DNA of 62,732 bases, counting the filler, from Nitrospirota bacterium (lineage in GTDB: Bacteria; JACPQY01), in assembly GCA_016180645.1 (NCBI GenBank). It is 3 parts of 3 records of this genome, joined end to end, with 100 filler letters (N's around TTAATTAATTAA, not from the genome) between each part and the next. Parts side by side here need not be neighbours in the genome. Positions count along the whole stretch, not along the records: positions 1 to 31,543 come from JACPAV010000004.1; 2 more parts are not named here. One strand, written 5' to 3'. Below the pieces are notes generated by a model. That model worked only from the letters and a program-made list of their open reading frames with translations. It made no database searches and was not told where the DNA came from. Numbering within the stretch: the first letter of the stretch is position 1; the number at the start of each line of letters is the position of its first letter. A program made the position numbers and the translations under genes. Shown here in pieces: positions 1-62,732 of the stretch.

Positions 1-46
1 TCTCGCTCGGATGGGAAGGTATCTTCAGACACCGCTCAAGCGATTC

Positions 47-146
47 GTAGGGGAGCATCTTCAGATGCTCCCTCTTGTCGGGAGGGTCTGAAGACCCTCC
101 CCTACTTGCTCCCTCTTGTCGGGAAGGTCTGAAGACCCTCCCCTAC
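47..146. repeat. GTAG-type REP doublet plus an extra partial copy
   Basis: GTAGGGGAGCATCTTCAGATGCTCCC...GGGAGGGTCTGAAGACCCTCCCCTAC; identical copies at 31658-31716 and 31790-31848. Confidence 0.85.
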
Positions 147-441
147 GCTCCTCCCGCGTCCAGTGGGCGTCGTTGCGGCGGAAGATCCCGTGCCGGTCCA
201 TGTAAATCGACAGCGGAATGCCCTTCTGGGTGAGGACCTGCCGCAGGATCCGGCGCACGGTCACGCGCGAAAGCTTCACCCCCTCCCGATCCACCTTCCG
301 CCTTAACCGCCTCACCTGACGCTCCGACAACCCCAGCAACTCCGCCGCCTTCTTCACCGTCTCACGCCCTTCCAACATCAACCGAACCACGTGCAACCGT
401 TGCCACTGCCTCTGACTCAACCGAATCTCTCCTTCGTCCAT
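61..441 (-). pseudogene. Internally deleted IS1202/ISNCY-type transposase remnant
   Basis: N-terminal HTH (AAELLGLSERQVRRL) followed directly by LSRVTVRRIL and GIPLSIYMDRHGIF, motifs normally far apart in these transposases; the frame runs into a REP at 146. Confidence 0.75.
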
Positions 442-483
442 AAGATAATCTCCTTTCCAAAGATCATCTCGGACACGAAGAAA

Positions 484-536
484 GAGGACAGAATCACTGA
501 ACAGTTACAGGAGGACATTTTCACTGAACTACCACA
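484..536 (-). mobile_element. IS terminal inverted repeat (left end)
   Basis: Minus strand TGTGGTAGTTCAGTGAAAATGTCCTC...GTTCAGTGATTCTGTCCTC: TGT terminus plus two repeated binding sites, upstream of the transposase remnant. Confidence 0.75.
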
Positions 537-711
537 GGATCAAAAGCAAGCTTGACTCAAAGGCGGCAGTATGCGAAGGTGCGCCCCATCGAGCAAGGGC
601 ATACTTCAACTCAATGCCTGGTGGCATCCGGCGAATCTCTTCCACGCACAGGAGCCAAATCAACATTCGGAAGGGAGCGACTCCGGCTAATCAGGGGGAA
701 ATGAGGTAATC

Positions 712-1029
712 ATGGGAACAAAATTGTATGTTGGTGGACTGTCCTATTCGACGACCACCGAAGAACTTCAGGGCGCGTTTTCGCGAGTGGGCCAGGTGCA
801 ATCGGCCACGATCATTACGGACAAGATGACCGGACGATCCCGAGGATTTGGCTTTGTGGAGATGAGCACGCAGGAGGAAGCGAATGCGGCCATTTCTCAG
901 CTCAATGGTCAGACGTTGGGTGATCGCACGATCACGGTGAACGAAGCACGCCCGCAGGCTCCCCGCTCAGGCGGTGGAGGCGATTTCAGGGGCGGCAACC
1001 GCGGAGGTCGCTCGGGCCAACGATGGTAG
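712..1029 (+). CDS. RRM RNA-binding protein (Rbp family)
   Basis: RNP2 LYVGGL, RNP1 RGFGFVEM, Gly/Arg-rich tail; GAGG RBS. Confidence 0.95.
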   Translation: MGTKLYVGGLSYSTTTEELQGAFSRVGQVQSATIITDKMTGRSRGFGFVEMSTQEEANAAISQLNGQTLGDRTITVNEARPQAPRSGGGGDFRGGNRGGRSGQRW

Positions 1030-1071
1030 GCTCAACCTCGTTGAGCCTGGCCGGGCCTATAAACGAGGCCC

Positions 1072-1269
1072 ATGCCCGATAGCGGAGGGAAGAGGGCGCG
1101 CGAAGCGCGCAAGCGGGAGAAGAAACGGATCAAGGAGGAGCGGAAGCGCCTGCGGAAAGCCGGTTTGCTTCAGCCTGGGTCATCCACCTCGTATCTGCCG
1201 GACGACGAAGGATCGGCGCCGGCGGAGGACTCCCCCGAGCCGGAGAAGAAAGAGACTACCGAAACCTGA
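1072..1269 (+). CDS. Small basic hypothetical protein
   Basis: K/R/E-rich helix and acidic tail; GAGG RBS; followed by a terminator. Confidence 0.65.
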   Translation: MPDSGGKRAREARKREKKRIKEERKRLRKAGLLQPGSSTSYLPDDEGSAPAEDSPEPEKKETTET

Positions 1270-1297
1270 GCCGCTCCTCCTTGGAGCGGCTCCTTTT
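1268..1297 (+). terminator. Intrinsic terminator
   Basis: GAGCCGCTCC-TCCTT-GGAGCGGCTC followed by CTTTT. Confidence 0.75.
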
Positions 1298-1337
1298 CAG
1301 TTGATCGACCGCGTGAGGCGGTATGCGAAAAGCGAAC

Positions 1338-2192
1338 TCAGTTCGCGGACTCGACGAGACCGTTCTTGAGGACGAGATCTCCTGCGCGGTTCTTTGTCTC
1401 GAATCCCAGGATGGTCATCTTGTCGTTCTTCTCCACGATCCATGCTTCCGTTGAGAGGGTCTCCTTGGGCAGAACAATCTTCGCGAACCGGACGGCGATT
1501 CGCTTCACCTTTCGGGGGTCGGAGTCGAGCTGCTTATCGATGATCCCTTTGGAAGCAAGGCCCAATGTGCACATGCCGTGGATGATGATTCCCGGCAGTC
1601 CCGCCATCTTGGCGACGTTGTCGTCCACGTGAATCGGGTTCCGGTCGCCTGAACCTTCGGCGTATCGGATCGACTGGTCTTTGGCCACTTCCATCACGAC
1701 CGTGAAGAGGGGTTTCTTGTTGGAAGCCTCCGGGGCCGGTTCATCTTTCTTGCCTCCGCCGCCCTTGCCACCGCCGCGGATGAAGTAGCCGCCTTTGGCG
1801 ACCTGCACGACGGCGCCGGACTTGTCCTTGGTCGTGGATTCGACGGTGATGAGTTCTCCGGAGCCCTTGTCTTCGATGTTGAGGATCTTTGCGCCGGTCT
1901 TGAGTTCGTCGCCGGGCTTGAGGAGTCGATGGAACGTCATGTCCTGCTCACCGTGAACGAGCATCATGATGTTCGCGTTGAGATCGGGATCGAACAGCGG
2001 GCCGGCCGATGCGGGAAGTGAGGGTACGATGCCGAAGAGCGGAGGACCGATGAGTCCGCCGTCTTTCGACTCGTCCCAAAAGAAGGGCGACGTTTCGTTG
2101 ATGCCGAGACAGTATTTCTGGATTCCTTCTTTCGTGACGGCGTAGCCGATTTCGGGGTAGGTTCGGCCGATGCAGGCCTTGTTCATTCCCAT
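1338..2192 (-). CDS. Double hot-dog MaoC-like (R)-enoyl-CoA hydratase/dehydratase
   Basis: VHGEQ and SGDRNPIHVD...IIHGM hydratase-2 motifs; start at MGMNK after GAAGGAGGA. Confidence 0.9.
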   Translation of the reverse strand: MGMNKACIGRTYPEIGYAVTKEGIQKYCLGINETSPFFWDESKDGGLIGPPLFGIVPSLPASAGPLFDPDLNANIMMLVHGEQDMTFHRLLKPGDELKTGAKILNIEDKGSGELITVESTTKDKSGAVVQVAKGGYFIRGGGKGGGGKKDEPAPEASNKKPLFTVVMEVAKDQSIRYAEGSGDRNPIHVDDNVAKMAGLPGIIIHGMCTLGLASKGIIDKQLDSDPRKVKRIAVRFAKIVLPKETLSTEAWIVEKNDKMTILGFETKNRAGDLVLKNGLVESAN

Positions 2193-2403
2193 TGGAGTCC
2201 TCCTTCGCGTAAGTAGCCGGGATTCGCCTCGTCCCTTCCGCTTCGCTCCACGGGCGAGGAGTGGAAGGTCCATCGGGCTCTGGCCTCGGCTCCGATGCGT
2301 TCGCGGGCGGAACGACCACCCGCTTGGGTAGGGTTACACAGTATGACGCGCCGTGTCAATGCGAAGCCGGGTTCGCCGGCGGTGGGCCTGCCGGCCCGTT
2401 TTG

Positions 2404-2456
2404 GTAGCCGCAGCCTTCGGGCTGCTTACATGACGCGGGCTGAAGCCCCATGCCAC
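2404..2456. repeat. Degenerate GTAG REP doublet
   Basis: GTAGCCGCAGCCTTCGGGCTGC...CGCGGGCTGAAGCCCCATGCCAC; related to copies at 21038 and 38691. Confidence 0.65.
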
Positions 2457-2521
2457 GGAGGGTATGGGACCATGATATGTCGCCGCACCACGGATGGTGC
2501 GGCATGGACCATGGCCCGCGC

Positions 2522-5095
2522 CTACCGAATGATGAGCGTCAGCAGGTGCCGGTCCATTCTGAGGGTGTAGTCGTCCGTGAGATCCGGGAGGCGTTTCCCC
2601 GGCTCCTCCATTGCGTCCGATTCGTAGACTTGTTTGAGTCCGAATTCGCGCAGGGCGGATTTCATCTTGACATTCACCGGCGTGTCGAGCGGATTGAAGA
2701 GCCGCAGAACGAGCGAGTCGTCAATCTCGGATCGCTTGAACACCATCAGCTCCGCGCCCTCGAGGTCGATAAAGCTTTTGCTTGCCGGTAAGGTGCCTTC
2801 GTGCGCGTCGGTGGGGACGGAAATCAGGGGCTGGTGGAGGTCGAATGCTTGACGGTATGCCTCCGCCGCGTCGATGGCGCCATCGTGCGGGATGATCCAG
2901 AATGATACCTCGTGTGGATCGGGATCGGTGCCGATCGCGCCGAGGACTTGGCATTTCTCCAGCGAGGCGTTTCGCGTGATCATCATTTCGACGTCGGCGT
3001 TTTCGCCCACGTGCCACCCTTGGCTCGCGAGGCTGACGAACAACATTCCCTTCCCCGTCGGGTCGGAGACATCCAGCCATTCCAACACGGGCCAGAACGT
3101 CGGATCGTAGTGACGCTTGAGCGGTCGGGCCGTCCACGCATACGGCGTGGCGGTGACGAGTTGCGGATGGCCCAACCTCGTTTCGACCCGTGCGGTAATC
3201 GTTGAATCCTTTGGTGCCGAGGCTGTCAGCTTCTGGAGGAGTCCGGGTTGTCCCGCGTAGCTCCATTCTTCCTGACGGACTTCCGAGCCTTCCAAATCCA
3301 ATCGAGTGATCGTGACAGTTGCGAGCGGTTCGCTTGCAACTACCTCAGCGGATTCGCTTCCAGGGCGGGCAAGTGCGACACGCTCAAAGCGGCACCCGTC
3401 CATCTCGTGCCCCAGTCGCCACATCCCGCCATCATCCAGGTATGAAATGATATCGACTTCTTGCTTGCTTGGACTCATGGCCGCGAAGCGCGGAGTCGCG
3501 CGAGACGTACTCGCCGGTCCACCTTGCCTGGCCAAAACCCTGAACCCCATCGGAGGAACCTCGTTCGCCGCGAATAGTGTTCCTTGCCCATCCGTAGATT
3601 CACCAGCATTCACGACTTCACTTCTTGAGCGTGAGAGGGAATTCCAGACGACAAAGGGATCAGCGCCTTCGTCCGTTGTTTGGGAACGCGCGGTCAGGCT
3701 TCGGAGTGCACTGTCCATGACGGATTGCCCCCGGAGGATGACGTCTCGAAGGATGGGAAGTTGCTCTTCCTTGTAGACCTTGTCCGGGCTGGTGCCGGGG
3801 AGGTAGTCGTGATGGTTGCTCCAGGCGAGTTTTTCCCAGAGTTCGCGGAGCTCGGCCTTGGGATAGCCCGCGGGGTCGAAGAGCGATTCCAGTGTGGCGA
3901 ATTTTTCGGCCTGCATGAGGAGGTAGCTCGCTTCGCGGTGGAGTTTTTTCAGTTCGACTCGCGAGCCGAAGAAGCCCATCCAGTACGGCGCGATATCCAC
4001 TTCCAGCTCTGGGACGCGCTTGCCCTGAAACTCCACCAGTCGAGCGAACTCCTCGAAAGTGGCGGCCAACGCCCACACTCCCGTTTCCGAATATTTCGTC
4101 GCGTTCCAGTTGTCCATGTATTCCACCAGTCGCGGTTTCGGCAGCGCGAAGTCGCAGCCGATGGGGACGAACATGTAGTCGGTGGGACTGACATCCGCGA
4201 GTTGGGAGACGTACATGGCGATCTTGGCGTTGGTGGATTCGGCATCCGGTTTGAACGGGCCTAGATGGCCCCCCGGTAGCTGGAACGGTTCGTCGTAATC
4301 GATGTTGTCTCCTTGACAGTATGTATAGGGCATCCAGTGGGTCAAGATCCGCGTGCCATCGGCACCCTTCCACCAGAAGTCGATGGCCTTCTCGTTGAAC
4401 AGCTTCTCGGCCGTGGAGCCCGGGCGAGGTGTGTATTTCATATTTGGCATGATGAAGTTGTCGATGCCGTCCGCTCGCGAGAGCGCCGCGTATTTGTAGC
4501 CTGCGGCCGTGAGCAGACTAGGCAGGCCGGTTCCGAGGCCAAAATCGTCGGGCAGCCACGCCGTGGCCGAGCCGACTCCGAATTCCTCCATGGTGAACCG
4601 GCGGCCGAGCATGAAGTCTCGCAGCAGGGCTTCGCCCGTGGGCAGCACCACGTCCGGACTCGTAATCCCTCCGCCCACAATACGAAATCGTCCGGATTTT
4701 GTGTGCCGTTTCAGCCGCTCGCGATCTTCGGGATGTTTTTCAAGGTGGTGCTTTAGGAATGCCATTTCGGCCATGGAATAGAAGTAGCGCGGGTTTTCAT
4801 CGAGAATGTCGAGGGAGCTCCGGATAATTTTCTCAACGTACCGGTCGTAGTACTCCGGGAATGTCAGTTGCCAGTCCAGATCCATGTGCGCGTTCTGCCC
4901 GAACACGATCACGCGCTTTGCCTTCGCAGGGATTCCCAGCTTCTCCCTCAGATCGTGCTCCGAGTTGGCCCCGATGACGGTTACCTCATACTTCTTTTCG
5001 CAGCCGAGCAGGAGAAAAAGCAGGGCGGTTGCAATGGCGATCTCCCCTCCGATGCGCCGGGGCCGGAAGAAGCGGGTCGCCTTCTTCGGAATCAA
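2522..5095 (-). CDS. Glycoside hydrolase family 38 (alpha-mannosidase-like) lipoprotein
   Basis: AHMDLDW zinc motif, WLPDDFG nucleophile motif, NHHDYLPGTS; lipobox LLGC. Confidence 0.85.
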   Translation of the reverse strand: MIPKKATRFFRPRRIGGEIAIATALLFLLLGCEKKYEVTVIGANSEHDLREKLGIPAKAKRVIVFGQNAHMDLDWQLTFPEYYDRYVEKIIRSSLDILDENPRYFYSMAEMAFLKHHLEKHPEDRERLKRHTKSGRFRIVGGGITSPDVVLPTGEALLRDFMLGRRFTMEEFGVGSATAWLPDDFGLGTGLPSLLTAAGYKYAALSRADGIDNFIMPNMKYTPRPGSTAEKLFNEKAIDFWWKGADGTRILTHWMPYTYCQGDNIDYDEPFQLPGGHLGPFKPDAESTNAKIAMYVSQLADVSPTDYMFVPIGCDFALPKPRLVEYMDNWNATKYSETGVWALAATFEEFARLVEFQGKRVPELEVDIAPYWMGFFGSRVELKKLHREASYLLMQAEKFATLESLFDPAGYPKAELRELWEKLAWSNHHDYLPGTSPDKVYKEEQLPILRDVILRGQSVMDSALRSLTARSQTTDEGADPFVVWNSLSRSRSEVVNAGESTDGQGTLFAANEVPPMGFRVLARQGGPASTSRATPRFAAMSPSKQEVDIISYLDDGGMWRLGHEMDGCRFERVALARPGSESAEVVASEPLATVTITRLDLEGSEVRQEEWSYAGQPGLLQKLTASAPKDSTITARVETRLGHPQLVTATPYAWTARPLKRHYDPTFWPVLEWLDVSDPTGKGMLFVSLASQGWHVGENADVEMMITRNASLEKCQVLGAIGTDPDPHEVSFWIIPHDGAIDAAEAYRQAFDLHQPLISVPTDAHEGTLPASKSFIDLEGAELMVFKRSEIDDSLVLRLFNPLDTPVNVKMKSALREFGLKQVYESDAMEEPGKRLPDLTDDYTLRMDRHLLTLIIR

Positions 5096-5835
5096 TTCAG
5101 GCTGGATGGGGATGTGGTGGGTGGAGAGGATGGGGAGGATTTGGACATGGATTCAATGCGGCTGACCATGATCCGGGTGACCTGTTCGCACCGCAGGGCC
5201 ACGTCGTCCAGTTCGAGGAGGCTCTGCTTCGTGGCCGGTTCGATGTTGAGGAGGAAACACGCCCAATTCGTGACGACCTCCATCGGCATGGACTCGGTTG
5301 TCGACATCATTTGGTCGACCTGCTCTTGAGGCTGCCCTTGCAGGCTCAGAAGCGTGCGCGCGGTTTCCGTGAGCGTACGCCGAAGCCGCAGGGCGAAGTC
5401 CGGAGATTCCGGGAGGTGATCGAGAAGGACTCGGATGGGCGCCTCCTGGTAGGAGCGATCATGAGTTGTGCTTCCGAATTCGACTTTCTGAACCCCGAGC
5501 AGAACGATGTTGTATCGATCCTCCGCTTGCTCCTCCCAGGCGACGATCCGCCCGAGGCATCCGATGGAGCAGAACTCGGGGGGGTCGCCCCCTTCGCTGC
5601 CCTCCTCGGCGCTTCGGGTACGGCCAGCCGTCCTAGCGCCGCGATACTGCGGTTCCCATCCCGGTTTCAGGAGGGCCATGGCGATGTGGCGCGAACCCGA
5701 AAGGGAATTGTTGATCATTTCGAGGTAGCGCGGCTCGAAGATGTGGAGCGGCATTCGAGTATGCGGGAAGAGCACCACGTTCGGCAGCGGAAAGACTGGG
5801 ACGGTGGTCGGAAGATGCCTGGGTGCAGCGTCCAT
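5092..5835 (-). CDS. LON peptidase substrate-binding (N-terminal) domain protein
   Basis: PVFPLPNVVLFP...PLHIFEPRY signature; start codon uncertain. Confidence 0.85.
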   Translation of the reverse strand: MDAAPRHLPTTVPVFPLPNVVLFPHTRMPLHIFEPRYLEMINNSLSGSRHIAMALLKPGWEPQYRGARTAGRTRSAEEGSEGGDPPEFCSIGCLGRIVAWEEQAEDRYNIVLLGVQKVEFGSTTHDRSYQEAPIRVLLDHLPESPDFALRLRRTLTETARTLLSLQGQPQEQVDQMMSTTESMPMEVVTNWACFLLNIEPATKQSLLELDDVALRCEQVTRIMVSRIESMSKSSPSSPPTTSPSSLN

Positions 5836-5998
5836 CGTGATCATTGTCACAGTTCCGTGGGGCCAATACAACATTGCACCGCGCACCTGGGGGACACACA
5901 CTGCCCGTTATGGGGAATATTCAACGTGACGCCGCTCACACAATTCAGAACGCGCCGCGATTTCGGGCAGAGATCAATAACCTTTGACGCAACATTCC

Positions 5999-6014
5999 TG
6001 GCACGGGTCCTGCT
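5999..6014 (+). promoter_or_regulatory. Sigma-54 -24/-12 promoter
   Basis: TGGCACG-GGTC-CTGCT with exact GG-N10-GC spacing. Confidence 0.55.
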
Positions 6015-6118
6015 TCATCTTTGGCGGGTTCTACCGATGAAAGGAGTATGGAATGGAATGGTGCTTCACTAGAGTCAGGGCCGCAGGGAGCCCTGAGTTT
6101 GCCGAAGGGGGGAACCCG

Positions 6119-6286
6119 ATGAGTTGGAAACGAGCCGTATTGAACATCGATGGCGGGGCCGTGGAGGACCCCAGGGGCGTGATCGGATTCGTGAAGGACG
6201 TCCGATCCCACTGGGGATTCTATTTGATCTCTTCCGCCTTCACCGCGGCCGTCTGCACGATGGCCGTGAAACTCCTGGCGAGCTAA
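6119..6286 (+). CDS. Small protein with C-terminal transmembrane helix
   Basis: 55 aa, purine-rich RBS, hydrophobic C-terminus, downstream of the sigma-54 site. Confidence 0.5.
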   Translation: MSWKRAVLNIDGGAVEDPRGVIGFVKDVRSHWGFYLISSAFTAAVCTMAVKLLAS

Positions 6287-6330
6287 AGCTCACCCCTATC
6301 GAGGCAAATCCTCGATCGTGCGTGTGCCCC

Positions 6331-6609
6331 TCACTCGCGTGGGCCTCCGCGTCGGCTCGATGAATCTGCCGGCGTATGTTCTTGATAGAGTGCGGCGTAC
6401 CGATCCACCAACATGCGAATCATTTTCTGGTAGTGGGTTCGGTGCTTCCGCGCCTGCTGTTTGAAGAACTGAACGCTTCTCTTGCTGAGCCCCATCGTAA
6501 CCTTCACGCTCTCCTCCCTGTAGGCGAGATCCCTGGGTTCCGGCAGGAAGTCCGCGACCAAGCGGGGGCTTCCCATCGGTTCGTCAGTGTATCGGGTTTT
6601 GCTTTTCAT
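6331..6609 (-). CDS. BrnA/CopG-like antitoxin
   Basis: YTDEPMG..VADFLPEP..VKVTMGLSKRSVQFFK..YQKMIR pattern; overlaps the brnT remnant. Confidence 0.75.
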   Translation of the reverse strand: MKSKTRYTDEPMGSPRLVADFLPEPRDLAYREESVKVTMGLSKRSVQFFKQQARKHRTHYQKMIRMLVDRYAALYQEHTPADSSSRRGGPRE

Positions 6610-6766
6610 AGATCCTCTTTCCCTTTCTCCAATACCCCGCTCCGAGAATCCGGATAACTTCCTTTCGGTATGTGAATCGAACGGTCAGGATGCCGCCCCC
6701 GATTCGTCCCAAGCAGAAATACCGGTGCTCTTTGCCCGCACCGTGGCGCATATCTTCCGCGACAAC
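6584..6766 (-). pseudogene. 5'-truncated BrnT-family toxin
   Basis: C-terminal half only (VVAED..H..E.RYFCLG..GILTVRFTYR..IRILGAGYWRKG); FEWD/KHG N-terminus absent, break at the attC core. Confidence 0.75.
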
Positions 6767-6823
6767 GCTCCGGTTCAGCGGCGGGCCGCGCAGCGGACCG
6801 TCCGCTGCAACCGGTTGTTGGGC
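6760..6823 (-). mobile_element. Integron attC site
   Basis: Minus strand GCCCAAC-AACCGGTTGCAGCGGAC...GCCGCTGAACCGGAGC-GTTGTCG, 64 bp, starting 1 nt after the REase stop. Confidence 0.85.
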
Positions 6824-6824
6824 G

Positions 6825-7487
6825 TCATTCGTCGGATTTCCTCGACCAGAACTCACGGACCTGCTCGAAGCGAGATACCCGTTCGCCAATCTTCGCGATC
6901 TCTTTAGGGTAGAACTCCAACATGACATCGCAAAACTCCAACATCCAACGCTTCCGCGGGTACCCCGGATTCACGGTCACACGATTCGAGTTGGCGATCT
7001 GAATCTGGCCCCAGCCGAGGGCCCCGATCGTCAGGCAATCCCATCCAAGGAATTCGATGGGCACGAATGTGACATGGGTGACCTTTGCCTTCACGCCCTC
7101 GACGCTGTAGCTGACGAGAAGAACCGTGAAGAAGTTGCTGTCGTCCTCGTAGAAACGCGCCAACCGTTCCACGGAAGTAAGGTTCGGCATGTTGAACTTC
7201 GTGTCGGTCCTGTGCGTCTTGACGTCGACGATGTAGTACAGTCCTTCGCGATCCTTGAACGCAAGGTCAGCCATTGCCCGGCGAGCGAAGTTCGGGGAGT
7301 ACTCGCCACAGTGCTCGCCAAGAATGTTCTCGAAGGATGCCGCTACGACGTTTTCGATGGCATCTCCCACAGCCCTGGGGCTCTGGGCGGTGTTCTTCGA
7401 TAGGAAATCTGGACTGCCATTGATCAAATCTCGGACCCGGGCCTGGATCAACACGTAGTCATTGCTATGAAAGAGCCGGCTCATCAT
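6825..7487 (-). CDS. Putative type II restriction endonuclease (PD-(D/E)xK)
   Basis: GDAIE..MADLAF..IVDVKT motif; overlaps the methyltransferase stop. Confidence 0.7.
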   Translation of the reverse strand: MMSRLFHSNDYVLIQARVRDLINGSPDFLSKNTAQSPRAVGDAIENVVAASFENILGEHCGEYSPNFARRAMADLAFKDREGLYYIVDVKTHRTDTKFNMPNLTSVERLARFYEDDSNFFTVLLVSYSVEGVKAKVTHVTFVPIEFLGWDCLTIGALGWGQIQIANSNRVTVNPGYPRKRWMLEFCDVMLEFYPKEIAKIGERVSRFEQVREFWSRKSDE

Positions 7488-8491
7488 GACTGATCCTCGA
7501 TTAGGAAAGACTGCGCGGTCGTGTTGGATCTCGGCGTTGAGTTCTTCGTGTCCTGGAACGCGAGAGAATTACGTTCCCAGAAGTAGCCACCGGAGTAGCC
7601 CTGAATCGAAGGCTCGTGATGAGAAAGCTCCAACCGCTTCTCGGCAAGCAGGCAGTAGATTTCCTCCTGCTCAATGCCGATGAATTGTCGACCGAGTTTT
7701 TTCGCTACCACTGACGTGGTGCCGGAACCCAAGAAAGGATCGAGCACACAGTCTCCGGGCTTTGAGCTGGCGAGCAGAAGCTTGGCGAACAGTTTCTCCG
7801 GTTTCTGAGTCGGGTGCTCCGTGTTCTCTGGCATGGACCAGAAGGGAACTGAGATATCAGTCCATAGGTTTGAAGGGTGGGTCACTCGGAAACCGCCGTT
7901 GGCTTCCTCGTTCCAGTCCTTCGGCTTTCCGTCTACGTCACGATAGGGCGCAATCACCCGGCGCTTTTGCTTCACGGCCTCTACGTTAAAGGAGTACTGG
8001 TCGCTGAGAACACAAAACCAAATGTCCTCGGAGCAGTTCTTCCAGTTACGTAAGGCGCCGCGGCCTTTCTCACGTTCCCACGTGATCCGGTTCTGCACAA
8101 GAAAGTACCGTTCAAGAGCACGTTGGACGACTCCAGAGGATCGCCATTCGCTGCACACATACACTGAGGCCGAAGGCTTTAAGAGTTCGACAGCCAGCGA
8201 GAGCCAAGAGTGTAGCCACTCTTCGTATGCCGCGAGGGGCTGTCTCTTGAATGTGGAGCTTCTGAATTCCTTGGTTAGGTTGTAGGGCGGATCAACGATC
8301 AGCAAGTCCACGGACTTCTTGGGCAATAGGGGCAGGACCAACAATGAGTCGCCGAGGATCGTTCGCCCGGCGCATTCCGACAAAGTCACTGGCTGATTGA
8401 CAGAAAGCAGTCGCCTACGCAGGCGTTCGGCGTCTTGCTCAGAGAGTGCCAGCGTCCTGTTCCGTGGTGCTCGCAATGCTGGTTCTCTCAT
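7484..8491 (-). CDS. DNA amino-methyltransferase (N4-C/N6-A, beta class)
   Basis: DPPY precedes HPTQKP and VLDPFLGSGTT; start MREPA after AGAGGAAGG. Confidence 0.92.
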   Translation of the reverse strand: MREPALRAPRNRTLALSEQDAERLRRRLLSVNQPVTLSECAGRTILGDSLLVLPLLPKKSVDLLIVDPPYNLTKEFRSSTFKRQPLAAYEEWLHSWLSLAVELLKPSASVYVCSEWRSSGVVQRALERYFLVQNRITWEREKGRGALRNWKNCSEDIWFCVLSDQYSFNVEAVKQKRRVIAPYRDVDGKPKDWNEEANGGFRVTHPSNLWTDISVPFWSMPENTEHPTQKPEKLFAKLLLASSKPGDCVLDPFLGSGTTSVVAKKLGRQFIGIEQEEIYCLLAEKRLELSHHEPSIQGYSGGYFWERNSLAFQDTKNSTPRSNTTAQSFLIEDQS

Positions 8492-8523
8492 GCCTTCCTC
8501 TGCAAGCAATGCCGCTTCATGAC

Positions 8524-8598
8524 GACCAACGTTTGCGCTGACCCGCGGTCGCTATAGATTCCTCAATGGCGCCCGTCGGGTCAAGCGCCTTGTTCGCC
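8524..8598 (-). mobile_element. Integron attC site
   Basis: Minus strand GGCGAAC-AAGGCGCTTGACCCGAC...GCGGGTCAGCGCAAAC-GTTGGTC, 75 bp, 7 nt after the mrr stop. Confidence 0.8.
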
Positions 8599-8605
8599 GG
8601 CAACA

Positions 8606-9496
8606 TCACTTCTTGAAGTCCTCGAAAAAGGATTCGTCGATAACGAAAGCAGCCCGGGGCTTGAGGCCGAGCTCAAGCTTTTCGAACATATCGAGTAGCT
8701 TCTCGCCATCTACAAGCTCTATCGGAGGGACACCATCTCGCACAGCTTCTTGACGAGCGTCGGCCGTGAAAGTTCCTGTCGTAAGAATGATGCCCTTGTC
8801 AGCACGGCCGGCCATGGCTCCTCTGAAATCACGCACCTGTCCAGGCGTGACTGTGCCACTATACTTCTTACACTGGAAGAGAACGCGGAAGCTGACGAAG
8901 GGATTGACTTCAAGAACGCCATTCCCATCAATTCCCCCGTCACCAGATCGCCCGGTAACCGTTACATGCTGGAATCCCGACTCTCGAAGTAGCCGCTGAC
9001 ACAGTCTTTCAAAACCAGCAGAGGGGAGCGCTCTTATCAGCAGCAACAGACCTTCACGGTGGCCATGGCCCCGCGCCGCTACCGCAGACTCCGGCAATGA
9101 CTCTTCAAGAAGCTGTTCTGTTCCATCCGTCCTTGGTTTTGCTTTCCACTCGGCAGTGAACAACTTGTGCAACTCCCTAAAGAGCTGCAAGGCCGCCGCA
9201 TGAGACAGAGTGGTTGCGCGCCCCTTCTCTGTCAGGCTCCATACACCTCGTTTCGACGACTCGTCCAGCAAGCGAGCTCGGGTTAGGTAGAACCGAGCCC
9301 ATGCCACTTGATTCGCAAACCGAGATTGGCCACTCTCCATCTGTTCGCCCTGCTCCTTCTCCGAGATGCTAAGAAGCGAGACAGTCTTGTTTCGGACCTC
9401 TTCCGGACTACCCGAGCCGCCAAGTTCTTTCAATGCTTCAAGGACGGGACCGAAATATCGTACAAAGCGCGGCCCTTTCCCTTCGTTTTTACTCAT
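8606..9496 (-). CDS. mrr: Mrr restriction endonuclease (type IV)
   Basis: Mrr_N (NQVAWARFYL..RGVWSLT) plus catalytic FERL..GDGGIDG..QCKKY..VRDFRG. Confidence 0.92.
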   Translation of the reverse strand: MSKNEGKGPRFVRYFGPVLEALKELGGSGSPEEVRNKTVSLLSISEKEQGEQMESGQSRFANQVAWARFYLTRARLLDESSKRGVWSLTEKGRATTLSHAAALQLFRELHKLFTAEWKAKPRTDGTEQLLEESLPESAVAARGHGHREGLLLLIRALPSAGFERLCQRLLRESGFQHVTVTGRSGDGGIDGNGVLEVNPFVSFRVLFQCKKYSGTVTPGQVRDFRGAMAGRADKGIILTTGTFTADARQEAVRDGVPPIELVDGEKLLDMFEKLELGLKPRAAFVIDESFFEDFKK

Positions 9497-9639
9497 TTCA
9501 TGCCCCCTTGGCGGTCGTCCTGGTCCGGTAAACCACTGACTAGGTAACCATCTTACCCTGATATTCCAGCCATCTGGCGGTCTCCTGGCGGTTTTGGACG
9601 ATACCCGTAACTGACGCGGCCAAGGGCCATTTGGGAGAT

Positions 9640-9668
9640 ACGGTATGCCTCCGCTCACCCAAGGTCAA
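9640..9668 (-). promoter_or_regulatory. Putative sigma-70 promoter driving the cassette array
   Basis: Minus strand TTGACC-N17-TACCGT upstream of mrr. Confidence 0.4.
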
Positions 9669-9732
9669 CAGCCCCCTCATCTCTTGATGGGGAGGATGGT
9701 GGTGGGGGGGGGGCTGAACGGATACGCGAGAA

Positions 9733-10581
9733 TTACAATTCCGGGATGGGGAAGCCGAGGGTGCCGCCGAGGGCGAGGCGGTAGTAGCCTTCGCCGTCCA
9801 CACGCAATTTGCCGCTGACGAGCGGAGTGAGTTTGGCGACTAGATCGCCCATGGGCTTGAAGAAGATTTCGGCATGAAGCGGGCTGCTTGAGAGAGGGGC
9901 TTGGAGAACGACGGTGCCGTCGGCTCGGGCGGCGAGATCGCGGCCTTGAAGAAAAGCCTCCCGCAGGATCGCTTGGGACTTGTCGAAGCCGATCTGGAGA
10001 TCCAGCCGGCCGAGTTCGCCGGACGGAATCTGGACGACGAAAAGGTCGAGATTGTCCAATCGGATTTTCTCCCCATGGAGCTGAATGAAGCCGTCCAGCG
10101 ACAACGATGTGGCGGTGTCGACGGTGACTTCGGCTTCGCCGGAGAGAGAGCCCTTGATTTTCCGGGCTACCAACGCCGGCAAAGGGAGTTGTGTCGGATC
10201 GAGCGATGCCCATTTCGCCTTCACGCCGGTCTTCTTGCCTTTCCATCGATAGGAACCGCTCAGCGATCCGCCGAAGCCGCGAACGCGGAATGATACTCCA
10301 GGCTCCAGCTTGAAGATCGTCCACGACGGAGTCAGGACGACCCGGTCCATGAAGATCGTGGGCAGGCTGGGAGGAATGGCGAGCGATACTCCGCGCGCGC
10401 TCAACCCAATCGGGAGCGCAAGGTTCAGCGTTTCGAAATCGATGAGGACCCGGCCGGCCGGATCGACTTTGGCGAGAATCTTCTGCGCGATTTTCTCATA
10501 GGGGAAGAGGAGCGCAATGAAGATGAGCGTCATGGCACTCCCGTATAGAATGTACGGCCAACGGGGATGATCTTTTTTCAT
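9733..10581 (-). CDS. gspN: Type II secretion protein N
   Basis: N-terminal TM ending LFPYE, beta-rich body, C-terminal LGGTLGFP; follows gspL-gspM. Confidence 0.75.
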   Translation of the reverse strand: MKKDHPRWPYILYGSAMTLIFIALLFPYEKIAQKILAKVDPAGRVLIDFETLNLALPIGLSARGVSLAIPPSLPTIFMDRVVLTPSWTIFKLEPGVSFRVRGFGGSLSGSYRWKGKKTGVKAKWASLDPTQLPLPALVARKIKGSLSGEAEVTVDTATSLSLDGFIQLHGEKIRLDNLDLFVVQIPSGELGRLDLQIGFDKSQAILREAFLQGRDLAARADGTVVLQAPLSSSPLHAEIFFKPMGDLVAKLTPLVSGKLRVDGEGYYRLALGGTLGFPIPEL

Positions 10582-10608
10582 GGAAAACGACTCAAGCGGC
10601 TTTGGGGC

Positions 10609-11133
10609 TCAGCCGCCGCGCGGGGAGAGCGAGTAGACGCGTACCACGGCGTCCAGCAGCTCGGGCTTGTCCGATCGCTTGCGAATTTGAAGCCGGTCCG
10701 TTCGAATGGATCGTTCCCTGAACCCTTCCACGTTGACGAGGTAGTTGCTCAGTTGCTTGAGTGTAAGGCGCTCCAATTTCACCTCCACGTACTCCAGGGG
10801 CAGCTCCGCGGCAGGCGGGCTGGATGAGGGAATCATGCTGAGGACCTGGTCCTGGGCGATTTCGCTCTGCCGGGTCAGCCCGTCCATCGCCGCAACGAGG
10901 GAAGGTGCCACTCCCGTGGAGATGCCTTGCGCCTGGGCGGACTGCTTGAGTTTTTCGTAGCGACTCTTCAGCCGCTCGAACTCCTCGAGGTCCGTTTGGG
11001 CAGTGGCCGAGGGTCCCCGCATTTCCCCAATTTTCTTGGAGATACCAGGAAGGAGGAAAAAGAGGAACGTCATGAGAAACATTCCGCCGCCCACGATGGC
11101 CAGGAACTTTTCTCGCTTCGAAAGCGCCCTCAC
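10609..11133 (-). CDS. gspM: Type II secretion protein M
   Basis: LSKREK-TM start, coiled coil, VEVKLERLTLKQL..LDA domain. Confidence 0.8.
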   Translation of the reverse strand: MRALSKREKFLAIVGGGMFLMTFLFFLLPGISKKIGEMRGPSATAQTDLEEFERLKSRYEKLKQSAQAQGISTGVAPSLVAAMDGLTRQSEIAQDQVLSMIPSSSPPAAELPLEYVEVKLERLTLKQLSNYLVNVEGFRERSIRTDRLQIRKRSDKPELLDAVVRVYSLSPRGG

Positions 11134-11203
11134 CCCATCACCCCTCTCCGGAATTCAGGATTTGAGATTTGAGATTTCAGCTCTTGTGGGAAGGGGTGGG
11201 AAA

Positions 11204-12709
11204 TCATCGCGCGGCTCCCCCGATCTTGGCGTGGGCCAGTTCGAATGACACGCTGAACTGAACCTCCCCGCCCGAAGTCGCGCGAGTCTGGGCGAGCTTT
11301 ACATTTCGCAGGAGCTTGGAGGTTTGCAGGCCTTGGTAAATGGATTCCGCGCCGGCAAACGAGGACGCCCGCCCTTCAAGCGTGCCGCGGACTTCTTCGA
11401 TCTTGAGGGCGTAGATGGTGGCGAGGCTCTCCTCGGGAAGCAGGCGGCTGATGTCGGTCAGGATGTCGAGCGCCGAGGGCGTGTTCTGCGCGCCGCGCTG
11501 GGCCATTTCGAGTCGGTGTGCGCGGGCTTTCAGATCCTCCACTTCCTTCCCGGCGGGTGTGGAGGCGCCTTCGGGGACCAGTCTCAGATAGTCCGAGCGC
11601 ATTTGAGATCTAATCTTGCCGGACTGCCGCATGCGCACAATCGCTCCCGTCGCGAAATCGGCGAACACGGCGCCCGCGAGAACGGCGGCCAGAAGGACGG
11701 GCCCCTTCCACTCCGCCTGCCAGAACGCGCGCTGTCGTCGGTACTCCAATTCACCCTGACGAAGATTCAGGCGCGAGAGGTCTCTCGAGTCCATTGCGCT
11801 CAGGGCGCTCCCAAGCGCGACAAGGGTGCGCTGACGATCCTGCGGCGCCGTGCGGGCCGGACCCCCGGCCGAGGTAGCGGGTGACAGGGGCGGAGCGGCC
11901 TCGACCTTCAGACCGAGCTCTTCACGGAGGCGGGAGATGGCCGGGTCGTCCGGAGAGAGATCCCCGCTCATGAAGAATCGTTCTACCGGCATTTGGAATT
12001 CGACCTCCGAGTGGGAAAGAACCTGACGCATGTTCCGCACGAGCTGCGCCTCGGGTCCGTGGCCGTTCCGGCTGAGGAACACCGTGTGTCCGACTTTGAG
12101 AAGGCCGTTTTCGAAAACTCCTATGGAGGCATAGCCGTCCGCCACATGCAGGACTCCGACCGGTTTCGCGGTGGGTGGACCGGCCAGGACCACCTGGCCG
12201 AGCGCCACAAGGCTGCTCTGCACCCGGGTCGGCTCGAGCCCGGCTTCCTTGAGCGTAGTCAGGAGCCCCTTGAGCGCCTCTTTCTTCGAGCCGACGACGA
12301 ACACCTTTGCCCCCGCGGCTTCGCTGCCGAGGATGGCGAAATCGAAAACCACCTGCTCGATTTCCAAGGGCAGTTGGTCCTCCATCTCGCCGGGGAGCAC
12401 CGCTTCGAGGCGGCGGCGATCCTTGAATTTTGATTTTACGATGAACGTCTTGTGGAAGACGCGGTTCGACGGCACCGCGAGCACGATTTCGCGAATCTGT
12501 TCCGGCGAGACCAGCTTTTTCCGGAGCGCAACGAGCGCCTGCTTTAGAGCGGCCTCCGGGGCGAGGTCGGGTCCGGAAGGGACCGGTTCGACATAGAGCT
12601 TCAACCCCTCGGGTTTCCGGGCGTTTCCGGACAGCTCTACGGCCTGGATGGAGAGGCGGCCGATATCAAGCCCCAGGACTCTCTTGGAAAGACCGATGCG
12701 GCGGATCAT
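11204..12709 (-). CDS. gspL: Type II secretion protein L (PilM-like actin domain plus PilN-like region)
   Basis: VLGLDIG, EDQLPL, NLRQGE before the TM, PSALDIL..LEG; start uncertain. Confidence 0.8.
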   Translation of the reverse strand: MIRRIGLSKRVLGLDIGRLSIQAVELSGNARKPEGLKLYVEPVPSGPDLAPEAALKQALVALRKKLVSPEQIREIVLAVPSNRVFHKTFIVKSKFKDRRRLEAVLPGEMEDQLPLEIEQVVFDFAILGSEAAGAKVFVVGSKKEALKGLLTTLKEAGLEPTRVQSSLVALGQVVLAGPPTAKPVGVLHVADGYASIGVFENGLLKVGHTVFLSRNGHGPEAQLVRNMRQVLSHSEVEFQMPVERFFMSGDLSPDDPAISRLREELGLKVEAAPPLSPATSAGGPARTAPQDRQRTLVALGSALSAMDSRDLSRLNLRQGELEYRRQRAFWQAEWKGPVLLAAVLAGAVFADFATGAIVRMRQSGKIRSQMRSDYLRLVPEGASTPAGKEVEDLKARAHRLEMAQRGAQNTPSALDILTDISRLLPEESLATIYALKIEEVRGTLEGRASSFAGAESIYQGLQTSKLLRNVKLAQTRATSGGEVQFSVSFELAHAKIGGAAR

Positions 12710-12880
12710 TCGCAGCCATTTTAGCACAGCCTGCCGCACCCCGCCTTCTTTTGCCTCCCATCGTGGTCGGCTTGCGTGGCGGGGTACCGCACCGTCCCTG
12801 GCTGGCACTTGCCGTTCAGGCGCCGCCCGTCCTTGAGACGGCTTTCCTGGCGGCAAGTACCGCACCCTCCCTGGCTGGCC

Positions 12881-12908
12881 TTGACGCATGTCAGCTCTAT
12901 GTTATGAT
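12881..12908 (+). promoter_or_regulatory. Sigma-70 promoter of the zapB-like/zapA operon
   Basis: TTGACG-N16-TATGAT with extended TG; implies a near-leaderless GTG start at 12916. Confidence 0.55.
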
Positions 12909-12915
12909 CGAAAAT

Positions 12916-13158
12916 GTGGAAGCCAAGACCGTTATCGATGCGGTTGATGAGCTTGAAAAAGTGACGAATTCCCTTCTAAACCGCGCCCGGACGTTGAGGT
13001 CCCAGCGCCTTCAGCTCAAGCAGAACCTGACGGGGAAAGATCAGGAGCTGACGAGGCTGGAAGGGTGGCAGGCGAGGCAGAAGGAACGAGAAAAAGAGGT
13101 GCTGTGGCGTTTGGAAAAGGTCGTGAAAGCTTTGGATCGAATGGGGGTTGAGGCATGA
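12916..13158 (+). CDS. ZapB-like coiled-coil protein
   Basis: All-coiled-coil 80 aa overlapping the zapA start; alternative start 12904. Confidence 0.65.
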   Translation: MEAKTVIDAVDELEKVTNSLLNRARTLRSQRLQLKQNLTGKDQELTRLEGWQARQKEREKEVLWRLEKVVKALDRMGVEA

Positions 13159-13445
13159 GTCGTAATCAGAAAGTGAAGGTGTACGGCCATGTCTTCTCGA
13201 TCAAGACCAGCCGGGACCCCGCTTTCACGCAGGAGGTGGCGCATCACATCGATCGTCAGATGCGCGAGGTGGCCACCGCCAACAAAACCAGCACAACCGA
13301 ACAAATCGCTCTCCTCGCAGCGCTGAACATTACGGGTCAGTTGCTGGAGGAAAGGAGGAACAACGAAGCCGTTTTGACCAAGGTTTCGCAACTGCGGAGA
13401 AGTGTGGAAGCTGAGATTTCGAAAGATACAGAAAGCAAAAGCTGA
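13155..13445 (+). CDS. zapA: Cell division protein ZapA
   Basis: VKVYGHVFSIK..VAHHIDRQM..IALLAALNI. Confidence 0.9.
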   Translation: MSRNQKVKVYGHVFSIKTSRDPAFTQEVAHHIDRQMREVATANKTSTTEQIALLAALNITGQLLEERRNNEAVLTKVSQLRRSVEAEISKDTESKS

Positions 13446-13461
13446 GAACGTATGAAAAATA

Positions 13462-13645
13462 TGTTTCCCTGGGATGTGGGTGAGCGCGGCCTGAGATTGA
13501 GCCATCGTGGTAAGTCATTGGGGATCTCCGTTCGATCGGGGACGCGTCACCCTCTTCGGGGGGTTTGCGAGAACCGGTTGCACCGTTCCCCCCCTACACC
13601 GTAGGGGTTCAATTTCAACCGTTCCACCGCATTCCCGGGGAAACA
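13462..13645 (+). ncRNA. ssrS: 6S RNA
   Basis: 184 nt; ends TGTTTCCCTGGGATGTGG / CCGCATTCCCGGGGAAACA pair; canonical position between zapA and ygfA. Confidence 0.9.
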
Positions 13646-13679
13646 GCCGATCCTCGCTCCCGGTCTCCGCCCACAAACG

Positions 13680-14252
13680 ATGGTGGGCAGCAAAGAACAC
13701 ATTCGAGCCAAACTTCTAAGACGCCGCCGGGCACTGACTCCCTCCGAGCACGAGGGCCGGAGCCGGGCCGTGGGCCTTCTGGCCCTGAGGCTGTCCGCCC
13801 TCCGGTCCGCCCGAAGCGTGGCGCTGTATCGCGACATGCGGAATGAGGTCGCGACCGGGTTCCTGTTTGACCGGCTCCGGCGGCGGCGGAAGAGAGTATC
13901 GCTGCCCAAGGTGTCGGGACGCCGCTTGGCCTTTTATCGCGTCGATCGGTGGGATAACCTCCGTCCGGGCTACGAGGGGATTCCGGAGCCGGTTGCGCGC
14001 GCGGGCCGGCGGAATCGTCTCGACGCCATCGATTTCTTTTTTGTGCCGGGGGTGGCCTTCGATCGTCGAGGCAACCGGCTCGGCCACGGGGGGGGGTTCT
14101 ACGATCGCATTCTCGGCCGACGCCGGCCCTCCAGCGTCGCTTGCGGGTTATGCTTCGATTTTCAACTCCTGAACGAATTGCCTCGACAGGCGCACGACCG
14201 ACCGGTCGACGTGATCGTCACGGAAAAGGAGGTCATTCACACCCATGCCTGA
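13680..14252 (+). CDS. ygfA: 5-formyltetrahydrofolate cyclo-ligase
   Basis: VPGVAFDRRGNRLGHGGGFYDR and HDRPVDVIVTE. Confidence 0.93.
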   Translation: MVGSKEHIRAKLLRRRRALTPSEHEGRSRAVGLLALRLSALRSARSVALYRDMRNEVATGFLFDRLRRRRKRVSLPKVSGRRLAFYRVDRWDNLRPGYEGIPEPVARAGRRNRLDAIDFFFVPGVAFDRRGNRLGHGGGFYDRILGRRRPSSVACGLCFDFQLLNELPRQAHDRPVDVIVTEKEVIHTHA

Positions 14253-15810
14253 AATTCTCCTCTCCTTCGGTTTACCGGTGGTGATCGGAGCAGCCGTGGC
14301 GGGTCTTCTCACGGCTGTTCTGTACTCCACGAAAGTAAAGAAGAATCGGGCCGATGCCCAGGCCGAAGCCGCGCGGCTGGCCGAAGGTGCCCGGAAAGAA
14401 TCGGAGTCTGCGCGGGAGAAAATCGAGAAGCAGGCCCGGGATCAGGCGAACCGGATCCGGACGGAGGCCGAGCAGTCAATTGCCGACCGGCGGCGCGAAA
14501 TCGAGAAGTGGGAGCGCAAGCTCCGGGGCCGGGATGAGGTGGTGGACCAGAAGTACAAGATCATCGAGCAGCGGCAGTCGGATCTTCAGCGCAAGGAGCG
14601 GACGCTCGCCGAGCAAAGCGAGACCTTGCGCAGGAAAATCGAGGAGGCGGATGGCGTGAGGGACCGCCTGGTGGCGAAGGTCGAGGAGGTTTCCGGTCTG
14701 AGCCGCGAGGACGCCCGCAAGCAGCTCGCCGCCCAGATGGAGGCGGAAGCCAAGATGGAAGTGGCGAAGGCCATGCGAAAACACGAGGAAGAAGCCCGGA
14801 AGACCGCGGAAGAGAAAGCCAAGCACATTATTGTCGAGGCCATCCAGCGCTGGGCGGGCGAACTTTCACCGGAGGCGACGACCACGGTGATCGACCTTCA
14901 GGATGACGAGGTCAAAGGGCGCATCATCGGCCGGGAGGGCCGCAACATTCGTGCTTTCGAGGCGGCAACCGGCGTGGACGTGGTGATCGACGACACCCCG
15001 GGCACGTTGCTGCTCTCCTCCCTTAATCCAGTGCGGCGCGAGGTGGCGCGAGTGGCGATCAAGAAACTCATCGGAGACGGGCGCATCCATCCGGGCCGCA
15101 TTGAGGAGGTGGTGGAGCGGGCGAAGAAGGACGTGGACAAGCGGATGATGGACGCTGCGGAGAAGGCCCTGCTGGATCTCCGGATCCACGGGATGCACCC
15201 TGAACTGGTCCGGCATCTTGGGCAGCTCTTATACCGAACGAGCTACTCGCAAAATGTTCTCTACCACAGTGTTGAAGCAGGATTCATCGGCGGGATCATC
15301 GCCGTGGAGCTGGGCCTGGACCAGAAATTGGCGCGCCGGATCTGTCTCCTTCATGACATCGGGAAGGCCGTGTCGCACGAGGTGGAGGGGACGCACATGG
15401 ACATCGCCGCCGATCTGCTGCGCCGATGCGGCGAGTCCGAAGAAGTCATCAAGGGTGTGGAGGGGCACCACGAGGCCGAGCCGCCCACTATCTTCTGCGT
15501 CATCGCGCAGGCGGCGGACGCGATTTCGGGCGCGCGGCCTGGGGCGCGACTCGAATCGCTGGAGAACTACGTCAAGCGCGTGGACTCGCTGGAGAAAATC
15601 GCCCAGTCGTTCCCCGGCGTGGAGAAGGCCTACGCCATCCAGGCGGGACGCGAAATCCGCGTTGCGGTGGACTGCAAGAGAGTCAACGATGACGAGGTGT
15701 ACATGCTCTCCAAAGACATCGCGAACAAGATCCAGCAGGAGATGACGTATCCCGGGGAGATCAAAGTGACCGTGATCCGCGAGGTGCGCGGAGTGGAGGT
15801 GGCCCATTAG
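14245..15810 (+). CDS. rny: Ribonuclease Y
   Basis: TM, coiled coil, KH (KGRIIGREGRNIR), HD (LLHDIGK), AIQAGREIR. Confidence 0.97.
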   Translation: MPEILLSFGLPVVIGAAVAGLLTAVLYSTKVKKNRADAQAEAARLAEGARKESESAREKIEKQARDQANRIRTEAEQSIADRRREIEKWERKLRGRDEVVDQKYKIIEQRQSDLQRKERTLAEQSETLRRKIEEADGVRDRLVAKVEEVSGLSREDARKQLAAQMEAEAKMEVAKAMRKHEEEARKTAEEKAKHIIVEAIQRWAGELSPEATTTVIDLQDDEVKGRIIGREGRNIRAFEAATGVDVVIDDTPGTLLLSSLNPVRREVARVAIKKLIGDGRIHPGRIEEVVERAKKDVDKRMMDAAEKALLDLRIHGMHPELVRHLGQLLYRTSYSQNVLYHSVEAGFIGGIIAVELGLDQKLARRICLLHDIGKAVSHEVEGTHMDIAADLLRRCGESEEVIKGVEGHHEAEPPTIFCVIAQAADAISGARPGARLESLENYVKRVDSLEKIAQSFPGVEKAYAIQAGREIRVAVDCKRVNDDEVYMLSKDIANKIQQEMTYPGEIKVTVIREVRGVEVAH

Positions 15811-15858
15811 ACAATTTGAGATTTCAGATTTGAGATTTGAGAGTGCGGAGAAGATGTC

Positions 15859-16887
15859 GTGAAGGCGGTGGTGTTGCACAAGACCGGCGGGGTGGAGGGG
15901 CTCCACTATGAAACCGTGCCCGATCCGGAGTTGCGTGATGACGACGTTTTGGTGCGCATTCGCGCGTGCGGCGTGTGCTACCGGGATCTGCTCGACCGGC
16001 GGGGAAAGTTCCCGTTCATCCAGATTCCGATTATTACCGGCCATGAGTTCTCGGGCGAGGTGGTGAAGGTGGGAAGGAACGCGGGCGAGTGGTCGCCGGG
16101 CGATCGCGTGGTGAACCTTCACCGGAACCCCTGCGGTTTTTGCGGCCCATGTTCGATTGGCGACGAGATCCACTGCGAGCACGCCCACGCCCATTTCGGG
16201 CTGACCTGGCCGGGCGGATACGCGGAATACGTGGCCGCTCCGAAGACGAGCCTCGTGCGTCTGCCGGATTCAATTCCGTTCACCGACGGGGCGGTCCTCA
16301 TGTGTACGGCGGCGGTGGCCCTGCGGGCCGTGAAAGTGCGGGCCGACGTCCGCTTGGGCGAAAAAGTCCTCATCACGGGGGCGTCCGGCGGCGTGGGTAC
16401 CATGGCGCTCCAGGTTGCCAAACAGTGCGGGGCCTCGGTCGTTGCCGTGACGTCGAGTGACGGGAAGAAAAAGCATTTGGAGGAGATGGGCGCGGACGAG
16501 GTACACGTCAGTCCGACCGGCAGTTTCCACAAGGAGATCGGCGGCGGACCGATGGGCGGGGTGGACGTGGCGGTGGAGATCGTCGGGAGCGCGACGTTCA
16601 ACTCCTCACTCCGGTGTCTCAAGCCGGGGGGCCGCCTCATCCTGGTGGGGAACGTCACTGGCGAGCGCGTGGAGCTCAATCCGGGGATCATCATCCTCAA
16701 GGCGCTCAAGATCATCGGATCGGATTCCTGCTCGCGGGCCGAACTGACCGAAACCATCCGGCTCGTGGAGGCGAAAAAATTGAGGGTGCATGTCTCGAAA
16801 TCCTTCCCTCTGAGCGAGGCGGCGAAAGCCCAGACGTGGCTCGAAGAGAAGAAATCGTCCGGCCGCACCGTGCTGATCCCGAATTGA
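15859..16887 (+). CDS. Zn-dependent medium-chain alcohol dehydrogenase/reductase
   Basis: GVCYRD, GHE, CGFCGPC..C structural zinc, GASGGVG. Confidence 0.92.
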   Translation: MKAVVLHKTGGVEGLHYETVPDPELRDDDVLVRIRACGVCYRDLLDRRGKFPFIQIPIITGHEFSGEVVKVGRNAGEWSPGDRVVNLHRNPCGFCGPCSIGDEIHCEHAHAHFGLTWPGGYAEYVAAPKTSLVRLPDSIPFTDGAVLMCTAAVALRAVKVRADVRLGEKVLITGASGGVGTMALQVAKQCGASVVAVTSSDGKKKHLEEMGADEVHVSPTGSFHKEIGGGPMGGVDVAVEIVGSATFNSSLRCLKPGGRLILVGNVTGERVELNPGIIILKALKIIGSDSCSRAELTETIRLVEAKKLRVHVSKSFPLSEAAKAQTWLEEKKSSGRTVLIPN

Positions 16888-18077
16888 TGGTGCCAGCAGA
16901 CCAACAGCTCGCCCTGATCCGCCGGGGTTGCGTGGAGATTATCAAGGAGGAGGACCTTGCCGCCCGGTTGGCGACGGGAAAACCGCTCCGTGTGAAGGCG
17001 GGATTCGATCCCACCGCGCCGGATCTCCACCTCGGCCATCTCGTGCTGTTCGAGAAGCTCCGCCAATTCCAGGAACTCGGTCACGTGCCGGTGGTCATCA
17101 TGGGCGACTTCACGGCACGCGTGGGCGATCCATCGGGACACGACCAAACGCGTCCAACCCTTTCCCCGGCCGAGATTGAGCGCAATACCGAACGGTTCTT
17201 GCAACAGCTCGGGAAGGTACTCAACTTGAAGGGTGTGGAGATACGAAGGAACTCCGATTGGATCTCGAGGATCGGCCGAGAAGGAGTTTTCGGGTTCCTG
17301 GATTGGCTTTCCGCCATCGGGGCGCCTCCGATCCAGCGTCTCTTGGAGCGGGAAGAATTCCAGAAGCGGAAAGAGAGGCGGGAGCCGATCTACATCCAGC
17401 AGCTCCTCTACCCCCTCTTTCAGGCCTACGACTCCGTCTGTGTTCAGGCCGACGTGGAGCTTGGGGGGACCGACCAGAAATTCAACCTCCTGTTGGGTCG
17501 GGAGGTTCAGCAGACGTTGGATCAGCCGCCTCAGGTGGCCGTGCTCCTTCCCCTCTTGGTCGGTACGGATGGGACGAAGAAGATGAGCAAATCGCTCGGG
17601 AACCATGTAGCTCTCGAAGACTCCCCTGTGGAGATGTTCGGTAAGGTCATGTCGATCGGCGACAGCGTAATGAAGACCTATTACGAGCTGCTGACATCGG
17701 AGACCGTGGATGACGGGCACCCAATGGAGGCGAAGAAAAGGCTGGCCTCCTTGGTCGTGGGGCGTCTGCACGGCGCAGCGTCGGCCGCCGAGGCCGCCCG
17801 GGACTTCACGATGAAGTTCCAAAAAAAAGAACTCCCTGAAGACATGCCCGAAGTGCGGCTGCCGGCGACCGGAGCCCCCCTGCTCCTGTGCGACGCCATG
17901 GCGGGTCCGCTCGGCCTCGCGCCCTCGAAGAGCGAGGCGCGCCGGCTTATCCGGCAAAAGGGAGTTCGAATCAATGAACAGACCGTGGACGATGAAAAGG
18001 CCCTCCTGCCTCTGGAGGATGGGCTGGTTGTCCAGGTCGGAAGACGAAAATTCGTGAAGGTGAGGATAGTGAAGTGA
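16887..18077 (+). CDS. tyrS: Tyrosyl-tRNA synthetase
   Basis: GFDPTAPDLHLGH, GGTDQKFN, KMSKS, C-terminal S4 domain; TGATG coupling with the upstream gene. Confidence 0.97.
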   Translation: MVPADQQLALIRRGCVEIIKEEDLAARLATGKPLRVKAGFDPTAPDLHLGHLVLFEKLRQFQELGHVPVVIMGDFTARVGDPSGHDQTRPTLSPAEIERNTERFLQQLGKVLNLKGVEIRRNSDWISRIGREGVFGFLDWLSAIGAPPIQRLLEREEFQKRKERREPIYIQQLLYPLFQAYDSVCVQADVELGGTDQKFNLLLGREVQQTLDQPPQVAVLLPLLVGTDGTKKMSKSLGNHVALEDSPVEMFGKVMSIGDSVMKTYYELLTSETVDDGHPMEAKKRLASLVVGRLHGAASAAEAARDFTMKFQKKELPEDMPEVRLPATGAPLLLCDAMAGPLGLAPSKSEARRLIRQKGVRINEQTVDDEKALLPLEDGLVVQVGRRKFVKVRIVK

Positions 18078-19801
18078 ACGAGAACGAACCTGAAAAACCC
18101 GTCGAGTCCCGACCGGAGCCCGCGGGAGAACCCACGGAGCGTCCGCGAGAACAGCAGCCGCGCCAGCGGCATGATCGCCATCCTCGTCAACGCGGGGGAG
18201 GTGGCGGGGGCGGAGGCGACGCCAGGACCCAGTCGCAAAACCGCTCCTCGTTTGCGGAACGGGGCGGCGGAGGCGGTGGATGGCCGCGTCATCGAAGTGG
18301 TCCCCCCCCCCGTCCTCGCGAGGAGGAAGAGCCCGAGGAATTCGAGCGTCGGCCGGCGCAGCCCATCAAGATTGTCATCAGCGCGGCGGCGTATGAGACG
18401 CGCGCGGGCGTGCTGGAGGGCGACAAGCTGGCCGAAATCCTGATCGAACGGCCCAAGGAAAAGAACTTCACCGGCAACATCTATCGGGGGAAGATCGTCC
18501 GGCTGCTTCCCGGCATGCAGTCGGCGTTTGTGGACATCAACGACACGCGCACGGCGTTCCTGCACATCACGGACGTCATGGAGCGCTGGGAGGAGCGCAA
18601 TCGTCCGAAGCGCTTGGAACAGGTCTTTCGCGAGGGAGACAGCATCCTCTCCCAAATCATCCGCGACCCCGTGAAAGACAAAGGCGCCAAGCTCAGCACG
18701 AAGCTGACCTACACGGGGCGGTTCTGCGTGGTGGTGATCGGCAACACCATGTTCGGGATTTCACGGAGAATCGAGGACAAGAGGATCCGTCGCCGTCTTC
18801 ACGATATTGGCGCCCGGATGCAGAAACGGCGTACGGGTCTCATCTTCCGCACGGCCGCGGGCTTGGCGGATGAGGAGGCGGTCGTACATGAAATCGAGGA
18901 GCTCTACCGCGCGGCCGAGGAGATTGCGGACAAGTTCAATGAGAAACGCGATCCGGAATTGCTATCCGCCGAGCCGCCCCTGATCATCCGGGCCGCGAGG
19001 GATATGCTCGGAGGGCGGGATGAAGAATTGATCATCGATCGGGAAGAGGCCTATCAACAAGTGGTGGATTACATGAAAAGGCACGATCCCGGCGCCCTTC
19101 CCTGCGTGAAGCTCTACAAGGGCCATGAACACGTCTTCGAACATTATGGAATCGAAGCGCAGATTCAGAAGGCGCTCCAAAAGGAGATCGACCTGCCTTC
19201 CGGCGGGAGCATTGTCATTGACGAAACGGAGGCCCTCACGGCCATCGACGTCAACACCGGGCACTATGTGGGCCGCGGCAATGTCGAACAGACGCTGCTC
19301 AAGACGAATCTGGAGGCGGCGCAGGAGATTGCGTACCAGATCAAACTGCGTAACATCGGCGGGCTCATCGTGCTGGATTTCATCGACATGGCCAGGGAAG
19401 AGAACGAGCGGAGGGTGTATGACGCGATGCTGGATGAATTCAGGTACGAGAAAGGCCGCACCATCATCCAGCGGTTCTCCGGGCTCGGCGTCATCGAGAT
19501 GGCCCGTTTTCAGACACGGAAGAGCCTACGAGGCGTCATCACCGAACCGTGCGTTTCGTGCAACGCCACCGGCCAGGTGAAGAAGTCGATCACCATCTGC
19601 TACGAGATCCTGCGGATGTTGGAAAAGAAGTTGAGGGAGAATAAGAAGACCACGTTCACGGTCACGGCGCACACGGACATCGCCTACCGCCTCGATTCGG
19701 AGGAGAAGCAATACGTGGATCGGCTCCGGGAGAAGTTCAAGGCCATGATTGAGGTCCGTACGGAGAGCCGTTTCAGACCGGACGAATTCTGGGTGGATTG
19801 A
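18074..19801 (+). CDS. rng: Ribonuclease G/E family
   Basis: GNIYRGKI..PGMQSAFVD S1 domain, TEALTAIDVNTG, LRNIGGLIVLDFIDM, CxxC. Confidence 0.92.
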   Translation: MNENEPEKPVESRPEPAGEPTERPREQQPRQRHDRHPRQRGGGGGGGGDARTQSQNRSSFAERGGGGGGWPRHRSGPPPRPREEEEPEEFERRPAQPIKIVISAAAYETRAGVLEGDKLAEILIERPKEKNFTGNIYRGKIVRLLPGMQSAFVDINDTRTAFLHITDVMERWEERNRPKRLEQVFREGDSILSQIIRDPVKDKGAKLSTKLTYTGRFCVVVIGNTMFGISRRIEDKRIRRRLHDIGARMQKRRTGLIFRTAAGLADEEAVVHEIEELYRAAEEIADKFNEKRDPELLSAEPPLIIRAARDMLGGRDEELIIDREEAYQQVVDYMKRHDPGALPCVKLYKGHEHVFEHYGIEAQIQKALQKEIDLPSGGSIVIDETEALTAIDVNTGHYVGRGNVEQTLLKTNLEAAQEIAYQIKLRNIGGLIVLDFIDMAREENERRVYDAMLDEFRYEKGRTIIQRFSGLGVIEMARFQTRKSLRGVITEPCVSCNATGQVKKSITICYEILRMLEKKLRENKKTTFTVTAHTDIAYRLDSEEKQYVDRLREKFKAMIEVRTESRFRPDEFWVD

Positions 19802-19843
19802 GTGCAGGAGGCTTAACCACGGAGGGCGAAGGAACGCAGAGAG

Positions 19844-19891
19844 ATGGAATTGAATGAGATCAGTGGACAGATTGTGGATGGGGCGATGACG
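19844..19891 (+). pseudogene. GxxExxY-protein N-terminal remnant
   Basis: MELNEISGQIVDGAMT, preceded by AACCACGGAG...CGCAGAG purine repeats. Confidence 0.5.
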
Positions 19892-19910
19892 CCGGCTGTG
19901 TCCTGCTTTC

Positions 19911-20816
19911 TCATGGTTGACTCTCCGGAATGATTTCGAATCGGGAAATGTCCCCGCCGAGGCTTTCGGAGAGATAGACCGTTCCATCTGGTGCAACGGC
20001 CAGATCCTCGGCGTGTGAGATGCCGTCGCAGGCCACGCGAACCGAGTGGCCGTTCTCGGGATTGATCCAGACGACTTCGTCCAGTTGGGAAACCAGCAAC
20101 CCTCCCGTTGCCGGATGGAAGATCACGTCCGTGGGGGATTGGATCGCCGTGGGAACTGTTTCCATCTTCCCTGTCCCACTTAGACGTAGGATCGAGGTTG
20201 AATTGGCTGCGACCACATACAGGCTTCCACCTGACGAGTAAGTAATATCACATGCACCGGGCAGGCCGGACAACAGTGTGGAGCGGGAAGTTGGGTCGTC
20301 CGCCGGGCCTTCGAATCGCGTAACCCACGATTCCGGGAACGCGAAGAAGGGTCCCTTGCTCTCGCAAAGGGTCAGGCGACCTCTTTGATCGAAGGCGATG
20401 TCCATGGGAAGGCTGAGCGAATCGAGAACCGTGCGATCGGCGCGAGTGACAGGATCCAACCTGTGCAGTACGCCGGCGTTGGATTCGGTCACCCAGAGGG
20501 CCGGATTGGACTCGGGGCCGATCGCGAGAGCCCACGGGAACGGAACGTTCTGAATCCACGGGGGATCGAGAGGGGCGCCCGAAACGGCGTCGAATCTCAG
20601 AACCGCGGATTGATCCGTGCTGGCGACCCATAGCTCCGTCCCGTCCGGGCTGATTTCGATGTCGTCCGGTATCAGGCCCGGCTGGCGGACGACCGTCTGA
20701 AGGGGGGAACATGATTTCGGCGTGATCGGTGCGACATCCTTTTCAGATACCTCCGAGCAAGCGAGGGAGAAAGCGGATGTGAGCAAGATGAGGACGAGGG
20801 GATTGCGCGTCTCCAT
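19911..20816 (-). CDS. Beta-propeller lipoprotein (NHL/SMP-30-like)
   Basis: Lipobox SLAC; repeated P.DI...DG.L.V blades. Confidence 0.75.
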   Translation of the reverse strand: METRNPLVLILLTSAFSLACSEVSEKDVAPITPKSCSPLQTVVRQPGLIPDDIEISPDGTELWVASTDQSAVLRFDAVSGAPLDPPWIQNVPFPWALAIGPESNPALWVTESNAGVLHRLDPVTRADRTVLDSLSLPMDIAFDQRGRLTLCESKGPFFAFPESWVTRFEGPADDPTSRSTLLSGLPGACDITYSSGGSLYVVAANSTSILRLSGTGKMETVPTAIQSPTDVIFHPATGGLLVSQLDEVVWINPENGHSVRVACDGISHAEDLAVAPDGTVYLSESLGGDISRFEIIPESQP

Positions 20817-20999
20817 TTCGAGCGGGCATCGTAGCGTACCTTACAACGAAGGACCATCCAGAATGACGCGCGTTCCCCTGGACGGCGCAAAGGTGATACT
20901 TCGTCGGACAACTCGTGCGCGATACCCGGGGGCCAGCCGGAGCCGGAATCTGGAGAAAACCTGCGAGGCAACAATCTTGATTTGTATCCGTTCAGCACC

Positions 21000-21165
21000 C
21001 CCCATCCTCTCCTCCCCCCTCATGGGGGGAAGGGGTGGTAGCCGCACCCTTTATGGGTGCGTCTTCAGACGCAGGCATGAAGCCTGCGCCTACCCCCTCC
21101 CCCTCGACGGGGGAGTCACGCCGGAGGGCGGATCCGCCTGCTGGCGGAGGTCAGGGTGGGGGTGA
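21000..21165. repeat. Compound palindromic repeat cluster
   Basis: CTCCCCCCTCATGGGGGGAAG hairpin, GTAG doublet 21038-21093, CTCCCCCTCGACGGGGGAG hairpin, ATCCGCC-GGCGGA element. Confidence 0.65.
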
Positions 21166-21460
21166 ACGCTTACTTTGATTTCATACGTGGCGAACACCGT
21201 GCCAAGGCACCGTCGAACTCCCCCGCCGAATGGAAAATTCTGCACGCTTCGATGAAGGGAATTGGACGGAACCCCCAGTTGAGGATTTGGAGCAGAGGGG
21301 GCATTCGGGGTCCGGGTGGTAGGAGGGACGGCGCTTCGGGATTCACGCGGCCCTCCTCGCCTCGCTCGGAGGACGGCGTTTGGAAGTAGAATGGAGACTC
21401 ACGCCGTCACCATTATCGGGTGAGTGCGCCATTCGGGCAATTCGTGACAGGAGGGAGAGG

Positions 21461-22450
21461 CTAAGGCAGAAGCTGCCAGGGATCGCTTTTGAAGAGCCAG
21501 CGATCGAGATGCTGGAGCAGAATGGCGGGGAATTCCGTCTGAACGATCTGGATGCCGGCGTCGAAGATGGGGGAATAGTGGGACGTGTCGTGCGTTCCTT
21601 GCTTGCTCCGCAGGACCGTCACGGCATCCTCTGTGAAGATGTCGGAGAAGAGCTTGGGCTCGGAACCGACGAGGGGGCGGGCTTGAGGGCCGAGCGGCCA
21701 AGGGATCTCGAAGATTTCGGGTCGGCGGTCGAAGAGCGCGAGGTGCCGGCGGATCTCCTCTTCCGTATCCGGGCGGACCTGCACGTGGACGGCGGGATTC
21801 AGCTTCCGTGCTTGAACGGCGCGCTCCGCGTCGGACACGCTGATCATGACTTGATCGATCATTCCGGAGGACTCGATCGCCTGAACCACGAGATCGATTC
21901 GACTCGTCTTGGTATCCAAAATAATCACCAGCCGGTCCCGGGCGATCGCCAAGGCGTCCTCGAAGGCAGGCACATGGTCGCATGCGAAATCTCCCTTGAA
22001 GCGGTTGTTTGGCGCAAGGAGCGGAATCGATGTGATCTCGCCGGCCGACTTCGTTTCCACTTCCGCGTCGATGCCGGTCGTGCGTTTCATGTTGCCGTCG
22101 TGCATGAGGATGAGTCGGCCATCGGAGGTATCTCTCACGTCGATTTCTGATCCATCGGTTCCCATCCAGACGGCGGCGCGCAGACCGGAGAGGCTGTTCT
22201 CGGGCGCGATCACGCCCCCTTCCCCGCCGGCGCCTCGATGCACCACCACCGTCGGTCCTTGGTTACACGTGGAATCGATGACACAACCCAACGGAACGGG
22301 CGAGCGGCGCAGAGGCAGCTTTGATGTGGAGGTGCAGTCGAAGAGCGATGGAGAAAACGTTTCGGGGGCCGTCGGCAGGGGTTCATCGTTGCCGCACCCT
22401 ATCCCGTGGATGCCGGCGAGAACGAAAAGCGCCAGTGCCGATCGGGTCAT
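21461..22450 (-). CDS. Glycerophosphodiester phosphodiesterase family lipoprotein
   Basis: VHRGA..APENS..EIDV..ILMHD..KRTT; lipobox GIGC. Confidence 0.88.
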   Translation of the reverse strand: MTRSALALFVLAGIHGIGCGNDEPLPTAPETFSPSLFDCTSTSKLPLRRSPVPLGCVIDSTCNQGPTVVVHRGAGGEGGVIAPENSLSGLRAAVWMGTDGSEIDVRDTSDGRLILMHDGNMKRTTGIDAEVETKSAGEITSIPLLAPNNRFKGDFACDHVPAFEDALAIARDRLVIILDTKTSRIDLVVQAIESSGMIDQVMISVSDAERAVQARKLNPAVHVQVRPDTEEEIRRHLALFDRRPEIFEIPWPLGPQARPLVGSEPKLFSDIFTEDAVTVLRSKQGTHDTSHYSPIFDAGIQIVQTEFPAILLQHLDRWLFKSDPWQLLP

Positions 22451-22556
22451 GCGAGTCTTTTAGCCCAGACCTTCAATCGGGTAAAGCCAACCGCGAGGAG
22501 AATCCACCGTGTAACAATTGACCGAACTCACGCCCTCAATACTGGGAGCAAACATA

Positions 22557-22724
22557 ATGACGTTTGAAAACGGCTTGGTCCTTGCAGGATTCATGGTCGG
22601 ATGGATCGTACTCCAGACGTGGGTCCTCCCGCGGCTGGGTGTGCCGACTTGAGCGCGTCCCGACGCGTGCCGGCCGGCGCGCAAGGCAGATCCGGCACCG
22701 GACAAGCCGGAGGAAGGGAGTTGA
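22557..22724 (+). CDS. Candidate small membrane selenoprotein (UGA 22650-22652 as Sec)
   Basis: GGAG RBS; MTFENGLVLAGFMVGWIVLQTWVLPRLGVPT-UGA-ARPDAC...EEGS; SECIS-like hairpin 22665-22682; extended frame stops 1 nt before the next ATG. Confidence 0.6.
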
Positions 22725-22725
22725 G

Positions 22726-23118
22726 ATGGCCACGTTTGGAATGAGAAAGGAATTGAATTCGACGTATGACGCCGCGCTGTCCAGTGTGCCGGATGCGCTC
22801 AAGAGCGAGGGGTTCGGCATCCTGACGGAAATCGACGTGAAAGACACGCTGAAGAAGAAATTGAACGTCGATTTTCGCCGTTACAAGATCCTGGGCGCCT
22901 GCAATCCACCTTTTGCCCACAAGGCTTTGCAAGCGGAGTTGGAGATCGGGCTCCTGATGCCGTGCAATGTGATTATCTACGAGGGAGATTCCGGGAAGGC
23001 CGTGGTCGCGGCGGTTGATCCGGTCCTGACGATGGCGGCCCAGGGGAACGCACGGGTCAAGGAGATTGCCGGAGAGGTGCGGGAGAAGCTGACGAGAGTC
23101 TTGGAAAGGCTGTGCTGA
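22726..23118 (+). CDS. DUF302 family protein
   Basis: EGFGILTEIDV..YKILGACNP..IGLLMPCNV; start MATFG after GGGAG. Confidence 0.9.
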   Translation: MATFGMRKELNSTYDAALSSVPDALKSEGFGILTEIDVKDTLKKKLNVDFRRYKILGACNPPFAHKALQAELEIGLLMPCNVIIYEGDSGKAVVAAVDPVLTMAAQGNARVKEIAGEVREKLTRVLERLC

Positions 23119-23129
23119 GGAGATCGTCG

Positions 23130-23801
23130 ATGGGAATGATTTCAGAGAAAGACGGCCAGGCCATCCGGGACCACTTCAACGGAAACCTGTCGGCGCCGGT
23201 CAAGATCGAATACTTCACCCGGCCGGACAGCCGGATCTTCGTGCCCGGCCGCGAGGAATGCGCGACCTGCAAGGAAACGGGCGAACTCTTGGGCGAGGTT
23301 GCCGCCCTGTCGGATCAGCTCACGCTTGACGTTCACGACATCACGCGCGACGCGGCCCGTGCCGATGAGCTTGGAGTCAAACGGGTTCCGGCCTTCGTGC
23401 TCTCAGGCGCGGCGAAGGGCCGAGTTCGGTACTTCGGAATCCCATCGGGCTATGAATTCTCCGCGCTGATCGAAGATCTGGTTGACGTATCCAAGGGGGA
23501 AGCCGACCTGAGCCAGAAGACGCTCGATGCCCTGGGAACGCTGGATAAGGACCTCCACATTCAGGTTTTCGCCACGCCGACCTGACCCCACTGCCCCGGT
23601 GCGGCCAGGCTGGCCCACAAATTGGCCATCGCGAGCGAGCGCGTGACGGCGGACGTCATCGAGGCCAACGAATTTCCGGATTTGGTTCAGAAATACCGCG
23701 TCTCCGGCGTCCCCAAGATCATCGTCAACGACACCGTCGAATTCGTCGGCGCCCAGCCGGAATCCCGATTCGTCTCCGAAGTCCTCCGCGCTGTCGAATA
23801 G
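23130..23801 (+). CDS. Protein-disulfide oxidoreductase / AhpF-N-like selenoprotein (CATC + UPHC)
   Basis: Two thioredoxin folds; GIPSGYEF; VFATPT-UGA-PHC continues in frame to VSGVPKI..FVGAQPE; SECIS-like hairpin 23599-23618. Confidence 0.9.
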
Positions 23802-23817
23802 GCACCCGGTCGGCCTC

Positions 23818-23997
23818 TCAGCGCAGTCGGGCGAGGACGTGGAGAAACTCCCAGAGGCCGTCTTTTTCGCGGCGGACGGAAAGGATCCGGAAACGATCGC
23901 ATAGAATTCGGCGCAAGTCCGCGGGAGTGAAGAAGTGATCGTAGTGGTTACGGTGGATGATCCAGTCCCGCTTGGCGGCCCTCTCCGCAGCCAAGAT
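23818..23997 (-). pseudogene. Possible C-terminal gene fragment (methyltransferase-like)
   Basis: Open stretch RDWIIHRNHYDHFFTPADLRRIL..FRILSVRREKDGLWEFLHVL with no start; family call is by impression only. Confidence 0.35.
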
Positions 23998-24006
23998 TCA
24001 GTGAAG

Positions 24007-24136
24007 ATGTGGTGATGGGGTCATGCAAAAATGTGGGGATGTGGACATGTAGTCATGTGATCATGTGCTCGGACGGGTGTCTCTTCTCCGTCACATGACC
24101 TCATGACTCCATGAATACATGACAACATTCCTTCAT
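24007..24136. repeat. Inverted pair of octamer tandem arrays
   Basis: ATG every 8 nt (24007-24063, 8 units), then CAT every 8 nt (24094-24134, 6 units). Confidence 0.8.
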
Positions 24137-24141
24137 GCGGC

Positions 24142-25365
24142 CTACATCGTGATCTGGCTGAGCTGGAGAATCGGTAGCAGGATGGAGAGCAGGAGGAAGA
24201 CGATTACGCCGGCCATCACAATGATCATCACCGGTTCGAGGAGCGTGACGAGGCCGTTGATCTTCGTTTCCGTTTCCATCTCGTAGTTCTGGGCGACTTT
24301 CATGAGCATCTCTTCTAGGGCGCCGCTGCGCTCGCCGACGGCCACCATGTGGATGAGGATGGGCGGATAGAGTCCGCTTCGTCGGAGCGGCTCATGGAGA
24401 GGCGCGCCTTCCGAGACGCGCTTGCGGGCCTCATCGATCGAAGCGGCGAGGATCACGTTGTTGACCACCGGTTTGGAGATCTCCAGCGCCGGGAGGATGT
24501 TCACGCCGCTCGAGAGGAGTGTACTCAGCGTGCGGCTGAATCGGGCCACCGCGAGTTCACGGACGATCTTCCCGAAGACGGGCAGCATGAGGAAGAACCG
24601 ATCGAAGACCAACCTCCCCCGGTCGGTCTTGCGGAAGCGATTGAGTGAGTACAGGCCTCCGGCGATGGCCAGGATGAGGAGCCACCAGAAGCGGCTGAAG
24701 TTCCTCGACATCATGAGGAGGATCCGGGTCATGAGCGGGAGCGTCATTTCCATCTCTTCAAAGATCGAGAGGATGCGGGGCAGCAGAAATGTGAACACCA
24801 GGAAGATGAACACGGAACCGACCACCGTCATGAAGACCGGATAGTAGAGGGCGCGGCGGATCCGGTTCTGAATGGCCACTTGGTTCTCGAGGAATTCCGC
24901 GAGCCTGAGGAGGACCGCATCGAGCGCGCCGCTGGCCTCGCCGGATCTCACCATGTTGACGTAGAGAAAGGAGAACACCTCCGGAAACTCCATCATGGAG
25001 TCGGCGAGGGATTTTCCTTCGTTTACGCTCTGTCGAACCTGGGAGAGGACCTTCTTCATTTTGGGATCGTCCACCTGCTCGATAAGGGCGGTCAGGGTCT
25101 CATAGACCGTGAGTCCGGCCGCGAGGAGCGTGGCGATCTGGCGGGTGATCGCTGCCACGTCCTGCGTGCTGGCGCGGCGGAACGGGAGGGAGATGGCGAA
25201 TTTGGAAAGAGGCTTGGCTTCCTGGAGAACGCCCTCCTTGACGGCCGTGGCGTAGACTCCGTCCTTCTTCAACTTGGCGCGCGCGGTGCGGGGGTTGTCC
25301 GCATCGACCACGCCGGCGACGGTCTTCCCGTCGGTTTTGTATCCTTCGTATTCGAACAGCGGCAT
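24142..25365 (-). CDS. gspF: Type II secretion inner-membrane platform protein F
   Basis: TRQIATLL, GEASGALD, GERSGALE, LEPVMI. Confidence 0.95.
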   Translation of the reverse strand: MPLFEYEGYKTDGKTVAGVVDADNPRTARAKLKKDGVYATAVKEGVLQEAKPLSKFAISLPFRRASTQDVAAITRQIATLLAAGLTVYETLTALIEQVDDPKMKKVLSQVRQSVNEGKSLADSMMEFPEVFSFLYVNMVRSGEASGALDAVLLRLAEFLENQVAIQNRIRRALYYPVFMTVVGSVFIFLVFTFLLPRILSIFEEMEMTLPLMTRILLMMSRNFSRFWWLLILAIAGGLYSLNRFRKTDRGRLVFDRFFLMLPVFGKIVRELAVARFSRTLSTLLSSGVNILPALEISKPVVNNVILAASIDEARKRVSEGAPLHEPLRRSGLYPPILIHMVAVGERSGALEEMLMKVAQNYEMETETKINGLVTLLEPVMIIVMAGVIVFLLLSILLPILQLSQITM

Positions 25366-25370
25366 GGGCG

Positions 25371-25775
25371 CTAATGGGAAAGCCAGTTGATGGTGATGAT
25401 GGACTCCACTTGCTTGAAGTCCTTATCCACGGTGTGGAGAACGGCGTTTCGCATTCGAGCGAGACCCGCGGCAAAGGAGTCGCCCAGCGACATCCGATAG
25501 GTGGACTTGATGGCTGCCGCGGCCTCCGAAACTTCGAGATCGGCGGGGATGACGAGAATGGGCAGCCGGAGGACGTCGCCTCGAACGCCTTGCCACTGAC
25601 GTTCACCCCATTTCTTGACGGCCGCGTAGGTGACCTCCGCCCAATTTGGGCCCGACAGGAGGATGGGTTTTCCGGCCTGAAAAGCGTTCTCCAGCAGTTC
25701 GGTCACCGCCGGGGCGCAAGGTTCCTCAAAGAGGTAGGCCAGGACCGCGGAACTATCGAATACCGAATCTCGCAA
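25371..25775 (-). CDS. vapC: VapC PIN-domain toxin
   Basis: VFDSSAVLAY..NWAEV..SLGDSF..TVDKDF; TTG start. Confidence 0.88.
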   Translation of the reverse strand: MRDSVFDSSAVLAYLFEEPCAPAVTELLENAFQAGKPILLSGPNWAEVTYAAVKKWGERQWQGVRGDVLRLPILVIPADLEVSEAAAAIKSTYRMSLGDSFAAGLARMRNAVLHTVDKDFKQVESIITINWLSH

Positions 25776-26016
25776 GTTTCTTCTCTTCCCGCTCCAGGTC
25801 CCGGCGCCTCTCATCAACAAGATCTTGCACGGCAGACCCGTCGCTCTTCAGAATCCCGCGAAGGCTTCGGATGAACTCCTTCGTGATGGGCTGGAGAAGG
25901 ATCTTGTTGCCCTGTTCGATGAAGGCGACCTTCGTCCCTTTCTTGATCCCGTATTTCTTGCGGAGCGGCGCCGGAATCACGAGCTGCCCCTTGCTGGTCA
26001 CCGTGCCTTGATCCAT
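25753..26016 (-). CDS. AbrB/MazE-family antitoxin
   Basis: VTSKGQLVIPAPLRKKYGIKKG; overlaps vapC. Confidence 0.9.
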   Translation of the reverse strand: MDQGTVTSKGQLVIPAPLRKKYGIKKGTKVAFIEQGNKILLQPITKEFIRSLRGILKSDGSAVQDLVDERRRDLEREEKKLARFGIR

Positions 26017-26104
26017 TTCGACCTCCAGAGAGGGATTCTTACATTACCATCAAAGTAAGTCAATCGAGAGAAAGTAATACGCCGAGCCGCCGGTCCGCAG
26101 GCCC

Positions 26105-27808
26105 CTACGCCAGTTCGAGGACTTCTTCCTGGGTGACGCGGAGGACTTCTTCGATGGTGGTGAGGCCGGCCTTCACTTTGTTGGCGCCATCTTCGCGGAG
26201 GGTGATCATGCCCTTGGAACGGGCCATCCGCTTGATGACGTTGGCGTCGGATTTCTGGACGATGAGTTCCTGGATGTAGCCGTCCACCAGGAGCACTTCA
26301 AAAATCCCAAGGCGGCCCATGAAGCCGGTGAAAAAGCATTGGGGGCAGCCTTTCCCGCGGAAGAACTGAATGCCGTTCGAGTCGCCGTTGATGCCGAGTT
26401 CCTCCACTTGGGACTGGGTCGGGACATACGCCTCGCGGCAGTCGGGGCAAATCGTCCGGATCAGCCGTTGGGCGATGACGGCGGTGAGGGAGGAGGAAAT
26501 CAGGAACGGCTCGATGCCCATGTCGATGAGCCGGGTGAGCGTGCCGGCCGCGTCGTTGGTGTGGAGAGTGGAGAAGACCAGGTGGCCGGTGAGGGAGGCC
26601 TGAATGGCGATCTCGGCGGTTTCGGCGTCGCGGATTTCGCCGACGAGGATGATATCCGGATCTTGACGCAGAATCGACCGGAGGGCGTTGGCGAACGTCA
26701 GTTCGATCTTCGGGTTCACCTGGATCTGTCCGATGCCCTTGATCTGGTATTCGATCGGGTCTTCCACCGTGATGATGTTCTTGTCCGGCGAATTGATTTT
26801 CGAGATGGCCGCGTAGAGCGTGGTGGTTTTTCCGGAACCCGTGGGGCCGGTCACCAGGATGATCCCGTTGCTGCGCTTGAGAAGGACGTCCAACATGCGG
26901 AGGTCCTTCTCGCCCATGCCGATTTCCGGGAGGTCGAGGAGCCCTTTGCTCTTGTCGAGCAGTCGCATGACGATGCGTTCACCGAAGGCGGTGGGAACCA
27001 CGGAGACGCGCACGTCCACGTCCTTTCCGGCGATGCGGAGCCGGATGCGCCCGTCCTGGGGCAGCCGCTTCTCCGCGATGTTCATGCCCGCCATGACTTT
27101 GATACGCGAAGTGATGGTGGGCTGGGCCGCTTTCGGGGGCGTGTGGACGTTGTAGAGGATGCCGTCCACTCGGTATCGAACCACCACCTCCCGCTCGAAC
27201 GGTTCGATGTGGATGTCGGTCGCGCGCTGCTTGATCGCGTTGTAAAGGAGCGAATTGACGAGGCGGATGATCGGTTGCTCATCCGTCACGTCCAAGAGGT
27301 CCTCCGGCTCAGGCAGGGCCTCGGCGTCGATGCCGAGGGTCTCATCCTTCAACTCCTCCATGGCCCGGCCGCTCGCGGCGAGTTTGTCGTAGATCTGATT
27401 CGTCAGGGCGACGATCCGGTCTTTCTCAGCCAGAAAAAGATCGAGAGGGCTTTCCAGGACCAGCCCCAGATCGTCGATCCCTTCGATGTCGAGGGGGTCG
27501 TGCAGAACCGTCAGGATGCTGCCGTTTTCGCGTTTGAGCGGGAGGATGTGATGGGTTCGCACGAATTGAATGGGAATGCGCTCGGCGAGTTCAATCTGGA
27601 GATCTTCGGGCGTTTTCTGGAGGATGGGGATGTCGAACTGCCGGCTGAGCGCCTGAATCAAATGCGTCTCATTGATCGACTTCTGCCTGACGAGGATCTC
27701 GCCGATACGTCCGCCTTTTGACTTCTGGGCCTCCAGCCCGTTTTCCACGGCTTCGGCCGAAATGCCGTAGTCCTGGACGAGAATTTCGCCGAGCTTGCGA
27801 TGGGTCAC
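26105..27808 (-). CDS. gspE: Type II secretion ATPase E
   Basis: MshEN-like KLGEIL, GPTGSGKTT, LRQDPD..GEIRD, tetracysteine motif. Confidence 0.96.
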   Translation of the reverse strand: MTHRKLGEILVQDYGISAEAVENGLEAQKSKGGRIGEILVRQKSINETHLIQALSRQFDIPILQKTPEDLQIELAERIPIQFVRTHHILPLKRENGSILTVLHDPLDIEGIDDLGLVLESPLDLFLAEKDRIVALTNQIYDKLAASGRAMEELKDETLGIDAEALPEPEDLLDVTDEQPIIRLVNSLLYNAIKQRATDIHIEPFEREVVVRYRVDGILYNVHTPPKAAQPTITSRIKVMAGMNIAEKRLPQDGRIRLRIAGKDVDVRVSVVPTAFGERIVMRLLDKSKGLLDLPEIGMGEKDLRMLDVLLKRSNGIILVTGPTGSGKTTTLYAAISKINSPDKNIITVEDPIEYQIKGIGQIQVNPKIELTFANALRSILRQDPDIILVGEIRDAETAEIAIQASLTGHLVFSTLHTNDAAGTLTRLIDMGIEPFLISSSLTAVIAQRLIRTICPDCREAYVPTQSQVEELGINGDSNGIQFFRGKGCPQCFFTGFMGRLGIFEVLLVDGYIQELIVQKSDANVIKRMARSKGMITLREDGANKVKAGLTTIEEVLRVTQEEVLELA

Positions 27809-27819
27809 CCCATCCCCTC

Positions 27820-30060
27820 CTACTGCCCTTCTTTTGTGGGCGGCGGCGGTTCCTGGGCCGGAGGCTCCGGAGTGGGAGATTCTTCCTTGGGTTTTGGGGG
27901 GGGCGTGGGTTCGGGTGGCGCCGGGCTTGCGTCAAAATTCTTTTCGGCCTCTCCGGAGCGCGGCGAATCAGGTGGCGCCGGTTCCTCCAGCCGATCACGC
28001 AGTTTCTTTGTTGCTTTTCTGTGCTCCTTCGTGGCGCGTTCGATGGTCTGGCGCATTTCCTGTTCCTTCCGGAGACCGAGATCGCGCACTTCTTCCGGTG
28101 TGCTGAGAACATAGGGAGTCAGGAAGATGAGCAGATTCGTCTTCAGAAGCGTTTTCTTCGACGACCGGAAGAGCCAACCGATGATGGGGATGTCGCCGAG
28201 AATCGGGACCTTGCTTTCGCTGATGCTGATCGTATCTTCGAGGAGGCCGCCGATGACCACCGTCTGTTTGTCCTGCACGACCAACGTGTTCTTGACCTGT
28301 CTTTTCCGCGTGATGAGGCCCTGTTGGCCGACCTGGAATCCGGTGGGCACCGACTCACTCACCGCGGAGATCTCCTGAGAGATCTTCAGGCGGACGGCCC
28401 CGCTCTCGTTGATTTGCGGTGTGACTTTAAGATTGATGCCCACGTCTTTTCGCTCGATGTTCTGGATGATCGGCGCGCCGGCCAGCGTCGATTGCTGCGT
28501 CTGGGTGATGAACGGAATGTTCGAGCCGACGATGATCTCGGCCTCCTCGTTGTCCATGGTTAGAATCTGTGGCGTGCTGAGGATGTTCACGTCGTTGTCG
28601 GAGGCCAGAGCGTTGAGGAACGCGCCGAAGGTGGGAAAGGCCAGCTTGGCGCCGCCGACATCAATCTCGAACTTCTCACCGAGGATTCCGAAGAACACGC
28701 CCGGCTTGGCGAAAGTGGCAATGCCCGTCCCGGCGGATGCCCCGGTCGCGCCGGTTCCTCCCCCGAGGGGAATGAGGGTGCTCGATCCGCCCAGGTTCGT
28801 GCCGCCGAAGGTGATCGCCCCGGCGCCGTCCTTGGAGGCCTGGCCGCCGTGGGCCACGATCCCCCACTCCTTCTTTCGATCAAACGAGACTTCCATGACC
28901 ACGCCTTCGACGTAGACCTGCTTGCGACGGACGTCGAGCTGCTGGATGACGGAATCGATGACCTCGTAGTCCCGCTGCGAGGCAATGATGATGAGAGAAT
29001 TCGTGGCCTTGTCCGCCGTGATTTTGACTCCGCCCTCCAACGTGACGCTCGATGGGGAGCCTCCGCCGCCGGGCTGGGAGGGGGGCGAGGGCTGCCCCGG
29101 CATTCCGGCGGATCCCGTTTGCCGCGTGGGAAGCCCCGACACGAGGCTGGCCAGCACTTGCGCGAGTTGCTCGGCATCCGCATAGTTGAGCGAGCGGACA
29201 CGGATCCGCCCGCCACCCGCCTCCACCGGCACGTCCAGATCCCCGATCAGCTTCTTGAGTTTCTCGATTTCGAGCCGGGGGCCGACGACGATGAGGACGT
29301 TCATCCTCTCATCCGGAATGATTTTCGTGATTCCTCCGGCGCCGGGCTGGCTGCCCGCGCGGCCGACCCGTCTTTGCCGTCCGGTCTGTTCAACGAAGAT
29401 TTGTGAGATCTGCTGGGCCAACGTGACCGCCGTCGCATATTTCAGGCGGACAATTTCGACGATGTCTTCGAAACCGGGAACGTCCAGCGTGTCGATGATA
29501 CGGAGGAGGCGAAGGATATTGGCCGATGTGTCGATGAAGATGAGCGTGTTGGTGGCGAGATAGGATTTGATCACGCCGTTGCGGGACACGAGATCGCGCA
29601 GGAGTCCTTCGATTTCGTCCGCGGGCACGTACTGGAGAGGAACCAGGCGCGTGATGAAGGTTTCCACCGGCGGGAGGGGCGTCTGTTCCACGCTCGTGGG
29701 AATGCTCTCCTGTTTGGCGTCCGTGGCCGGAATGATTTTCATGATCTTTCCGGAAGGTACGAGCGTGAACCCACGCACATTCATGACGCTCTCGTAGACG
29801 TGATAGGCCTCTTCGACGGTGACCGGCTGGGGCGAGATGATGGTGATCTTGCCGCGCACGCGCTCGTCGAGAATGAAGTTCTTCCCGGTCAGATTGCTGA
29901 TGGTTTTCGTGAGATCCTTGATGTCGAATTCGCCGTCGATGTTGACTTTCTCTTTCGGATCGAAGGTGGGCTTCCTGGCTGGCGCACCCGGCGCGGGGGC
30001 CTGGCCGGTGAATAGCAGGAAAAAGGCGAGGCCGATGGCGGCCCTGGAGAGAGGGCTCAC
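27820..30060 (-). CDS. gspD: Type II secretion secretin D
   Basis: KNFILDERVRG N0, ADKATNSL, NILSTP..DNEEA, KVPILGDIPIIGWLF. Confidence 0.96.
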   Translation of the reverse strand: MSPLSRAAIGLAFFLLFTGQAPAPGAPARKPTFDPKEKVNIDGEFDIKDLTKTISNLTGKNFILDERVRGKITIISPQPVTVEEAYHVYESVMNVRGFTLVPSGKIMKIIPATDAKQESIPTSVEQTPLPPVETFITRLVPLQYVPADEIEGLLRDLVSRNGVIKSYLATNTLIFIDTSANILRLLRIIDTLDVPGFEDIVEIVRLKYATAVTLAQQISQIFVEQTGRQRRVGRAGSQPGAGGITKIIPDERMNVLIVVGPRLEIEKLKKLIGDLDVPVEAGGGRIRVRSLNYADAEQLAQVLASLVSGLPTRQTGSAGMPGQPSPPSQPGGGGSPSSVTLEGGVKITADKATNSLIIIASQRDYEVIDSVIQQLDVRRKQVYVEGVVMEVSFDRKKEWGIVAHGGQASKDGAGAITFGGTNLGGSSTLIPLGGGTGATGASAGTGIATFAKPGVFFGILGEKFEIDVGGAKLAFPTFGAFLNALASDNDVNILSTPQILTMDNEEAEIIVGSNIPFITQTQQSTLAGAPIIQNIERKDVGINLKVTPQINESGAVRLKISQEISAVSESVPTGFQVGQQGLITRKRQVKNTLVVQDKQTVVIGGLLEDTISISESKVPILGDIPIIGWLFRSSKKTLLKTNLLIFLTPYVLSTPEEVRDLGLRKEQEMRQTIERATKEHRKATKKLRDRLEEPAPPDSPRSGEAEKNFDASPAPPEPTPPPKPKEESPTPEPPAQEPPPPTKEGQ

Positions 30061-30119
30061 GGGATTCGGGGGGCTATCCTCGCGGTCGAATCCGCGCAGG
30101 AAGAGTCGCAGATCGAGCG

Positions 30120-31025
30120 TTACCGGATGTCATAGTTGAAACTTTGGGCCGAGCCGTCGCGTTCCAGATCCAGGGAGAGGCGGGAGGCTGCCTTGAGCTG
30201 CGTGAACGCTTGGAGCGCTTCTTCGGTCGTCGTGATGTTCAAGCCGTTGATGCGGCGGAGGACGTCGCCGTTCTTGATCCCGATCTGGTCGAAGAGACTG
30301 TCCGGGCGGATCGAGAAGATCCGGAAGCCGTCGGGCTTGCCTTTGTCGAAGTGCGGCACCACGCGGGCCTGCGTCAGGAGCGTGCTGAGGTTTGAGAGGT
30401 GTTCGTTGACCGTGTTGCGGTCGAGTCTGTACTGGCCGGGCGCGACCTGCTGAGGCGGCGCGGTGGGGCCCGAAGGAGCGGGTGGGCTGTAGCTCGCGGT
30501 CTGAGGTTGCGCATCCACGGGCCTCGGTTTCCCCTCCTCGCAGAGCACGAGTTTCTCCAGGTACCCGAGCCGCTCGAAGTAGACCACCTGTCGATCCACT
30601 TTGACCAGCTTGACGTCCGGCTTGATCATGCCGCCGACGAAAAACAGATTGACGTCTTTGTTCGGGGTGTCGAGATCCTGGATGGACGCGAAGGAGTGGT
30701 CGGCTTGAGAGCTGACCACGGTGCCCACCAGACACAGGTTGAGCGAAGTGTGTTGAGCCGCATTGGGATCGATATCGGGTGTGGTTCCCTGGGCCGCCTG
30801 ATTCTCGGTGGCGGCGCCGAAAATATTTTTGTCGAGAATGGGCGAGTAGTCTTTGGCTGCCTGAACGGTGGTGGGTGCCTCCACGGGCGCCAAGGCCGCG
30901 GGTTTGGGCCGCGAACCGAAAGCCAAGTTCTGATCGATCACCGTCGTAACGAGATGGGCGTTGACGTACGAGATCAGCGTGAGAAGGGCAATGTTGATAA
31001 TGGTGCCGAGTTTCTGGGCGGTCAT
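30120..31025 (-). CDS. gspC: Type II secretion protein C (with PDZ domain)
   Basis: TM, L.LVGTV homology region, QARVVP..GFRIFSIRP..GIKNGDV. Confidence 0.92.
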   Translation of the reverse strand: MTAQKLGTIINIALLTLISYVNAHLVTTVIDQNLAFGSRPKPAALAPVEAPTTVQAAKDYSPILDKNIFGAATENQAAQGTTPDIDPNAAQHTSLNLCLVGTVVSSQADHSFASIQDLDTPNKDVNLFFVGGMIKPDVKLVKVDRQVVYFERLGYLEKLVLCEEGKPRPVDAQPQTASYSPPAPSGPTAPPQQVAPGQYRLDRNTVNEHLSNLSTLLTQARVVPHFDKGKPDGFRIFSIRPDSLFDQIGIKNGDVLRRINGLNITTTEEALQAFTQLKAASRLSLDLERDGSAQSFNYDIR

Positions 31026-31069
31026 TTTTGGTATTTTAGCTCAGAAAACGGGCACTTGCAAAGGGTTGA

Positions 31070-31543
31070 TCAGCGGGAACGGGAGACGACCCAACGGGCG
31101 ATCGCCCGGAGCGGGTCGGCCCCGGGTCCGAACGGGCGGAGGCTCCGCTGGGCGCTTTCGGCCAGATAATTCGCCTTGTTGCGCGCGCCCTCGATCCCGT
31201 AAAGGGTGACGAACGTGGTTTTCCTCAATTTCTCATCCTGGCCGGCCTCCTTGCCCAATTGGCTCGACGTGGAGGTGGCGTCGAGAAGATCGTCGGCGAT
31301 CTGAAAGGCCACGCCGATCTTGAGGCCGTATCGCTGCAGGGCGCCGAGGGTGGCGGCGGACGCCCCCTTCACCAGGGCTCCCGCGGTGAGGGCGGCTTGG
31401 ATGAGCGCGCCGGTCTTGCGCCGTTCGAGGTCTTCGATCCGTGCGGGTGTGGGTGTCGCGGGCACCTGTCCGATATCGATGGCCTGACCCGCCACCATTC
31501 CATCCGGACCGGAGGCGCGAGCGATGGCTTGGATAATCCGGAC
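31070..31543 (-). CDS. ispA: Polyprenyl (farnesyl) diphosphate synthase, 5' part lost at gap
   Basis: GMVAGQAID, KTGAL, AFQIADDLLD, GKEAGQD. Confidence 0.9.
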   Translation of the reverse strand, partial: VRIIQAIARASGPDGMVAGQAIDIGQVPATPTPARIEDLERRKTGALIQAALTAGALVKGASAATLGALQRYGLKIGVAFQIADDLLDATSTSSQLGKEAGQDEKLRKTTFVTLYGIEGARNKANYLAESAQRSLRPFGPGADPLRAIARWVVSRSR

Positions 31544-31643
31544 NNNNNNNNNNNNNNNNNNNNNNNNNNNNNNNNNNNNNNNNNNNNTTAATTAATTAAN
31601 NNNNNNNNNNNNNNNNNNNNNNNNNNNNNNNNNNNNNNNNNNN
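31544..31643. other. Artificial contig linker
   Basis: N44-TTAATTAATTAA-N44. Confidence 0.98.
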
Positions 31644-31901
31644 CAGAATGCCGATTCGTAGGGGAGCATCTTCAGATGCTCCCTCTTGTCGGGAGGGTCT
31701 GAAGACCCTCCCCTACGCATAATGACCAACATAAACCTTTCACAAAATGGCAAAAGTCGATCTCAGAGCCTCTGACAGAATGCCGATTCGTAGGGGAGCA
31801 TCTTCAGATGCTCCCTCTTGTCGGGAGGGTCTGAAGACCCTCCCCTACGCATAGTGACCAACATAAACCTTTCACAAAATGGCAAAAGTCGAGCTCAGAG
31901 C
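31644..31901. repeat. 132-bp tandem duplication containing the GTAG REP doublet
   Basis: Near-identical units start at 31644 and 31776. Confidence 0.9.
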
Positions 31902-33058
31902 GGCGGCTGGAATTCGAGGGCGTGGATCGTGCCGGCGTGTGTACGCACGAAGACCTTTCGCCCGGACACGACCGGTGTGGAAGTGATCGGAACCTGGGCC
32001 ATGAAGCGATCCATCACCTCCCCCGAATTCTTGTGGAGAAGGTACAAGCCGCCGTTCCAGGATCCCGCCGCCAGGAAGAGGCGTCCCATGAGGACCGGTG
32101 CGGTGAGGTAGGCCTCGGACAGCTTGGTGTCCCACCGGATCTCCCGATGGGGCATGTCCATTCGGACGACGTGACCGGCGCGGGAGGTCAAGTAGATGTC
32201 GTCGTCGATCACCAGCGGCGCTTCGGTTCCGGCGAGATCGAGCCACTTCTTCCAATCGCCGTTTTCGGTTTCGTGGACGTAGAGGCCTTCGCGGGTATTG
32301 AGGATGGTTAAGCCGCGGAAGAACACCGGACGAAGATTCAGGTCGCTCAGCTTTTCCAGCTTGTCGCTGAGACGCACCGTATCCAGGGGTTTTCCGTTCT
32401 CTGCATCCAGCATCACCCAAACACCGTCCGCCGTGGTGAAATACACCCGGGCGCCGTCGATCGAGACGGGAGCCGTACGCCGGTACGCGAGATCCGCCGT
32501 GTAGCCCGGCTCGTACCGCCAGAGAGGAGCGCCGGTTTCGCTGGACAGCGCGATCACCGTATCATCGGAGCTCACCACGAAGATCCGATTTCCTCCAACG
32601 ACCGGGGAGGTTGTGAATTCTTCCCGATCGACGTAGCGCCAGAGCTCGACTCCCGTGGAGGCCTCCAGGGCGAGCACGGCCCCGTCGACCGTGGCGGCAT
32701 ACACCCGCCCGTCCGCCGCGGCCACCGAACCCTCGATGGCCGACTGGGTATTGGACCACAACTCGCGCCCCGATTCAGAGTCGAGGCAGGCCAGCGCGGG
32801 ATGCTGGGCGAACGTGACGAAGAGACGCCCGTTCGCCAATACGGCGTCGGAGGTCTCGAAGGGAGCAATGCGCCCGTCCCATTCCTCGCGCGTGGGATTG
32901 TGTTCGGGGTACCGCCAGAGAAAACGGAAGTACGGTCGCGGATCTCCGGAGCGAACGAAGGGGATGTCTCGCGTGGCGTAGCAGGAAGCGAGGAGGACGG
33001 CGGCCGCCGCCAGGCTACCGGCCGCCCGTATCACCCTGAATGTGTTTGATCCAGGCAT
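31895..33058 (-). CDS. BamB-like PQQ-repeat beta-propeller lipoprotein
   Basis: Lipobox LASC; repeated A.D..TG..LW blades; follows yfgM-like gene. Confidence 0.8.
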   Translation of the reverse strand: MPGSNTFRVIRAAGSLAAAAVLLASCYATRDIPFVRSGDPRPYFRFLWRYPEHNPTREEWDGRIAPFETSDAVLANGRLFVTFAQHPALACLDSESGRELWSNTQSAIEGSVAAADGRVYAATVDGAVLALEASTGVELWRYVDREEFTTSPVVGGNRIFVVSSDDTVIALSSETGAPLWRYEPGYTADLAYRRTAPVSIDGARVYFTTADGVWVMLDAENGKPLDTVRLSDKLEKLSDLNLRPVFFRGLTILNTREGLYVHETENGDWKKWLDLAGTEAPLVIDDDIYLTSRAGHVVRMDMPHREIRWDTKLSEAYLTAPVLMGRLFLAAGSWNGGLYLLHKNSGEVMDRFMAQVPITSTPVVSGRKVFVRTHAGTIHALEFQPPL

Positions 33059-33776
33059 CGGACGTTCCGAGTTCGCGCATGAGGATGTCGTCGCGGATTT
33101 TCCTGCCCCAGAAGAGCGTGGACGCAGATTCCGTGGCCGCTTCCTCGAAAGCCTTCTTGGCCTCCACCGCCTTGCCCTCCGTTTCCAGAACCAAGGCGAG
33201 ATAGTACGGAACGATGGATTTCAGCGGTGAATCCAGCGTCTCCAACTTCTTGAATGTAGATCGAGCCTTTTCCGTATCCCCCTTCTCCAAATAGGCGTGT
33301 CCCAGGAGCTCTGTTGCCAGCGTCACGAGAACAGGGTAGCGGGCGCGCCTGAGTCCTTCTTCCAGCGGTGGGATGGCCTCGGCCGCTTTGCCGGCACGCA
33401 GGAGGCATCGTCCTTGGAGCACCCTCGCCCAAGCCACCACGGGCGTTCCCTTGTAGTCGGCGGCGAGTCTCGATGCCCGTTCGGCATATCCGCTCCAGAG
33501 AGGCGAGGCTTCCGCGGCCCCCGCCTGGGGGGCGCTCTCGAGGGACTGCATTTCCTTGACGAGCTTGGAGATCTCCCACGAACCCTTCTCAGCTCGTTCC
33601 TGCCGATGGCGACTGACGATCACGCTGCCGGCGGACGCCAAGACCAGCACTCCGATTGCGCCCCAAAGCCACTTCCTGTGCTTGTTGGCATAATCGAGGG
33701 TGCGGAACCCCGTCTGCTGGAACTCGTCCGGTCCGCGGATCTCTTTCCTCGTCAGTTTGATCTTTTTTTCCGGCAT
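33015..33776 (-). CDS. YfgM-like TPR membrane protein
   Basis: RKEIRGPDEF N-terminus, TM, TPR helices. Confidence 0.8.
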   Translation of the reverse strand: MPEKKIKLTRKEIRGPDEFQQTGFRTLDYANKHRKWLWGAIGVLVLASAGSVIVSRHRQERAEKGSWEISKLVKEMQSLESAPQAGAAEASPLWSGYAERASRLAADYKGTPVVAWARVLQGRCLLRAGKAAEAIPPLEEGLRRARYPVLVTLATELLGHAYLEKGDTEKARSTFKKLETLDSPLKSIVPYYLALVLETEGKAVEAKKAFEEAATESASTLFWGRKIRDDILMRELGTSDAWIKHIQGDTGGR

Positions 33777-33923
33777 GGCGGCTCCCTACGTGTGGATTTC
33801 GTTGCCTTCCTGGGCAGCGCCTAACTCTTCGGGTGCCGGCCGATCCATGGCGGCGCCCTCCGTTCGGGTTTCGTTGCCTTCCTGGGCAGCGCCTAACTCT
33901 TCGGGTGCCGGCCGATCCATGGC
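33774..33923. repeat. 72-bp tandem repeat (about two units)
   Basis: 55-nt identical blocks at 33797-33851 and 33869-33923. Confidence 0.9.
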
Positions 33924-35326
33924 CGGAAGTGTAGGCGAATCGGGACTTCGTGTAAACGAAAATCCCTCTGAAAGTGGTGGAGGAGAAAAGTCTGATAGTG
34001 GTCCGGCACGCGTCGGAGCGGGTGAACCGTGAGTGTAAACGCCGGGGGACGACTCCCCGTTTGACGGATGGTCCGGATCGAATATCCACGTCCTCCCACC
34101 CTCGGCGGCTGGTACGCCGCGAGCGCCTTCTTGAGGCTTTCCTGCGCGACTTCATCGGGAACATGGCGGGCGAGCTGCTCGTCCAGCCGATCCGTGAGCG
34201 GGAGAATCTGCTGTGTGCCGACGCCCGTCAACCCCGACAACTTCAGGATGGGGCAGAAGTTGAGATGCGGAAACCGGGAACGCACGGCCCATGCGGCCTT
34301 TTCGGAATCCTCGCTTGTCACGCGGTCGCATTGGGTGAGAATGAGGACCAAGCCCTTCCCCTGCTTGAGCGCGTGGTATCCAAGACGTACATCCTGAACG
34401 GCGCCCGGCTCGCGGACATCCATCACCAGCAGCGATACGTCCGAGTGATCGATGGATCGAAGCGCCTGACCGACGGACTTTTCTTCGAGCCGCGTTCCTA
34501 CCCGGGCGCGGCGGCGAATGCCGGCCGAATCGGTGAACACATAACGCCGGCCCTCGCGGACGAGATCTGCATCCACCACGTCGCGTGTCGTTCCGGCCTG
34601 AGGGTCGGTCATCATTCTCGCCTCGCCCAGAAGGGTATTGAGGAGAGTGGATTTTCCGGCGTTGGGGCGACCGACGATGGCCACGTGGATGGGAGGGGTG
34701 ACGGCCTGAGCCGGGGTCGGCTCCTGATCCGCCTCCGGAGTGGGCGGCATGGGCGGTATGGGGGTCAAGTCTTCCAGTTGTTCCCTACTCCTGGAGGCTT
34801 TCGATGCGCGAATGCGCGATCGAACGAAGTCCATCAGCGGCCCGATACCGCGACGATGAACGGCGGCGATGGGGAACGCCTTCTCAGCGGCAAGCCGGTG
34901 GAAATCGGACAGGGCCACGGCTTCAGGAAGGTGCTGGCCGCCCACGTCCATCTTGTTCACCGCCACGCAAAACGGTTTCCCCTTCTTTCGGATCGTGCGC
35001 GCGTTTTCCTCATCCAGCGGATGGCACCCGGTTGTCTGGTCGACCACCAGCACGACATAATCTGCATTCTCAATCGCCGCCTCAGCCTGTCGGTTGACGG
35101 CTTCTTGAATCCCCTCGCGCCGACCCGGCTCCAGCCCGCCGGTATCTTCAATTCGGTAGGTGACGCCCCGGATTTGAACTGTTTCGCCCACGCGATCCCG
35201 CGTCACGCCGGGTGTCGGATCCGCAACAGACCTCTCGTAGCCGAGGATCGCGTTGAATAGAGTCGACTTGCCGACGTTGACTCTCCCGACGATGGCCACC
35301 GTCGGGAGGGTCATCCCAGCAGCCAT
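33893..35326 (-). CDS. der: Ribosome biogenesis GTPase Der
   Basis: Two G domains (GRVNVGKST/DTGG/NKMD; GRPNAGKST/DSAG) and C-terminal KH-like domain. Confidence 0.9.
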   Translation of the reverse strand: MAAGMTLPTVAIVGRVNVGKSTLFNAILGYERSVADPTPGVTRDRVGETVQIRGVTYRIEDTGGLEPGRREGIQEAVNRQAEAAIENADYVVLVVDQTTGCHPLDEENARTIRKKGKPFCVAVNKMDVGGQHLPEAVALSDFHRLAAEKAFPIAAVHRRGIGPLMDFVRSRIRASKASRSREQLEDLTPIPPMPPTPEADQEPTPAQAVTPPIHVAIVGRPNAGKSTLLNTLLGEARMMTDPQAGTTRDVVDADLVREGRRYVFTDSAGIRRRARVGTRLEEKSVGQALRSIDHSDVSLLVMDVREPGAVQDVRLGYHALKQGKGLVLILTQCDRVTSEDSEKAAWAVRSRFPHLNFCPILKLSGLTGVGTQQILPLTDRLDEQLARHVPDEVAQESLKKALAAYQPPRVGGRGYSIRTIRQTGSRPPAFTLTVHPLRRVPDHYQTFLLHHFQRDFRLHEVPIRLHFRPWIGRHPKS

Positions 35327-35363
35327 TTGAGATTTGAGATTTGAGATTTGAGAGACGGTGGAG

Positions 35364-36116
35364 TCATTCGCTCTGCGCCTGATCCTTGATGGCCGCGATC
35401 GCGGCCTCGGCCGCGATCTGCTCGGCCGACTTCTTGCTCTTTCCCTCACCCTCGCCCAGCAGCCGTCCGTTGACGCTCACGGATATTCGGAAACATTTGT
35501 CATGGTCCGGCCCCCACTGCGCAACCGTCGAATACACCGGGATCGTTTTCCAGCGTTTCTGGCACAGCTCTTGGAGGAGCGATTTGAAATCGCGGCTGAA
35601 AGCTTCCACGCGCAGGTTCTCGGGGAGTTGGGTGAGCCACGCTCCGAAGTGCCGCTCAATCAGCCGGAAGGCCTCCGCGAAACCGCCATCCAGGTAGACG
35701 GCTCCCATGACGCTCTCATAGATGTCCGCCAGGATGGATTTCTTGGCGCGGCCCTGCGTGGCCTCTTCGCCCCGTCCGAGCTGAAGGAACCGCCCAAGGT
35801 CCAACGCGAGTGATCTCTCGTAAAGACTGTCCTCGCTCACCAGTTGCGACCGCAGCTTGGACAGCACGCCTTCTGCCGCATAGGGGAACCGACCCATGAT
35901 GATGTGCGTCATCGCGAGCTGGAGCACGGCGTCCCCCAGGAATTCGAGATTTTCGTAGTGGGGAATCCCCGCCTCAGAATCCGGAATGTTGGTATCGCGT
36001 ATTTCCTCCACAAACGATTTATGTGTGAGAGCGATTTCCAGAAAGCCGATCTCCTTGAACCGGTACTCCATGACCGATTCCAGATCTCCAAGGAGGCGGC
36101 GGCGTTCGTCGTCCAT
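35364..36116 (-). CDS. rnc: Ribonuclease III
   Basis: ENLEFLGDAVL, DFKSLLQE, GPDHD, GKSKKSAEQ. Confidence 0.97.
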   Translation of the reverse strand: MDDERRRLLGDLESVMEYRFKEIGFLEIALTHKSFVEEIRDTNIPDSEAGIPHYENLEFLGDAVLQLAMTHIIMGRFPYAAEGVLSKLRSQLVSEDSLYERSLALDLGRFLQLGRGEEATQGRAKKSILADIYESVMGAVYLDGGFAEAFRLIERHFGAWLTQLPENLRVEAFSRDFKSLLQELCQKRWKTIPVYSTVAQWGPDHDKCFRISVSVNGRLLGEGEGKSKKSAEQIAAEAAIAAIKDQAQSE

Positions 36117-36148
36117 CGGTCAGTCGGGACGGCCCCGCAAGAAAGGTC

Positions 36149-36790
36149 TCATGCCGAGGGAACCAGTCCCTCCCACGCCCGGTCGAAAAAGGTGGGTGGG
36201 GGCGTCAGCACGTACACAATCTCGCTCCTCGATGGGGCCACGTTCCGAAAGCCGTGGTCCAGAGTGGCTTTGTAATGCAGTGCATCGCCCTTCTGGAGCA
36301 CGAATTTCCGGCTGCCCACCGTGAGCTCGACTTTGCCCTTGAGGCAGACAACGAGTTCCTCGCCGTTGTGGGAAAGGTGTTTCTTGCCGCTCCGGCCGTC
36401 CCGCTCGAGGGTCATCACCGCCGAGAAAATCCGGCCGTCCGGTATCCCGCCCGCCACCATTCGCCCGCTGAAACCCGTCTCGGAAACGAACGGTCGGACG
36501 TTGTGGTTCCCCGCGAATTCCACCTCTCCATCGGCTCCATCCACAGAAAACAACGTGGCCACGTTACATCCCAGCGCGCGCGCGACGCGGTGAAGCGTGA
36601 CGATCGTGGGAACCATCTTATTGTTTTCGATCTTGTAGAGCGTGGAAACGGCGATCCCGGATTTGCGCGACAGATCGCTGATGGATACACGGAGACGCTC
36701 ACGCATCTCGCGGAGTTTGAGACTGGTGCGGCGGGCGAATTCCGAGTCGCCACTATTCTCGCGCGTGATGCGCTGTCTTCGTACGGCCAT
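36149..36790 (-). CDS. XRE-family HTH plus cupin regulator
   Basis: SISDLSRKSGIAVSTLYKIEN; HNGEE..GD..H; start MAVRR. Confidence 0.88.
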   Translation of the reverse strand: MAVRRQRITRENSGDSEFARRTSLKLREMRERLRVSISDLSRKSGIAVSTLYKIENNKMVPTIVTLHRVARALGCNVATLFSVDGADGEVEFAGNHNVRPFVSETGFSGRMVAGGIPDGRIFSAVMTLERDGRSGKKHLSHNGEELVVCLKGKVELTVGSRKFVLQKGDALHYKATLDHGFRNVAPSRSEIVYVLTPPPTFFDRAWEGLVPSA

Positions 36791-36816
36791 CGAAGGCCGA
36801 TTGTACACTATGCCCG

Positions 36817-38607
36817 TCAGGCGTTGTAGAGACCTTCGATCATCTCGCGGTACTTTTCCTCCACGACCTTTCGCTTGACCTTCAGCGTGGGGGTGATTTC
36901 GCCGCCCTCGATCGTGAAATCGTTTTCCAGGACGGTGAATTTCTTGACCTGCTCGTAGCGGGCCAGTTCCTGGTTCGCTTTCTCGATGGCGTCGGCAACG
37001 AGTTTCTGCACGGCGGGGTGCCTGGCGATGGTCCCATCCGTTCCCTCCCCCAGATTCTTGTCCTTCGCGTAGGCCCGCAGTTCTTCCGGATTGAGCGTTA
37101 CCAGGCCGATGAGGAAGGGCCGGCGGTCGCCGATGGCCACCACCTGGCTGATGAGGGGGCACTGATTTTTGATCAGTGTTTCGATGTTTGAAGGCGCTAT
37201 ATTCTTGCCGCCCGCCGTGACGATGAGATTTTTCTTCCGGTCGGTGATCTTCACGAAGCCGTCCGCGTCGATCACGCCGATATCTCCGGAGTGGAGCCAC
37301 CCATCCTTGTCGATGGCCTCGGCCGTGGCTTTTTCTTCCTTGAAATATCCCATGAACACATTCGGTCCGCGCATCAGGATTTCGCCATCGGGAGCGATCT
37401 TCACATCGCATCCCGGAATCGCCCTTCCCACCGTACCGAATTTGTAGTCGGTCAACGTGTTGGCCGTGCCGATGGCCGCACACTCGGTCAAGCCATAGAC
37501 TTCCGCTACGAACAAGCCGGCGGCATGGAAGAATTCGAGGATTTCCGTGGAGATCGGCGCTGCCCCGGACACGAAATACTTCACCCGCCCTCCGAAGGCC
37601 GCCCGGATCTTGGAAAAGACCAGACGGTCGGCGATGGCCGCCTTGAGCGAGAGTCCGATTGGCACCGGCTCCTTTTTCTGGATGCAACGACTCCGCTCGA
37701 GGCCAACGTTTTTCGCCCAGTTGAAAATCTTCTTCTTTCCGGGCGAGGCCTGCTCCACCTGGGCCAGAATCTTCGCGTAGGCCTTTTCAAAAATTCGCGG
37801 GACGCTTCCGAAGACGGTCGGCTGCGTCGCGTGAACAGTCTCAAGCACTTTCTCAAGAGATGGGGCATAAGCTGCTGCCATGCCGGTATTAATTCGTCCC
37901 ATAAATCCAATCAAATGCTCGGCTACGTGTGACATCGGCAGGAAGGACACGGTGATGTCCCCGATGGTGGACGGAATGAGTTTCTCGAGCGACTTGAGTT
38001 CGAAGATGCAGTTGCCATGGGAGAGCATCGCGCCTTTCGGCGGACCGGTGGTGCCGGAGGTGTAGATGAGAATGGCCAGATCTTCGGGCCTGATCTCCCG
38101 CAACCGGCCGTCCAACTCGCCGGGATGCTCCTTCTCGTAGGCGTCGCCCTTTTTGAGGATGTCCTCGAAGGCCAGGATGCCTTCTCCTACCGCTTCTCCC
38201 CATGAAATGACGGTCTTGAGATTTTTGAGACGAGGTAGGGCCTGAACCACCTTTTGGGCCTGTATCTTCGAGTCGAGCACGCACACCTTTGCTTCGGAAT
38301 GTTCGAGGATGTACTCCGACTGCTTGGCCGTGTTCGTTTGATAGATGCCGACGCCTGACGCGCCGCACGAGAAGGCCGCGAGGTCGGCGATCGTCCATTC
38401 CGGCTGGGTTTCTCCCAGGATGGCGACCCGATCGCCTTTCTTGATGCCGAGGGCCAGCAGGCCGTTGGCGAACCGGCGCACGAGCCGTCCGTACTCTTCC
38501 CAAGTTGCTTCCATCGTTTGGCCGTTCTTGACGTAGCGATAGGCCAGCTTCTGGGGGGTTTGCTTCACCCTCCACCAAAACAAATCCGGAACGGTTTTGA
38601 CTTCCAT
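36817..38607 (-). CDS. Long-chain fatty acid-CoA ligase
   Basis: YTSGTTGPPKG, YGLTE, GWLHSGDIG, TPTLKVKR. Confidence 0.95.
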   Translation of the reverse strand: MEVKTVPDLFWWRVKQTPQKLAYRYVKNGQTMEATWEEYGRLVRRFANGLLALGIKKGDRVAILGETQPEWTIADLAAFSCGASGVGIYQTNTAKQSEYILEHSEAKVCVLDSKIQAQKVVQALPRLKNLKTVISWGEAVGEGILAFEDILKKGDAYEKEHPGELDGRLREIRPEDLAILIYTSGTTGPPKGAMLSHGNCIFELKSLEKLIPSTIGDITVSFLPMSHVAEHLIGFMGRINTGMAAAYAPSLEKVLETVHATQPTVFGSVPRIFEKAYAKILAQVEQASPGKKKIFNWAKNVGLERSRCIQKKEPVPIGLSLKAAIADRLVFSKIRAAFGGRVKYFVSGAAPISTEILEFFHAAGLFVAEVYGLTECAAIGTANTLTDYKFGTVGRAIPGCDVKIAPDGEILMRGPNVFMGYFKEEKATAEAIDKDGWLHSGDIGVIDADGFVKITDRKKNLIVTAGGKNIAPSNIETLIKNQCPLISQVVAIGDRRPFLIGLVTLNPEELRAYAKDKNLGEGTDGTIARHPAVQKLVADAIEKANQELARYEQVKKFTVLENDFTIEGGEITPTLKVKRKVVEEKYREMIEGLYNA

Positions 38608-38690
38608 CGTTATTCACCTCCCTTGGTGAGATGGAGTTTTACCTCGACCGGCGTCCCGATGCAAAGGGACAAGGATGAGCGGATCTCTGG

Positions 38691-38750
38691 GTAGGCGCAC
38701 CCTTCAGGGTGCGTCTTCGGACGCGCGGGCATAAAAAAGCCCGCGGCTAC
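38691..38750. repeat. GTAG REP doublet
   Basis: GTAGGCGCACCCTTCAGGGTGCG...CGCGGGCATAAAAAAGCCCGCGGCTAC. Confidence 0.8.
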
Positions 38751-39221
38751 CTAGGCCCCACGGTCACTCGGCACCTGATCGCTGTATCGTTTCGCTTTTT
38801 CATCGCGGATGAATACGGTGCCCTGCGCGAGGGCGACGGTGCGGTCCTCGTTGGTCACCACGATGTGCACCACCGCCACTTGTTGCCGAAGCGATTCGAC
38901 GCGCGCCACGGCCACGCAGCGCCCTTTCTCCACCTTGCCCATGTAGTTGATTTTGTACTCGAGTGAACGGGCATCGCGGCCCGTGGTCAGGGGAAAGACA
39001 CAGAGCGCGAGGGCCGAGTCGACCAGGCTGGCCACGGCACCGCCGTGGACTGTGCCCGGGCCACCCCACAGATGCTCGCCCACTTCCATGCTGCACGTGA
39101 TCGTACCCGGCCCGATCTCATCCACCCGAATGCCCATGTGGTTGAAGAAGGGAGAGAGCCGGACCGCCTGGCGCAGTCTCTCTGCATGTTCGGCGTTGTA
39201 TTGGCTGCTGAAGTCCTCCAT
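38751..39221 (-). CDS. PaaI-family thioesterase
   Basis: GTVHGGAVASLVD, EYKINY. Confidence 0.9.
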   Translation of the reverse strand: MEDFSSQYNAEHAERLRQAVRLSPFFNHMGIRVDEIGPGTITCSMEVGEHLWGGPGTVHGGAVASLVDSALALCVFPLTTGRDARSLEYKINYMGKVEKGRCVAVARVESLRQQVAVVHIVVTNEDRTVALAQGTVFIRDEKAKRYSDQVPSDRGA

Positions 39222-39332
39222 CGAGCGGAAAATACCATGTATTTGGATTGGACAAAACCGAGGACTGGGTTCTCCCGCCGACTGGCGGGGGAATGACGGA
39301 GGGGCGGTTCTTTTCTTGTTGTGGGGGGAGGG

Positions 39333-41450
39333 TCAGTTGGTGGTGATTTTGTCGAGGGTGGGTTGAGGCTGATAGAGGTGGAAATCGACGCGGCGGTTCA
39401 GGGAGCGGCCGGCCGCATCCGCGTTGGAAGAGACGGGCTCAAGATCGCCCATTCCGGTGACTTTCATGCGCGATTCGGGAACGCCGCGCTTGGAAAGTCC
39501 GTTGGCCGCCGCTTTGGCTCGGGTCATGGATACACGCATGTTGCTCCTCACCGTTCCGAGCGAATCCGAGTGGCCTGTGATGTTCACGTTGAACTCAGGC
39601 TTGGCATTCAGCGCGTTGACGATGTCATCCAGGACGGCCGCCGCCCCCTCGGGGAGAGAAACTTGGTCGTATCCGAACTCCACGTGCCAGGGCGCCGGCG
39701 TGAAGGGATCGAAGTCCGCACGGCGATTCTGCATCCGCGAAACCCGGTCCGTATTCGGCGCGATCGGCCGGCGGTGGCCCATGGCCACCGGAACGAGGCG
39801 TTTCCGGTCGACGCCTTTTGAGGCCAGGTAGTCGACAATCGCCACCGCCCTTTGGAGGGAGACCCACTTGTTCAATCCCGATGATCCGGTCTCATCGGTA
39901 TGGCCCACCACCCGGAGGATGACGTCCGGGTGCTCTGCGAGTTGACGCGCCAGCTCGTCCAGCACCGAGTAGTAACTTGGATCGATGGCGGCGCGATCGA
40001 ACTTGAACGGTATTTTCTCGGTGAGAAAGATGGAATTGCCGGCGGATTCCGACGGCCTTGGTTCCAGCCGGGCGATTTCAACGGGCGGATTCTGAGCGGC
40101 TTCCTCGGCCGGTTCAGGCTCCGACTTCACGGGCTCCGGCGCAATTTCTTGAACCGCCGCCACCTCAACGGGCTTTGTTTTCGGCTTCTCCAGCGCCAGT
40201 GTGATTTGCAGTTTCTGGCCTTCGCTCACCTCCACCGTTTTCTCAGCCGGTTCGTAGCCATCATATTCGGCCTTGAGCGAGTGCTTACCGGGGGAGAGTG
40301 GACCGGCTTCGAAGTGGCCGCCAGGGATCGTGACCCGCGCATCGGGATCTCCGCTTACGAAAACGGCTGCGCCTTCGATGGCCTCTCCGGTGGCGGCATC
40401 CACCACGGCGCCCCGCACTTCCCCTCCCCGGCCATCCGCAGCGACGCGTGACCGGGCGGCGGCTTCCGGCATCCCGGTGAAATACGCGAGAGCCACGATG
40501 GCCCGCCAGGGAGGAAGAATTTCCTGATCTTCAGGCCCTGGAAAATCGCCGCTGAGAAAGCCCAGGTCCGCCGCGGCTTCCACCTGCCATCGACTCGCCA
40601 ACGGAACTCTCACTCCGGGGGTAAGCCAGATCGGATTTTCGGCAAAGCCGATCCTCTCCCTGGCCAGGCGATCCGAAGTGTCGTCGGCAAACGAGCTGCC
40701 GAGAGATTTCCCGTCGAAGTCCTGAAAGGTGAAAAGATCGACGAAGGCGGAGATGGGTTTGAATCGCGCCTCCGCGCCGACACCCATCAGCCAGCTGCTT
40801 TCAACATAGGACCCCTGGGCGAAACGGAACGGGCGCGTCAGCGTTCGGATATCACGGTCGAGGGATTTGGCCGAGCGGTCCCAATACGTGCCCAGATTCA
40901 AATGGAAATGGATGGGGCTCAAATCCACGGACCCGGCGGCGAGAACGGTGGGGCTGATGGACGATATTCCGGTTCGGCCTTGCTGCGCCGGAGCACTGGT
41001 TGTGGCGCTTGCCAGGAGGGAAAAATCAAGGCGTGATCCCCGGAGCAGCGCGCCCTTCACCGCGATCGTGGTGTCCCCGAAATAACCGTTGCTTCGCTTT
41101 GCGTCTTCCGGCGGCCGAATGACGTCGGATCTCCCTTCGACGGCGAGGCCGAATTCGAATCGTTCGAACATGGAATAGGCGGATCCGGATCGGGTATAGG
41201 AAAGGGTCCAGTCGATCGATCGGTGATCGTAGCCTTCCAGCATGAAGTTTTTGGCCGTGAAGTAGCCGGATTCGATTTTCAGGAGGCTTGCGCCCGCCGG
41301 AAGCCGTGAACCGGATGATGTACGCGCAAGTCCAGACACGCCGTTCTGGGTGGCGCCGGAGGCTTCCCCGGCAACGCCCGGGCGGCCGAGGCCCAATAGG
41401 AATAGGAATAGAACTGGAATGCCCATCAATCCACGCGCACTTGCCGTCAT
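39333..41450 (-). CDS. OmpA-family protein: putative beta-barrel, carboxypeptidase-regulatory-like domain and two OmpA domains
   Basis: VVGHTD..QNRRADF and ITGHSD..LNRRVDF; VRGAVVDAATGEAI. Confidence 0.85.
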   Translation of the reverse strand: MTASARGLMGIPVLFLFLLGLGRPGVAGEASGATQNGVSGLARTSSGSRLPAGASLLKIESGYFTAKNFMLEGYDHRSIDWTLSYTRSGSAYSMFERFEFGLAVEGRSDVIRPPEDAKRSNGYFGDTTIAVKGALLRGSRLDFSLLASATTSAPAQQGRTGISSISPTVLAAGSVDLSPIHFHLNLGTYWDRSAKSLDRDIRTLTRPFRFAQGSYVESSWLMGVGAEARFKPISAFVDLFTFQDFDGKSLGSSFADDTSDRLARERIGFAENPIWLTPGVRVPLASRWQVEAAADLGFLSGDFPGPEDQEILPPWRAIVALAYFTGMPEAAARSRVAADGRGGEVRGAVVDAATGEAIEGAAVFVSGDPDARVTIPGGHFEAGPLSPGKHSLKAEYDGYEPAEKTVEVSEGQKLQITLALEKPKTKPVEVAAVQEIAPEPVKSEPEPAEEAAQNPPVEIARLEPRPSESAGNSIFLTEKIPFKFDRAAIDPSYYSVLDELARQLAEHPDVILRVVGHTDETGSSGLNKWVSLQRAVAIVDYLASKGVDRKRLVPVAMGHRRPIAPNTDRVSRMQNRRADFDPFTPAPWHVEFGYDQVSLPEGAAAVLDDIVNALNAKPEFNVNITGHSDSLGTVRSNMRVSMTRAKAAANGLSKRGVPESRMKVTGMGDLEPVSSNADAAGRSLNRRVDFHLYQPQPTLDKITTN

Positions 41451-41532
41451 AGCGTCCCTAGGGGTGGGATAGTACCGCACTGGGGGGCCGAAGTCCACCC
41501 CCAGCCCCGAACGTCCTGACTCCCGGAACGAT

Positions 41533-42879
41533 TTACCGGCGCGCGCGGCGAAGACCGATCAGAGCGAGCGCCGCGAATGCCAGGCCGAGATCTGCCGCTG
41601 CGGACGATCCGAAAGGCACGGCCGTGCAGCCGCCGCCCCCTCCTCCACCGCCGCCCTCGCCCCCGCCTCCCCCTCCGCCGCCGCCGGGCGGAACGCAGGC
41701 CGGGTTCTTGTCGGCCCCCTTGTCGATGGTGAACGAATCGAGGACGGTCGAGCCGTCGATCGACAAGGTCTTGATGTCGATGTGCGATCCGTTCACGTCG
41801 AACTGCATTGCATGATGGGTGCAGGAGTTCATGGTCTGAAGTGATGAATTCTGGCGGACTTGCAGCTTACAGTTAAAGCCTAGATTTACCAATCCATCGA
41901 GCGGCGCGCCGCCCCCGCCCGTGAGCAGGTGGTAGACGCCGTTCTTGTACGCCCGCTGATAGGAGTGTTCGTGCCCGGAGAGCGTGGCATCGATACCGTA
42001 TTTCTCGGCGAGGGGCTCGATGTTGTTCTGGTTGTTGTCGTTCGGACCGTGCCAAGTCACGCCTTCGAAGGTTTCGTGGTTGGCGAGGAAGACGTGTTGG
42101 ATGTTCGAGTCGGCCTTCGCGGCGGTCAGCTCCGATTCGATCCATTTGTATTGGGCCGAGCCGGGAGTAGCATCTTTGTAGTCGTCATAGACGACGAAGC
42201 GCGTATTCCCGTAAGTGAAGGCGTAGTACGTATTGTAGGCTGTGTCCGGCCCCTGGGGGAGAAGCCAGAACCGTTTCCAGTTGGTACCGTTGCTGTCGTT
42301 CGCATCGTGATTCCCGATGGCGGGGAAAAGGACGTTGTGATTGAGATAGTTCTTCGTCGTATCGAACCAGTACTGCCACTGGGTGTTATCGCCGCCCACG
42401 TAAACGTAGTCGCCCGTTCCGATGATGAAGTCCGGGCCGATTTTTTCGTCGATCATTTTGATGATTTTCGCGTGCTGGGTGAAGGGGTCGTCCCACTGCG
42501 TGGCGCCGCGGGTATCGCCGTACACCGCGAATCGGAAGGGCTGGCAGGAAAGAATCGAGGTTGTGAAATAGGAACTGGAGCCGCCGGATTCAACGGAGCC
42601 GGAAATGACTTTGTAGTAGTAGAACGTGCTGGGATCGAGGCCGGTAACCGTAACGTGGTGATTCGTGGCTGAGGCGCTCTCATCGGCTTGCTTGTCCAGA
42701 AAGACGACGTTCGTGCCGTAATTGACGATGCCTTTCGTGGGGGCGTCGCTTTCCCAGTTGACGGTTACGGAGTACGGCGAAAGATTGGTGAGGTACGGAC
42801 CCTTTGTGATGGCGGCCTGGGCGGCCGTGGAACCGATGAACAGAATGGTGAGCGTAGCTGCGCCGACGAGCTTCTTCAT
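41533..42879 (-). CDS. Purple-acid-phosphatase-like metallophosphoesterase with C-terminal sorting signal
   Basis: GD, GDYV, GNHD, GHEH motifs; Fn3-like N-terminus; Gly-run-C-TM-RRARR tail. Confidence 0.9.
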   Translation of the reverse strand: MKKLVGAATLTILFIGSTAAQAAITKGPYLTNLSPYSVTVNWESDAPTKGIVNYGTNVVFLDKQADESASATNHHVTVTGLDPSTFYYYKVISGSVESGGSSSYFTTSILSCQPFRFAVYGDTRGATQWDDPFTQHAKIIKMIDEKIGPDFIIGTGDYVYVGGDNTQWQYWFDTTKNYLNHNVLFPAIGNHDANDSNGTNWKRFWLLPQGPDTAYNTYYAFTYGNTRFVVYDDYKDATPGSAQYKWIESELTAAKADSNIQHVFLANHETFEGVTWHGPNDNNQNNIEPLAEKYGIDATLSGHEHSYQRAYKNGVYHLLTGGGGAPLDGLVNLGFNCKLQVRQNSSLQTMNSCTHHAMQFDVNGSHIDIKTLSIDGSTVLDSFTIDKGADKNPACVPPGGGGGGGGGEGGGGGGGGGCTAVPFGSSAAADLGLAFAALALIGLRRARR

Positions 42880-42969
42880 GCCTTCCCCCTTCCCGATGCG
42901 GATTTCATGGCCTTATATGGGCCCAGGATTATCACCGTCCTGGCGATACGTCAAGGGGATTGGGGGAAG

Positions 42970-43035
42970 CAACGTATAATAGGTGACAGTATACTCTATT
43001 TATAAATAGAGTATACGGTCACCTATTATACGTTG
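42970..43035. repeat. 66-bp AT-rich near-perfect palindrome
   Basis: 33-bp arms, one mismatch, no spacer. Confidence 0.95.
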
Positions 43036-43102
43036 ACGGGGCTTCTGGACGAGCGAGCGATGTGGTAAGAAACCTGCACATGGATGCTGAAACGAATTCA
43101 GC

Positions 43103-46100
43103 ATGACGCCCGTACTGAAGCGGTGCCTCAGTACCGGATTGGTTTTCACTCTCGGATCAAACGCAGCGCAAGGCTTTCAGAATGTGAGATTCGAAGCCGA
43201 GTGGGGAAATCCGGGCGGCAGGAACGGGCCGTTTCGGGGGCCCGCAGCGCTCGCTTTGGACTCCGCTTCCAACCTCTATGTGGCCGATTCGAAGGGCGAT
43301 CGAATTCTTCTGGTCGGCGCCGATGGCCGGGTGATCCGATCCCTGGGGAGCCGCGGCGAGGGCGCGGGGCAATTCGATTCCCCTTCCGGCATTGGTGTGG
43401 ATCGGGAAGGCCGCATATACGTTTCGGATACCGGCAACGACCGCATACAGGTCCTCGCCCCATCAGGAACGCCGGTCTACGTTTTTGGCGCAGAAGGGAA
43501 CGGCCCGAAACAGTTCGACGAACCCCGTGGGCTCGCGCTGATTTCCGATCTTCTTTTCGTGGCCGACGCAGGGAACCACCGAATACAGGTGTTCAGCCGG
43601 GACGGAGTATTTCTCCACGCCTTCGGAAACGAGCAAACGCTCCAGAAACCCGTGGATGTGGCCGCGGGATCGGACGGGCGCGTGTTTGTCGCCGATGAGA
43701 GCGGAAATCGAATGCAAGTCTTCAACCTGGACGGGGCATTGAAAAGAACCATGTCCGCCCCAACCGATGTACCGGAGAATCTCCTGCGCCCCGTTTCCGT
43801 GGACGTGGACGCGCGCGGCTACCTTTTCGTGGCGGATTCCGGCAATTTCAAGATGAAGAAGTTCGATCCCTCGTACAAAGTCGTCGCCTCGATGGGATCC
43901 AAGGCAAAAACGGGCTCCGGCGCCTTCATTGAAATGTCCGGTTTGGCGGCAGACTCCGCGGGGCGCGTGTATGTTTCGGATGCTGAGAAGAACACGATCC
44001 AGATTTTTTCCACGGAGCGTGAGAGTCAGTTGCCCCTTCCCCGTCGAATCCTGCCTTTCAGCGCGGAAGTGGAGGAGATCGTTCCGGGCCGGGTTCTGGA
44101 TCGTGTACGCATGGAGGACGGCTCGACGGTGGTCTTGGAGGCCGATTCCCGCAAGATGGTCGTCAGCGGCGTCGACGGCACGCGGATCGAAATGGGCCCG
44201 TTCAGAGAGCCCGTTTCGCTCGGTGTGGATCGATCATCCTCTCCGTTGCGCTCCGGGGACGGCGAGAAGAAGCGGTATCCGGAAGAAACGCCGGGAAATA
44301 TCTGGGTGGTGGATGCAGGCGCCCATCAAATTCTCAAGTATGCCAAGGATGGAACTCGCTTGTTGGCCATTGGGAAGAAGGGATCGGCCGGCGGGTATCT
44401 GGATTCTCCGCGAGGGATGGCCTTTTCCACGAACGGGAATCTCTATGTGGCGGACACGGGAAATCACCGGATTCAGATCTTCACGCCCGAGGGTCTGGTC
44501 GTCGGATCCATCGGACGGAAAGGGGAAGCCCCCGGAATGCTCAGGGAGCCGGTGTCGATCGCGATGGACGACTCGAACAACGTGTACGTTGCCGAGGAGG
44601 CGAATGCGCGGGTCAGCCGATTCGACGAACAGGGGAAGCTGATCGGGATCATCGGCGGGCGCGGCACGGCAAGCGGCCGGTTTGAAAAACCCCGCGCGCT
44701 GGCGTGGTCACCGAGCGGGTCGCTGCTCGTCTACGACTACGCAAGACAGGACATTCAACTGTTCACGTCTGAGGGGGAATTCATTTCCAGTTTGGGGAGC
44801 GGCGGGGGAGGACGAGGGGAGTTCCAGTCGGTCGAGAGCCTGCGAGCCCCCTCCCCCACCCAGCTCTGGGTCATGGACGGGGAGCGCGGCGACACGCAGG
44901 TTTTCACGCTTCGATTCACGCCTCAAACCCCGGCGCGCGTGTCGGCCAAGGGAGGACTGAAAGTCATCGAGCTTTCCTGGGAGGCCGGCGGTGAGTCCTA
45001 TCTCGACGGCTTCAATCTGTACCGCAGGGAGAATCCGCGCCGGGCGTTCGAGCGGATTCATTCCACACGGGAGAGCGCGTGGGCCGACCGGGAGGTGGTC
45101 AAAGACCGGACCTACGAATACGCCGTCTCCGCCGTGGCGCGGGACGGCTTCGAGAGTCCCTTGTCGAAAAGCGCTTCCGCCATGCCCTTGAAGCTGGTGC
45201 CGCAGGCGCCGTCCGGAATCAAACTCATGCCCCGGGAGCTGGCCATGGTCGTCTCCTGGCAGCCGAATCCGGAAAAGTTCATCGATCACTACACGGTGTA
45301 TCGCGGGGAAACACCCATCGGGGACTACAAGGAGGTCGCCCGACAGTCCACCACCGTGGCGTTCGACCGGAATCTCCAGGAGGATCGCGTCTACTACTAT
45401 CGAGTGACGGCCACGGCCAAGGAGGGTGAAGAGAGCCCCGCCGGCACGGTTGTCTTCGAGCGTCCCCTGCGTTCTCCGGTGTCCAAGCCCCCCTTGCAAC
45501 TGGCGCCTATCGAGCTGCGTCCCCTTTTCGCATCGCAATACAAGCTTTATGAAAAGGAATCGTTTGGCCGCGTGACCATCCGCAACAATACCGATTTGCC
45601 GATCCCCAACGTTCGGCTCAGCTTGAGTGTGAAGGACTACACGGACTTTCCCACCCAGATCGCGATTCAGGAGATTCCACCCATGGGCTCGGAAGATCGG
45701 GACGTGAAGTTGGTCTTCAACAACAAGATCCTGGATCTCACGGAGAGCGCCACCGTGCAGTTGGCGTTCACCCTCGGCTACTTTGAGGGGCGCATGGAGC
45801 GAACGATGGCCGACGCCTATCCTGTCACGGTCTACGAGAAGCACGTCCTGACGTGGGACGATCCCTCGAAAATCGCCGCGTTCGTGACCCCCGGGGACCC
45901 GGTGGTGGCGTCGGTCGCGCGCGCGGCCATCGCCGAAATTCCGGAGAATGTTCATGGGATGACGGACAACGTCATGAAGGCCAAAACGATTTTCGAGGTG
46001 GCCGGGCTGGCGGGCGTAAGGTACGTTGCGGATCCGAATACACCCTACAAGGAGGCGTCCCAGAACAAGGCCCGCATTGATTTCGTGCAATTCCCCCGTG

Positions 46101-46202
46101 AAACGATTCAGCTCAGGGCCGGTGATTGCGACGACCTCAGCTCACTCTTCGCATCGCTTTTCGAGAACGTGGGCGTGACCACGGTCCTGCTCGATGCTCC
46201 CC
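43103..46202 (+). CDS. Secreted NHL-repeat, Fn3 and transglutaminase-like protein (3' end lost at gap)
   Basis: Many F..P.GI.VD..GN.RIQ repeats, two Fn3 domains, FPRETI..GDCDD. Confidence 0.85.
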
Positions 46203-46302
46203 NNNNNNNNNNNNNNNNNNNNNNNNNNNNNNNNNNNNNNNNNNNNTTAATTAATTAANNNNNNNNNNNNNNNNNNNNNNNNNNNNNNNNNNNNNNNNNN
46301 NN
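46203..46302. other. Artificial contig linker
   Basis: N44-TTAATTAATTAA-N44. Confidence 0.98.
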
Positions 46303-49300
46303 CGTCAGGACGACCGTGAACGTGGCCGTGCCGCCCGCTTCGGTGGTGTTGCCGCTGATCGCGCTGACCGTGTAGCCGGACACGTCGTTGTCGTTGTTCG
46401 TCACCGCCACGTTGGGTGAGGGGGTTAGTCCGTTGTAGTTCGCGTCCGCGCTCGTCGAACCCGAGAAAACAATCGAGTAAGCAATATTGCCGTCCTGAAC
46501 GGCATCGTTCTGCCCGGTGACGGTGACGGTCTGAGGGGTGCTCCAATTGAGATTCGTGAACGTGAGGGAGGCCGGGCCGACCGTGCCCTCGGTCGTGTCG
46601 TTCGACGTGTAGTTGACGGTGACATTCGCCGTCGGCTGGCTGTTGAGCATCACGGTAAAGGTTCCCGTGCCGCCCGCTTCGGTGGTGTTTCCGCTGATCG
46701 CGCTAACTGTGTGGCCGGGCGTGTCGTTGTCGGTGTTCGTTACAGCCACATCCGCCGGGTCAAGACCGTTGTAGCTCGAATCGGTGCTCGTGGCGGCCGC
46801 GGTGGTGATCGTGTAGGCCATGTTTCCGTCGGCCAGCGCGTCGTCCACGCCGGTCACTGTCACCGTCTGCGGCGTGTTCCAATCCAGGCTGGTGAAGGTG
46901 AGGGAGGCGGGAGAGACTGTTCCCTCGGTTGCGTCCGAACTTGAAATCCCCACCGATGTGGCGGCCGTCGGCTGTGTGGTCAGAACGACGGCAAAAGTCG
47001 CCGTTCCGCCCGCCTCGGTAGTGTTTCCGCTGATCGCGCCGACGGTGATCCCTGCCGCTGCGATGGAAAAGTTCGCGTTCGACTCGTCGCTGGAAGTGTT
47101 CCCGTAGGAGTCCGTCGCGATCAACTTCACACGCACCGTGCCGGAGGTGATTGCGGGCACCGTCCACGTGTAGGTGCTGTCGTTGGCTTCCCCGGTGGCG
47201 ATCAGATTCGGATAGGAAGCGCCGCCGTCCGTGGAGTAGTAGAGCGAAATGGGGCCGGCGCCCAGATTCGGGTCGGTGATATCGGCGTTGGACCACGCGA
47301 TAGCTCGTGTGGATCCCTGCGACCATGGTTCGGCCCCGTTCGGGGTAGTCAGCGTACCGGCGAGAATCGACGGGGCAGCGACATCATTCGTAAGAGCCGT
47401 GGGGGAGGATTGATTTCCGACCGCGTCCGTTGCCGTGATGTATAGGGAAGGGTTGGTATTGTCGCCGATGGCCGTGGCCCCAAAGGAGCCATCGGCCAAT
47501 GATGTGACGGTCGTGATGAGTGAGGTGAGGAGGCCATCGGAGTAGATCTTGACGGCGGAGTTGGCTTCGACGGCTCCGGCTGCTCCGCTGACGGTATCAT
47601 TCGTGCCTGGCGTATTCTGGGTGATCGTGAGCTGGGCAGGCGCCGGCGCGGAAGGCGGTGTGGCGTCAACCGTCCATGTGAATGAGGCGGGTGATGCATC
47701 CGCGTTGCCCGCGGCGTCTTTCGCCCGGACGGAGAAAGTGTGCGAGGCGTCGGAGATCCCCGAGTACGCCTTTGGAGATGTGCAGGAGGCATATGCGGAG
47801 CCGTCCAGTTTGCACTCGAAGGTGGCCGTGTTTTCCGGACTCGTAAAGGTGAACGAAGCGGAGGTCTGGTTGGTGGGCGAGGAAGGTTGACCGCTGATGG
47901 ACGTTTCCGGGGCCGCGGTATCGAGCGTGACGGTTGCCGTCAGGCTTGAGGTGGCGTTCCCCAGGGAATCGCGGAACCGGACGTAGACGGTGCGGACACC
48001 ATCGGCGCCAGGCGCCAGGCTCCAGGTCTTGGAGGTGGAAAAGGGCTCGTAGGCTGAAAACGTCGCATCGTCGTTCGAAAACGCCATTTCCGCGGCGTCC
48101 GTGGCGGCGAGCGTCAAGGTGACTCCCAGGGTGCCGGTCACCGTCGCACCGCCGCTGATCGCCACCGTACCGCCCGCAGGTGCGCTGGTCTTCACGGTCC
48201 ATGCGTACGAGGCGGGCGTCGGATCGACGTTGCCGGCGGCGTCCGTGGATCGGACCGCGAACGCGTGTGAACCATCGGTTAGTGGCCCAGCGATCAAGTG
48301 GGAAGACGAGCAGGAGACGAACGCGGCGGAGTCGAGGGAACACTGGAACGCTGCAGACGGATCCGAGGAAGCGAAAGCAAACGCCGCGATTGTCTGATTG
48401 GTGAGCGCGGATGGTGTCGTCGAGATCGTCGTCTCCGGGGGCGCGGTGTCGACCGTCCATGTGTATGTGGCGGGCGTGAGATCCTTGTTGCCGGCCTTGT
48501 CGGTGGCGGAGACGGAGAGGGAGTTCGACCCTTCGACGGGGCTCAGGGCGAACGGGGAAGCGCAGGTCGCGGCAGGAGCGCCATTCAGAGAACAGGTAAA
48601 GGTACACCCCTCACCCCCGCCCTCTCCCGCAAGGGGAGAGGGGGAATTTTGGCAAGTGAAGCCAAAGGTGGCGGCGGAGGAATTGGTCAGTGCGGGCGGC
48701 GTGGACGCCGCCCCTACGAAGAGCGTGTCCGGCGGCGCGGTATCCACCGTCCACGCGAACGTCGCCGGCGTCTGATCCTTATTGCCGGCCTTATCGACAG
48801 CCGACACGGAAAACTTTTGGGATCCATCCTTCGACAAGCTCAGGACGAGCGGGGAAGCGCATGCCGCCGCGGCTTCCGCGTTGAGTTGGCACATGAAAGA
48901 TGAATCGGGTTCGGTACTCGCGAACGTGAACGTGGCGGAGGTCTGGTTCGTCAGGAGGGCGGGCAAGCCCGCCCCTACCAGCGTCGTATCCGGCGGAATC
49001 GAGTCCTTGAGGGCCAGCTTGAACTTGACTTCGAGGGGGGTTGGGTCGGAATTGCCCAGCACATCGGAGGCCTTCACAAGAAGGGTGTGGTCTCCGTCTT
49101 CGGATGGCGGCATGTAGGCCGCCGGACACGAGGCGTAGTCGCCTCCATCAAGGGCGCAACGATAGGTGCAGGCAACCTTGGAGCAGTCGAACACGAAAAC
49201 GTCAGACGCACCGGTCACCGCGCAGAGCGTTCCGGCTCCGCCGGCGCAGGGCTTCGTCTTGAGGATCGTGTCCGGCGAGGTCAGATCCACTTCCTTCAGT

Positions 49301-50319
49301 TTGAGCTTGAAATCCTGGGGAGGCTTCACGCCCGCCACTTCAAAATCCTGCCTCACTTTCGTTTCGAGCTGAACGCTCAGGGTCTCGAATGCCGCCTTCA
49401 CCTGCTCGGTGGTAGGCTTGCTATCCGAGTTGGCTGCACCGGCGATGGCTTGTTGAAGGATGGACTGGGCGGTAGCCGCTGATCCGCCGCTCGAAGGGGA
49501 CGAAGCGGCGACGGCCGAGGCAATTTCCGTTAGAGTGGAAATACCGTCCCCGTCAAGATCCGGGAGTTCCACCTGGTTCACGTCCAGAGGGGTATCCTTG
49601 ATTTCGAGTGTCAGGACAGGTCCCACTCCCGCCCCGGAAGGACCGGCCTCGGACTTCTGCACTTTCACTTCGATCGTCGTGGTGACCTTCACGTATTCGA
49701 CTTCCTGGTGCCCGCGGGAACGGACGCGCGTGCTGATTTGATTCTGGCCATCCTGGGCGGATTTCTTGGGAAGATTGAACGAAATCTCAAACACAAAGGC
49801 CGTCTCGCCCTCACCCGCAGATTCGTCGCGTTTGGGCGCCCCTCGAACACCTCCGCGGACGCCGCCGCGGACACCGCCCTGCTCGGCGCCTCGGATTCCC
49901 CCGCGGACGCCACCCTGCTCCGCTCCGCGCACGCCCCCCCGAACGCCGCCGCGGATACCTTCCGCCACCATCTCGCCGTTCATGTACACGTCGGCCACCA
50001 CTTCATCCCCCGCCTTCCCCTGAATGCCGTTCAGCATGGCGGCGATTTCGGGTGAGAGCGGGATATTCATGTCCATGGGGACGACATCTTTCTTGGCCTG
50101 TGGGAGTTCGAGGTTGCGAACGCAGGAACCGAGAGTGGTGAGGAGCAAGCCGTGAGCCGTAAGCAGCAGGGCAAGAATCGTGAACCGTGAGGAGCAGAGC
50201 GAGAGGCGAGAGGAGGGAGGCGAGAGGCGAGAGAAGAGGGAACAGCCCCGGAGCAGACGACGGGGTGAAGAAAAAAGCACGCGCGAGACTTGCCGCAAAC
50301 TCAGCCCTGCAAACGACAT
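46303..50319 (-). CDS. Large surface lipoprotein: GG[VI]RG domain, DxDxDG loop, Cys-containing Ig-like repeats, Calx-beta-like repeats (3' end lost)
   Basis: Lipobox LGSC; repeats D..PP.T..F.C.LDG..C..G.H.F.V.A.D.AGN.D; TTEAGGTATF..W.TPQTVTVTG repeats. Confidence 0.85.
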
Positions 50320-50382
50320 GCGACGTTTCTAGCAACCACGCAACGTGATGTCAAGTTGTTTCTCAATTTTTTCCAGTAGAAA

Positions 50383-50398
50383 TGTGATGTACGTCACA
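50383..50398. promoter_or_regulatory. CRP/FNR-family binding site
   Basis: TGTGA-TGTACG-TCACA preceded by AAA in an AT-rich divergent intergenic region. Confidence 0.65.
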
Positions 50399-50578
50399 AT
50401 CGTGATTATTCTCGTATTTGCAGGGATTTGGGCGGTCAACATTCGGTGGGCGGAGTCAGTACGAGCATTCGAAGTTGAAGTTGGACTTGAATATTTGTCC
50501 CCCACCAGGGAATCGATCCTGTGTCTTGGCCCAAGGGCTGGGTTTGCCGAAGGCGCCCGGCTGCGCTAAAAGTCGGCT

Positions 50579-51949
50579 GTGCCAGCCGTGAAAAGTTCCA
50601 TCCCCAGCGTTGTCATCGTGGGAGCCGGGTTCGGAGGGCTCTGGGCCAGTGGTCGTCTGAAAAGTGCTGCACTGCAGGTGACGATTTTGGACCGCCAGAA
50701 CTACCACACGTTCTTCCCCCTCCTCTACCAGGTGGCGGCAGCCGAAATTGAGCCGGAGGAAATCGCTTACCCCGTGCGCAGCATCCGCCAGAAAACTTCG
50801 CACGCCCGTTTTTTCGTGGCGGAGGTGCGCCGGATCGATCTTCAGGCGAGACGGATCCTGACCGACGGCCCCGAGCTTCCCTACGACTACCTGATTCTCG
50901 CGCCGGGGAGCGTGCCCCATTTTTTCGGAGTGCCGGGCGCGGCGGATTTCGCCTTCCCCCTGCGAACGATGGATGACGGCATCGAGCTGCGGAATCACAT
51001 CCTGAGCTGCTTCGAGCGCGCCGTCCCGATTGGTGGCATCCAGCCAGTCGCGGGGCGGCTGGGCCATCCTAGCGCCGTTCGTGAACCGGATCCCGCCGAG
51101 AGCCGATCTCTGCTTACGTTTGCCATTGTGGGCGGAGGCCCCACGGGTGTCGAATTCGCAGGGGCCCTCGCGGAACTCATTCACGGACCGTTCCGCACAG
51201 ATTACCCCTCCATCCAGGATGGTGATCCGCACGTCCTTCTCCTCGAGGCGGCGAACGGCCTCCTTCCGGGACAGCCGGCGAACTTGGCCCGATACGCAGC
51301 CGACCGGCTTCGCTCCCGGGGAGTGGCCGTGCGGCTCGGGGCCGTCGTCAGCAAAATTGACGAGAGGGGTGTGGGTCTCAAGGACGGTAGCTTTGTTCCG
51401 AGCCGAACGGTGGTGTGGACCGCCGGGGTATCGGGTCCACCCGCCTTGGAGCAATGGGGGCTTCCGATGGCGAAGGGCGGGCGGGTCGCCGTTCGGCCAA
51501 CCCTCCAGGTCCCGGACCATCCGGAAGTGTACGTGGTGGGCGACTGCGCCCACGTGGAGCACGAAGGCCGTCCCCTTCCCGGAGTTGCACCGGTGGCTAT
51601 GCAGGAAGGCGAGTGGGCTGCAGAGAATATCCGGAGGCAGATCGCCGGAGAGGATCCTGTCCCATTCATGTATAGGGATCTCGGCACGATGGCGGTGATC
51701 GGCCGCAACGCGGCTGTGGCTCGCATCGGAAAGCGTTCATTCACCGGCTTTACCGCCTGGGTCATGTGGCTCGTGGTCCACTTGATGAGGCTGATCGGAT
51801 TTCGGAACCGTCTCGTTGTCTTGTCGAGCTGGGCATGGGATTATTTCTTCTTTGACCGAGTTGTTCGCTTGATCCTTCCGTCAACGCACCGAAGGGACTC
51901 CGCGCGAGCGTTCAAACCGGGATCACCCGGAGGGGCGCAAGAAACGTAG
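50579..51949 (+). CDS. ndh: Type II NADH dehydrogenase
   Basis: GAGFGG, PLLYQVA, VGGGPTGVEFAG, VVGD, PGVAPVAMQEG. Confidence 0.93.
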   Translation: MPAVKSSIPSVVIVGAGFGGLWASGRLKSAALQVTILDRQNYHTFFPLLYQVAAAEIEPEEIAYPVRSIRQKTSHARFFVAEVRRIDLQARRILTDGPELPYDYLILAPGSVPHFFGVPGAADFAFPLRTMDDGIELRNHILSCFERAVPIGGIQPVAGRLGHPSAVREPDPAESRSLLTFAIVGGGPTGVEFAGALAELIHGPFRTDYPSIQDGDPHVLLLEAANGLLPGQPANLARYAADRLRSRGVAVRLGAVVSKIDERGVGLKDGSFVPSRTVVWTAGVSGPPALEQWGLPMAKGGRVAVRPTLQVPDHPEVYVVGDCAHVEHEGRPLPGVAPVAMQEGEWAAENIRRQIAGEDPVPFMYRDLGTMAVIGRNAAVARIGKRSFTGFTAWVMWLVVHLMRLIGFRNRLVVLSSWAWDYFFFDRVVRLILPSTHRRDSARAFKPGSPGGAQET

Positions 51950-52012
51950 GGGGCCGTGCCACGATTTTGCATCGCGGGCCCGTCGTGGTACATTTGGACG
52001 CGGGAGGTCACC

Positions 52013-53080
52013 ATGAGATTCCATGCAGCCGTGTCCCTGCTCGCTTTCGTCATCCTCACAGCCGCGTGCGCGAGCGATTCCACACCGCCGAAACAGAAGG
52101 AATTGAGCCTCGATGTGCCGGTCCTCTCTCAAACCGCAGTGGCCTTGGAAGGCATGGGCGAGCTGGAGGCCACACTCGCCGTAGATGGACAGAACCTGTC
52201 GGGAGTTCGCGGCGGGGTTCGAGGCGGAGTTCGTGGAGGCGTGAGGGGAGGGGTCCGAGGCATCGGGACGCGTGACGCGGGGCGCGAGACGCAGGCAAGA
52301 GGGGGACCGGCGTCCGGTGCCTTGCGATCAGCGCAATCTTCGGAGTTCCCGGTTTACAATGTGACCTACACGTTCGAATCCATTCCCGAGAGTCTGGCGA
52401 GCGGCTCGCATCGTCTGCATCCGATCTTCGTTCGGGCCACCGATCCGGTGGGAGAGGAGCGCGGGCTCTGTTGGTTTGAGTTTGACAAGGAGCTGTCGTC
52501 CGACGGGGCGCTCGTGGATCCCCTGATCGATCCGAACAGCGAGCTGTTCGGGATCCCCGACGACGACCAGGACGGTGTGTCCAACCTGGTCGAGCTGGCG
52601 ATCGGGAGCGATCCGACGAATGCATCGGCCCGCCCCTCCGCCGATGAGATCAGGGCGAAAGGATTCGACGCGACGCCGCCGGAGACCACGATCACAAGCT
52701 GCACGGCAGCCTCTGGGGGTGGTCGGACTGTGGAGTTTTCATGCTCGGAGCTGTGCGCCGATGCGACCAAAGAAGGCGACCTGATCGGCTCATCGTCCCT
52801 GGCCGCGATGGCCCGGGACGACGCAAGGAACGCAGCTCAGGATGAGCTGCAGCATACGTCGCAACCGACGCTCGCCTGTGCGGTCACCGCCCAGATCGCC
52901 CAGTGCGGCTTCCGATGCAAAGTGGACGGCCCGTCAGGGGAAGGGAGAGTGGAGGTTTGCCGTAGCGGCTTCGTCGCAAAATCTTCGGGGGCCGGGAAAT
53001 ACACTTTCAGCGTGCGGGCTCTCGACGGCTTTGGGAATGCCGACACGACTCCGGCCACATGTGAGTGGAACGAACCATAA
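52013..53080 (+). CDS. Lipoprotein with (GGVR)n repeat, DxDxDG loop and one Ig-like repeat
   Basis: GGAGG RBS; lipobox TAAC; PDDDQDGVSNLVE; DATPPETTI..FSVRALDGFGNADTTPA. Confidence 0.85.
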   Translation: MRFHAAVSLLAFVILTAACASDSTPPKQKELSLDVPVLSQTAVALEGMGELEATLAVDGQNLSGVRGGVRGGVRGGVRGGVRGIGTRDAGRETQARGGPASGALRSAQSSEFPVYNVTYTFESIPESLASGSHRLHPIFVRATDPVGEERGLCWFEFDKELSSDGALVDPLIDPNSELFGIPDDDQDGVSNLVELAIGSDPTNASARPSADEIRAKGFDATPPETTITSCTAASGGGRTVEFSCSELCADATKEGDLIGSSSLAAMARDDARNAAQDELQHTSQPTLACAVTAQIAQCGFRCKVDGPSGEGRVEVCRSGFVAKSSGAGKYTFSVRALDGFGNADTTPATCEWNEP

Positions 53081-53273
53081 TCCTCTCGCATCTTGGGGCT
53101 GAATGCCCCCATCTCCGGGCAAAAAAGTCCGAATTCGCGCCCTCCAAGGCCCCATCACACCCCTGAAAAGTGATTTGGCACACATTTGCTAGGAGGAAGG
53201 CTAAGTACATGAACGCATACCGTACAAGAACCAATGGGAGGGTTCTTTGCCCTCCTTCAGAAAGGGGTGAGTC

Positions 53274-55751
53274 ATGAAATACATCCGTTCTCTTGGAACA
53301 ATCGTTTTCGCCGGCTCGATCCTCGCGTGCGAAGTGAGCGGGACCGGGACCGGAACCACAGTATCGAAGGAACCGAGCGAGAATGAACAGACGGCTCAAG
53401 CCGTCGCCTCCGTTGCGGATACCACCCAGACTCTGAACGAAACGGTGGAGACGGTTCAGACCGTCACCGAACTGACCTCCACGGTGGAGAGCTTGAGCGA
53501 GACCGGCTCAACACTCCAATCGGCCTCCTCGGCCGGATCGGCGACCTCAACGACCTCCACCCTTGGCGGAATCCGCGGCGCTCCGGCGCGTGCCGATGCC
53601 GCGGCCACCGAAACGCCCGATTTCGGCAAGTGTGATGCGACCCCCACCGACGCCGCACCACTCCCGTGCCACTGCATCTACAAAACCCCCGAGAAATTCG
53701 GGCTGGACCAGGATGCCAAGTGCGCGGAACACGTCCCGGGCGCCGCCAAGGCCGTCGTGGCCACCGTGCGCATCAAGACTACCGACGAGGCCGACATCTA
53801 CAAAATCACGATCAAGGCCGTTGTACCCGCCAAGGCCGACCTGCCGGCGGACGTCAAGAAGCATTGCGTCGTGGCGGGGACGGAGATGACCTGCTCGGCG
53901 GATACCGTTGTCGTGAAACGTTGCAAGGACGACGGAGTCACCTGCTTCTTTGTGCCCGCCCCGGCGATTCCCGAGGGCAGTGTGGTGTTCATCAACCGTC
54001 GATTCGAGCTTCCGGATGATTACAAGGCCCCGGAGGATTTCAAGGATCAGACCGCGGTCACCACATGGCTCAAGGCCATCCTTGAAGGCTGGAACACGGC
54101 GAAGAATGACGACGAGCGCCGCGCCTTCATCAAGCGCTTCCTGATCGTGGACAACGGCTGGGTCACCGAGATCAAGAGAGTTCAGTGCGAACCGGGAAAT
54201 GAGAAACAGAAACCCGGCGAGCCGTGGTGCCCGGATTTCCGCCCGCCCGCGGAAGGGAAGGACGGCGCCCAAGCGCCGCATCCGGTAAAAGAGAGCGGAA
54301 TGCGGTTCATCTCGCGGCAAGTGCCCCCGCCGGTCCTCCCCGGCGAGACGCCCTCCGCAGAGCCGGCCAATCTTGGCCACTACGAAGTGGATTTCCGGAT
54401 GATCGATTTGAAATTCAGAATGCCGGGCGAGCAGCAGCCCCGCAAGACGCAGGCGTTTCGTGTTGCGCTGGAGAAGCCCGGCGAGGCATGCACACCGGTC
54501 GACCTCAAAGGCCAGCCTCTCTCCGGAGCGCCCAGCGGACGGCTGATCACCGCCACGCACGCGGCCATCGAGGCGCACGGCGGATACGAGAACGGCGGTC
54601 GAAAGGCGTGCCGTGCCGTGGAGAAAGTAAAACTCGAATCCGGCAAGGTCGTCACGCCGACGAGTTGGGTGAGCCAGGAGTTCGCGCGACTCCAGATTCT
54701 GCCGGTCCCGCCGCCCGACAAGGCCCCGGCGCGATATCCCGTAACGCGCGAGGAAAAAGGGAAGCACTACCTCGTGGTCGATCCGCCCGAGAAGGTGCAA
54801 AAAGAGCGCGAGGAGAAGGTCGGGACGGTTGCCGACAAGGATCGGCGGCCCGGCGCGGGTGGAACCACGGCCACGGGAACCGATACGAACCGACTCCGCG
54901 GAGTCGAGGATCGAGCGACGGGTGAAGGGGTCGCCGCGGTTGCCAAGGCCCAATCGGACCGGTGCCCCGGCCACGGCGAGGGAATCACCAACGTCACCAT
55001 CAAGTTCAATGACGGCCGCATCGACGAGAGGGTCCATCGTTACCTGAAAGAAGAGGGCGTCTGCCAGCCCACTCCGCTCGACGAGGATGGAAATCCGATT
55101 CCTGTAGAGGAGGATGAGAAGGGGAATCTCAAGATTAAGATCAAGGACAAGAAAGGTCAGGACTTGGACGTGTCCGTCGAGAATCCCGAATCCCCATCGA
55201 AGACCATCAAGATCAGCGCCGGGTTCGTTTCAGGCTACATCAACCTCCACGAGGCGGACGAAAATGGCGTCATCGGCGAAGGGACACTGAACGTCACCGT
55301 TCCGGGAACGAGCGTCGAGGTCAGCCTAACGATGACCGAGGCCGGATGGCAGCATGTGCAAGGGAAGGCCACGATCAAGAGCGGAAAGAACGGCACGAAG
55401 ACCATGCTTTTCTGGCAGGATCGCACTGAGAGTGGCGCGTTGATCAAGTTCAAGCTGGTTGCGTCGGGCGAAATCACCGTCGCCGAAAGCGCGGAAGCCC
55501 AAGCCGAAGCCGCCTCAGCTGAAGGATCGCTGGACATGACAGTTCCCTCCGATTCGTCCAATGCCTGCGAGGAGGTGGGACAGGGAAGCCTCAACGAAGC
55601 CGGCACGGGGTATTCCCTGACGGTTTACGAAGACACGAGCACCCTGATCAGGATCGGAAACAACACGGTGAATGTTCCTGTCGGCTGCGCGGGCGGAGGA
55701 ACGCCGGCGACGACAACGGCCGACACCGTCTCCGCGGCAACGAAAGGCTAG
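53274..55751 (+). CDS. Cys-rich orphan lipoprotein with GGIRG motif
   Basis: Lipobox ILAC; S/T-rich linker; 825-aa ORF followed by a terminator. Confidence 0.8.
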   Translation: MKYIRSLGTIVFAGSILACEVSGTGTGTTVSKEPSENEQTAQAVASVADTTQTLNETVETVQTVTELTSTVESLSETGSTLQSASSAGSATSTTSTLGGIRGAPARADAAATETPDFGKCDATPTDAAPLPCHCIYKTPEKFGLDQDAKCAEHVPGAAKAVVATVRIKTTDEADIYKITIKAVVPAKADLPADVKKHCVVAGTEMTCSADTVVVKRCKDDGVTCFFVPAPAIPEGSVVFINRRFELPDDYKAPEDFKDQTAVTTWLKAILEGWNTAKNDDERRAFIKRFLIVDNGWVTEIKRVQCEPGNEKQKPGEPWCPDFRPPAEGKDGAQAPHPVKESGMRFISRQVPPPVLPGETPSAEPANLGHYEVDFRMIDLKFRMPGEQQPRKTQAFRVALEKPGEACTPVDLKGQPLSGAPSGRLITATHAAIEAHGGYENGGRKACRAVEKVKLESGKVVTPTSWVSQEFARLQILPVPPPDKAPARYPVTREEKGKHYLVVDPPEKVQKEREEKVGTVADKDRRPGAGGTTATGTDTNRLRGVEDRATGEGVAAVAKAQSDRCPGHGEGITNVTIKFNDGRIDERVHRYLKEEGVCQPTPLDEDGNPIPVEEDEKGNLKIKIKDKKGQDLDVSVENPESPSKTIKISAGFVSGYINLHEADENGVIGEGTLNVTVPGTSVEVSLTMTEAGWQHVQGKATIKSGKNGTKTMLFWQDRTESGALIKFKLVASGEITVAESAEAQAEAASAEGSLDMTVPSDSSNACEEVGQGSLNEAGTGYSLTVYEDTSTLIRIGNNTVNVPVGCAGGGTPATTTADTVSAATKG

Positions 55752-55786
55752 CCGGAAAGCAAGTCAGGTCCTCCTTCTACGATTGC

Positions 55787-55826
55787 GCCCTCCATCCGCT
55801 GATGTGGCGGATGGGGGGCTTTTTTT
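55787..55826 (+). terminator. Intrinsic terminator
   Basis: GCCCTCCATCCGC-loop-GCGGATGGGGGGC followed by T7. Confidence 0.8.
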
Positions 55827-55893
55827 CGGGGGGTTCAGCCGTCAGCGATCAGCCTTCTATCTAGGCTAAGCCTCTATAGCGGACCATAGAGGC

Positions 55894-57066
55894 TTAGCCT
55901 AGATAGGGGATCCCAAAAACATCTTCTCCGAAGACTTCCTTCTCGATCGCCAGGATATCGGGGCGAATCTCGCCCTCGTGAAGCTCGGTATAGTCCCGGT
56001 AGCCCGTGAATTTTTCCGGCTCGAACGCCCGAACGCAACTGTTGAAAAAGAGATTCAGAATGGCGAGGAACTCTTCGCGCGGTCGGAGCAGCGGCATACC
56101 GGAATTCTCGGCCAGCCGGGTGGCCTTCGCCACGAATCGACCGAAGAAGCCGAAGCAGTCCATCCCGACCGCCTCGAACGCGTCCTTGTAGTCCCAAATG
56201 AGTTTGGCGGCGGGCAGAAGGAGAAGCTCCCGGGCGAGCCTGTCGCGCCGACTGTTCGTCACCTCCTCCGGGACGTTCCCAGCCTCGTAGTAGTTCTTCG
56301 GGAACCCCACGTGTCGCGATTCATCGAGGTGAAAGACCGGGAGGATGTGGCGCAGTCCGGGGAAATCGGCAAACTGGGCGAAGAGCGACGTGGCGAAGCT
56401 CTCGAGCACCACGTTCATGCCGTAGAGCTTCAGGTACGGGCGCGCCTGCGCAATTTTTTCGAATGTGATGAAGGCGGAATCGTGGAGGGGCACGCTGTGG
56501 CCCAGCGTCCGGACCATCGCGCGGAGGACGATGAAGTGCTTCGCTTCCTCCATCACCTGCATGGCCATCCCCATCTTGGAGCCGGTGCCGGTGACCACCG
56601 GAAGAAGGGTCGAACTCGTGTAGAGCGCATACGCCTCTCCGTGCGCGATGAGCGACATCAGTTTGCAGACCGCTTCCCGCTGCTCCGGGGAAAAGGCTTC
56701 CTCGAATTCGCGGCGGACGTCCTCCGAAGTGGCGCGTTCCATCAGCTCGTCCGTTTCGCCCTTCTGGGCGTCGGGGTCCACGCCCAGCTTTTCCACCTCG
56801 GTCGCATCGTGAAATCCGAGGTACGGGGCCTGAACCTCCGCCTTCCAGATCTTGCGGAGGGCTTTTTCATAGACTTTGCGGGTGAGCTCTTCCATGTCGC
56901 CCCCTCGAAACGCGTGCGCACGGTCGTCGTAGTCGTTGGCCTGAGTTCTTTCCAGCTTCCGCCTCCAGCGGGGCTCGACCCAATTGTACGCCGCCGCCGC
57001 CAAGGGTCCCCCGTGGCAGAACGCCGCCCAGGTCGCTTTCTGACGCATCGCCGCCATCGTGTTCAT
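55894..57066 (-). CDS. Ferritin-like di-iron protein
   Basis: HGE..EEAKH..E..DESRH carboxylate/His ligand pattern. Confidence 0.85.
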   Translation of the reverse strand: MNTMAAMRQKATWAAFCHGGPLAAAAYNWVEPRWRRKLERTQANDYDDRAHAFRGGDMEELTRKVYEKALRKIWKAEVQAPYLGFHDATEVEKLGVDPDAQKGETDELMERATSEDVRREFEEAFSPEQREAVCKLMSLIAHGEAYALYTSSTLLPVVTGTGSKMGMAMQVMEEAKHFIVLRAMVRTLGHSVPLHDSAFITFEKIAQARPYLKLYGMNVVLESFATSLFAQFADFPGLRHILPVFHLDESRHVGFPKNYYEAGNVPEEVTNSRRDRLARELLLLPAAKLIWDYKDAFEAVGMDCFGFFGRFVAKATRLAENSGMPLLRPREEFLAILNLFFNSCVRAFEPEKFTGYRDYTELHEGEIRPDILAIEKEVFGEDVFGIPYLG

Positions 57067-57698
57067 GGTTTCACCTCCCCTGAGGGATTTCCCCCAAGAA
57101 TCTTCACGAGGACCTTCTTGAAATCTTCAAACGCGCGATCGCCCCGGCCGGGATCGGCCGAGAACAGGGCGTGACCGCAGAAACCGATCAGCGCGGCCAT
57201 GACGATATCTGCAAAGCTCTCTGCGCTCATATCGAGCTGGTTCTGAAGCGGGCCCAAGACCGTTCGAATGCCTCCGACCAGGAGCGCCCGTTGTTCCTCG
57301 ATGGAGTGGACCACCCTGCGCTTCAAAGTTTTCCGTGTCATCGATCGGGCGGCCAAGTCCATGAACACCGGTAGGAGCGGCTGCGCCTTTTTCAGGAGCT
57401 TCCACAATTCGTCGAACGCCCACAGGGCCTGCTGAACCGAGGGACCGAGCTGCGACGTGGCGCCCTCCACGCGATCGGAAATCTTGCGAAAGAGCAGGGA
57501 TTGCACCTCCAGCAGAAGCTGCTCCTTGGATTTGAAATGGTAGTGCAGCAGACCTTTTGAGACGCCGGCTTCGCGCGCGATGTCGTCCATGGACGTGGAC
57601 TGAAACCCGTTTCGATTGAAGCAGGTGAGCGCGGCTTCGAGGATGGCCTGCATCGAAGCGGCCCGGCGCTCCGCGTGGCTTCGACGCGGATGCGCCAT
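57063..57698 (-). CDS. TetR/AcrR-family regulator
   Basis: TSMDDIAREAGVSKGLLHYHFKSKEQL; start uncertain. Confidence 0.93.
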   Translation of the reverse strand: MAHPRRSHAERRAASMQAILEAALTCFNRNGFQSTSMDDIAREAGVSKGLLHYHFKSKEQLLLEVQSLLFRKISDRVEGATSQLGPSVQQALWAFDELWKLLKKAQPLLPVFMDLAARSMTRKTLKRRVVHSIEEQRALLVGGIRTVLGPLQNQLDMSAESFADIVMAALIGFCGHALFSADPGRGDRAFEDFKKVLVKILGGNPSGEVKP

Positions 57699-57860
57699 CG
57701 CCCGCTGCGATCGGCCTCCCGCCCTCCGTGGGAAGATTGGTGTTACGCTTGCTTGCATAGTCATCATACTGGCACTTGCCCCAGGTCGGCTCACCTTCCT
57801 GGCTCGCCCTGATCAGGCAAGTACCGCACCATCCTTGGCTGGCTAGCCAGTCAGTATTAC

Positions 57861-57889
57861 ATCCTACGGAAACCATGTGGACCTGTCAA
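57861..57889 (-). promoter_or_regulatory. Sigma-70 promoter for tetR and the di-iron gene
   Basis: Minus strand TTGACA-N17-TAGGAT. Confidence 0.65.
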
Positions 57890-57959
57890 GTCCCCATTAG
57901 TTTCCCGGCCGGCTCATCGATTTTTTGGGTGGGGACGGGTATGCTCCGCAGCCGGCGGG

Positions 57960-60227
57960 ATGATGACGATGAGGATGAGCACATGGGCGATGAGTCTCTT
58001 GCTTCTCGTGGCGATGGCATCTATCGCTCGAGGCGACGAGAGGACGCCGTTGGCAGGGCGCCTCCTCGAAAAGGGCACCCGCCGTCCTATCGAGGGAGGA
58101 ACAGTGATGGTGCTTGAGACCTCCGAATTTGCTCTCACGGATCGCTCGGGGAACTTCATCCTAGCCACTCCAAACACACTTCCCCTCACATTCAAGATCC
58201 TCGCCCCCGGATACAAACCCTTTGAGGAAAAAATCGATTCTTGGCTGGACGGACGACGGGTGACGGACGACGGACGACGTTTTTTCTACCTCGATCCCGA
58301 AGTCGTCTCCTCTCTCGAAGTGCTCGTGGAGGCCGAGGCCGAGCGGCGGGAAACGGCCCGGAGAGTCATCACCCGGCAGGAGGTGCAGAAAGCGGCCGGA
58401 ACCGGGGGGGACGCCATCAAGGTGGTGCAAGACATGCCGGGGGTGGCCCGCACCCCTTTTTCGGGGGGGGGGTTGATCGTTCGCGGTTCGGCCCTCGAAG
58501 ACACCGGCGTCTACATGGACGGCCACGAGATCCCGCTCCTCTTCCATTTCGGCGGCCTCACGAGTACGTTCAACTCCGATCTCATCCGCGACCTCCGCTT
58601 CTACCCAGGCGTCTACTCCGTGAGGTACGGCCATGAGATGGGCGGCATTGTCGACATCCGGTCGCGCGCCGGGGACGCCACCGGCACACATGGGTACGTG
58701 GACGCCGACTTCTACGATGCGGGCACTCTTTTGGAGGGACCCGTCAAGAATTTCTCGTACACTGCGTCCCTCCGACGGAGCTACGCGGATGCCATCATCA
58801 AAGCGGCCGTCCCGGAGGATGTCGTCCGATTCACCCTCGCTCCCCGCTACTATGATTACGAGGCTTCCGTCGGGGGTCGATTCCTCCCGCGCATGTCCGG
58901 GTCACTCATGGCGTTCGGATCGGACGACAAGATGGCCCTCGTGCTCGAGGAACCGCCGGGTCGAGAAGTGGAGTTTTCGGGTAATTTCAATTCCAACCTG
59001 TATTTCCATCGCCTGCTCGCGAAATGGAGCTGGGATCTCGGGGCGAACCTTCGAAATGAATTCTCGACGGCCGCGGGTCCGGACCGCATCCTCTTCCGAA
59101 TAGCCGAACTCAGCCATCTCAGCATCCGGATCTGGAACACTTCGCTAAGGGATGAGCTCTTCTACCAGCCCACTCCCTGGCTCACGCTCTACCCCGGGAT
59201 CCATTTCGTCTGGGGCAGAGGCAACTACGACGCGAGATTCCCCCGAATCCCGAGGGAGGACGACCCCGAGCATGCCTACGACCCGGTCTCGGTTCGCGAC
59301 GCCGACGGCGTCCTCGCCGGCTCGGCGGTCTCGCCCTACCTAGAAGCCGTGATCCGACCGATCAGTCGGATCAGCCTGACCCCAGGGGTGCGATTGGACC
59401 GCTACACTATCCAAAATCAAACACCGATTTCCCCGCGGATGACCGCGCGATATCAGCTCTTGGAACCGCTCACGTTCAAGGTGGGCGCAGGCCTCGTTCA
59501 CCAGCCCCCCGAACCGCAGGACGTGGCCGAGGGAATTGGCCAGCCGGAGCTGGGCGTCCAGCGCGCGGCCCAGTACACGGGCGGATTCGAGGTCGATCTC
59601 CCCCGAGGATGGAGCGGCGACATCCAGGGATTCTACAAAGACCTGTCGCTCCTCGTGGTCCGAAAGGCCGAATCCGACATTTCCAACTACGATCCTTCCG
59701 ATCTTGAAAACGGCGGCATCGGCCGCATCTACGGAAGCGAAGTGTACCTCTCATGGAAGAACCCCCGCGGATTCGCCTGGTGCAGCTACACGCTCTCACG
59801 GAGCGAACGACGCGACCACCCTGGAGAAGACTATCGATTCTTCAGCTTCGACCAGACTCACATCCTGACCGTGGTGGGCACGCTGAGCTTGACGGCGAAA
59901 TGGGACCTCGGAGCGCGCTTCCGATACTCCACGGGCCGCCCGGAAACCCCGTTCATCGATTCGATCTACGACGCGGATCGCGACCGGTACATCCCGATCC
60001 CCGGGGAACTTTATTCCGTTCGAATCCCCGGGTTTCACCAGCTTGACGTGCGCGTCGACCGGCGCTGGAGATTCAATACGTGGATGCTGACAAGCTATCT
60101 CGACATCCAGAATGTGTACGTGCAGAAGAACCCCGAGGGGTTTTCCTACAACTATGACTACAGCGAACGGCAGGCCGTGACGGGCATCCCCATCTTTCCG
60201 TCTTTCGGCCTTAGAGCGGAGTTCTGA
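57960..60227 (+). CDS. TonB-dependent receptor
   Basis: Signal peptide, plug (MPGVAR..LIVRGS..IPLLFHFGG..YPG), terminal GLRAEF. Confidence 0.92.
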   Translation: MMTMRMSTWAMSLLLLVAMASIARGDERTPLAGRLLEKGTRRPIEGGTVMVLETSEFALTDRSGNFILATPNTLPLTFKILAPGYKPFEEKIDSWLDGRRVTDDGRRFFYLDPEVVSSLEVLVEAEAERRETARRVITRQEVQKAAGTGGDAIKVVQDMPGVARTPFSGGGLIVRGSALEDTGVYMDGHEIPLLFHFGGLTSTFNSDLIRDLRFYPGVYSVRYGHEMGGIVDIRSRAGDATGTHGYVDADFYDAGTLLEGPVKNFSYTASLRRSYADAIIKAAVPEDVVRFTLAPRYYDYEASVGGRFLPRMSGSLMAFGSDDKMALVLEEPPGREVEFSGNFNSNLYFHRLLAKWSWDLGANLRNEFSTAAGPDRILFRIAELSHLSIRIWNTSLRDELFYQPTPWLTLYPGIHFVWGRGNYDARFPRIPREDDPEHAYDPVSVRDADGVLAGSAVSPYLEAVIRPISRISLTPGVRLDRYTIQNQTPISPRMTARYQLLEPLTFKVGAGLVHQPPEPQDVAEGIGQPELGVQRAAQYTGGFEVDLPRGWSGDIQGFYKDLSLLVVRKAESDISNYDPSDLENGGIGRIYGSEVYLSWKNPRGFAWCSYTLSRSERRDHPGEDYRFFSFDQTHILTVVGTLSLTAKWDLGARFRYSTGRPETPFIDSIYDADRDRYIPIPGELYSVRIPGFHQLDVRVDRRWRFNTWMLTSYLDIQNVYVQKNPEGFSYNYDYSERQAVTGIPIFPSFGLRAEF

Positions 60228-60246
60228 TGAACGTGAAGGGTGAAGA

Positions 60247-61164
60247 GTGATGGGTGAAGGAAGAGAAGGCCGGGGCGCCAAGGGTCGGATCCTGCACATC
60301 ACCCTTTACTCATCACTCATCACGGCCGTGCTGAGCACGGCCTGCGGCATCGACCAGGGAGAGCCCACGTTCGTCGACAAGCCGCGCATTCTCGCGATGA
60401 AGGCTGAACCGCCGGAGATCCAACGAGAGGGCGAGTCGCGGCTGAGTGCCTTGGTCGCCTTGCCGGACGATTTCGATCCATCCGCCCCGCCCCCCCTGCT
60501 CCTCTGGGGACTCTGCGAACTGACCGGAACCGTGACCGGGCAGAGCTGTGCCGATCCCGAATCCGCGAAGGTTTTGGGCGCCGGCGGCCCGGAGGAATCG
60601 ATCCCGATTGCGGACCCCACTCCACCCCCTCCGATCCTTTCCGGGGACGGCGAGAAGAATCATCAGGGGATCTCAGCGCCGCCGGAATTTTCCATGCAAC
60701 CCCTGCCCGTTCCGGTGCCTTTCCTCATCGGTCTGTTCGCCAAGGCGGGAGACAGGGAGATGAAGGCTTTCAAGCGGTTCATCGTCAGCGGCTCCACGAA
60801 CCCCAATCGGAATCCCGTGATCACGGACGTGATGATCGACGGCGCACCGCTGGCCGACCTTTCCGCCTTGGAGCCCGAAAGAGAGTACACACTGGAAGTC
60901 CAGGTTCCGGAGGATGCCGCTCAATCCTACGCGGATCTTTCGCCGACCGGGGGGGGGCGGGAGAAGACCGAGGATCTGTTCATCGCCTGGTTCAGCACCG
61001 CCGAGGGGCTCGAAAAGGATCGATCCTTCGGAGTACCGTACGAGAACAAGTGGCGTGCCCCTCGGAAGCCGCCGGAATCGGGAAAAGTGCGATTTTGGGT
61101 CGTCCTTCACGACAGTCGCGAGGGAGTTGACTGGAAGAGCTTCGACCTCACCTTCGCAGAATAA
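60247..61164 (+). CDS. Lipoprotein partner of the TonB receptor
   Basis: Lipobox STAC; PRILAMKAEPPE, NRNP, VVLHDSREGVDW. Confidence 0.8.
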   Translation: MMGEGREGRGAKGRILHITLYSSLITAVLSTACGIDQGEPTFVDKPRILAMKAEPPEIQREGESRLSALVALPDDFDPSAPPPLLLWGLCELTGTVTGQSCADPESAKVLGAGGPEESIPIADPTPPPPILSGDGEKNHQGISAPPEFSMQPLPVPVPFLIGLFAKAGDREMKAFKRFIVSGSTNPNRNPVITDVMIDGAPLADLSALEPEREYTLEVQVPEDAAQSYADLSPTGGGREKTEDLFIAWFSTAEGLEKDRSFGVPYENKWRAPRKPPESGKVRFWVVLHDSREGVDWKSFDLTFAE

Positions 61165-61269
61165 CTTCTCTTAATTACTTATATATCAATGCGAATGGCG
61201 TGGCACTAACCGTTTAGTTGACAACGTTGACGGTTCGTGTCACCATATCAGTCCAAGGAGGACGCGATA

Positions 61270-62544
61270 ATGGAAGCGCTGACAACTGAATCCCAGGCCG
61301 CGCCGCAAACCGGGAAATCCTCCATCCTTCCGCCCCTGACACGTCGTTATGCCGTTGAACGAAACCTCAAGCGGCTGGATCGCGGCCTCTACCGCGCCTA
61401 CAAGCTCAGGAAACGAGCGATGCCGTATGACGACACGACGGCCACCTTCTTCGGCGGAGACCTGGAAGAGCTGACCCACCGCAACTACGAAAAAGCGCTC
61501 GCCAATCTCTGGAAAGCCGAGGTGGTCGCCCCGAGCCTCGGCTTCCGCGATGCGTCCCGCGAGGAGCGACGCCCCACCGATGGCAATGCCGCTCCCCAAT
61601 CCCAGGAGACGCGCGATCTCGTCGAGAAAGCACGCTCCGACGGATTCCGGGATGCCATCCGGTCCGCCCTCGATCCCGATCAGCGCCGCGCCCTCGCCCG
61701 AATTCTTTCCATCATCCTTCACGGCGAAGCGCACGCCTTGTTTGTTTCGGCTTCCCTTGTCCCGCATGTCCGCGGGACCGGCGCCAAACTCGGAATGGCC
61801 ATGCAGGTCATGGAAGAGGCGAAACACTTCGTCGTCATGCGCGAGGTCGTGAAGCGGATCGACCGCGTGTATCCCCAGAATTTCTCCGATTTCTTCGCGC
61901 TGGACATGATCCTCCGCGCAAGACCGATGGACCGCCTGTTCGGCATGAACCTCGTGGTCGAAAGCGTGGCGATGACGTTCTTCTCCACGTTCACCAACTA
62001 TCCCGGACTGTCCCAGATCCTTCCCTTTTTCCACAAGGACGAAAGCCGCCACAGCGCCTATCCCAAATCCTACACGGCCTTTGCCCCGCTCTCGTTCTGG
62101 ACCAAGCACAGCCCCCTCGCCCGGCAGCGGCGCATGAATCTCGTTTTTCCCCTCCTCCTGCTTCTCGTGACGCTAAAAGAGGACTTCGACAAAGTGGGCC
62201 TGGACATTTTCGAGTTCGGCGGGAAACTTCTGGATAAGGTGTCACGCCTCGCCGAGCAGACGGGCTTCTACCTTCCCCTCCCGCGGGCGGACATGATGCG
62301 GATGTACAATCTCGTCTTCAACCTCCACCTTCGGATGACGGACCGGGCGCACTTCGAGGGCTTCCGCGACTACACCCAGCACCACAGCTACCGCATCCGG
62401 GAGGATCTCCAGGAGGTCGAAGATCAGATCTACGGAACGGGCTCTTCCGGCGCGTCCGGCTGGTACCACCGGTTGATGGAGGGAGTATACGGACGTCTGG
62501 CGCGCGCCATCGATCCATCGCACCCTCGCGCCGCGACGGCCTGA
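61270..62544 (+). CDS. Ferritin-like di-iron protein (paralog of 55894-57066)
   Basis: FFGGDLEELT..HGEA..MQVMEEAKHF..DESRH; AAGGAGG RBS. Confidence 0.85.
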   Translation: MEALTTESQAAPQTGKSSILPPLTRRYAVERNLKRLDRGLYRAYKLRKRAMPYDDTTATFFGGDLEELTHRNYEKALANLWKAEVVAPSLGFRDASREERRPTDGNAAPQSQETRDLVEKARSDGFRDAIRSALDPDQRRALARILSIILHGEAHALFVSASLVPHVRGTGAKLGMAMQVMEEAKHFVVMREVVKRIDRVYPQNFSDFFALDMILRARPMDRLFGMNLVVESVAMTFFSTFTNYPGLSQILPFFHKDESRHSAYPKSYTAFAPLSFWTKHSPLARQRRMNLVFPLLLLLVTLKEDFDKVGLDIFEFGGKLLDKVSRLAEQTGFYLPLPRADMMRMYNLVFNLHLRMTDRAHFEGFRDYTQHHSYRIREDLQEVEDQIYGTGSSGASGWYHRLMEGVYGRLARAIDPSHPRAATA

Positions 62545-62564
62545 GCACGGGATCAAAAGCAAGC

Positions 62565-62732
62565 TGTTGTAGTTTAGTCAACATGTCCGCTTTACTGTTG
62601 AGTGAAAATGTCCTCCCCCGCGCGTGGCATGGATGAGGGGGGAGCGGGGGGAGAGGGGGTCCGATTGTTGCGGCGCAGAGTTCGGAGGAGCCGATCCTGA
62701 CCCGGTTTTTCCGTTTCGAGTAGAATTCGGTG
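62565..62732. mobile_element. IS terminal inverted repeat and start of element (runs off window)
   Basis: TGTTGTAGTTTAGTCAACATGTCC...GTTGAGTGAAAATGTCCTCC, similar to the end at 536. Confidence 0.75.

Follow-up and report, generated by a model that had tools for sequence, protein, structure and literature searches.

A DUF302 gene flanked by two probable selenoprotein genes, one from an apparently uncatalogued family of small membrane selenopeptides

Results

A DUF302 gene between two genes with in-frame TGA codons

The locus consists of three closely packed genes on the plus strand of the window, by which we mean the whole 62.7-kb stretch of DNA that was analysed. Gene 1 (22557–22724) starts with an ATG at 22557 and, when its in-frame TGA is read as selenocysteine (Sec, U), encodes a 55-aa peptide whose hydropathy and homologues mark it as a putative single-pass membrane selenopeptide. 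The TGA in question (22650–22652; U32), kept in relatives and replaced by Cys in homologues, lies in the context GTG CCG ACT TGA, and the frame beyond it remains open to a second TGA at 22722–22724. A single base (22725) separates this stop from the ATG of gene 2 (22726–23118), which encodes a 130-aa DUF302 protein. Gene 2 ends at 23118, 11 bases before the ATG at 23130 of gene 3 (23130–23801), which encodes a 223-aa protein disulfide oxidoreductase (PDO) with two thioredoxin-fold units. The in-frame TGA of gene 3 (23583–23585; U152), in the context ACG CCG ACC TGA, specifies the first residue of a C-terminal UxxC site, as judged from aligned Cys forms. A preliminary description of this DNA had noted both the tight packing, with gaps of 1 and 11 nt after read-through, and the CCG-ACY triplets ahead of each TGA; we found both features in place.

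Standard ORF calling was also said to miss gene 1 and truncate gene 3, and it does: with translation table 11, gene 1 yields only a 44-aa stub, and gene 3 is split into products of 157 aa and 59 aa. Public databases carry the exact 31-aa gene-1 product together with similar stubs, ending at PT. Scanning 22300–24150 for promoter and terminator consensus sequences gave no match. Across the 62.7-kb window, ARAGORN detected no tRNA, no Rfam family matched at its gathering threshold, and selA, selB and selD were absent among the 46 ORFs scanned. It is very probable that both TGAs encode Sec; the Sec competence of the organism itself we infer only from its own two TGA-containing genes and from relatives. 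The sequencing runs listed are four DNA runs from a single groundwater study, with no RNA runs among them.

Gene 2 matches the DUF302 profile over its entire length (Pfam PF03625, positions 1–63 of 63; 93.1 bits against a cut-off of 23, E = 9.4e-27). Its two cysteines (GACNP and PCNV), previously described as conserved-looking, proved invariant across all 22 relatives in the alignment, and both are shared with the DUF302 structures TT1751 (PDB 1j3m) and APC35924 (PDB 1q9u). They occur across the family, Thermus and a relative of Bacillus included, and so are not specific to the operon in the window.

Gene 3 scored 256.8 bits against the NCBIfam model TIGR02187.2, 'PDO_seleno_TRX' (cut-off 185), with residues 6–220 aligned to model positions 2–208 of 209. 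It carries an N-terminal CATC site and a C-terminal U152-PHC site, which in full-length alignments to PDB 1j08 and 1a8l fall in register with CQYC and CPYC, respectively. U152 thereby falls opposite the leading Cys of CPYC in both structures, and opposite that of TPTCPYCP or TPSCPFCP in three loci (L115, L116 and L189). The table of a 2026 review lists TIGR02187 as a selenoprotein family with a UxxC motif. By these alignments, gene 3 belongs to the PDO/AhpF-N-terminal-like family as an ordinary Sec form with a UxxC site, which bears out the earlier reading of a Sec-type PDO cut short by gene callers. It shows no essential difference from the Pyrococcus PDOs (1a8l and 1j08, both Cys forms) beyond its CATC site and having U-PHC in place of CPYC. 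For the PDO gene, the outcome is a corrected annotation and otherwise no novelty.

A family of small membrane peptides with a predicted Sec residue

We searched for relatives of gene 1 with the DNA pattern CAR..ACN-TG, in which the last codon base was left free so that any TGN was permitted. In metagenomes the pattern returned at least 121 loci, with TGA in all 121 of those listed. Among 401 Acidobacteriota genomes it occurred in 21 (about 5%), again with TGA in 21 of 21, and a reversed control produced 0 matches. HMMER gave 35 matches, 33 of which were full-length small proteins carrying Cys (28), Arg (3) or Trp (2) at the Sec position; the Cys forms read GVPTC and continue with the same motifs past the Cys. 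The top HMMER match, P0127 (1918 aa, with 15 repeated stretches), was set aside as low-complexity noise. The single genuine Cys form in the Acidobacteriota sample, L223 (GTCMSGAC), comes from a genome without a selB match.

The distribution of the Sec machinery is consistent with this picture. Matches to selB, selA and tRNA-Sec exceeded their cut-offs in all four genomes that have both the peptide and DUF302, and selB was present in 21 of 21 carrier genomes compared with 296 of 401 Acidobacteriota overall (hypergeometric P = 0.0014), a result that is only moderately strong because the base rate of selB in Acidobacteriota is high (74%). In the window and in four further loci, the frame read through the TGA is open as far as the start of DUF302, and of 20 non-redundant loci 17 have between −4 and +13 nt from peptide stop to DUF302 start. 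It is comparison among relatives that shows Sec decoding, and with it translation past the UGA, in the gene-1 family. The proposal that the gene-1 TGA encodes Sec is thus backed by a TGA invariant among pattern matches, by Cys in 28 of 33 homologues and by a hairpin kept in relatives (see below).

Gene 1 specifies a hydrophobic helix at about residues 6–24, the position of its best 19-aa hydropathy window (mean 1.88), followed by RLGVPT-U32-ARPDAC and a charged tail with 5 K+R. Across the family, the helix leads into a near-invariant motif, LP(R/K)(L/F)GV(P/S)T-U, after which relatives continue as either U-AVPxPRRSAR or U-x4-C. The position of the partner Cys differs among members: in type B it is the fifth residue past U (U-x4-C; compare CMSGAC in Cys forms), and in most DUF302-linked type-A peptides it stands at the extreme C terminus. 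The window peptide has its partner Cys six residues after U and, unlike most DUF302-linked forms, has none at the C terminus. Of 135 non-redundant tails, 67 place a Cys 4–6 residues beyond U. A Cys at the C terminus is commoner where DUF302 is adjacent (15 of 20 versus 12 of 50; Fisher P = 1.2e-4). With this layout the selenol probably lies on the cytoplasmic side of the membrane; the N terminus carries an acidic or neutral sequence, and the tail is rich in K and R. Together, the predicted helix, the conserved TGA and the Cys homologues support the view, already put forward in the preliminary description, that gene 1 encodes a genuine membrane-anchored Sec peptide overlooked by ORF callers.

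We found little trace of this family in existing resources. The best that Pfam offered for the window peptide was DUF5337, at 19.2 bits and under the cut-off of 27, and NCBIfam 20.0, including its NF04xxxx selenoprotein models, gave no match at E up to 1. None of seven Cys forms matched Pfam, and nine of ten had no NCBIfam match, the other having chance-level matches only. The peptide is not among the entries of a 119-family selenoprotein review table, and the main text of the BSepDB paper does not mention membrane peptides. The gene-1 family is widespread in bacteria and apparently uncatalogued: a common small selenoprotein missing from the inventories checked and from annotations, the latter because standard gene calling shortens or skips it, giving a 31–44-aa stub or nothing.

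Hairpins downstream of the UGA codons

Each TGA is followed by a SECIS-like hairpin, with a loop that starts 19 nt (gene 1) or 22 nt (gene 3) after it, matching the 19–22 nt given previously. In gene 1 (hairpin at 22665–22682), a per-sequence scan pairs 22665–22671 with 22676–22682 to form 7 bp closed by a GGCC loop. In gene 3 (23599–23618), GUG-(C)-GGCCA pairs with UGGCC-CAC, giving 5+3 bp with one bulged C and a GGC loop, and the minimum-energy fold includes this hairpin. The gene-1 hairpin is absent from its own minimum-energy fold, and single-sequence folding of the two 61-nt post-UGA stretches was no better than that of shuffled sequences (z of 0.01 and 0.85).

We then scanned relatives of gene 1 sequence by sequence for hairpins with stems of 6 bp or more and G at the first two loop positions, using mononucleotide shuffles as the control. 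Such a hairpin was present in 54 of 61 type-A sequences (shuffles 18%) and 48 of 59 type-B sequences (shuffles 7%), and it was kept despite differing stem sequences, with 20 distinct stem hexamers in type A and 30 in type B. In the peptide family, most loops begin 19–26 nt from the U of the UGA; in type A, GGUC is the loop seen most often. RNAalifold returned no consensus for 59 ungapped type-A sequences because loops of 3–6 nt shift the stems out of register. The predicted hairpins thus exceed chance on comparative evidence, but not on folding of the window alone. The PT-U context common to genes 1 and 3 looks like a conserved motif of each family and need not be a common recoding signal: the Cys forms read GVPTC in the peptide and TPTCPYC in the PDO.

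Gene neighbourhoods of the peptide and of DUF302

Neighbouring genes were assigned with representative queries and Pfam, all-against-all BLAST clustering having been muddied by spurious high-GC ORFs. Among the 121 listed peptide loci, DUF302 was adjacent in 24, and genes nearby encoded an ECF sigma factor in 21, thioredoxin in 16, a BLH-phosphatase/DUF442 protein in 7, a YgaP-like TM protein in 6, an FmdB ribbon protein in 5, an MBL-rhodanese in 4 and a PDO in 3. Two loci had YeeE/YedE sulfur transport genes nearby, and a CoA-disulfide-reductase-type rhodanese fusion was also seen. Most of the listed loci are without DUF302, thioredoxin or PDO, and many of the neighbours are unrelated housekeeping genes.

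Viewed from the DUF302 side, the placement of gene 3 is unusual: among 80 genome loci seeded on DUF302, none had a PDO within 3 kb and four had the peptide. The exact three-gene set is rare and is not a conserved unit, which leaves the three-gene operon of the preliminary description unsupported as stated. A looser module does recur: five listed loci, that of the window included, combine the peptide and DUF302 with a gene for a thioredoxin-fold protein (thioredoxin or PDO). What survives of the original linkage is the tight spacing between gene 1 and DUF302; the PDO drops out as a regular third member. A read-through frame that ends at the DUF302 start is the arrangement that would be expected for translational coupling.

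Discussion

Our comparisons indicate that two genuine selenoprotein genes probably flank the DUF302 gene, and that the first belongs to a widespread family of membrane selenopeptides with a likely redox role. To our knowledge, DUF302 has two solved structures and no known function. Its pairing with the peptide, in surroundings that elsewhere include thioredoxin, rhodanese fusions, DUF442 and YgaP-like proteins, provides a testable lead for DUF302 and bears on how bacteria position a selenol on the inner surface of the membrane. Such literature as we found using the term 'DUF302' contains no mention of its pairing with a selenopeptide; one source ties DUF302 to sox sulfur-oxidation clusters (PMC5037610).

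We tentatively suggest that these ~55-aa selenopeptides may serve DUF302 and thioredoxin-fold reductases as a membrane-anchored redox partner during reactive-sulfur or thiol-oxidising stress, and that Sec decoding may also gate DUF302 translation in a selenium-dependent manner. The Sec/Cys pair of gene 1 would cycle between selenol/thiol and selenenylsulfide states, and the oxidised pair would be re-reduced by an adjacent thioredoxin-fold protein, namely the PDO in the window and thioredoxin elsewhere. At the membrane, the peptide would then act with DUF302 in dealing with reactive sulfur or with stress that oxidises thiols. DUF302 may take part in the thiol/selenol relay that the preliminary description proposed, may be a client, or may simply be co-expressed; a relay through it is still something that we infer. 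If the proposal is true, it would give DUF302 its first functional context and provide a bacterial counterpart of small eukaryotic membrane selenoproteins.

Alternative roles deserve consideration. The peptide could serve in handling soft metals or metalloids, its Sec/Cys pair binding species of Hg, Cu, Au, As or Te at the inner membrane face, much like the Cys pairs of Mer transport proteins, with thioredoxin or PDO and DUF302 as accessories. Several neighbours point towards metals, among them ArsR (L111), TerB (L213), DUF305 (L103), a P-type ATPase (L113) and CusB-like HlyD (L149 and L218), along with the FmdB zinc ribbons in 5 of the 121 listed loci, and a putative mercuric transport selenoprotein is among the families in the review table. 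However, neither Sec nor Cys forms match MerT, MerE, MerF or any other metal family in Pfam or NCBIfam, and neighbours associated with sulfur and thiols (DUF302, thioredoxin, DUF442, YgaP-TM and rhodanese fusions) are commoner, so we consider this role unlikely.

Two regulatory roles fare less well. Gene 1 might be a leader acting in cis, in which Sec decoding delivers ribosomes to the start of DUF302 or of an ECF sigma gene in a selenium-dependent way and the peptide itself is secondary. With read-through, the stop lies within the −4 to +13 nt range of the DUF302 start, compared with 63–126 nt if translation ended at the UGA, and in seven type-B loci an ECF sigma gene is directly downstream. 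Yet Cys forms with the same helix and C-x4-C need no recoding, most loci have no consistent downstream gene, and the strongly conserved membrane helix argues for a functional product, which together make a purely regulatory leader quite improbable. A leader function and a membrane peptide are not mutually exclusive. Very improbable, in our estimation, is a membrane redox sensor that signals thiol-oxidising stress to an ECF sigma factor with a zf-HC2 anti-sigma-like extension. An ECF sigma gene does lie within ~1.5 kb in 21 of 121 listed loci, and in L153 and L084 Sigma70_r2/r4 and zf-HC2 are combined in one ORF, but no sigma gene is near the window locus, no anti-sigma domain can be recognised in the peptide, whose short cytoplasmic tail shows little conservation, and adjacency may merely reflect membership of a sigma regulon.

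Least credible of all is that the gene-1 TGA is a plain stop, leaving a 31-aa hydrophobic peptide and a conserved stretch of RNA structure or ribosome-binding sequence: the database entries ending at PT and a window hairpin that is not significant alone would suit it, but it is contradicted by the Cys forms with their shared downstream motifs, by post-TGA changes in frame and length that still end the ORF at the DUF302 start, by the in-frame Cys 4–6 residues past U in half of the tails (67 of 135) and by selB in every carrier genome examined among relatives.

The selenopeptides that we favour as membrane redox proteins can be set beside two known systems. Bacterial SECIS elements are described as stem-loops past the UGA with G at the first two loop positions and a loop starting 16–37 nt away (PMC13188914). 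Peptide-family hairpins have in common with E. coli fdhF-type SelB/SECIS decoding the G-loop and the distance from the UGA; they differ in that no Rfam match is found here, the window loop is GGCC and Sec insertion in the peptide family is predicted from sequence. GGUC, the commonest type-A loop, is the fdhF apical loop too. In eukaryotes, SELENOK and SELENOS are short membrane proteins with a single helix and Sec in a cytosol-facing tail, and are thought to be redox-active at the membrane surface. The likeness is one of design only: the bacterial peptide is about half the size, carries its Sec at the end of the helix rather than near the C terminus, and has its putative SECIS, of the bacterial kind, within the coding region.

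Two predicted selenoprotein genes flank a DUF302 gene

Three same-strand genes were, as the preliminary description had claimed, closely packed, with intergenic gaps of 1 and 11 nt. Gene 1 (22557–22724, +; in-frame TGA at 22650–22652) encodes a 55-aa single-pass membrane peptide, and gene 3 (23130–23801, +; in-frame TGA at 23583–23585) a 223-aa protein disulfide oxidoreductase (PDO). Between them lies the gene for a 130-aa DUF302 protein (PF03625; 22726–23118, +). GGAG stretches resembling ribosome-binding sites accompany the genes. The sequence also bore out the shared CCG-ACY directly 5' of the TGA in genes 1 and 3, and the claim that ORF calling misses the first and truncates the third: under table 11, gene 1 became a 44-aa stub and gene 3 was split into pieces of 157 and 59 aa.

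Gene 3 scored 256.8 bits against the NCBIfam model TIGR02187.2 'PDO_seleno_TRX' (cut-off 185). Over its full length it can be aligned with two Pyrococcus PDO structures, 1j08 and 1a8l, with its CATC and U-PHC motifs (U, Sec) in register with both CxxC sites. In three related PDOs encoded near homologues of gene 1, Cys stands in place of U (TPTCPYCP, TPSCPFCP). By these matches, gene 3 belongs to a known kind of selenoprotein; Table 1 of a 2026 review (PMC13188914) lists TIGR02187 with a UxxC motif.

Directly downstream, on the opposite strand, is a run of type II secretion genes (24142–31025, −) that includes F, E (with MshEN), secretin D and C with a PDZ domain; a PilM/T2SS-L-like gene lies at 11207–12889. 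Overlapping small ORFs of 149 and 87 aa at 25371–26016 (−) look by eye like a candidate PIN-type toxin and AbrB/SpoVT-type antitoxin. A DNA methylase gene (N6_N4_Mtase) and an adjoining Mrr-type restriction endonuclease gene (7487–9658, −) probably act together in restriction-modification or Mrr defence, and a small RRM_1 RNA-binding protein is encoded at 712–1026 (+; E 4.2e-23).

Gene 1 and its homologues

A word-based search with gene 1 returned only stubs, all ending in '...LPRLGVPT'. Exhaustive HMMER searching gave 35 hits; apart from a repeat-rich 1918-aa protein, which we set aside, and a 29-aa stub, the remaining 33 were full-length (44–90 aa) and shared the same helix and LPxLG(I/V)PT motif. 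The Sec position is occupied by Cys in 28 of them (typically within CMSGAC), by Arg in three (P0133, P0140, P0144) and by Trp in two (P0138, P0151). For the Arg and Trp homologues, a CGA variant or gene calling with a different genetic code is a possible explanation; two of them, P0133 and P0144, differ little from L201 and L115, which both carry TGA.

Metagenome contigs were searched next for a DNA pattern that encodes Q-x-(W/F)-x-L-P-x-L-G-V-x-T and continues with TGN, any third base being allowed. At least 121 loci matched, with TGA in 121 of the 121 matches listed; the zero count for TGY is partly made by the pattern, because it demands Val (GTN) before x-T where many Cys forms carry Ile. 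In an Acidobacteriota sample of 401 genomes, this pattern hit 21, again with TGA in every case, and a reversed-pattern control had no match in the 401. A TGY version matched two genomes of this sample. One match is a chance 22-aa ORF; the other, locus L223 in genome G364, is a genuine Cys form (GTCMSGAC). A rhodanese-domain protein is encoded ~460 nt upstream of this Cys-form peptide on the same strand, which fits a sulfur-transfer theme. Judged by these searches, gene 1 is a member of a large family.

Comparative evidence for Sec decoding

Hairpins with a G-started loop, described previously as lying 19–22 nt after both TGAs, were found 19 nt (gene 1) and 22 nt (gene 3) after the codon. Folded as single sequences, they did no better than shuffles (z 0.01 and 0.85), so significance must come from relatives. 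Across the peptide family, the tail after U falls into two classes: type A (U-AVPxPRRSAR, often with Cys at the very C-terminus) and type B (U-x4-C, resembling the Cys forms). Requiring a stem of ≥6 bp, G in loop positions 1–2 and a loop start 14–39 nt from U, we found the hairpin kept in 54 of 61 non-identical sequences of type A and 48 of 59 of type B among the matches listed; rates in mononucleotide shuffles were 18% and 7%, respectively. The stems comprised 20 (type A) and 30 (type B) distinct hexamers among the matches listed, indicating that structure is kept while sequence changes.

The frame is open to the DUF302 start in the window and in four other DUF302-linked loci (L001, L003, L020, L024) despite differing tail lengths. 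From peptide stop to DUF302 start, the distance is −4 to +13 nt in 17 of 20 non-redundant loci among the matches listed; were UGA a stop, the gap would be 63–126 nt. selB, selA and tRNA-Sec scored above cut-offs in all four genomes with peptide and DUF302. Among the Acidobacteriota, selB occurs in 296 of 401 genomes and in 21 of 21 peptide carriers (hypergeometric P = 0.0014), a tally that includes three unpublished genomes (G028, G053, G156), none with the peptide, and is 293 of 398 without them. selB was not found at E up to 1e-60 in either TGY-match genome, L223's included; a Cys form in a selB-less genome is a single, anecdotal case. Within the 62.7-kb window, we found no Sec genes, tRNA or Rfam matches. 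Comparison of relatives points to Sec decoding and translation of the tail in the gene 1 family, and the peptide–DUF302 arrangement, compared in the same way, implies translational coupling. Cys homologues, hairpin, frame and Sec machinery in relatives together argue that gene 1, like gene 3, is a real selenoprotein gene.

Tail types and predicted topology

The window tail, U-ARPDAC-RPAR, has a Cys six residues after U and none at the C-terminus, and looks type-A-like. Among the matches listed, a Cys within the last four tail residues was present in 15 of 20 DUF302-linked peptides versus 12 of 50 type-A-like peptides not linked to DUF302 (P = 1.2e-4). The best hydrophobic window of gene 1 spans residues 6–24 (mean hydropathy 1.88), followed by a hydrophilic tail with 5 K+R; family medians among the matches listed are a net charge of −1 over the first six residues and 3 K+R in the first 15 tail residues. 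Given this acidic N-terminus and K/R-rich tail, the positive-inside rule would leave the tail facing the cytoplasm, together with the Sec at the end of the helix. The same compartment would presumably hold DUF302, thioredoxin and PDO.

Recurring neighbours of the peptide

The preliminary interpretation held in its two selenoprotein genes and failed in its conserved three-gene operon. In 80 DUF302-seeded genome loci (52–69% identity, many phyla), the peptide is directly upstream of DUF302 in four, and none has a PDO within 3 kb. Peptide-seeded counts refer to the 121 matches listed, redundant loci included, and are lower bounds because 41 of these have ≤336 nt of flank per side. PDO neighbours the peptide in at least 3 of the 121. 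Same-strand DUF302 lies directly downstream in at least 16 and directly upstream in at least 8, an ECF sigma gene (with zf-HC2 in representatives) within ~1.5 kb in at least 21, and thioredoxin in at least 16, of which 10 are directly upstream on the same strand. Also recurring are a BLH-phosphatase/DUF442 domain protein (at least 7), a YgaP-like membrane domain (at least 6), an FmdB zinc ribbon (at least 5) and an MBL-rhodanese fusion (at least 4). At L153 (2011–2853, −) and L084 (614–1435, −), Sigma70_r2/r4 and a zf-HC2 anti-sigma-type zinc finger share a single ORF, an apparent sigma/anti-sigma fusion.

A looser trio of thioredoxin-fold gene, peptide and DUF302 occurs in at least five loci among the matches listed: with PDO in the window and L116, and with thioredoxin in L100, L170 and L024. 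The order DUF442, peptide, DUF302 recurs at L085, L090, L107, L117 and L155, and also at L020. Among the 21 Acidobacteriota carriers, DUF302 adjoins the peptide in the seed genome only. At L018, from an Ignavibacteria MAG, the ORF directly before the DUF302 match, ~200 nt upstream, encodes a different small membrane protein that has a Cys pair (motif IGCLGASCPITGNPW); this suggests that small Cys-bearing membrane proteins of more than one kind may partner DUF302.

A possible role in sulfur handling

Both DUF302 cysteines, noted earlier as conserved-looking, proved invariant in an alignment of relatives. Homologues of known structure, from Thermus and from a Bacillus relative, have them as well, so alone they are no argument for a peptide–DUF302–PDO relay. 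We propose that a selenol at the inner membrane surface would cycle with a nearby Cys, and that a thioredoxin-fold partner (the Sec-type PDO in the window, thioredoxin elsewhere) would re-reduce the peptide, which may work alongside DUF302 in sulfur handling or under stress. DUF302 has been linked to sox clusters (PMC5037610). Sulfur-related neighbours of the peptide include YeeE/YedE sulfur transport, a rhodanese–pyridine-nucleotide disulfide reductase fusion and a Cys/Met PLP enzyme; many of the remaining neighbours are housekeeping genes. A soft-metal role, with ArsR, TerB, DUF305, P-type ATPase and CusB-like proteins also nearby, seems improbable, and the neighbours as a set point more towards reactive sulfur species.

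Comparison with catalogued selenoproteins

No Pfam-A or NCBIfam 20.0 model matched the window peptide or the tested Cys forms, one of which drew only chance-level NCBIfam 20.0 hits. The 119-family selenoprotein table of a 2026 review (PMC13188914) has no fitting entry, the BSepDB main text leaves membrane peptides unmentioned, and openly available literature yielded nothing relevant on selenoproteins with DUF302 or selenocysteine in small membrane proteins. With no profile match, table entry or literature, we regard the peptide as a selenoprotein family not catalogued as of NCBIfam 20.0 and the open literature. New bacterial selenoprotein families turn up regularly, which tempers the surprise; the value of this locus lies in its small membrane selenopeptide, a family repeatedly linked with DUF302 and with thioredoxin-fold proteins.

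Follow-up and report, generated by a model that had tools for sequence, protein, structure and literature searches.

A small gene with an in-frame UGA upstream of a DUF302 gene in a Nitrospirota genome: a probable member of a widespread family of bacterial membrane selenoproteins

The small gene and its neighbors in the window

The window, i.e., the whole stretch of DNA that was analyzed, comprises 62,732 nucleotides of the genome of Nitrospirota bacterium JACPQY01 (GCA_016180645.1), filler included; positions 1 to 31,543 come from JACPAV010000004.1. The features given with coordinates below lie on the plus strand. A small open reading frame starts with the ATG at 22557, and a Shine-Dalgarno-like GGGAG (22544-22548) can be read directly from the sequence 8 nt upstream of it. 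The first 31 codons form a hydrophobic segment ending with WVLPRLGVPT, followed by a TGA at 22650-22652. Past this codon, the frame reads ARPDACRPARKADPAPDKPEEGS as far as a second, terminal TGA at 22722-22724, only 1 nt short of the ATG of a DUF302 gene at 22726. An earlier reading, based on the sequence only, had described a ribosome-binding site and start codon, a transmembrane segment with this C-terminal end in front of a TGA, and an open frame beyond it that stops 1 nt before the DUF302 gene; all of these elements are present. Translated with TGA as selenocysteine (Sec, U), the gene (22557-22724) consists of 31 codons, the UGA for Sec32, 23 further codons, and the terminal TGA, giving a protein of 55 residues. 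The same layout was found in homologues from at least 10 phyla. A single transmembrane helix is predicted for codons 3-26 (22563-22634; motif W-x2-L-Q-x-W-V-L-P) by AlphaFold2 on alignment A2. Comparison with homologues places the putative Sec codon directly 3' of an invariant G-V-x-T, and translation of the tail gives a cysteine, Cys38 (TGC, 22668-22670; U-x5-C), whose codon lies inside the 5' arm of the hairpin described below.

The downstream DUF302 gene (22726-23118; 130 aa; PF03625, 9.4e-27) contains two invariant Cys motifs, GACNP and LPCNV, and these Cys residues are invariant in the nine DUF302 neighbors that were aligned. It is the sole DUF302 match in its genome. Its ribosome-binding site, GGAGGAAGGGAG (22709-22720), was read directly and falls within the last codons of the small open reading frame, which together with the 1-nt gap suggests translational coupling of the two genes. 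Next follows a gene for a protein disulfide oxidoreductase (PDO; 23130-23801). It belongs to a selenoprotein family that is already known, matches TIGR02187, PDO_seleno_TRX, with 256.8 bits compared to a cut-off of 185, and has a Sec codon of its own (TGA at 23583-23585, UPHC). The small gene, DUF302, and the Sec-containing PDO would be arranged in one operon. A scan for promoters and terminators gave no sites, and the operon boundaries are therefore drawn from gene spacing alone. The sequencing-run listing contained four DNA runs (one groundwater study) and no RNA runs.

Conservation of the UGA codon and of the tail

If the UGA encodes Sec, homologues should keep TGA at this position rather than TAA or TAG, as the sequence-only reading had pointed out. 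This is what we observed: the codon after GVxT is TGA in all 20 homologous loci of a first set and in 79 of the 80 loci of a second set, the remaining one being TGC, and neither TAA nor TAG occurred among these 80. The relatives compared come from at least 10 phyla, and the true stop codons of the homologous genes are mixed (TGA 39, TAA 39, TAG 17). The 80 loci were gathered with alignment A3, which is narrower than A2, and the search pattern allows only Q or V at one position of the helix. Since the Cys forms mostly have N at this position, the pattern disfavors them, and 79:1 is therefore not to be taken as the family-wide ratio of Sec to Cys. An unbiased profile search of 401 genomes detected the gene in 46, with the TGA inside the match in 43 cases; the other three matches stop short of the site, and in the one of these that was readable TGA comes next. 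One additional match (G027; E 0.005, with TAA inside) has no hydrophobic helix and was dropped as a chance hit. Five residues, W16, L19, P25, G28, and T31, are invariant in alignment A2.

Beyond the UGA, the coding conservation continues, also in alignments A2 and A3, and the median length of the open frame in the homologues is 26 codons. E makes up 15% of the tail residues, K 12%, D 10%, and G 6%; P, S, and T are likewise abundant. In 97 distinct tails, Cys was found at position +5 in 53, at +6 in 20, and at +7 in one; 14 tails have a distal Cys only and nine have none, so that a redox pair of Sec and Cys would not be a universal property of the family. Most members retain a Cys in the tail, in agreement with the earlier expectation. 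The proposed UxxxxxC motif applies to the window's gene, where it is formed with Cys38, but not to the family as a whole, in which U-x4-C is commonest. In the closest relatives of the window's gene the codon aligned with Cys38 is CGC (Arg), and a resolving Cys at this position is therefore not fixed in the family.

Homologues with Cys in place of the UGA, likewise anticipated from the sequence, are numerous. T-C-MSGAC was identified with a regular expression in 106 of the 148 top cluster representatives and by eye in 10 more, and 11 of the 40 database proteins retrieved carry Cys at the Sec position. The sole TGC locus of the 80-locus set (L071) is not followed by a SECIS-type hairpin. No selA match was found in its genome, whereas selA is present in four of four tested genomes with a Sec form.

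A covarying hairpin follows the UGA

The hairpin at 22665-22682 (GCGTGCC/GGCC/GGCGCGC) had already been noted in the sequence-only reading and is borne out in every detail: its stem consists of seven perfect base pairs (−12.3 kcal/mol; offset of 22 from the U of the UGA), and the GGCC loop begins 19 nt past the A of the UGA at 22650. In the bacterial SECIS model, the loop is located 16-37 nt from the UGA and contains a G. Haft and Gwadz (10.1101/2022.07.06.499078) accept as a SECIS element a stem of 7 bp whose loop contains a G. The nearest relatives have the hairpin CGCGCC/GGTC/GGCGCG at an identical offset. Overall, a perfect stem of at least 6 bp with a loop starting 14-32 nt from the U of the UGA is present in 77 of 99 distinct homologous sequences, whereas 50 rounds of shuffling gave 10.3 such sequences on average and never more than 20. 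The loops are most often GGA (26) and GGTC (19), followed by GGC and GTC (6 each); GGCC, the loop in the window's gene, was seen once in the 99 sequences. In the 53 sequences of the U-x4-C type, all eight stem pairs change on both sides, and the covariation score is 0.366 versus 0.156 ± 0.017 for shuffles (none of 500 reached 0.366), while slid structures did not exceed 0.139. Comparison thereby shows a covarying hairpin of the SECIS type after the UGA.

Two other genes of the same genome provide hairpins of this kind, selD with its own Sec-type UGA (GTCCAGG/GGA/CCTGGAC, offset 23) and the PDO gene (GGCCA/GGC/TGGCC, offset 25, at 23603-23615). No comparable hairpin is located downstream of the terminal TGA of the small gene. 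Single-sequence folding of the 66 nt past the UGA in this GC-rich DNA was no better than that of shuffled sequences (z 0.17), and the minimum-free-energy fold chooses a pairing other than the hairpin at 22665-22682. The neighboring PDO SECIS, which is of known type, likewise did not exceed shuffled sequences when folded alone (z 0.62). Since energy z-scores fail for both genes alike, the evidence for the hairpin is comparative. An Rfam search returned nothing near threshold for either the small-gene hairpin or the PDO SECIS.

Selenocysteine machinery and distribution of the gene

The genome of the window encodes selB (369.8 bits), selA (556 bits), tRNA-Sec (73.3 bits), and selD (356.9 bits), the last of which contains a TGA itself. 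In the sample of 401 genomes, selA is present in 46 of the 46 genomes carrying the small gene and in 132 of the 355 others (Fisher 1.5e-18, with relatedness ignored); this value overstates the support, because the carriers are related to one another. A set of relatives of one genome (G017) contained selA in 57 of 61 cases and was therefore unable to discriminate, which the 401-genome set did. Of all selA-positive genomes in the latter, 46 of 178 have the gene, a prevalence that refers to a sample of relatives and not to a random draw.

Taken together, the conserved TGA, the open frame behind it, the covarying hairpin, the Cys forms, and the co-occurrence with selA all support the earlier proposal of a small selenoprotein. 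Judged from these comparisons, the in-frame UGA at 22650 almost certainly encodes Sec, and 22557-22724 is very probably a single gene whose product is a membrane selenoprotein of 55 residues with one transmembrane pass.

The family is represented by 1,329 clusters at 50% identity and spans Desulfobacterota, Acidobacteriota, Myxococcota, Planctomycetota, and Spirochaetota, among others. Cultured carriers include Geomonas azotofigens, G. diazotrophica, G. anaerohicana, Geotalea sp. SG265, and Geobacter. Public records list its members as "hypothetical proteins" of 28-30 residues. Searches of Pfam and NCBIfam with 21 Sec-form and 14 Cys-form members gave no relevant match at E values up to 0.1-1. 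One of 21 members matched DUF5337 (PF17272) with 19.2 bits, below the cut-off of 27, which was rejected as noise from helix composition; the PP0621 family (E 0.074, a single Cys form) was likewise dismissed as noise. Table 1 of PMC13188914, which covers 119 prokaryotic selenoprotein families (2026), contains no small single-helix family with a T-U-x4/5-C motif; in supplementary lists such as Table S2 of PMC12013277, the family could figure as a candidate. A sequence search of the PDB with the small protein returned transmembrane-helix noise only, and the ESM Atlas holds one unnamed cluster of 123 members at 0.87, which is uninformative. The suggestion that the family may be undescribed thus holds for Pfam, NCBIfam, and that Table 1. 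By these comparisons, the gene almost certainly belongs to a widespread bacterial selenoprotein family, absent from the catalogues compared, whose members are truncated in annotation to about 30 residues.

Genomic neighborhood

We compared the flanks of the small gene, covering 1.5-2.5 kb, at 127 loci. Thioredoxin is the commonest neighbor (36 loci), and DUF302 adjoins the small gene at 11. A gene for thioredoxin, PDO, a TrxR-like protein, DUF302, or OsmC is located nearby at 48 loci (36 of 101 and 12 of 26), compared to a background of 0.5-0.8% of the window's genome lying that close to such genes, a value obtained from this one genome. The neighborhood is strongly enriched for thioredoxin, PDO, and DUF302. 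At 79 of the 127 loci no thioredoxin-type neighbor occurs within 1.5-2.5 kb, and the neighborhood is therefore a tendency, not a rule. Of the 28 thioredoxin genes in the 101-locus set, 27 share the strand of the small gene; they are located upstream or downstream depending on the lineage. The adjacent thioredoxins have no signal peptide, and their thioredoxin fold begins at the very start. Other neighbors encode a YgaP-like membrane domain together with a metallo-beta-lactamase, DUF3179, an ArsC/LMWP-type domain, OsmC, an AhpD/CMD-like protein, desulfoferrodoxin, and ECF sigma factors, the last adjacent to the small gene in operons of the LCP-89 type. No metal transporter or mer, ars, or cop operon was found next to the small gene in the loci scanned.

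Possible function of the small selenoprotein

The AlphaFold2 model obtained with alignment A2 contains a helix at residues 3-26 (pLDDT 79-90 over residues 1-20) and a tail with values below 61, which describes a small protein made of a predicted helix and a disordered tail. For its synthesis, SelB and Sec-tRNA(Sec) would bind the hairpin at 22665-22682 and insert Sec32, and translation, ending 1 nt before the DUF302 start, would couple both genes. The helix would anchor the protein with the N terminus outside and the C terminus inside, a topology predicted from the charge distribution and the cytoplasmic nature of the partners. This would place Sec32, on a disordered tail with acidic and basic residues, about six residues from the end of the helix and at the cytoplasmic face of the membrane. 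There, it may act as the redox center: an oxidant close to the membrane, for instance a peroxide or a lipid hydroperoxide, could oxidize the selenol, which would then be held in a selenenylsulfide with Cys38 or with a second protein. The thioredoxin-fold proteins of the neighboring genes, PDO here and thioredoxin in many relatives, could in turn recycle it. DUF302 could be a further thiol partner. We regard such a thioredoxin-linked selenol redox center at the cytoplasmic membrane surface as a serious candidate function, at somewhat below an even chance.

A second possibility, which we consider less likely than not, is a genuine selenoprotein whose selenol serves at the membrane as a carrier or ligand for chalcogens or soft metals (persulfide or polysulfide, selenium, Hg, Cu, or As) and does not act as a peroxide or disulfide reductase. 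The recurrence of DUF302 would fit this role, since part of the text of PMC5037610 places DUF302 genes within sox sulfur-oxidation clusters, and so would the neighbors with YgaP-like and metallo-beta-lactamase, DUF3179, and ArsC/LMWP-type domains. Moreover, several known Sec/Cys motifs of small membrane proteins bind metals according to a section of 10.1101/2022.07.06.499078. But thioredoxin is the gene found most often at these loci, OsmC, the AhpD/CMD-like gene, desulfoferrodoxin, and the ECF sigma factors point to oxidative stress, and the vicinity of the small gene in the loci scanned contained neither metal transporters nor mer, ars, or cop operons.

A function mainly as a selenium-sensing leader is very unlikely. 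Here, Sec-tRNA-dependent read-through would carry ribosomes to the DUF302 start and thereby tune the downstream redox genes, the Sec-containing PDO included, to the availability of selenium, for which the position of the terminal TGA, the DUF302 ribosome-binding site inside the tail codons, and the presence of a downstream selenoprotein gene would be well suited. However, the N-terminal helix is kept as a protein across phyla, with its W, L, P, G, and T invariant, the downstream gene varies widely between lineages or is located upstream instead, and Cys forms cannot sense Sec yet share the architecture.

It is also very unlikely that, in a genuine family, the copy in the window is decaying or non-functional. 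Its GGCC loop, unique among the 99 sequences, and an identity of only 20-38% to the 20 members of alignment A2 could be taken as signs of decay, but the gene retains an intact start codon and ribosome-binding site, the helix motif, the UGA, an open tail, and a strong hairpin of 7 bp, the neighboring PDO gene has a GGC loop, and the nearest relative shares 63% identity over residues 3-45 and has the hairpin at the same position.

Very unlikely, too, is a gene that ends at the UGA at 22650 and encodes just a 31-residue membrane peptide, as called by gene callers and as seen in 23 of the 40 database proteins retrieved, which stop at GVxT; the hairpin would then be an RNA element with a different role, e.g., in stabilizing the transcript or regulating the gene that follows, and its sequence does impose part of the residue conservation after the UGA (EDR, PRRSAR), but an ordinary stop would vary instead of being TGA in 99 of 100 sequences next to mixed real stops, 73 of 97 tails have an in-frame Cys at +5 or +6, Cys-codon homologues read on through the site and the one with DNA lacks the hairpin, selA accompanies every one of the 46 carriers, and the hairpin has no U tract, with no terminator-like site in the scan. 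Sec insertion is usually inefficient, and some truncated peptide is therefore probably made in addition to the selenoprotein.

Comparison with known systems and implications

The genetic design of the small selenoprotein resembles that of bacterial genes with a SECIS inside the open reading frame (fdhF type): an in-frame UGA, a stem-loop within about 20 nt, a G-rich loop (GGUC, GGA), Cys homologues, and a dependence on selA, selB, selC, and selD. The protein itself, in contrast, matches no catalogued family. With the PDO_seleno_TRX protein encoded two genes downstream (TIGR02187, a Grx-like homologue of the AhpF N terminus), it shares the putative operon, the PT-U context, and a GG-loop hairpin at a similar distance from the UGA. 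But the PDO is a soluble protein of 223 residues in which the thioredoxin fold is double and Sec is part of a UxxC motif, whereas no thioredoxin fold occurs in the small protein. Small Cys-rich membrane peptides and MerT-type carriers likewise combine a short anchor with a membrane-near Cys/Sec pair, and MerT-family selenoproteins are mentioned in 10.1101/2022.07.06.499078; the small protein differs from them by its one helix, the lack of any HMM match, and the lack of mer genes nearby in the loci scanned.

In architecture, the small protein resembles SELENOK and SELENOS, eukaryotic selenoproteins that span the ER membrane once. For these, a portion of PMC10650576 describes one transmembrane helix at the N terminus, a cytosolic tail that is unstructured and carries Sec, and a type III topology. 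The predicted helix 3-26 and the low-confidence tail of the small protein correspond to this arrangement, and the reductase and peroxidase activity of SELENOS in vitro, named in the titles of two papers that this review cites (references 44 and 45), matches the function considered here. There are also differences. The small protein has no sequence relationship to SELENOK or SELENOS (no Pfam match); its Sec is residue 32 of 55, 24 residues from the C terminus, while in SELENOK and SELENOS it is second or third from the C terminus according to the same portion of PMC10650576; the prevalent residues of its tail are E, K, D, P, S, and T, not Gly; and its SECIS is bacterial and lies inside the open reading frame.

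Our tentative view, which we would not rate as probable, is that this family ranks among the commonest bacterial selenoproteins and is a functional counterpart of SELENOK and SELENOS, forming a membrane-surface reducing system with thioredoxin or PDO and DUF302. Its substrates would be peroxides, lipid hydroperoxides, or persulfides, an ECF sigma factor would often control it, and it would link the thioredoxin system to the membrane surface via a peptide small enough for chemical synthesis. Small open reading frames and in-frame UGAs are two blind spots of annotation, and the family falls in both; it would have been overlooked for being tiny and also cut by the UGA. If the assignment is correct, 1,329 clusters would enter the prokaryotic selenoproteome, DUF302, a family of unknown function, would gain a concrete candidate partner, and the chemistry of single-pass membrane selenoproteins could be studied in a bacterial model. 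Cultured Geomonas and Geotalea strains are among the carriers, which makes the family directly testable.

The small gene and its operon

The small gene is preceded by a Shine-Dalgarno-like GGGAG (22544-22548, plus strand) and starts with an ATG at 22557 (plus strand). Its first 31 codons read MTFENGLVLAGFMVGWIVLQTWVLPRLGVPT and are followed by an in-frame TGA (22650-22652, plus strand), after which the same frame continues with ARPDACRPARKADPAPDKPEEGS up to a terminal TGA (22722-22724, plus strand). The DUF302 gene (22726-23118, plus strand, ATG at 22726; PF03625, 9.4e-27) starts 1 nt further on, with its ribosome-binding site (22709-22720, plus strand) lying within the final codons of the small frame. 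The sequence-only reading, which had described a ribosome-binding site, the ATG, the TGA, the open frame and the DUF302 start, matches base for base. The third gene of the operon, 11 nt downstream and on the same strand as the other two, encodes a protein disulfide oxidoreductase (PDO) of 223 residues (23130-23801, plus strand). With its own in-frame TGA at 23583 read as selenocysteine (Sec), giving the motif TPT-U-PHC, it matches TIGR02187 'PDO_seleno_TRX' with 256.8 bits (cut-off 185). It is itself a selenoprotein of this known family and carries a hairpin with a GGC loop (23603-23615); in gene calling it would be broken into two ORFs (23112-23585 and 23622-23801). The GDPD family gene upstream of the small gene lies on the opposite strand.

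The small gene is single-copy in this genome (one match at 3.7e-34; nine others at E 0.137 or worse), and the two adjoining genes are the only DUF302 and PDO matches. A search of sequencing runs found the locus in no RNA run. In the assembly it is located on contig C17; positions 46303-62732 of the window correspond to contig C22:1-16430. The genome (97% complete) has selB (369.8 bits), selA (556 bits) and tRNA-Sec (73.3 bits), each above its cut-off, as well as selD (356.9 bits), which contains an in-frame TGA of its own. Therefore, the organism decodes UGA as selenocysteine. In selD (C25:71685-72605, locus L114), the TGA lies in CAG-U-AGK and a 7-bp GGA-loop hairpin comes after it; SelD is likewise a predicted selenoprotein.

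Conservation of the UGA codon

The first search used the 31-residue N-terminal part alone as query, so that the sequence after the UGA could not bias the result. A profile of four N-terminal sequences, run against 61 genomes related to the first distant match, detected the small gene in 20 of them. The codon after G-V-x-T is TGA in all 20 loci, the frame remains open past it, and 19 of them read U-[ML/A]-x-x-x-C, in most cases with x-x-E-D-R after it. A second set was obtained by a helix-motif pattern search of one genome per species (185,579 species), with 163 matched, 134 confirmed and 80 kept. According to the record titles, these comprise Desulfobacterota and other 'delta' lineages (23), Acidobacteriota (19), Myxococcota (14), Planctomycetota (7), Spirochaetota (6), SAR324 (2), Armatimonadota (2), KSB1, Bacteroidetes and LCP-89 (1 each), and unclassified bacteria (4). 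The site codon is TGA in 79 and TGC in one of the 80, and TAA or TAG in none (L093 was assigned by eye); since the pattern fixes Q or V at one helix position where Cys forms mostly have N, 79:1 is not the Sec:Cys ratio of the family. In a third, unbiased set, a full-length profile of 20 members detected the small gene in 46 of 401 genomes (43 of 348 genera). A TGA lies inside 43 of the 46 matches; the other three end at profile position 29, upstream of the site, and in one of them (L144) TGA comes directly next. In these genes the true stops vary: TGA in 39, TAA in 39 and TAG in 17 of the 97 distinct tails, with two not reached. Homologues thus keep TGA at the site and not TAA or TAG, as the sequence-only reading had anticipated.

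The selA gene was found in 178 of the 401 genomes, namely in all 46 carriers of the small gene versus 132 of 355 non-carriers (one-sided Fisher test, 1.5e-18, which ignores relatedness and so means no more than the absence of an exception in 43 genera). These genomes are 'relatives' chosen by the search tool, not random bacteria, and 46 of 178 selA-positive genomes is a figure for this sample only. The genome of the TGC locus (L071) gave no selA match (one genome, completeness not established), and the four Sec-form genomes tested alongside were all positive.

Cysteine forms and other residues at the site

A profile search of a protein collection at 90% identity yielded 246 proteins at E ≤0.01 among 471 candidates. 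Of 40 of these proteins examined, 23 end exactly at G-V-x-T (most have 28-30 residues and are called 'hypothetical protein' where named), 11 go on with Cys (T-C-M-S-G-A-C and variants) and six with W, as expected if the gene caller read TGA as Trp. When 1.84 billion representatives were searched exhaustively, 1,329 clusters passed E ≤0.001. For 148 of the best 150 of these, a regular expression assigned the site residue as Cys (106), W (20), R (2), S, G or L (1 each), with one protein ending there; the 16 it missed were, by eye, Cys (10), W (3), S (1), G (1) and an unrelated repeat protein (1). The top of this list is biased to full-length proteins, so that the predicted Cys homologues can be said to exist in numbers and no frequency is given. 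S, R, G or L occupies the Sec position in the database proteins P0005, P0146, P0149, P0159, P0203, P0247, P0258 and P0266; each of the four residues has a codon that differs from TGA by one base (TCA, CGA, GGA, TTA). Such cases may reflect genuine substitution, a sequencing error or an artefact of gene calling.

A covarying hairpin downstream of the UGA

We searched 99 distinct 66-nt stretches, beginning at the UGA, for the best perfect stem with a loop start 14-32 nt from the U. Stems of at least 6 bp were present in 77 stretches, compared to 10.3 on average and no more than 20 in fifty rounds of shuffling, and the median hairpin energy was -10.2 kcal/mol versus -0.5 in the shuffles. The loops are G-rich (GGA 26, GGTC 19, GGC 6, GTC 6). 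The window hairpin, GCGTGCC/GGCC/GGCGCGC (-12.3 kcal/mol), has its loop at offset 22 from the U, as do the CGCGCC/GGTC/GGCGCG hairpins of the nearest relatives. Covariation was analyzed in a MAFFT alignment of 53 U-x4-C sequences, picked by a protein criterion and not by hairpin. Compensatory changes occur in all eight pairs of an 8-pair structure, with 90 doubly changed cells versus 42.3 ± 5.1 in shuffles (0 of 500 reached 90) and a covariation score of 0.366, compared to 0.156 ± 0.017 for shuffles and at most 0.139 when the structure was slid by 1-3 columns. As controls in the same genome, GG-loop hairpins follow the UGAs of selD (offset 23) and the PDO gene (offset 25), and none follows the terminal TGA of the small ORF. 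L071, the sole TGC locus among the 80, also lacks such a hairpin. The bacterial SECIS-like element proposed for the window corresponds to the family's G-loop hairpin, which covaries in the U-x4-C sequences. Comparative evidence from codon and hairpin supports a real Sec-encoding gene, and with it the small selenoprotein proposed initially, as a member of a family of minimal membrane selenoproteins that is widespread and uncatalogued.

The tail after the UGA

Among the 97 distinct tails, the first Cys after the UGA is at +5 in 53, at +6 in 20 (window included) and at +7 in one; 14 have a distal Cys only (within the last three residues in 10 of those) and nine have none. The proposed UxxxxxC motif is thus present in the window but represents only one of several arrangements, and the expected conserved downstream Cys holds, at +5 or +6, for 73 of the 97 tails. 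The median tail length is 26 residues, and E, K, D, P, S and T are abundant. The window tail aligns codon for codon with the U-M-S-P-D-A-C-R-V-P type, sharing P-D-A-C-R, and also with the Myxococcota/Acidobacteriota type U-A-V-P-S-P-R-R-S-A-R-K, in which its TGC (Cys) is CGC (Arg). Part of the residue conservation past the UGA (E-D-R, P-R-R-S-A-R) reflects the hairpin sequence as translated.

The near Cys is absent from the Myxococcota/Acidobacteriota subtype (L034, L036, L037, L041, L043, L044, L053, L054, L055, L080, L144), which often carries a Cys within the last three residues before a stop that is often a second TGA. A low-GC, spirochaete-like genome (G017; L011/L009, minus strand, 1620-1447) has a divergent copy, U-L-S-D-S-V-S-G-E-P-N-S-C, with Cys at +12 and a weaker hairpin (GGTTTC/GGG/GGAACC). 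The gene is isolated, flanked by a terminator and a convergent ABC-2 transporter gene.

Relation to known families

None of the 21 Sec-form and 14 Cys-form members searched matches a model in Pfam or NCBIfam (release 20, June 2026), the PDB holds no relative by sequence, and in the ESM Atlas the protein falls only to an unnamed cluster. Table 1 of a May 2026 review (PMC13188914) gives 119 families and subfamilies with model accessions; that table contains no small single-helix T-U-x4/5-C family. The NCBIfam models of those of its families that were considered as possible matches gave no match. In their available text, the Haft and Gwadz preprint and PMC12013277 (deep-Sep) describe other families. 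A full-text literature search found nothing on such a protein; supplementary tables, outside its scope, could list it as an unnamed candidate. The suspicion of an undescribed family therefore stands in the sense that the family is uncatalogued, not proven unpublished.

Architecture, neighbours and possible function

AlphaFold2 predicts one helix (residues 3-26) and a low-confidence tail for the 20-member alignment. The conserved W-x2-L-Q-x-W-x-L-P-[RK]-x-G-V-x-T closes the helix, with Sec about six residues past it. Neighbours were scanned by tblastn (E ≤1e-4) within the flanks available per locus. A thioredoxin, PDO, thioredoxin-reductase-like, DUF302 or OsmC gene is near the small gene in 36 of 101 loci (including one duplicate pair) and in 12 of 26 further loci from the unbiased 401-genome sample; as background, only 0.5-0.8% of the window's genome (the one genome used) lies within this distance of a gene of these kinds. 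The neighbour seen most often is thioredoxin (28 of 101 and 8 of 26 loci), and 27 of the 28 share the strand of the small gene. It is immediately downstream in LCP-89-type operons (small gene, trx, ECF sigma), as it is in another group of loci (small gene, trx, OsmC, PDO-like), and immediately upstream in Myxococcota and Acidobacteriota; that the pair occurs in two arrangements speaks for a functional link, not inherited synteny. Other neighbours are thioredoxin-reductase-like flavoproteins, a truncated AhpD/CMD-like ORF, CsbD, and a hybrid-cluster protein with desulfoferrodoxin.

To our knowledge, DUF302 has no known function. Nine DUF302 neighbours are 47-63% identical to that of the window, and two Cys motifs (GACNP, LPCNV) are invariant, which suggests thiol chemistry for this family. 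Loci with such neighbours are L039, L041, L046, L052, L056, L067, L078 and L098. DUF302 also occurs in sox clusters (PMC5037610).

The neighbouring thioredoxins start straight at the fold and have the motif WCxPC, which places them in the cytoplasm. Their location, the basic residues that follow the helix of the small protein and its acidic N-terminus suggest an N-out, C-in protein with its selenol at the inner membrane surface. From architecture and neighbours only, we infer as a tentative preference that the small selenoprotein may provide a selenol/thiol centre that would be recycled by thioredoxin and act on a membrane-near oxidant. The main rival, a carrier of chalcogen or metal, seems to us somewhat less likely. 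By design, the closest analogues are eukaryotic SELENOK and SELENOS, as described in the available text of PMC10650576, but Sec position, tail composition and sequence all differ, indicating analogy and not membership.

ECF sigma factors are near the small gene in 19 of 101 loci. In LCP-89-type genomes (L012-L015, L018-L021, L024, L076), where small selenoprotein, thioredoxin and ECF sigma factor follow one another in a conserved order, the regulon of that sigma factor might receive input from the peptide or from its redox state.

What the first reader, a model, noticed from the sequence alone, without database searches (positions are those of the whole stretch)
49835..53595. Three neighbouring secreted lipoproteins share a GG[VI]RG motif, repeated 8x, 5x and 1x
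Seen: the large lipoprotein has GIRGGVRGGVRGAEQGGVRGGIRGAEQGGVRGGVRGGVRGAPKR (about 49835-49960). The 52013 protein has five VRG units (52202-52261). The 53274 protein has LGGIRGAPAR. Codons are diversified (Arg = CGC, CGA, CGT, AGG, CGA in the second), pointing to protein-level selection rather than DNA slippage. Proteins 1 and 2 carry the repeat at the same place in a similar N-terminal domain (DMNIPLS/SLDVPVLS..MNG/VDG), followed by DxDxDG and Ig-like repeats. Inference: a shared processing or assembly signal, e.g. Arg-specific cleavage releasing lipoprotein precursors (by analogy with gingipain-processed type V pilins) or a polymerisation tag. Possibly an undescribed surface system.
Basis: partly seen in the sequence, partly recalled or inferred. 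Interest (0 to 1): 0.8.

Follow-up and report, generated by a model that had tools for sequence, protein, structure and literature searches.

The report
Gly-Arg repeat cassette in giant lipoproteins
A short glycine-valine-arginine repeat, kept by selection, sits just behind the lipid anchor of about 35 mostly giant surface-type lipoproteins in a rare groundwater bacterial lineage; it is an undescribed motif whose function, perhaps a cutting site, is still untested.

Summary
P1, P2 and P3 carry 8, 5 and 1 G[VI]RG units at the stated places.

The same cassette, (G-[VI]-R-[GA])n ending in small-Pro/Ala-x-Arg, occurs in 32 open frames of this 4.7-Mb genome. Of these, 30 lie behind a lipoprotein signal.

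About 30 frames share a new N-terminal beta-sandwich module with P1 and P2. The cassette is a loop modelled with low confidence inside that module.

The units are identical as protein but fully scrambled in codons. Arg is never Lys (178 to 0). The cassette is kept in the only sister genome, in orthologs whose flanks are 38-55% identical.

Beyond these two genomes, only 29 of 1.84 billion representative proteins match. No Pfam or NCBIfam model and no paper covers it.

The mechanism is not shown. My best guess (0.35) is an exposed Arg-specific processing or shedding hinge between the lipid anchor and the passenger. Rivals are a cationic envelope-binding loop and an elastic spacer like TonB (GGVx)n linkers.

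Protease co-occurrence is weak. The C25 genes are PorU-like and found in one of two genomes. The planned oligomer prediction could not be run.

The parts
46303..50319 (-). P1: giant lipoprotein gene, 3' end missing because contig C22 starts at 46303
   Evidence: ORF list. Contig map. The spacer 46203-46302 is N / ttaattaattaa / N. Pfam Big_13 at 1.2e-18. NCBIfam OmpL47-type barrel domain, 91.5 bits against cut-off 40.
50122..50124 (-). P1 lipobox cysteine codon (Cys66, LLLTTLGSC)
   Evidence: Read directly. Found by the strict lipobox rule.
49504..50109 (-). P1 N-terminal beta-sandwich module (new family) ending in LPDLDGDG
   Evidence: HMM E 1.4e-73. AlphaFold2 pLDDT 80.5, pTM 0.73. Alignment A1.
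49828..49959 (-). P1 Gly-Arg cassette: 11 in-phase tetrads, 8 of them G[VI]RG, ending in APKR
   Evidence: Model residues 70-99 have pLDDT below 50, while the first two units lie in a strand with pLDDT 88.
52013..53080 (+). P2: small (355 aa) lipoprotein with the same module
   Evidence: HMM built without P2 gives E 2.1e-12.
52067..52069 (+). P2 lipobox cysteine codon (Cys19, VILTAAC)
52100..52660 (+). P2 N-terminal module with a TSP3-like IPDDDQDG
   Evidence: Alignment A1. Pfam TSP3_bac, 20.2 bits against cut-off 25.
52202..52273 (+). P2 cassette: five GVRG units plus IGTR
53274..55751 (+). P3: 825-aa lipoprotein of a different family, with no Pfam or NCBIfam hit
   Evidence: Paralog on contig C8. 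Ortholog P0032 in the sister genome, 43% identical.
53328..53330 (+). P3 lipobox cysteine codon (Cys19, GSILAC)
53565..53591 (+). P3 single unit GGIRGAPAR, at the end of a Ser/Thr-rich tether
   Evidence: Aligned with GGLRGAPMR of the C8 paralog and with the last unit of the four-unit C23 paralog. LLGGIRGAAPR sits at the same place in P0032.

Best explanation
What it is (well supported): a portable, lineage-specific cassette. It consists of tetrads G-[VI]-R-[GA], 1 to 11 copies, kept in a phase of four and sometimes interrupted by AEQG-like tetrads. It closes with small-Pro/Ala-x-Arg, often followed by (R/K)Q and acidic residues. It lies 27-175 residues (mode 55-58) behind the lipidated cysteine of lipoproteins.

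In about 30 mostly giant proteins the cassette is a loop, modelled with low confidence and probably flexible, between the N-terminal strands (beta1, helix, beta2, beta3) and the remaining strands of a new beta-sandwich module. That module is followed by a DxDxDG motif, Ig-like/OmpL47-type domains and a variable head, mostly an RCC1 propeller. In at least three other lipoprotein families, including P3's, the cassette lies between an N-terminal tether and the first globular domain.

How it most likely works (inferred, not shown): the cassette is an exposed, Gly-flanked array of arginine sites. An exported Arg-specific endopeptidase cuts there, separating the body of the protein from its lipid-anchored N-terminus. 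This would be maturation or shedding, as in lipoprotein precursors of Porphyromonas type V pilins. The closing x-x-Arg(-Gln) would be the final site, and extra units would raise the cutting efficiency.
For: - Location: the cassette is always between the lipid anchor and the body of the protein, in four unrelated N-terminal contexts.
- Lipoprotein link: 30 of 32 cassette frames have a lipobox upstream, against 494 of 3851 other frames.
- Arg specificity: Arg is at unit position 3 in 178 of 185 G[VIL]x[GA] tetrads and Lys in none, while the genome-wide K/(K+R) is 0.26.
- Minimal version: a single unit is conserved in the P3 family. This fits a recognition site better than bulk charge.
- Selection on the peptide: codons are scrambled. 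Orthologs with 38-55% flank identity keep 8/8, 7/6, 10/8, 4/3 and 5/4 units.
- Model confidence: pLDDT is below 50 over the cassette in two models.
- Closing motif: 42 of 50 cassettes have an Arg 3-4 residues after the last unit. [RK]Q lies within 30 residues in 24 of 50, against a background of 9.6%.
- Candidate enzymes: exported clan-CD peptidases exist. C14 is present in both genomes. C25 is present in this genome, with His and Cys aligned to RgpB His211 and Cys244 and an Asp aligned to Asp163.
- Precedent: passages of PMC5954841.
Against: - No cleavage is shown; there are no proteomic data.
- One site would do, so 5-11 units are not explained.
- The strict phase of four and the first two units modelled as a strand (pLDDT 87-88) suggest a structural role.
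- C25 was found in 1 of 2 genomes (sister genome 84% complete). It scores as PorU-type sortase (184-190 bits, below cut-off 420).
- S8 was found in 1 of 2 genomes. C11, omptin and Glu_cyclase_2 were found in 0 of 2.
- No protease gene is a regular neighbour.
- P1, P2 and P3 themselves lack the RQ motif.
- In the module family, a cut in the loop would leave the two parts of the module packed together in the model, so release is not automatic.
Confidence: 0.35

Rival explanations
1. Cationic envelope-binding loop, acting as a second anchor. In an extended chain the period-4 units put Val/Gly on one face and Arg/Gly on the other. The loop, near the lipid anchor, would bind phosphates or acidic sugars of the membrane, LPS or capsule and hold the giant protein against the envelope.
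For: - Strict Arg with no Lys, an aliphatic V/I, a phase of four kept across interruptions, and a variable copy number.
- Always in lipoproteins and close to the anchor.
- The first units are modelled as a strand.
- Lipid plus polybasic two-signal anchoring is a known principle (recalled, eukaryotic examples).
Against: - Single-unit versions are conserved and carry too little charge.
- Units are interleaved with acidic tetrads (AEQ) and flanked by acidic stretches.
- The enriched closing Arg and RQ motif is not explained.
- No binding data exist.
Confidence: 0.25
2. Elastic or entropic spacer. The (GGVR)n tetrads behave like the (GGVx)n linkers of TonB proteins and give reach or extensibility.
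For: The family profile's weak outside hits are TonB proteins with GGVxGGVx linkers. P0023 and P0029 each have four TonB_C domains. A (GGVP)8 linker occurs in G027. Copy number is variable, and pLDDT is low over the cassette.
Against: - In about 30 proteins both ends of the cassette return to the same domain, so it adds no length to the chain.
- Strict Arg is not needed for a spacer, since TonB linkers use E, Q, V, L, A or P at that position.
- Single-unit versions exist.
Confidence: 0.12
3. Surface-export or threading signal. A flexible cationic segment would be recognised by, or threaded through, an outer-membrane machine that brings lipoproteins to the cell surface.
For: The cassette is exclusive to lipoproteins and sits in their N-terminal region in several families. 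The proteins have adhesin-like architectures.
Against: No candidate translocon was identified. No conserved neighbour was found. The loop is inside a folded module.
Confidence: 0.1
4. Assembly tag. After cleavage, or by opening of the long loop, the N-terminal strands of one protein's module (those before the loop) pair with the remaining strands of another's. This would build chains or meshes of different giant lipoproteins.
For: A long flexible loop separates the strands before it from those after it within one sandwich. About 30 paralogs share the module. Type V pili are a precedent.
Against: - No oligomer evidence exists.
- The fold search gives only generic sandwiches (best Z 5.8).
- The cassette also occurs where there is no module.
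Confidence: 0.08
5. Neutral low-complexity expansion by DNA slippage in GC-rich DNA, with no function.
For: The 12-nt and 36-nt periodicities are detectable. Unit numbers differ between paralogs.
Against: - Codons are as scrambled as independent draws.
- Units are far better conserved than flanks between genera.
- There is no Lys in 185 tetrads.
- No length variants appear in contigs of 4 runs, although contigs drop rare variants.
Confidence: 0.03

Closest known systems
Type V pilin precursors of Porphyromonas gingivalis (FimA, Mfa1/3/4) matured by Arg-gingipain
   Same: Both are made as signal-peptidase-II lipoproteins. An N-terminal strand region belongs to the fold. There is arginine downstream of the anchor. 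A C25-family peptidase is encoded in the genome.
   Different: - No sequence or fold match to pilins was found.
- These proteins have a repeat array instead of one Arg site.
- They are 1000-2960 aa with propeller heads.
- The C25 genes are PorU-like and were not found in the sister genome.
- Cleavage is not shown.
(GGVx)n tetrad linkers of TonB-family proteins
   Same: Gly-Gly-Val-x repeats of period four in envelope proteins. These are the only outside matches of the family profile's repeat part.
   Different: In TonB linkers x is E, Q, V, L, A or P, not Arg. They are true linkers before TonB_C domains, not loops in a domain. The proteins are not lipoproteins.
Leptospira OmpL47-type and Big-domain surface lipoproteins
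   Same: A lipobox followed by a chain of Ig-like/OmpL47-type barrel domains. In P1 the NCBIfam domain scores 91.5 bits against a cut-off of 40.
   Different: The equivalog model scores 47.7 against a cut-off of 250. The N-terminal module and the cassette have no counterpart there.
RGG/GAR boxes of eukaryotic RNA-binding proteins (recalled)
   Same: Repeated Arg-Gly-Gly in a flexible region.
   Different: These are exported bacterial lipoproteins. Val/Ile is obligatory in each unit and the period is a strict four.

Membership tests
Bacterial lipoproteins (signal peptidase II substrates) | N-terminal hydrophobic signal ending in a lipobox with an invariant Cys | tested here: met
   P1 LLLTTLGSC, P2 VILTAAC and P3 GSILAC. 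The strict PROSITE-like rule (written from recall) finds 18 of 32 cassette frames. The relaxed rule finds 30 of 32, against 494 of 3851 background frames. Lipidation itself is not testable here.
Type V pilins (FimA/Mfa) | Sequence match to the pilin families | tested here: not met
   The Pfam scan of P1, P2 and P3 at E up to 0.01 lists only Big_13, Big_6, Big_3_3 and TSP3_bac.
Type V pilins (FimA/Mfa) | Pilin fold | tested here: inconclusive
   Foldseek found no match at E 0.001 or better. VIA-align found a best Z of 5.8 and no pilin among the 50 rows shown. Only the N-terminal module was modelled.
Type V pilins (FimA/Mfa) | Removal of the lipidated N-terminus by an Arg-specific protease, then polymerisation | not testable with these tools
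   This needs proteomics or biochemistry. The oligomer prediction was never accepted by the queue.
Type V pilins (FimA/Mfa) | Co-occurring Arg-gingipain | tested here: inconclusive
   C25 has 2 matches in this genome and 0 in the sister genome (84% complete). Catalytic His and Cys, and an Asp aligned with RgpB Asp163, are present. The best NCBIfam hit is the PorU sortase, below its cut-off.
TonB proteins with Gly-Gly-Val-x linkers | TonB_C domain | tested here: not met
   No TonB_C in P1, P2 or P3. P0023 and P0029 have four each.
Leptospira OmpL47 | Score above the equivalog cut-off | tested here: not met
   47.7 bits against a cut-off of 250. The domain model alone passes, at 91.5 against 40.
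Bacterial TSP3 (DxDxDG) repeat | Pfam TSP3_bac above the gathering score | tested here: inconclusive
   P2 scores 20.2 bits against a cut-off of 25. The motif LPDxDGDG is nearly invariant in alignment A1.

The most novel reading that the evidence does not exclude
The cassette marks a type-V-pilus-like maturation and assembly system outside Bacteroidota. About 30 giant lipoproteins with different propeller heads would be cut in the Arg loop by an exported clan-CD peptidase. They would then dock or polymerise by exchanging the strands that lie before the loop in their shared sandwich module, building a modular surface mesh.
Probability: 0.08. Interest if true: 0.85.

Novelty: new variant of a known kind. 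Interest (0 to 1): 0.55.

Why it matters
Lipoprotein sorting, surface display and release are poorly understood outside a few model phyla. This is a sharply defined peptide motif under strong selection. It is exclusive to lipoproteins of a barely sampled groundwater lineage and shared by about 35 proteins, which make up a large part of that organism's predicted surface. It gives a concrete, small test object: P2 is only 355 aa. With it one can ask whether bacteria outside Bacteroidota mature or shed lipoproteins at arginine sites, or use a polybasic second anchor. If neither holds, it is still a new domain family plus motif that annotation pipelines currently miss.

Tried and rejected
- **Oligomer prediction.** The calls were 50, 55, 58, 60, 62, 64, 70, 74, 80, 82, 84, 87, 89, 91, 96, 98, 99, 101, 104, 106, 108, 110, 112 and 113. 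It was never accepted (queue full; once no usable answer), so there is no result on oligomers.
- **Fold and atlas searches.** Foldseek against the PDB gave nothing at E 0.001 or better. VIA-align wide gave only generic sandwiches, best Z 5.8, rmsd 5.1, 94 aligned. The ESM Atlas gave no usable hit for P2 or for the P1 module.
- **Literature.** Literal searches for seven repeat strings found 0 papers.
- **Other enzyme families.** Glu_cyclase_2, tested for a possible pyroglutamate end after RQ, was found in 0 of 2 genomes. C11 and omptin were also found in 0 of 2.
- **Sigma-54 promoter.** The consensus scan of the window gave 35 matches against 50 expected, none convincing upstream of P1-P3.
- **Conserved protease neighbour.** None was found. 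One S8 subtilase lies directly upstream of the four-gene array on C10 and one S8-PKD giant lies upstream of a fragment on C27. S8 was not found in the sister genome.
- **Expression.** No RNA holder is listed for this stretch.
- **Repeat-length variation.** None was seen in the contigs of 4 groundwater runs of one study, three of which may be the source.
- **Earlier notes of this scan.** Look-ups by sequence and by words returned nothing related.
Full report
**Observation**

The window is two contigs joined by an artificial spacer: N-run, ttaattaattaa, N-run at 46203-46302. Places 46303-62732 are contig C22 of a 4.72-Mb, 65-contig genome with 60.8% G+C.

- P1 (46303-50319, minus strand) therefore lacks its 3' end.
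- Its translation holds GIRGGVRGGVRGAEQGGVRGGIRGAEQGGVRGGVRGGVRGAPKR at 49828-49959.
- P2 (ATG 52013 to 53080) has five GVRG units at 52202-52261.
- P3 (53274-55751) has GGIRGAPAR at 53565-53591.
- All three start with a hydrophobic signal ending in small-small-Cys.

Tandem Repeats Finder reports period 12 at only 58% matches and period 36 at 75% in P1.

**Not slippage**

Every GVRG unit of P1 (6) and of P2 (5) has a different DNA sequence. Over 201 within-gene pairs of identical-peptide units the mean nucleotide identity is 0.748, against 0.754 expected if codons were drawn independently. The repeat is held at the protein level.

**A genome-wide family**

A six-frame scan found 32 open frames with two or more units spaced exactly four residues apart.

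I built an HMM from 17 N-terminal regions, without P2. It hits 31 frames at E below 1e-8. One of these, on C31, matches the repeat part alone. P2 is hit at 2.1e-12 over model positions 4-188, so the P1 and P2 N-terminal domains are homologous. P3 is not hit.

The module reads as follows (alignment A1):
- lipobox Cys;
- about 15 residues;
- VPLDVSLPLSPEVAAALNGV;
- an acidic stretch;
- VADVYVNGELVAEG;
- the cassette;
- a variable stretch;
- often (R/K)RQ plus acidic residues;
- LAFAFEVTFFLP...;
- LPDxDGDGVSTLxEVA.

Behind the module come Big_13/OmpL47-type domains and a head. Most full-length members end in an RCC1 propeller. Others carry NHL, FG-GAP or Kelch-like repeats (precomputed Pfam).

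**The cassette is portable**

It also occurs in lipoproteins without the module.
- The P3 family. P3, a paralog on C8 with GGLRGAPMRQ, and a 1612-aa protein on C23 with four units align with the unit in the same column.
- Three proteins on C3, where the cassette sits in front of a stretch that looks to me like a CarboxypepD_reg domain (my reading of the sequence, not scanned).
- Proteins on C31, C52 and C63.

In all of these it lies between the anchor-proximal segment and the next folded part.

**Lipoprotein link**

A relaxed lipobox rule finds a signal upstream of 30 of 32 cassette frames, against 494 of 3851 other frames (Fisher p 1.5e-24; paralogs are not independent). A strict PROSITE-like rule finds 18 of 32, against 346 of 3882. 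The distance from Cys to the first unit clusters at 55-58 residues.

**Constraints inside the unit**

- Position 3 is Arg in 178 of 185 G[VIL]x[GA] tetrads and never Lys, although K/(K+R) is 0.26 in long frames.
- Position 2 is Val 132, Ile 46, Arg 6.
- Position 4 is Gly 132, Ala 46, with 9 other residues.
- Successive units are nearly always a multiple of four residues apart, even across AEQG-like tetrads.
- After the last unit, 42 of 50 cassettes have another Arg 3-4 residues on (APKR, APAR, AARR and the like).
- [RK]Q follows within 30 residues in 24 of 50, against a background of 9.6%. P1, P2 and P3 lack that RQ.
- Two divergent members on C62 have lost the units but keep PGAPPR or GAPMHRR.

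**Distribution**

- Profile A1 matched 3 of 41 related genomes. This genome had 40 matches, the one genome of the same family (G001, 84% complete) had 22, and one unrelated genome had a single weak repeat-only match.
- The GTDB phylum holds only these 2 species, and both are positive.
- Against 1,835,955,588 representative proteins the profile found 29 at E 0.001 or better and 21 at 1e-10 or better.
- The non-family tail of that list is TonB proteins with GGVxGGVx linkers and fungal-like secreted proteins.
- The word-based search found 4 proteins among 8000 scored. Three have no source label and contig lengths equal to contigs of this genome.
- Of the 10 homologs looked up, 7 have a Logan assembly as their only source; 9 of the 10 are alone in their cluster.
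- The stretch is held by 4 groundwater-metagenome runs of one study.

**Conservation between genera**

- Of 17 N-termini fetched from G001, 15 have 2 or more units, up to 11.
- Of those 17, 14 have a hit in this genome and 5 are reciprocal best hits. Flank identities are 38-55% and unit counts are 8/8, 7/6, 10/8, 4/3 and 5/4.
- P3's ortholog (43% identical) keeps LLGGIRGAAPR at the same place.
- A quick tree of 39 modules (26 plus 13; frames of 300 aa or less and modules of 140 aa or less left out; the careful search did not finish) interleaves the two genomes as much as shuffled labels do: 11 changes against 11.0. The family seems to have diversified before the genera split.

**Structure**

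- AlphaFold2 on A1 (P1 module, 202 aa) gives pLDDT 80.5 and pTM 0.73. It is a beta-sandwich with one helix. Residues 70-99, most of the cassette, are below 50. The first two units continue strand beta3, at pLDDT 88.
- A G001 module with 11 tetrads in a row (10 G[VI]RG units and one GIQG) gives the same picture: pLDDT 78.6, with residues 52-95 below 50.
- Fold searches give no specific relative.

**Proteases**

| Family | This genome | G001 |
|---|---|---|
| C25 | 2 matches (E 1e-84, 2e-81) | 0 |
| C14 | 2 | 3 |
| CHAT | 0 | 1 |
| C11 | 0 | 0 |
| S8 | 3 proteins | 0 |
| Omptin | 0 | 0 |

- The C25 domains keep residues aligned with RgpB His211, Cys244 and Asp163.
- They score best as PorU-type sortase, below the cut-off.
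- They sit at the end of 2313- and 2327-aa proteins.

**Neighbours**

Recurrent neighbour families are sigma-54 activators, OmpA-family proteins, histidine kinases and integrases. No processing enzyme recurs.

**Interpretation**

It is shown that this is a selected, Arg-specific, lipoprotein-restricted, portable motif in a new module family.

The function is inferred only. I rank an Arg-specific processing or shedding hinge first (0.35). It is the one reading that explains the placement between anchor and body in every context, the conserved single-unit versions and the closing Arg(-Gln). It also has a precedent in type V pilin lipoprotein precursors (passages of PMC5954841 read; passages of the review PMC9046445 read).

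The multi-copy array, the phase of four, the strand-like first units and the patchy protease distribution argue for the rivals: a cationic envelope-binding loop (0.25), an elastic spacer (0.12), an export signal (0.10) and an assembly tag (0.08).

No supplements were consulted.

Noticed in passing
G000:C31:78389-85327 and G000:C47:1475-8455 (outside the window): Two giant proteins (2313 and 2327 aa) end in a C25 peptidase domain. It scores best as a PorU-type T9SS sortase, below the cut-off. After it comes a Cys-rich GC[AG]C motif, a hydrophobic helix and an RRRR tail, with a weak MYXO-CTERM hit at E 0.0046. A PorU-like enzyme with a sorting tail in this non-Bacteroidota lineage is unexplained.
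   Followed up: partly
window 50148-50284 (5' end of P1); many large ORFs of G000 and G001: Short peptides that look like translated interspersed DNA repeats are inserted in frame in many unrelated large proteins, often right after the cassette. Examples are GASSDAGIKPAPTK, REPVNRDPVNQ, GITGSR, ELGTRNQEP, DLTTSR and RFTVHGSRF. The tandem 28-nt and 7-nt repeats at the start of P1 have an 18-fold contig-depth spike in run X1.
   Followed up: partly
window 46203-46302: The window is two contigs joined by N-run, ttaattaattaa, N-run. The NHL/fn3 protein at 43103-46200 is therefore not a proven neighbour of P1.
   Followed up: yes
window 50122-50319: P1 and its closest paralog have an unusually long stretch (65 residues in P1) before the lipobox Cys, with no alternative ATG, GTG or TTG start near the hydrophobic core. 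The true start codon is uncertain.
   Followed up: no
G000 contigs C10, C28, C51 (outside the window): Four giant fusion proteins (Ser/Thr kinase, AAA, TPR, GAF, sigma-54 activator; 1735-1947 aa) and several ordinary sigma-54 activators lie next to family genes. Two of the four giants were scanned against Pfam. No sigma-54 promoter was found upstream of P1-P3.
   Followed up: partly
window 55894-57066 (-), 60247-61164 (+), 61237-62544 (+): Three ORFs of 390, 305 and 435 aa have no Pfam family at E 1e-4 or better. They flank a TetR gene (57063-57794) and a TonB-dependent receptor gene (57960-60227).
   Followed up: no
G027 locus L023; proteins P0023, P0029: TonB proteins of other phyla use (GGVP)8 or GGV[EQVLA] tetrad linkers. 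P0023 and P0029 carry four TonB_C domains in one chain.
   Followed up: partly
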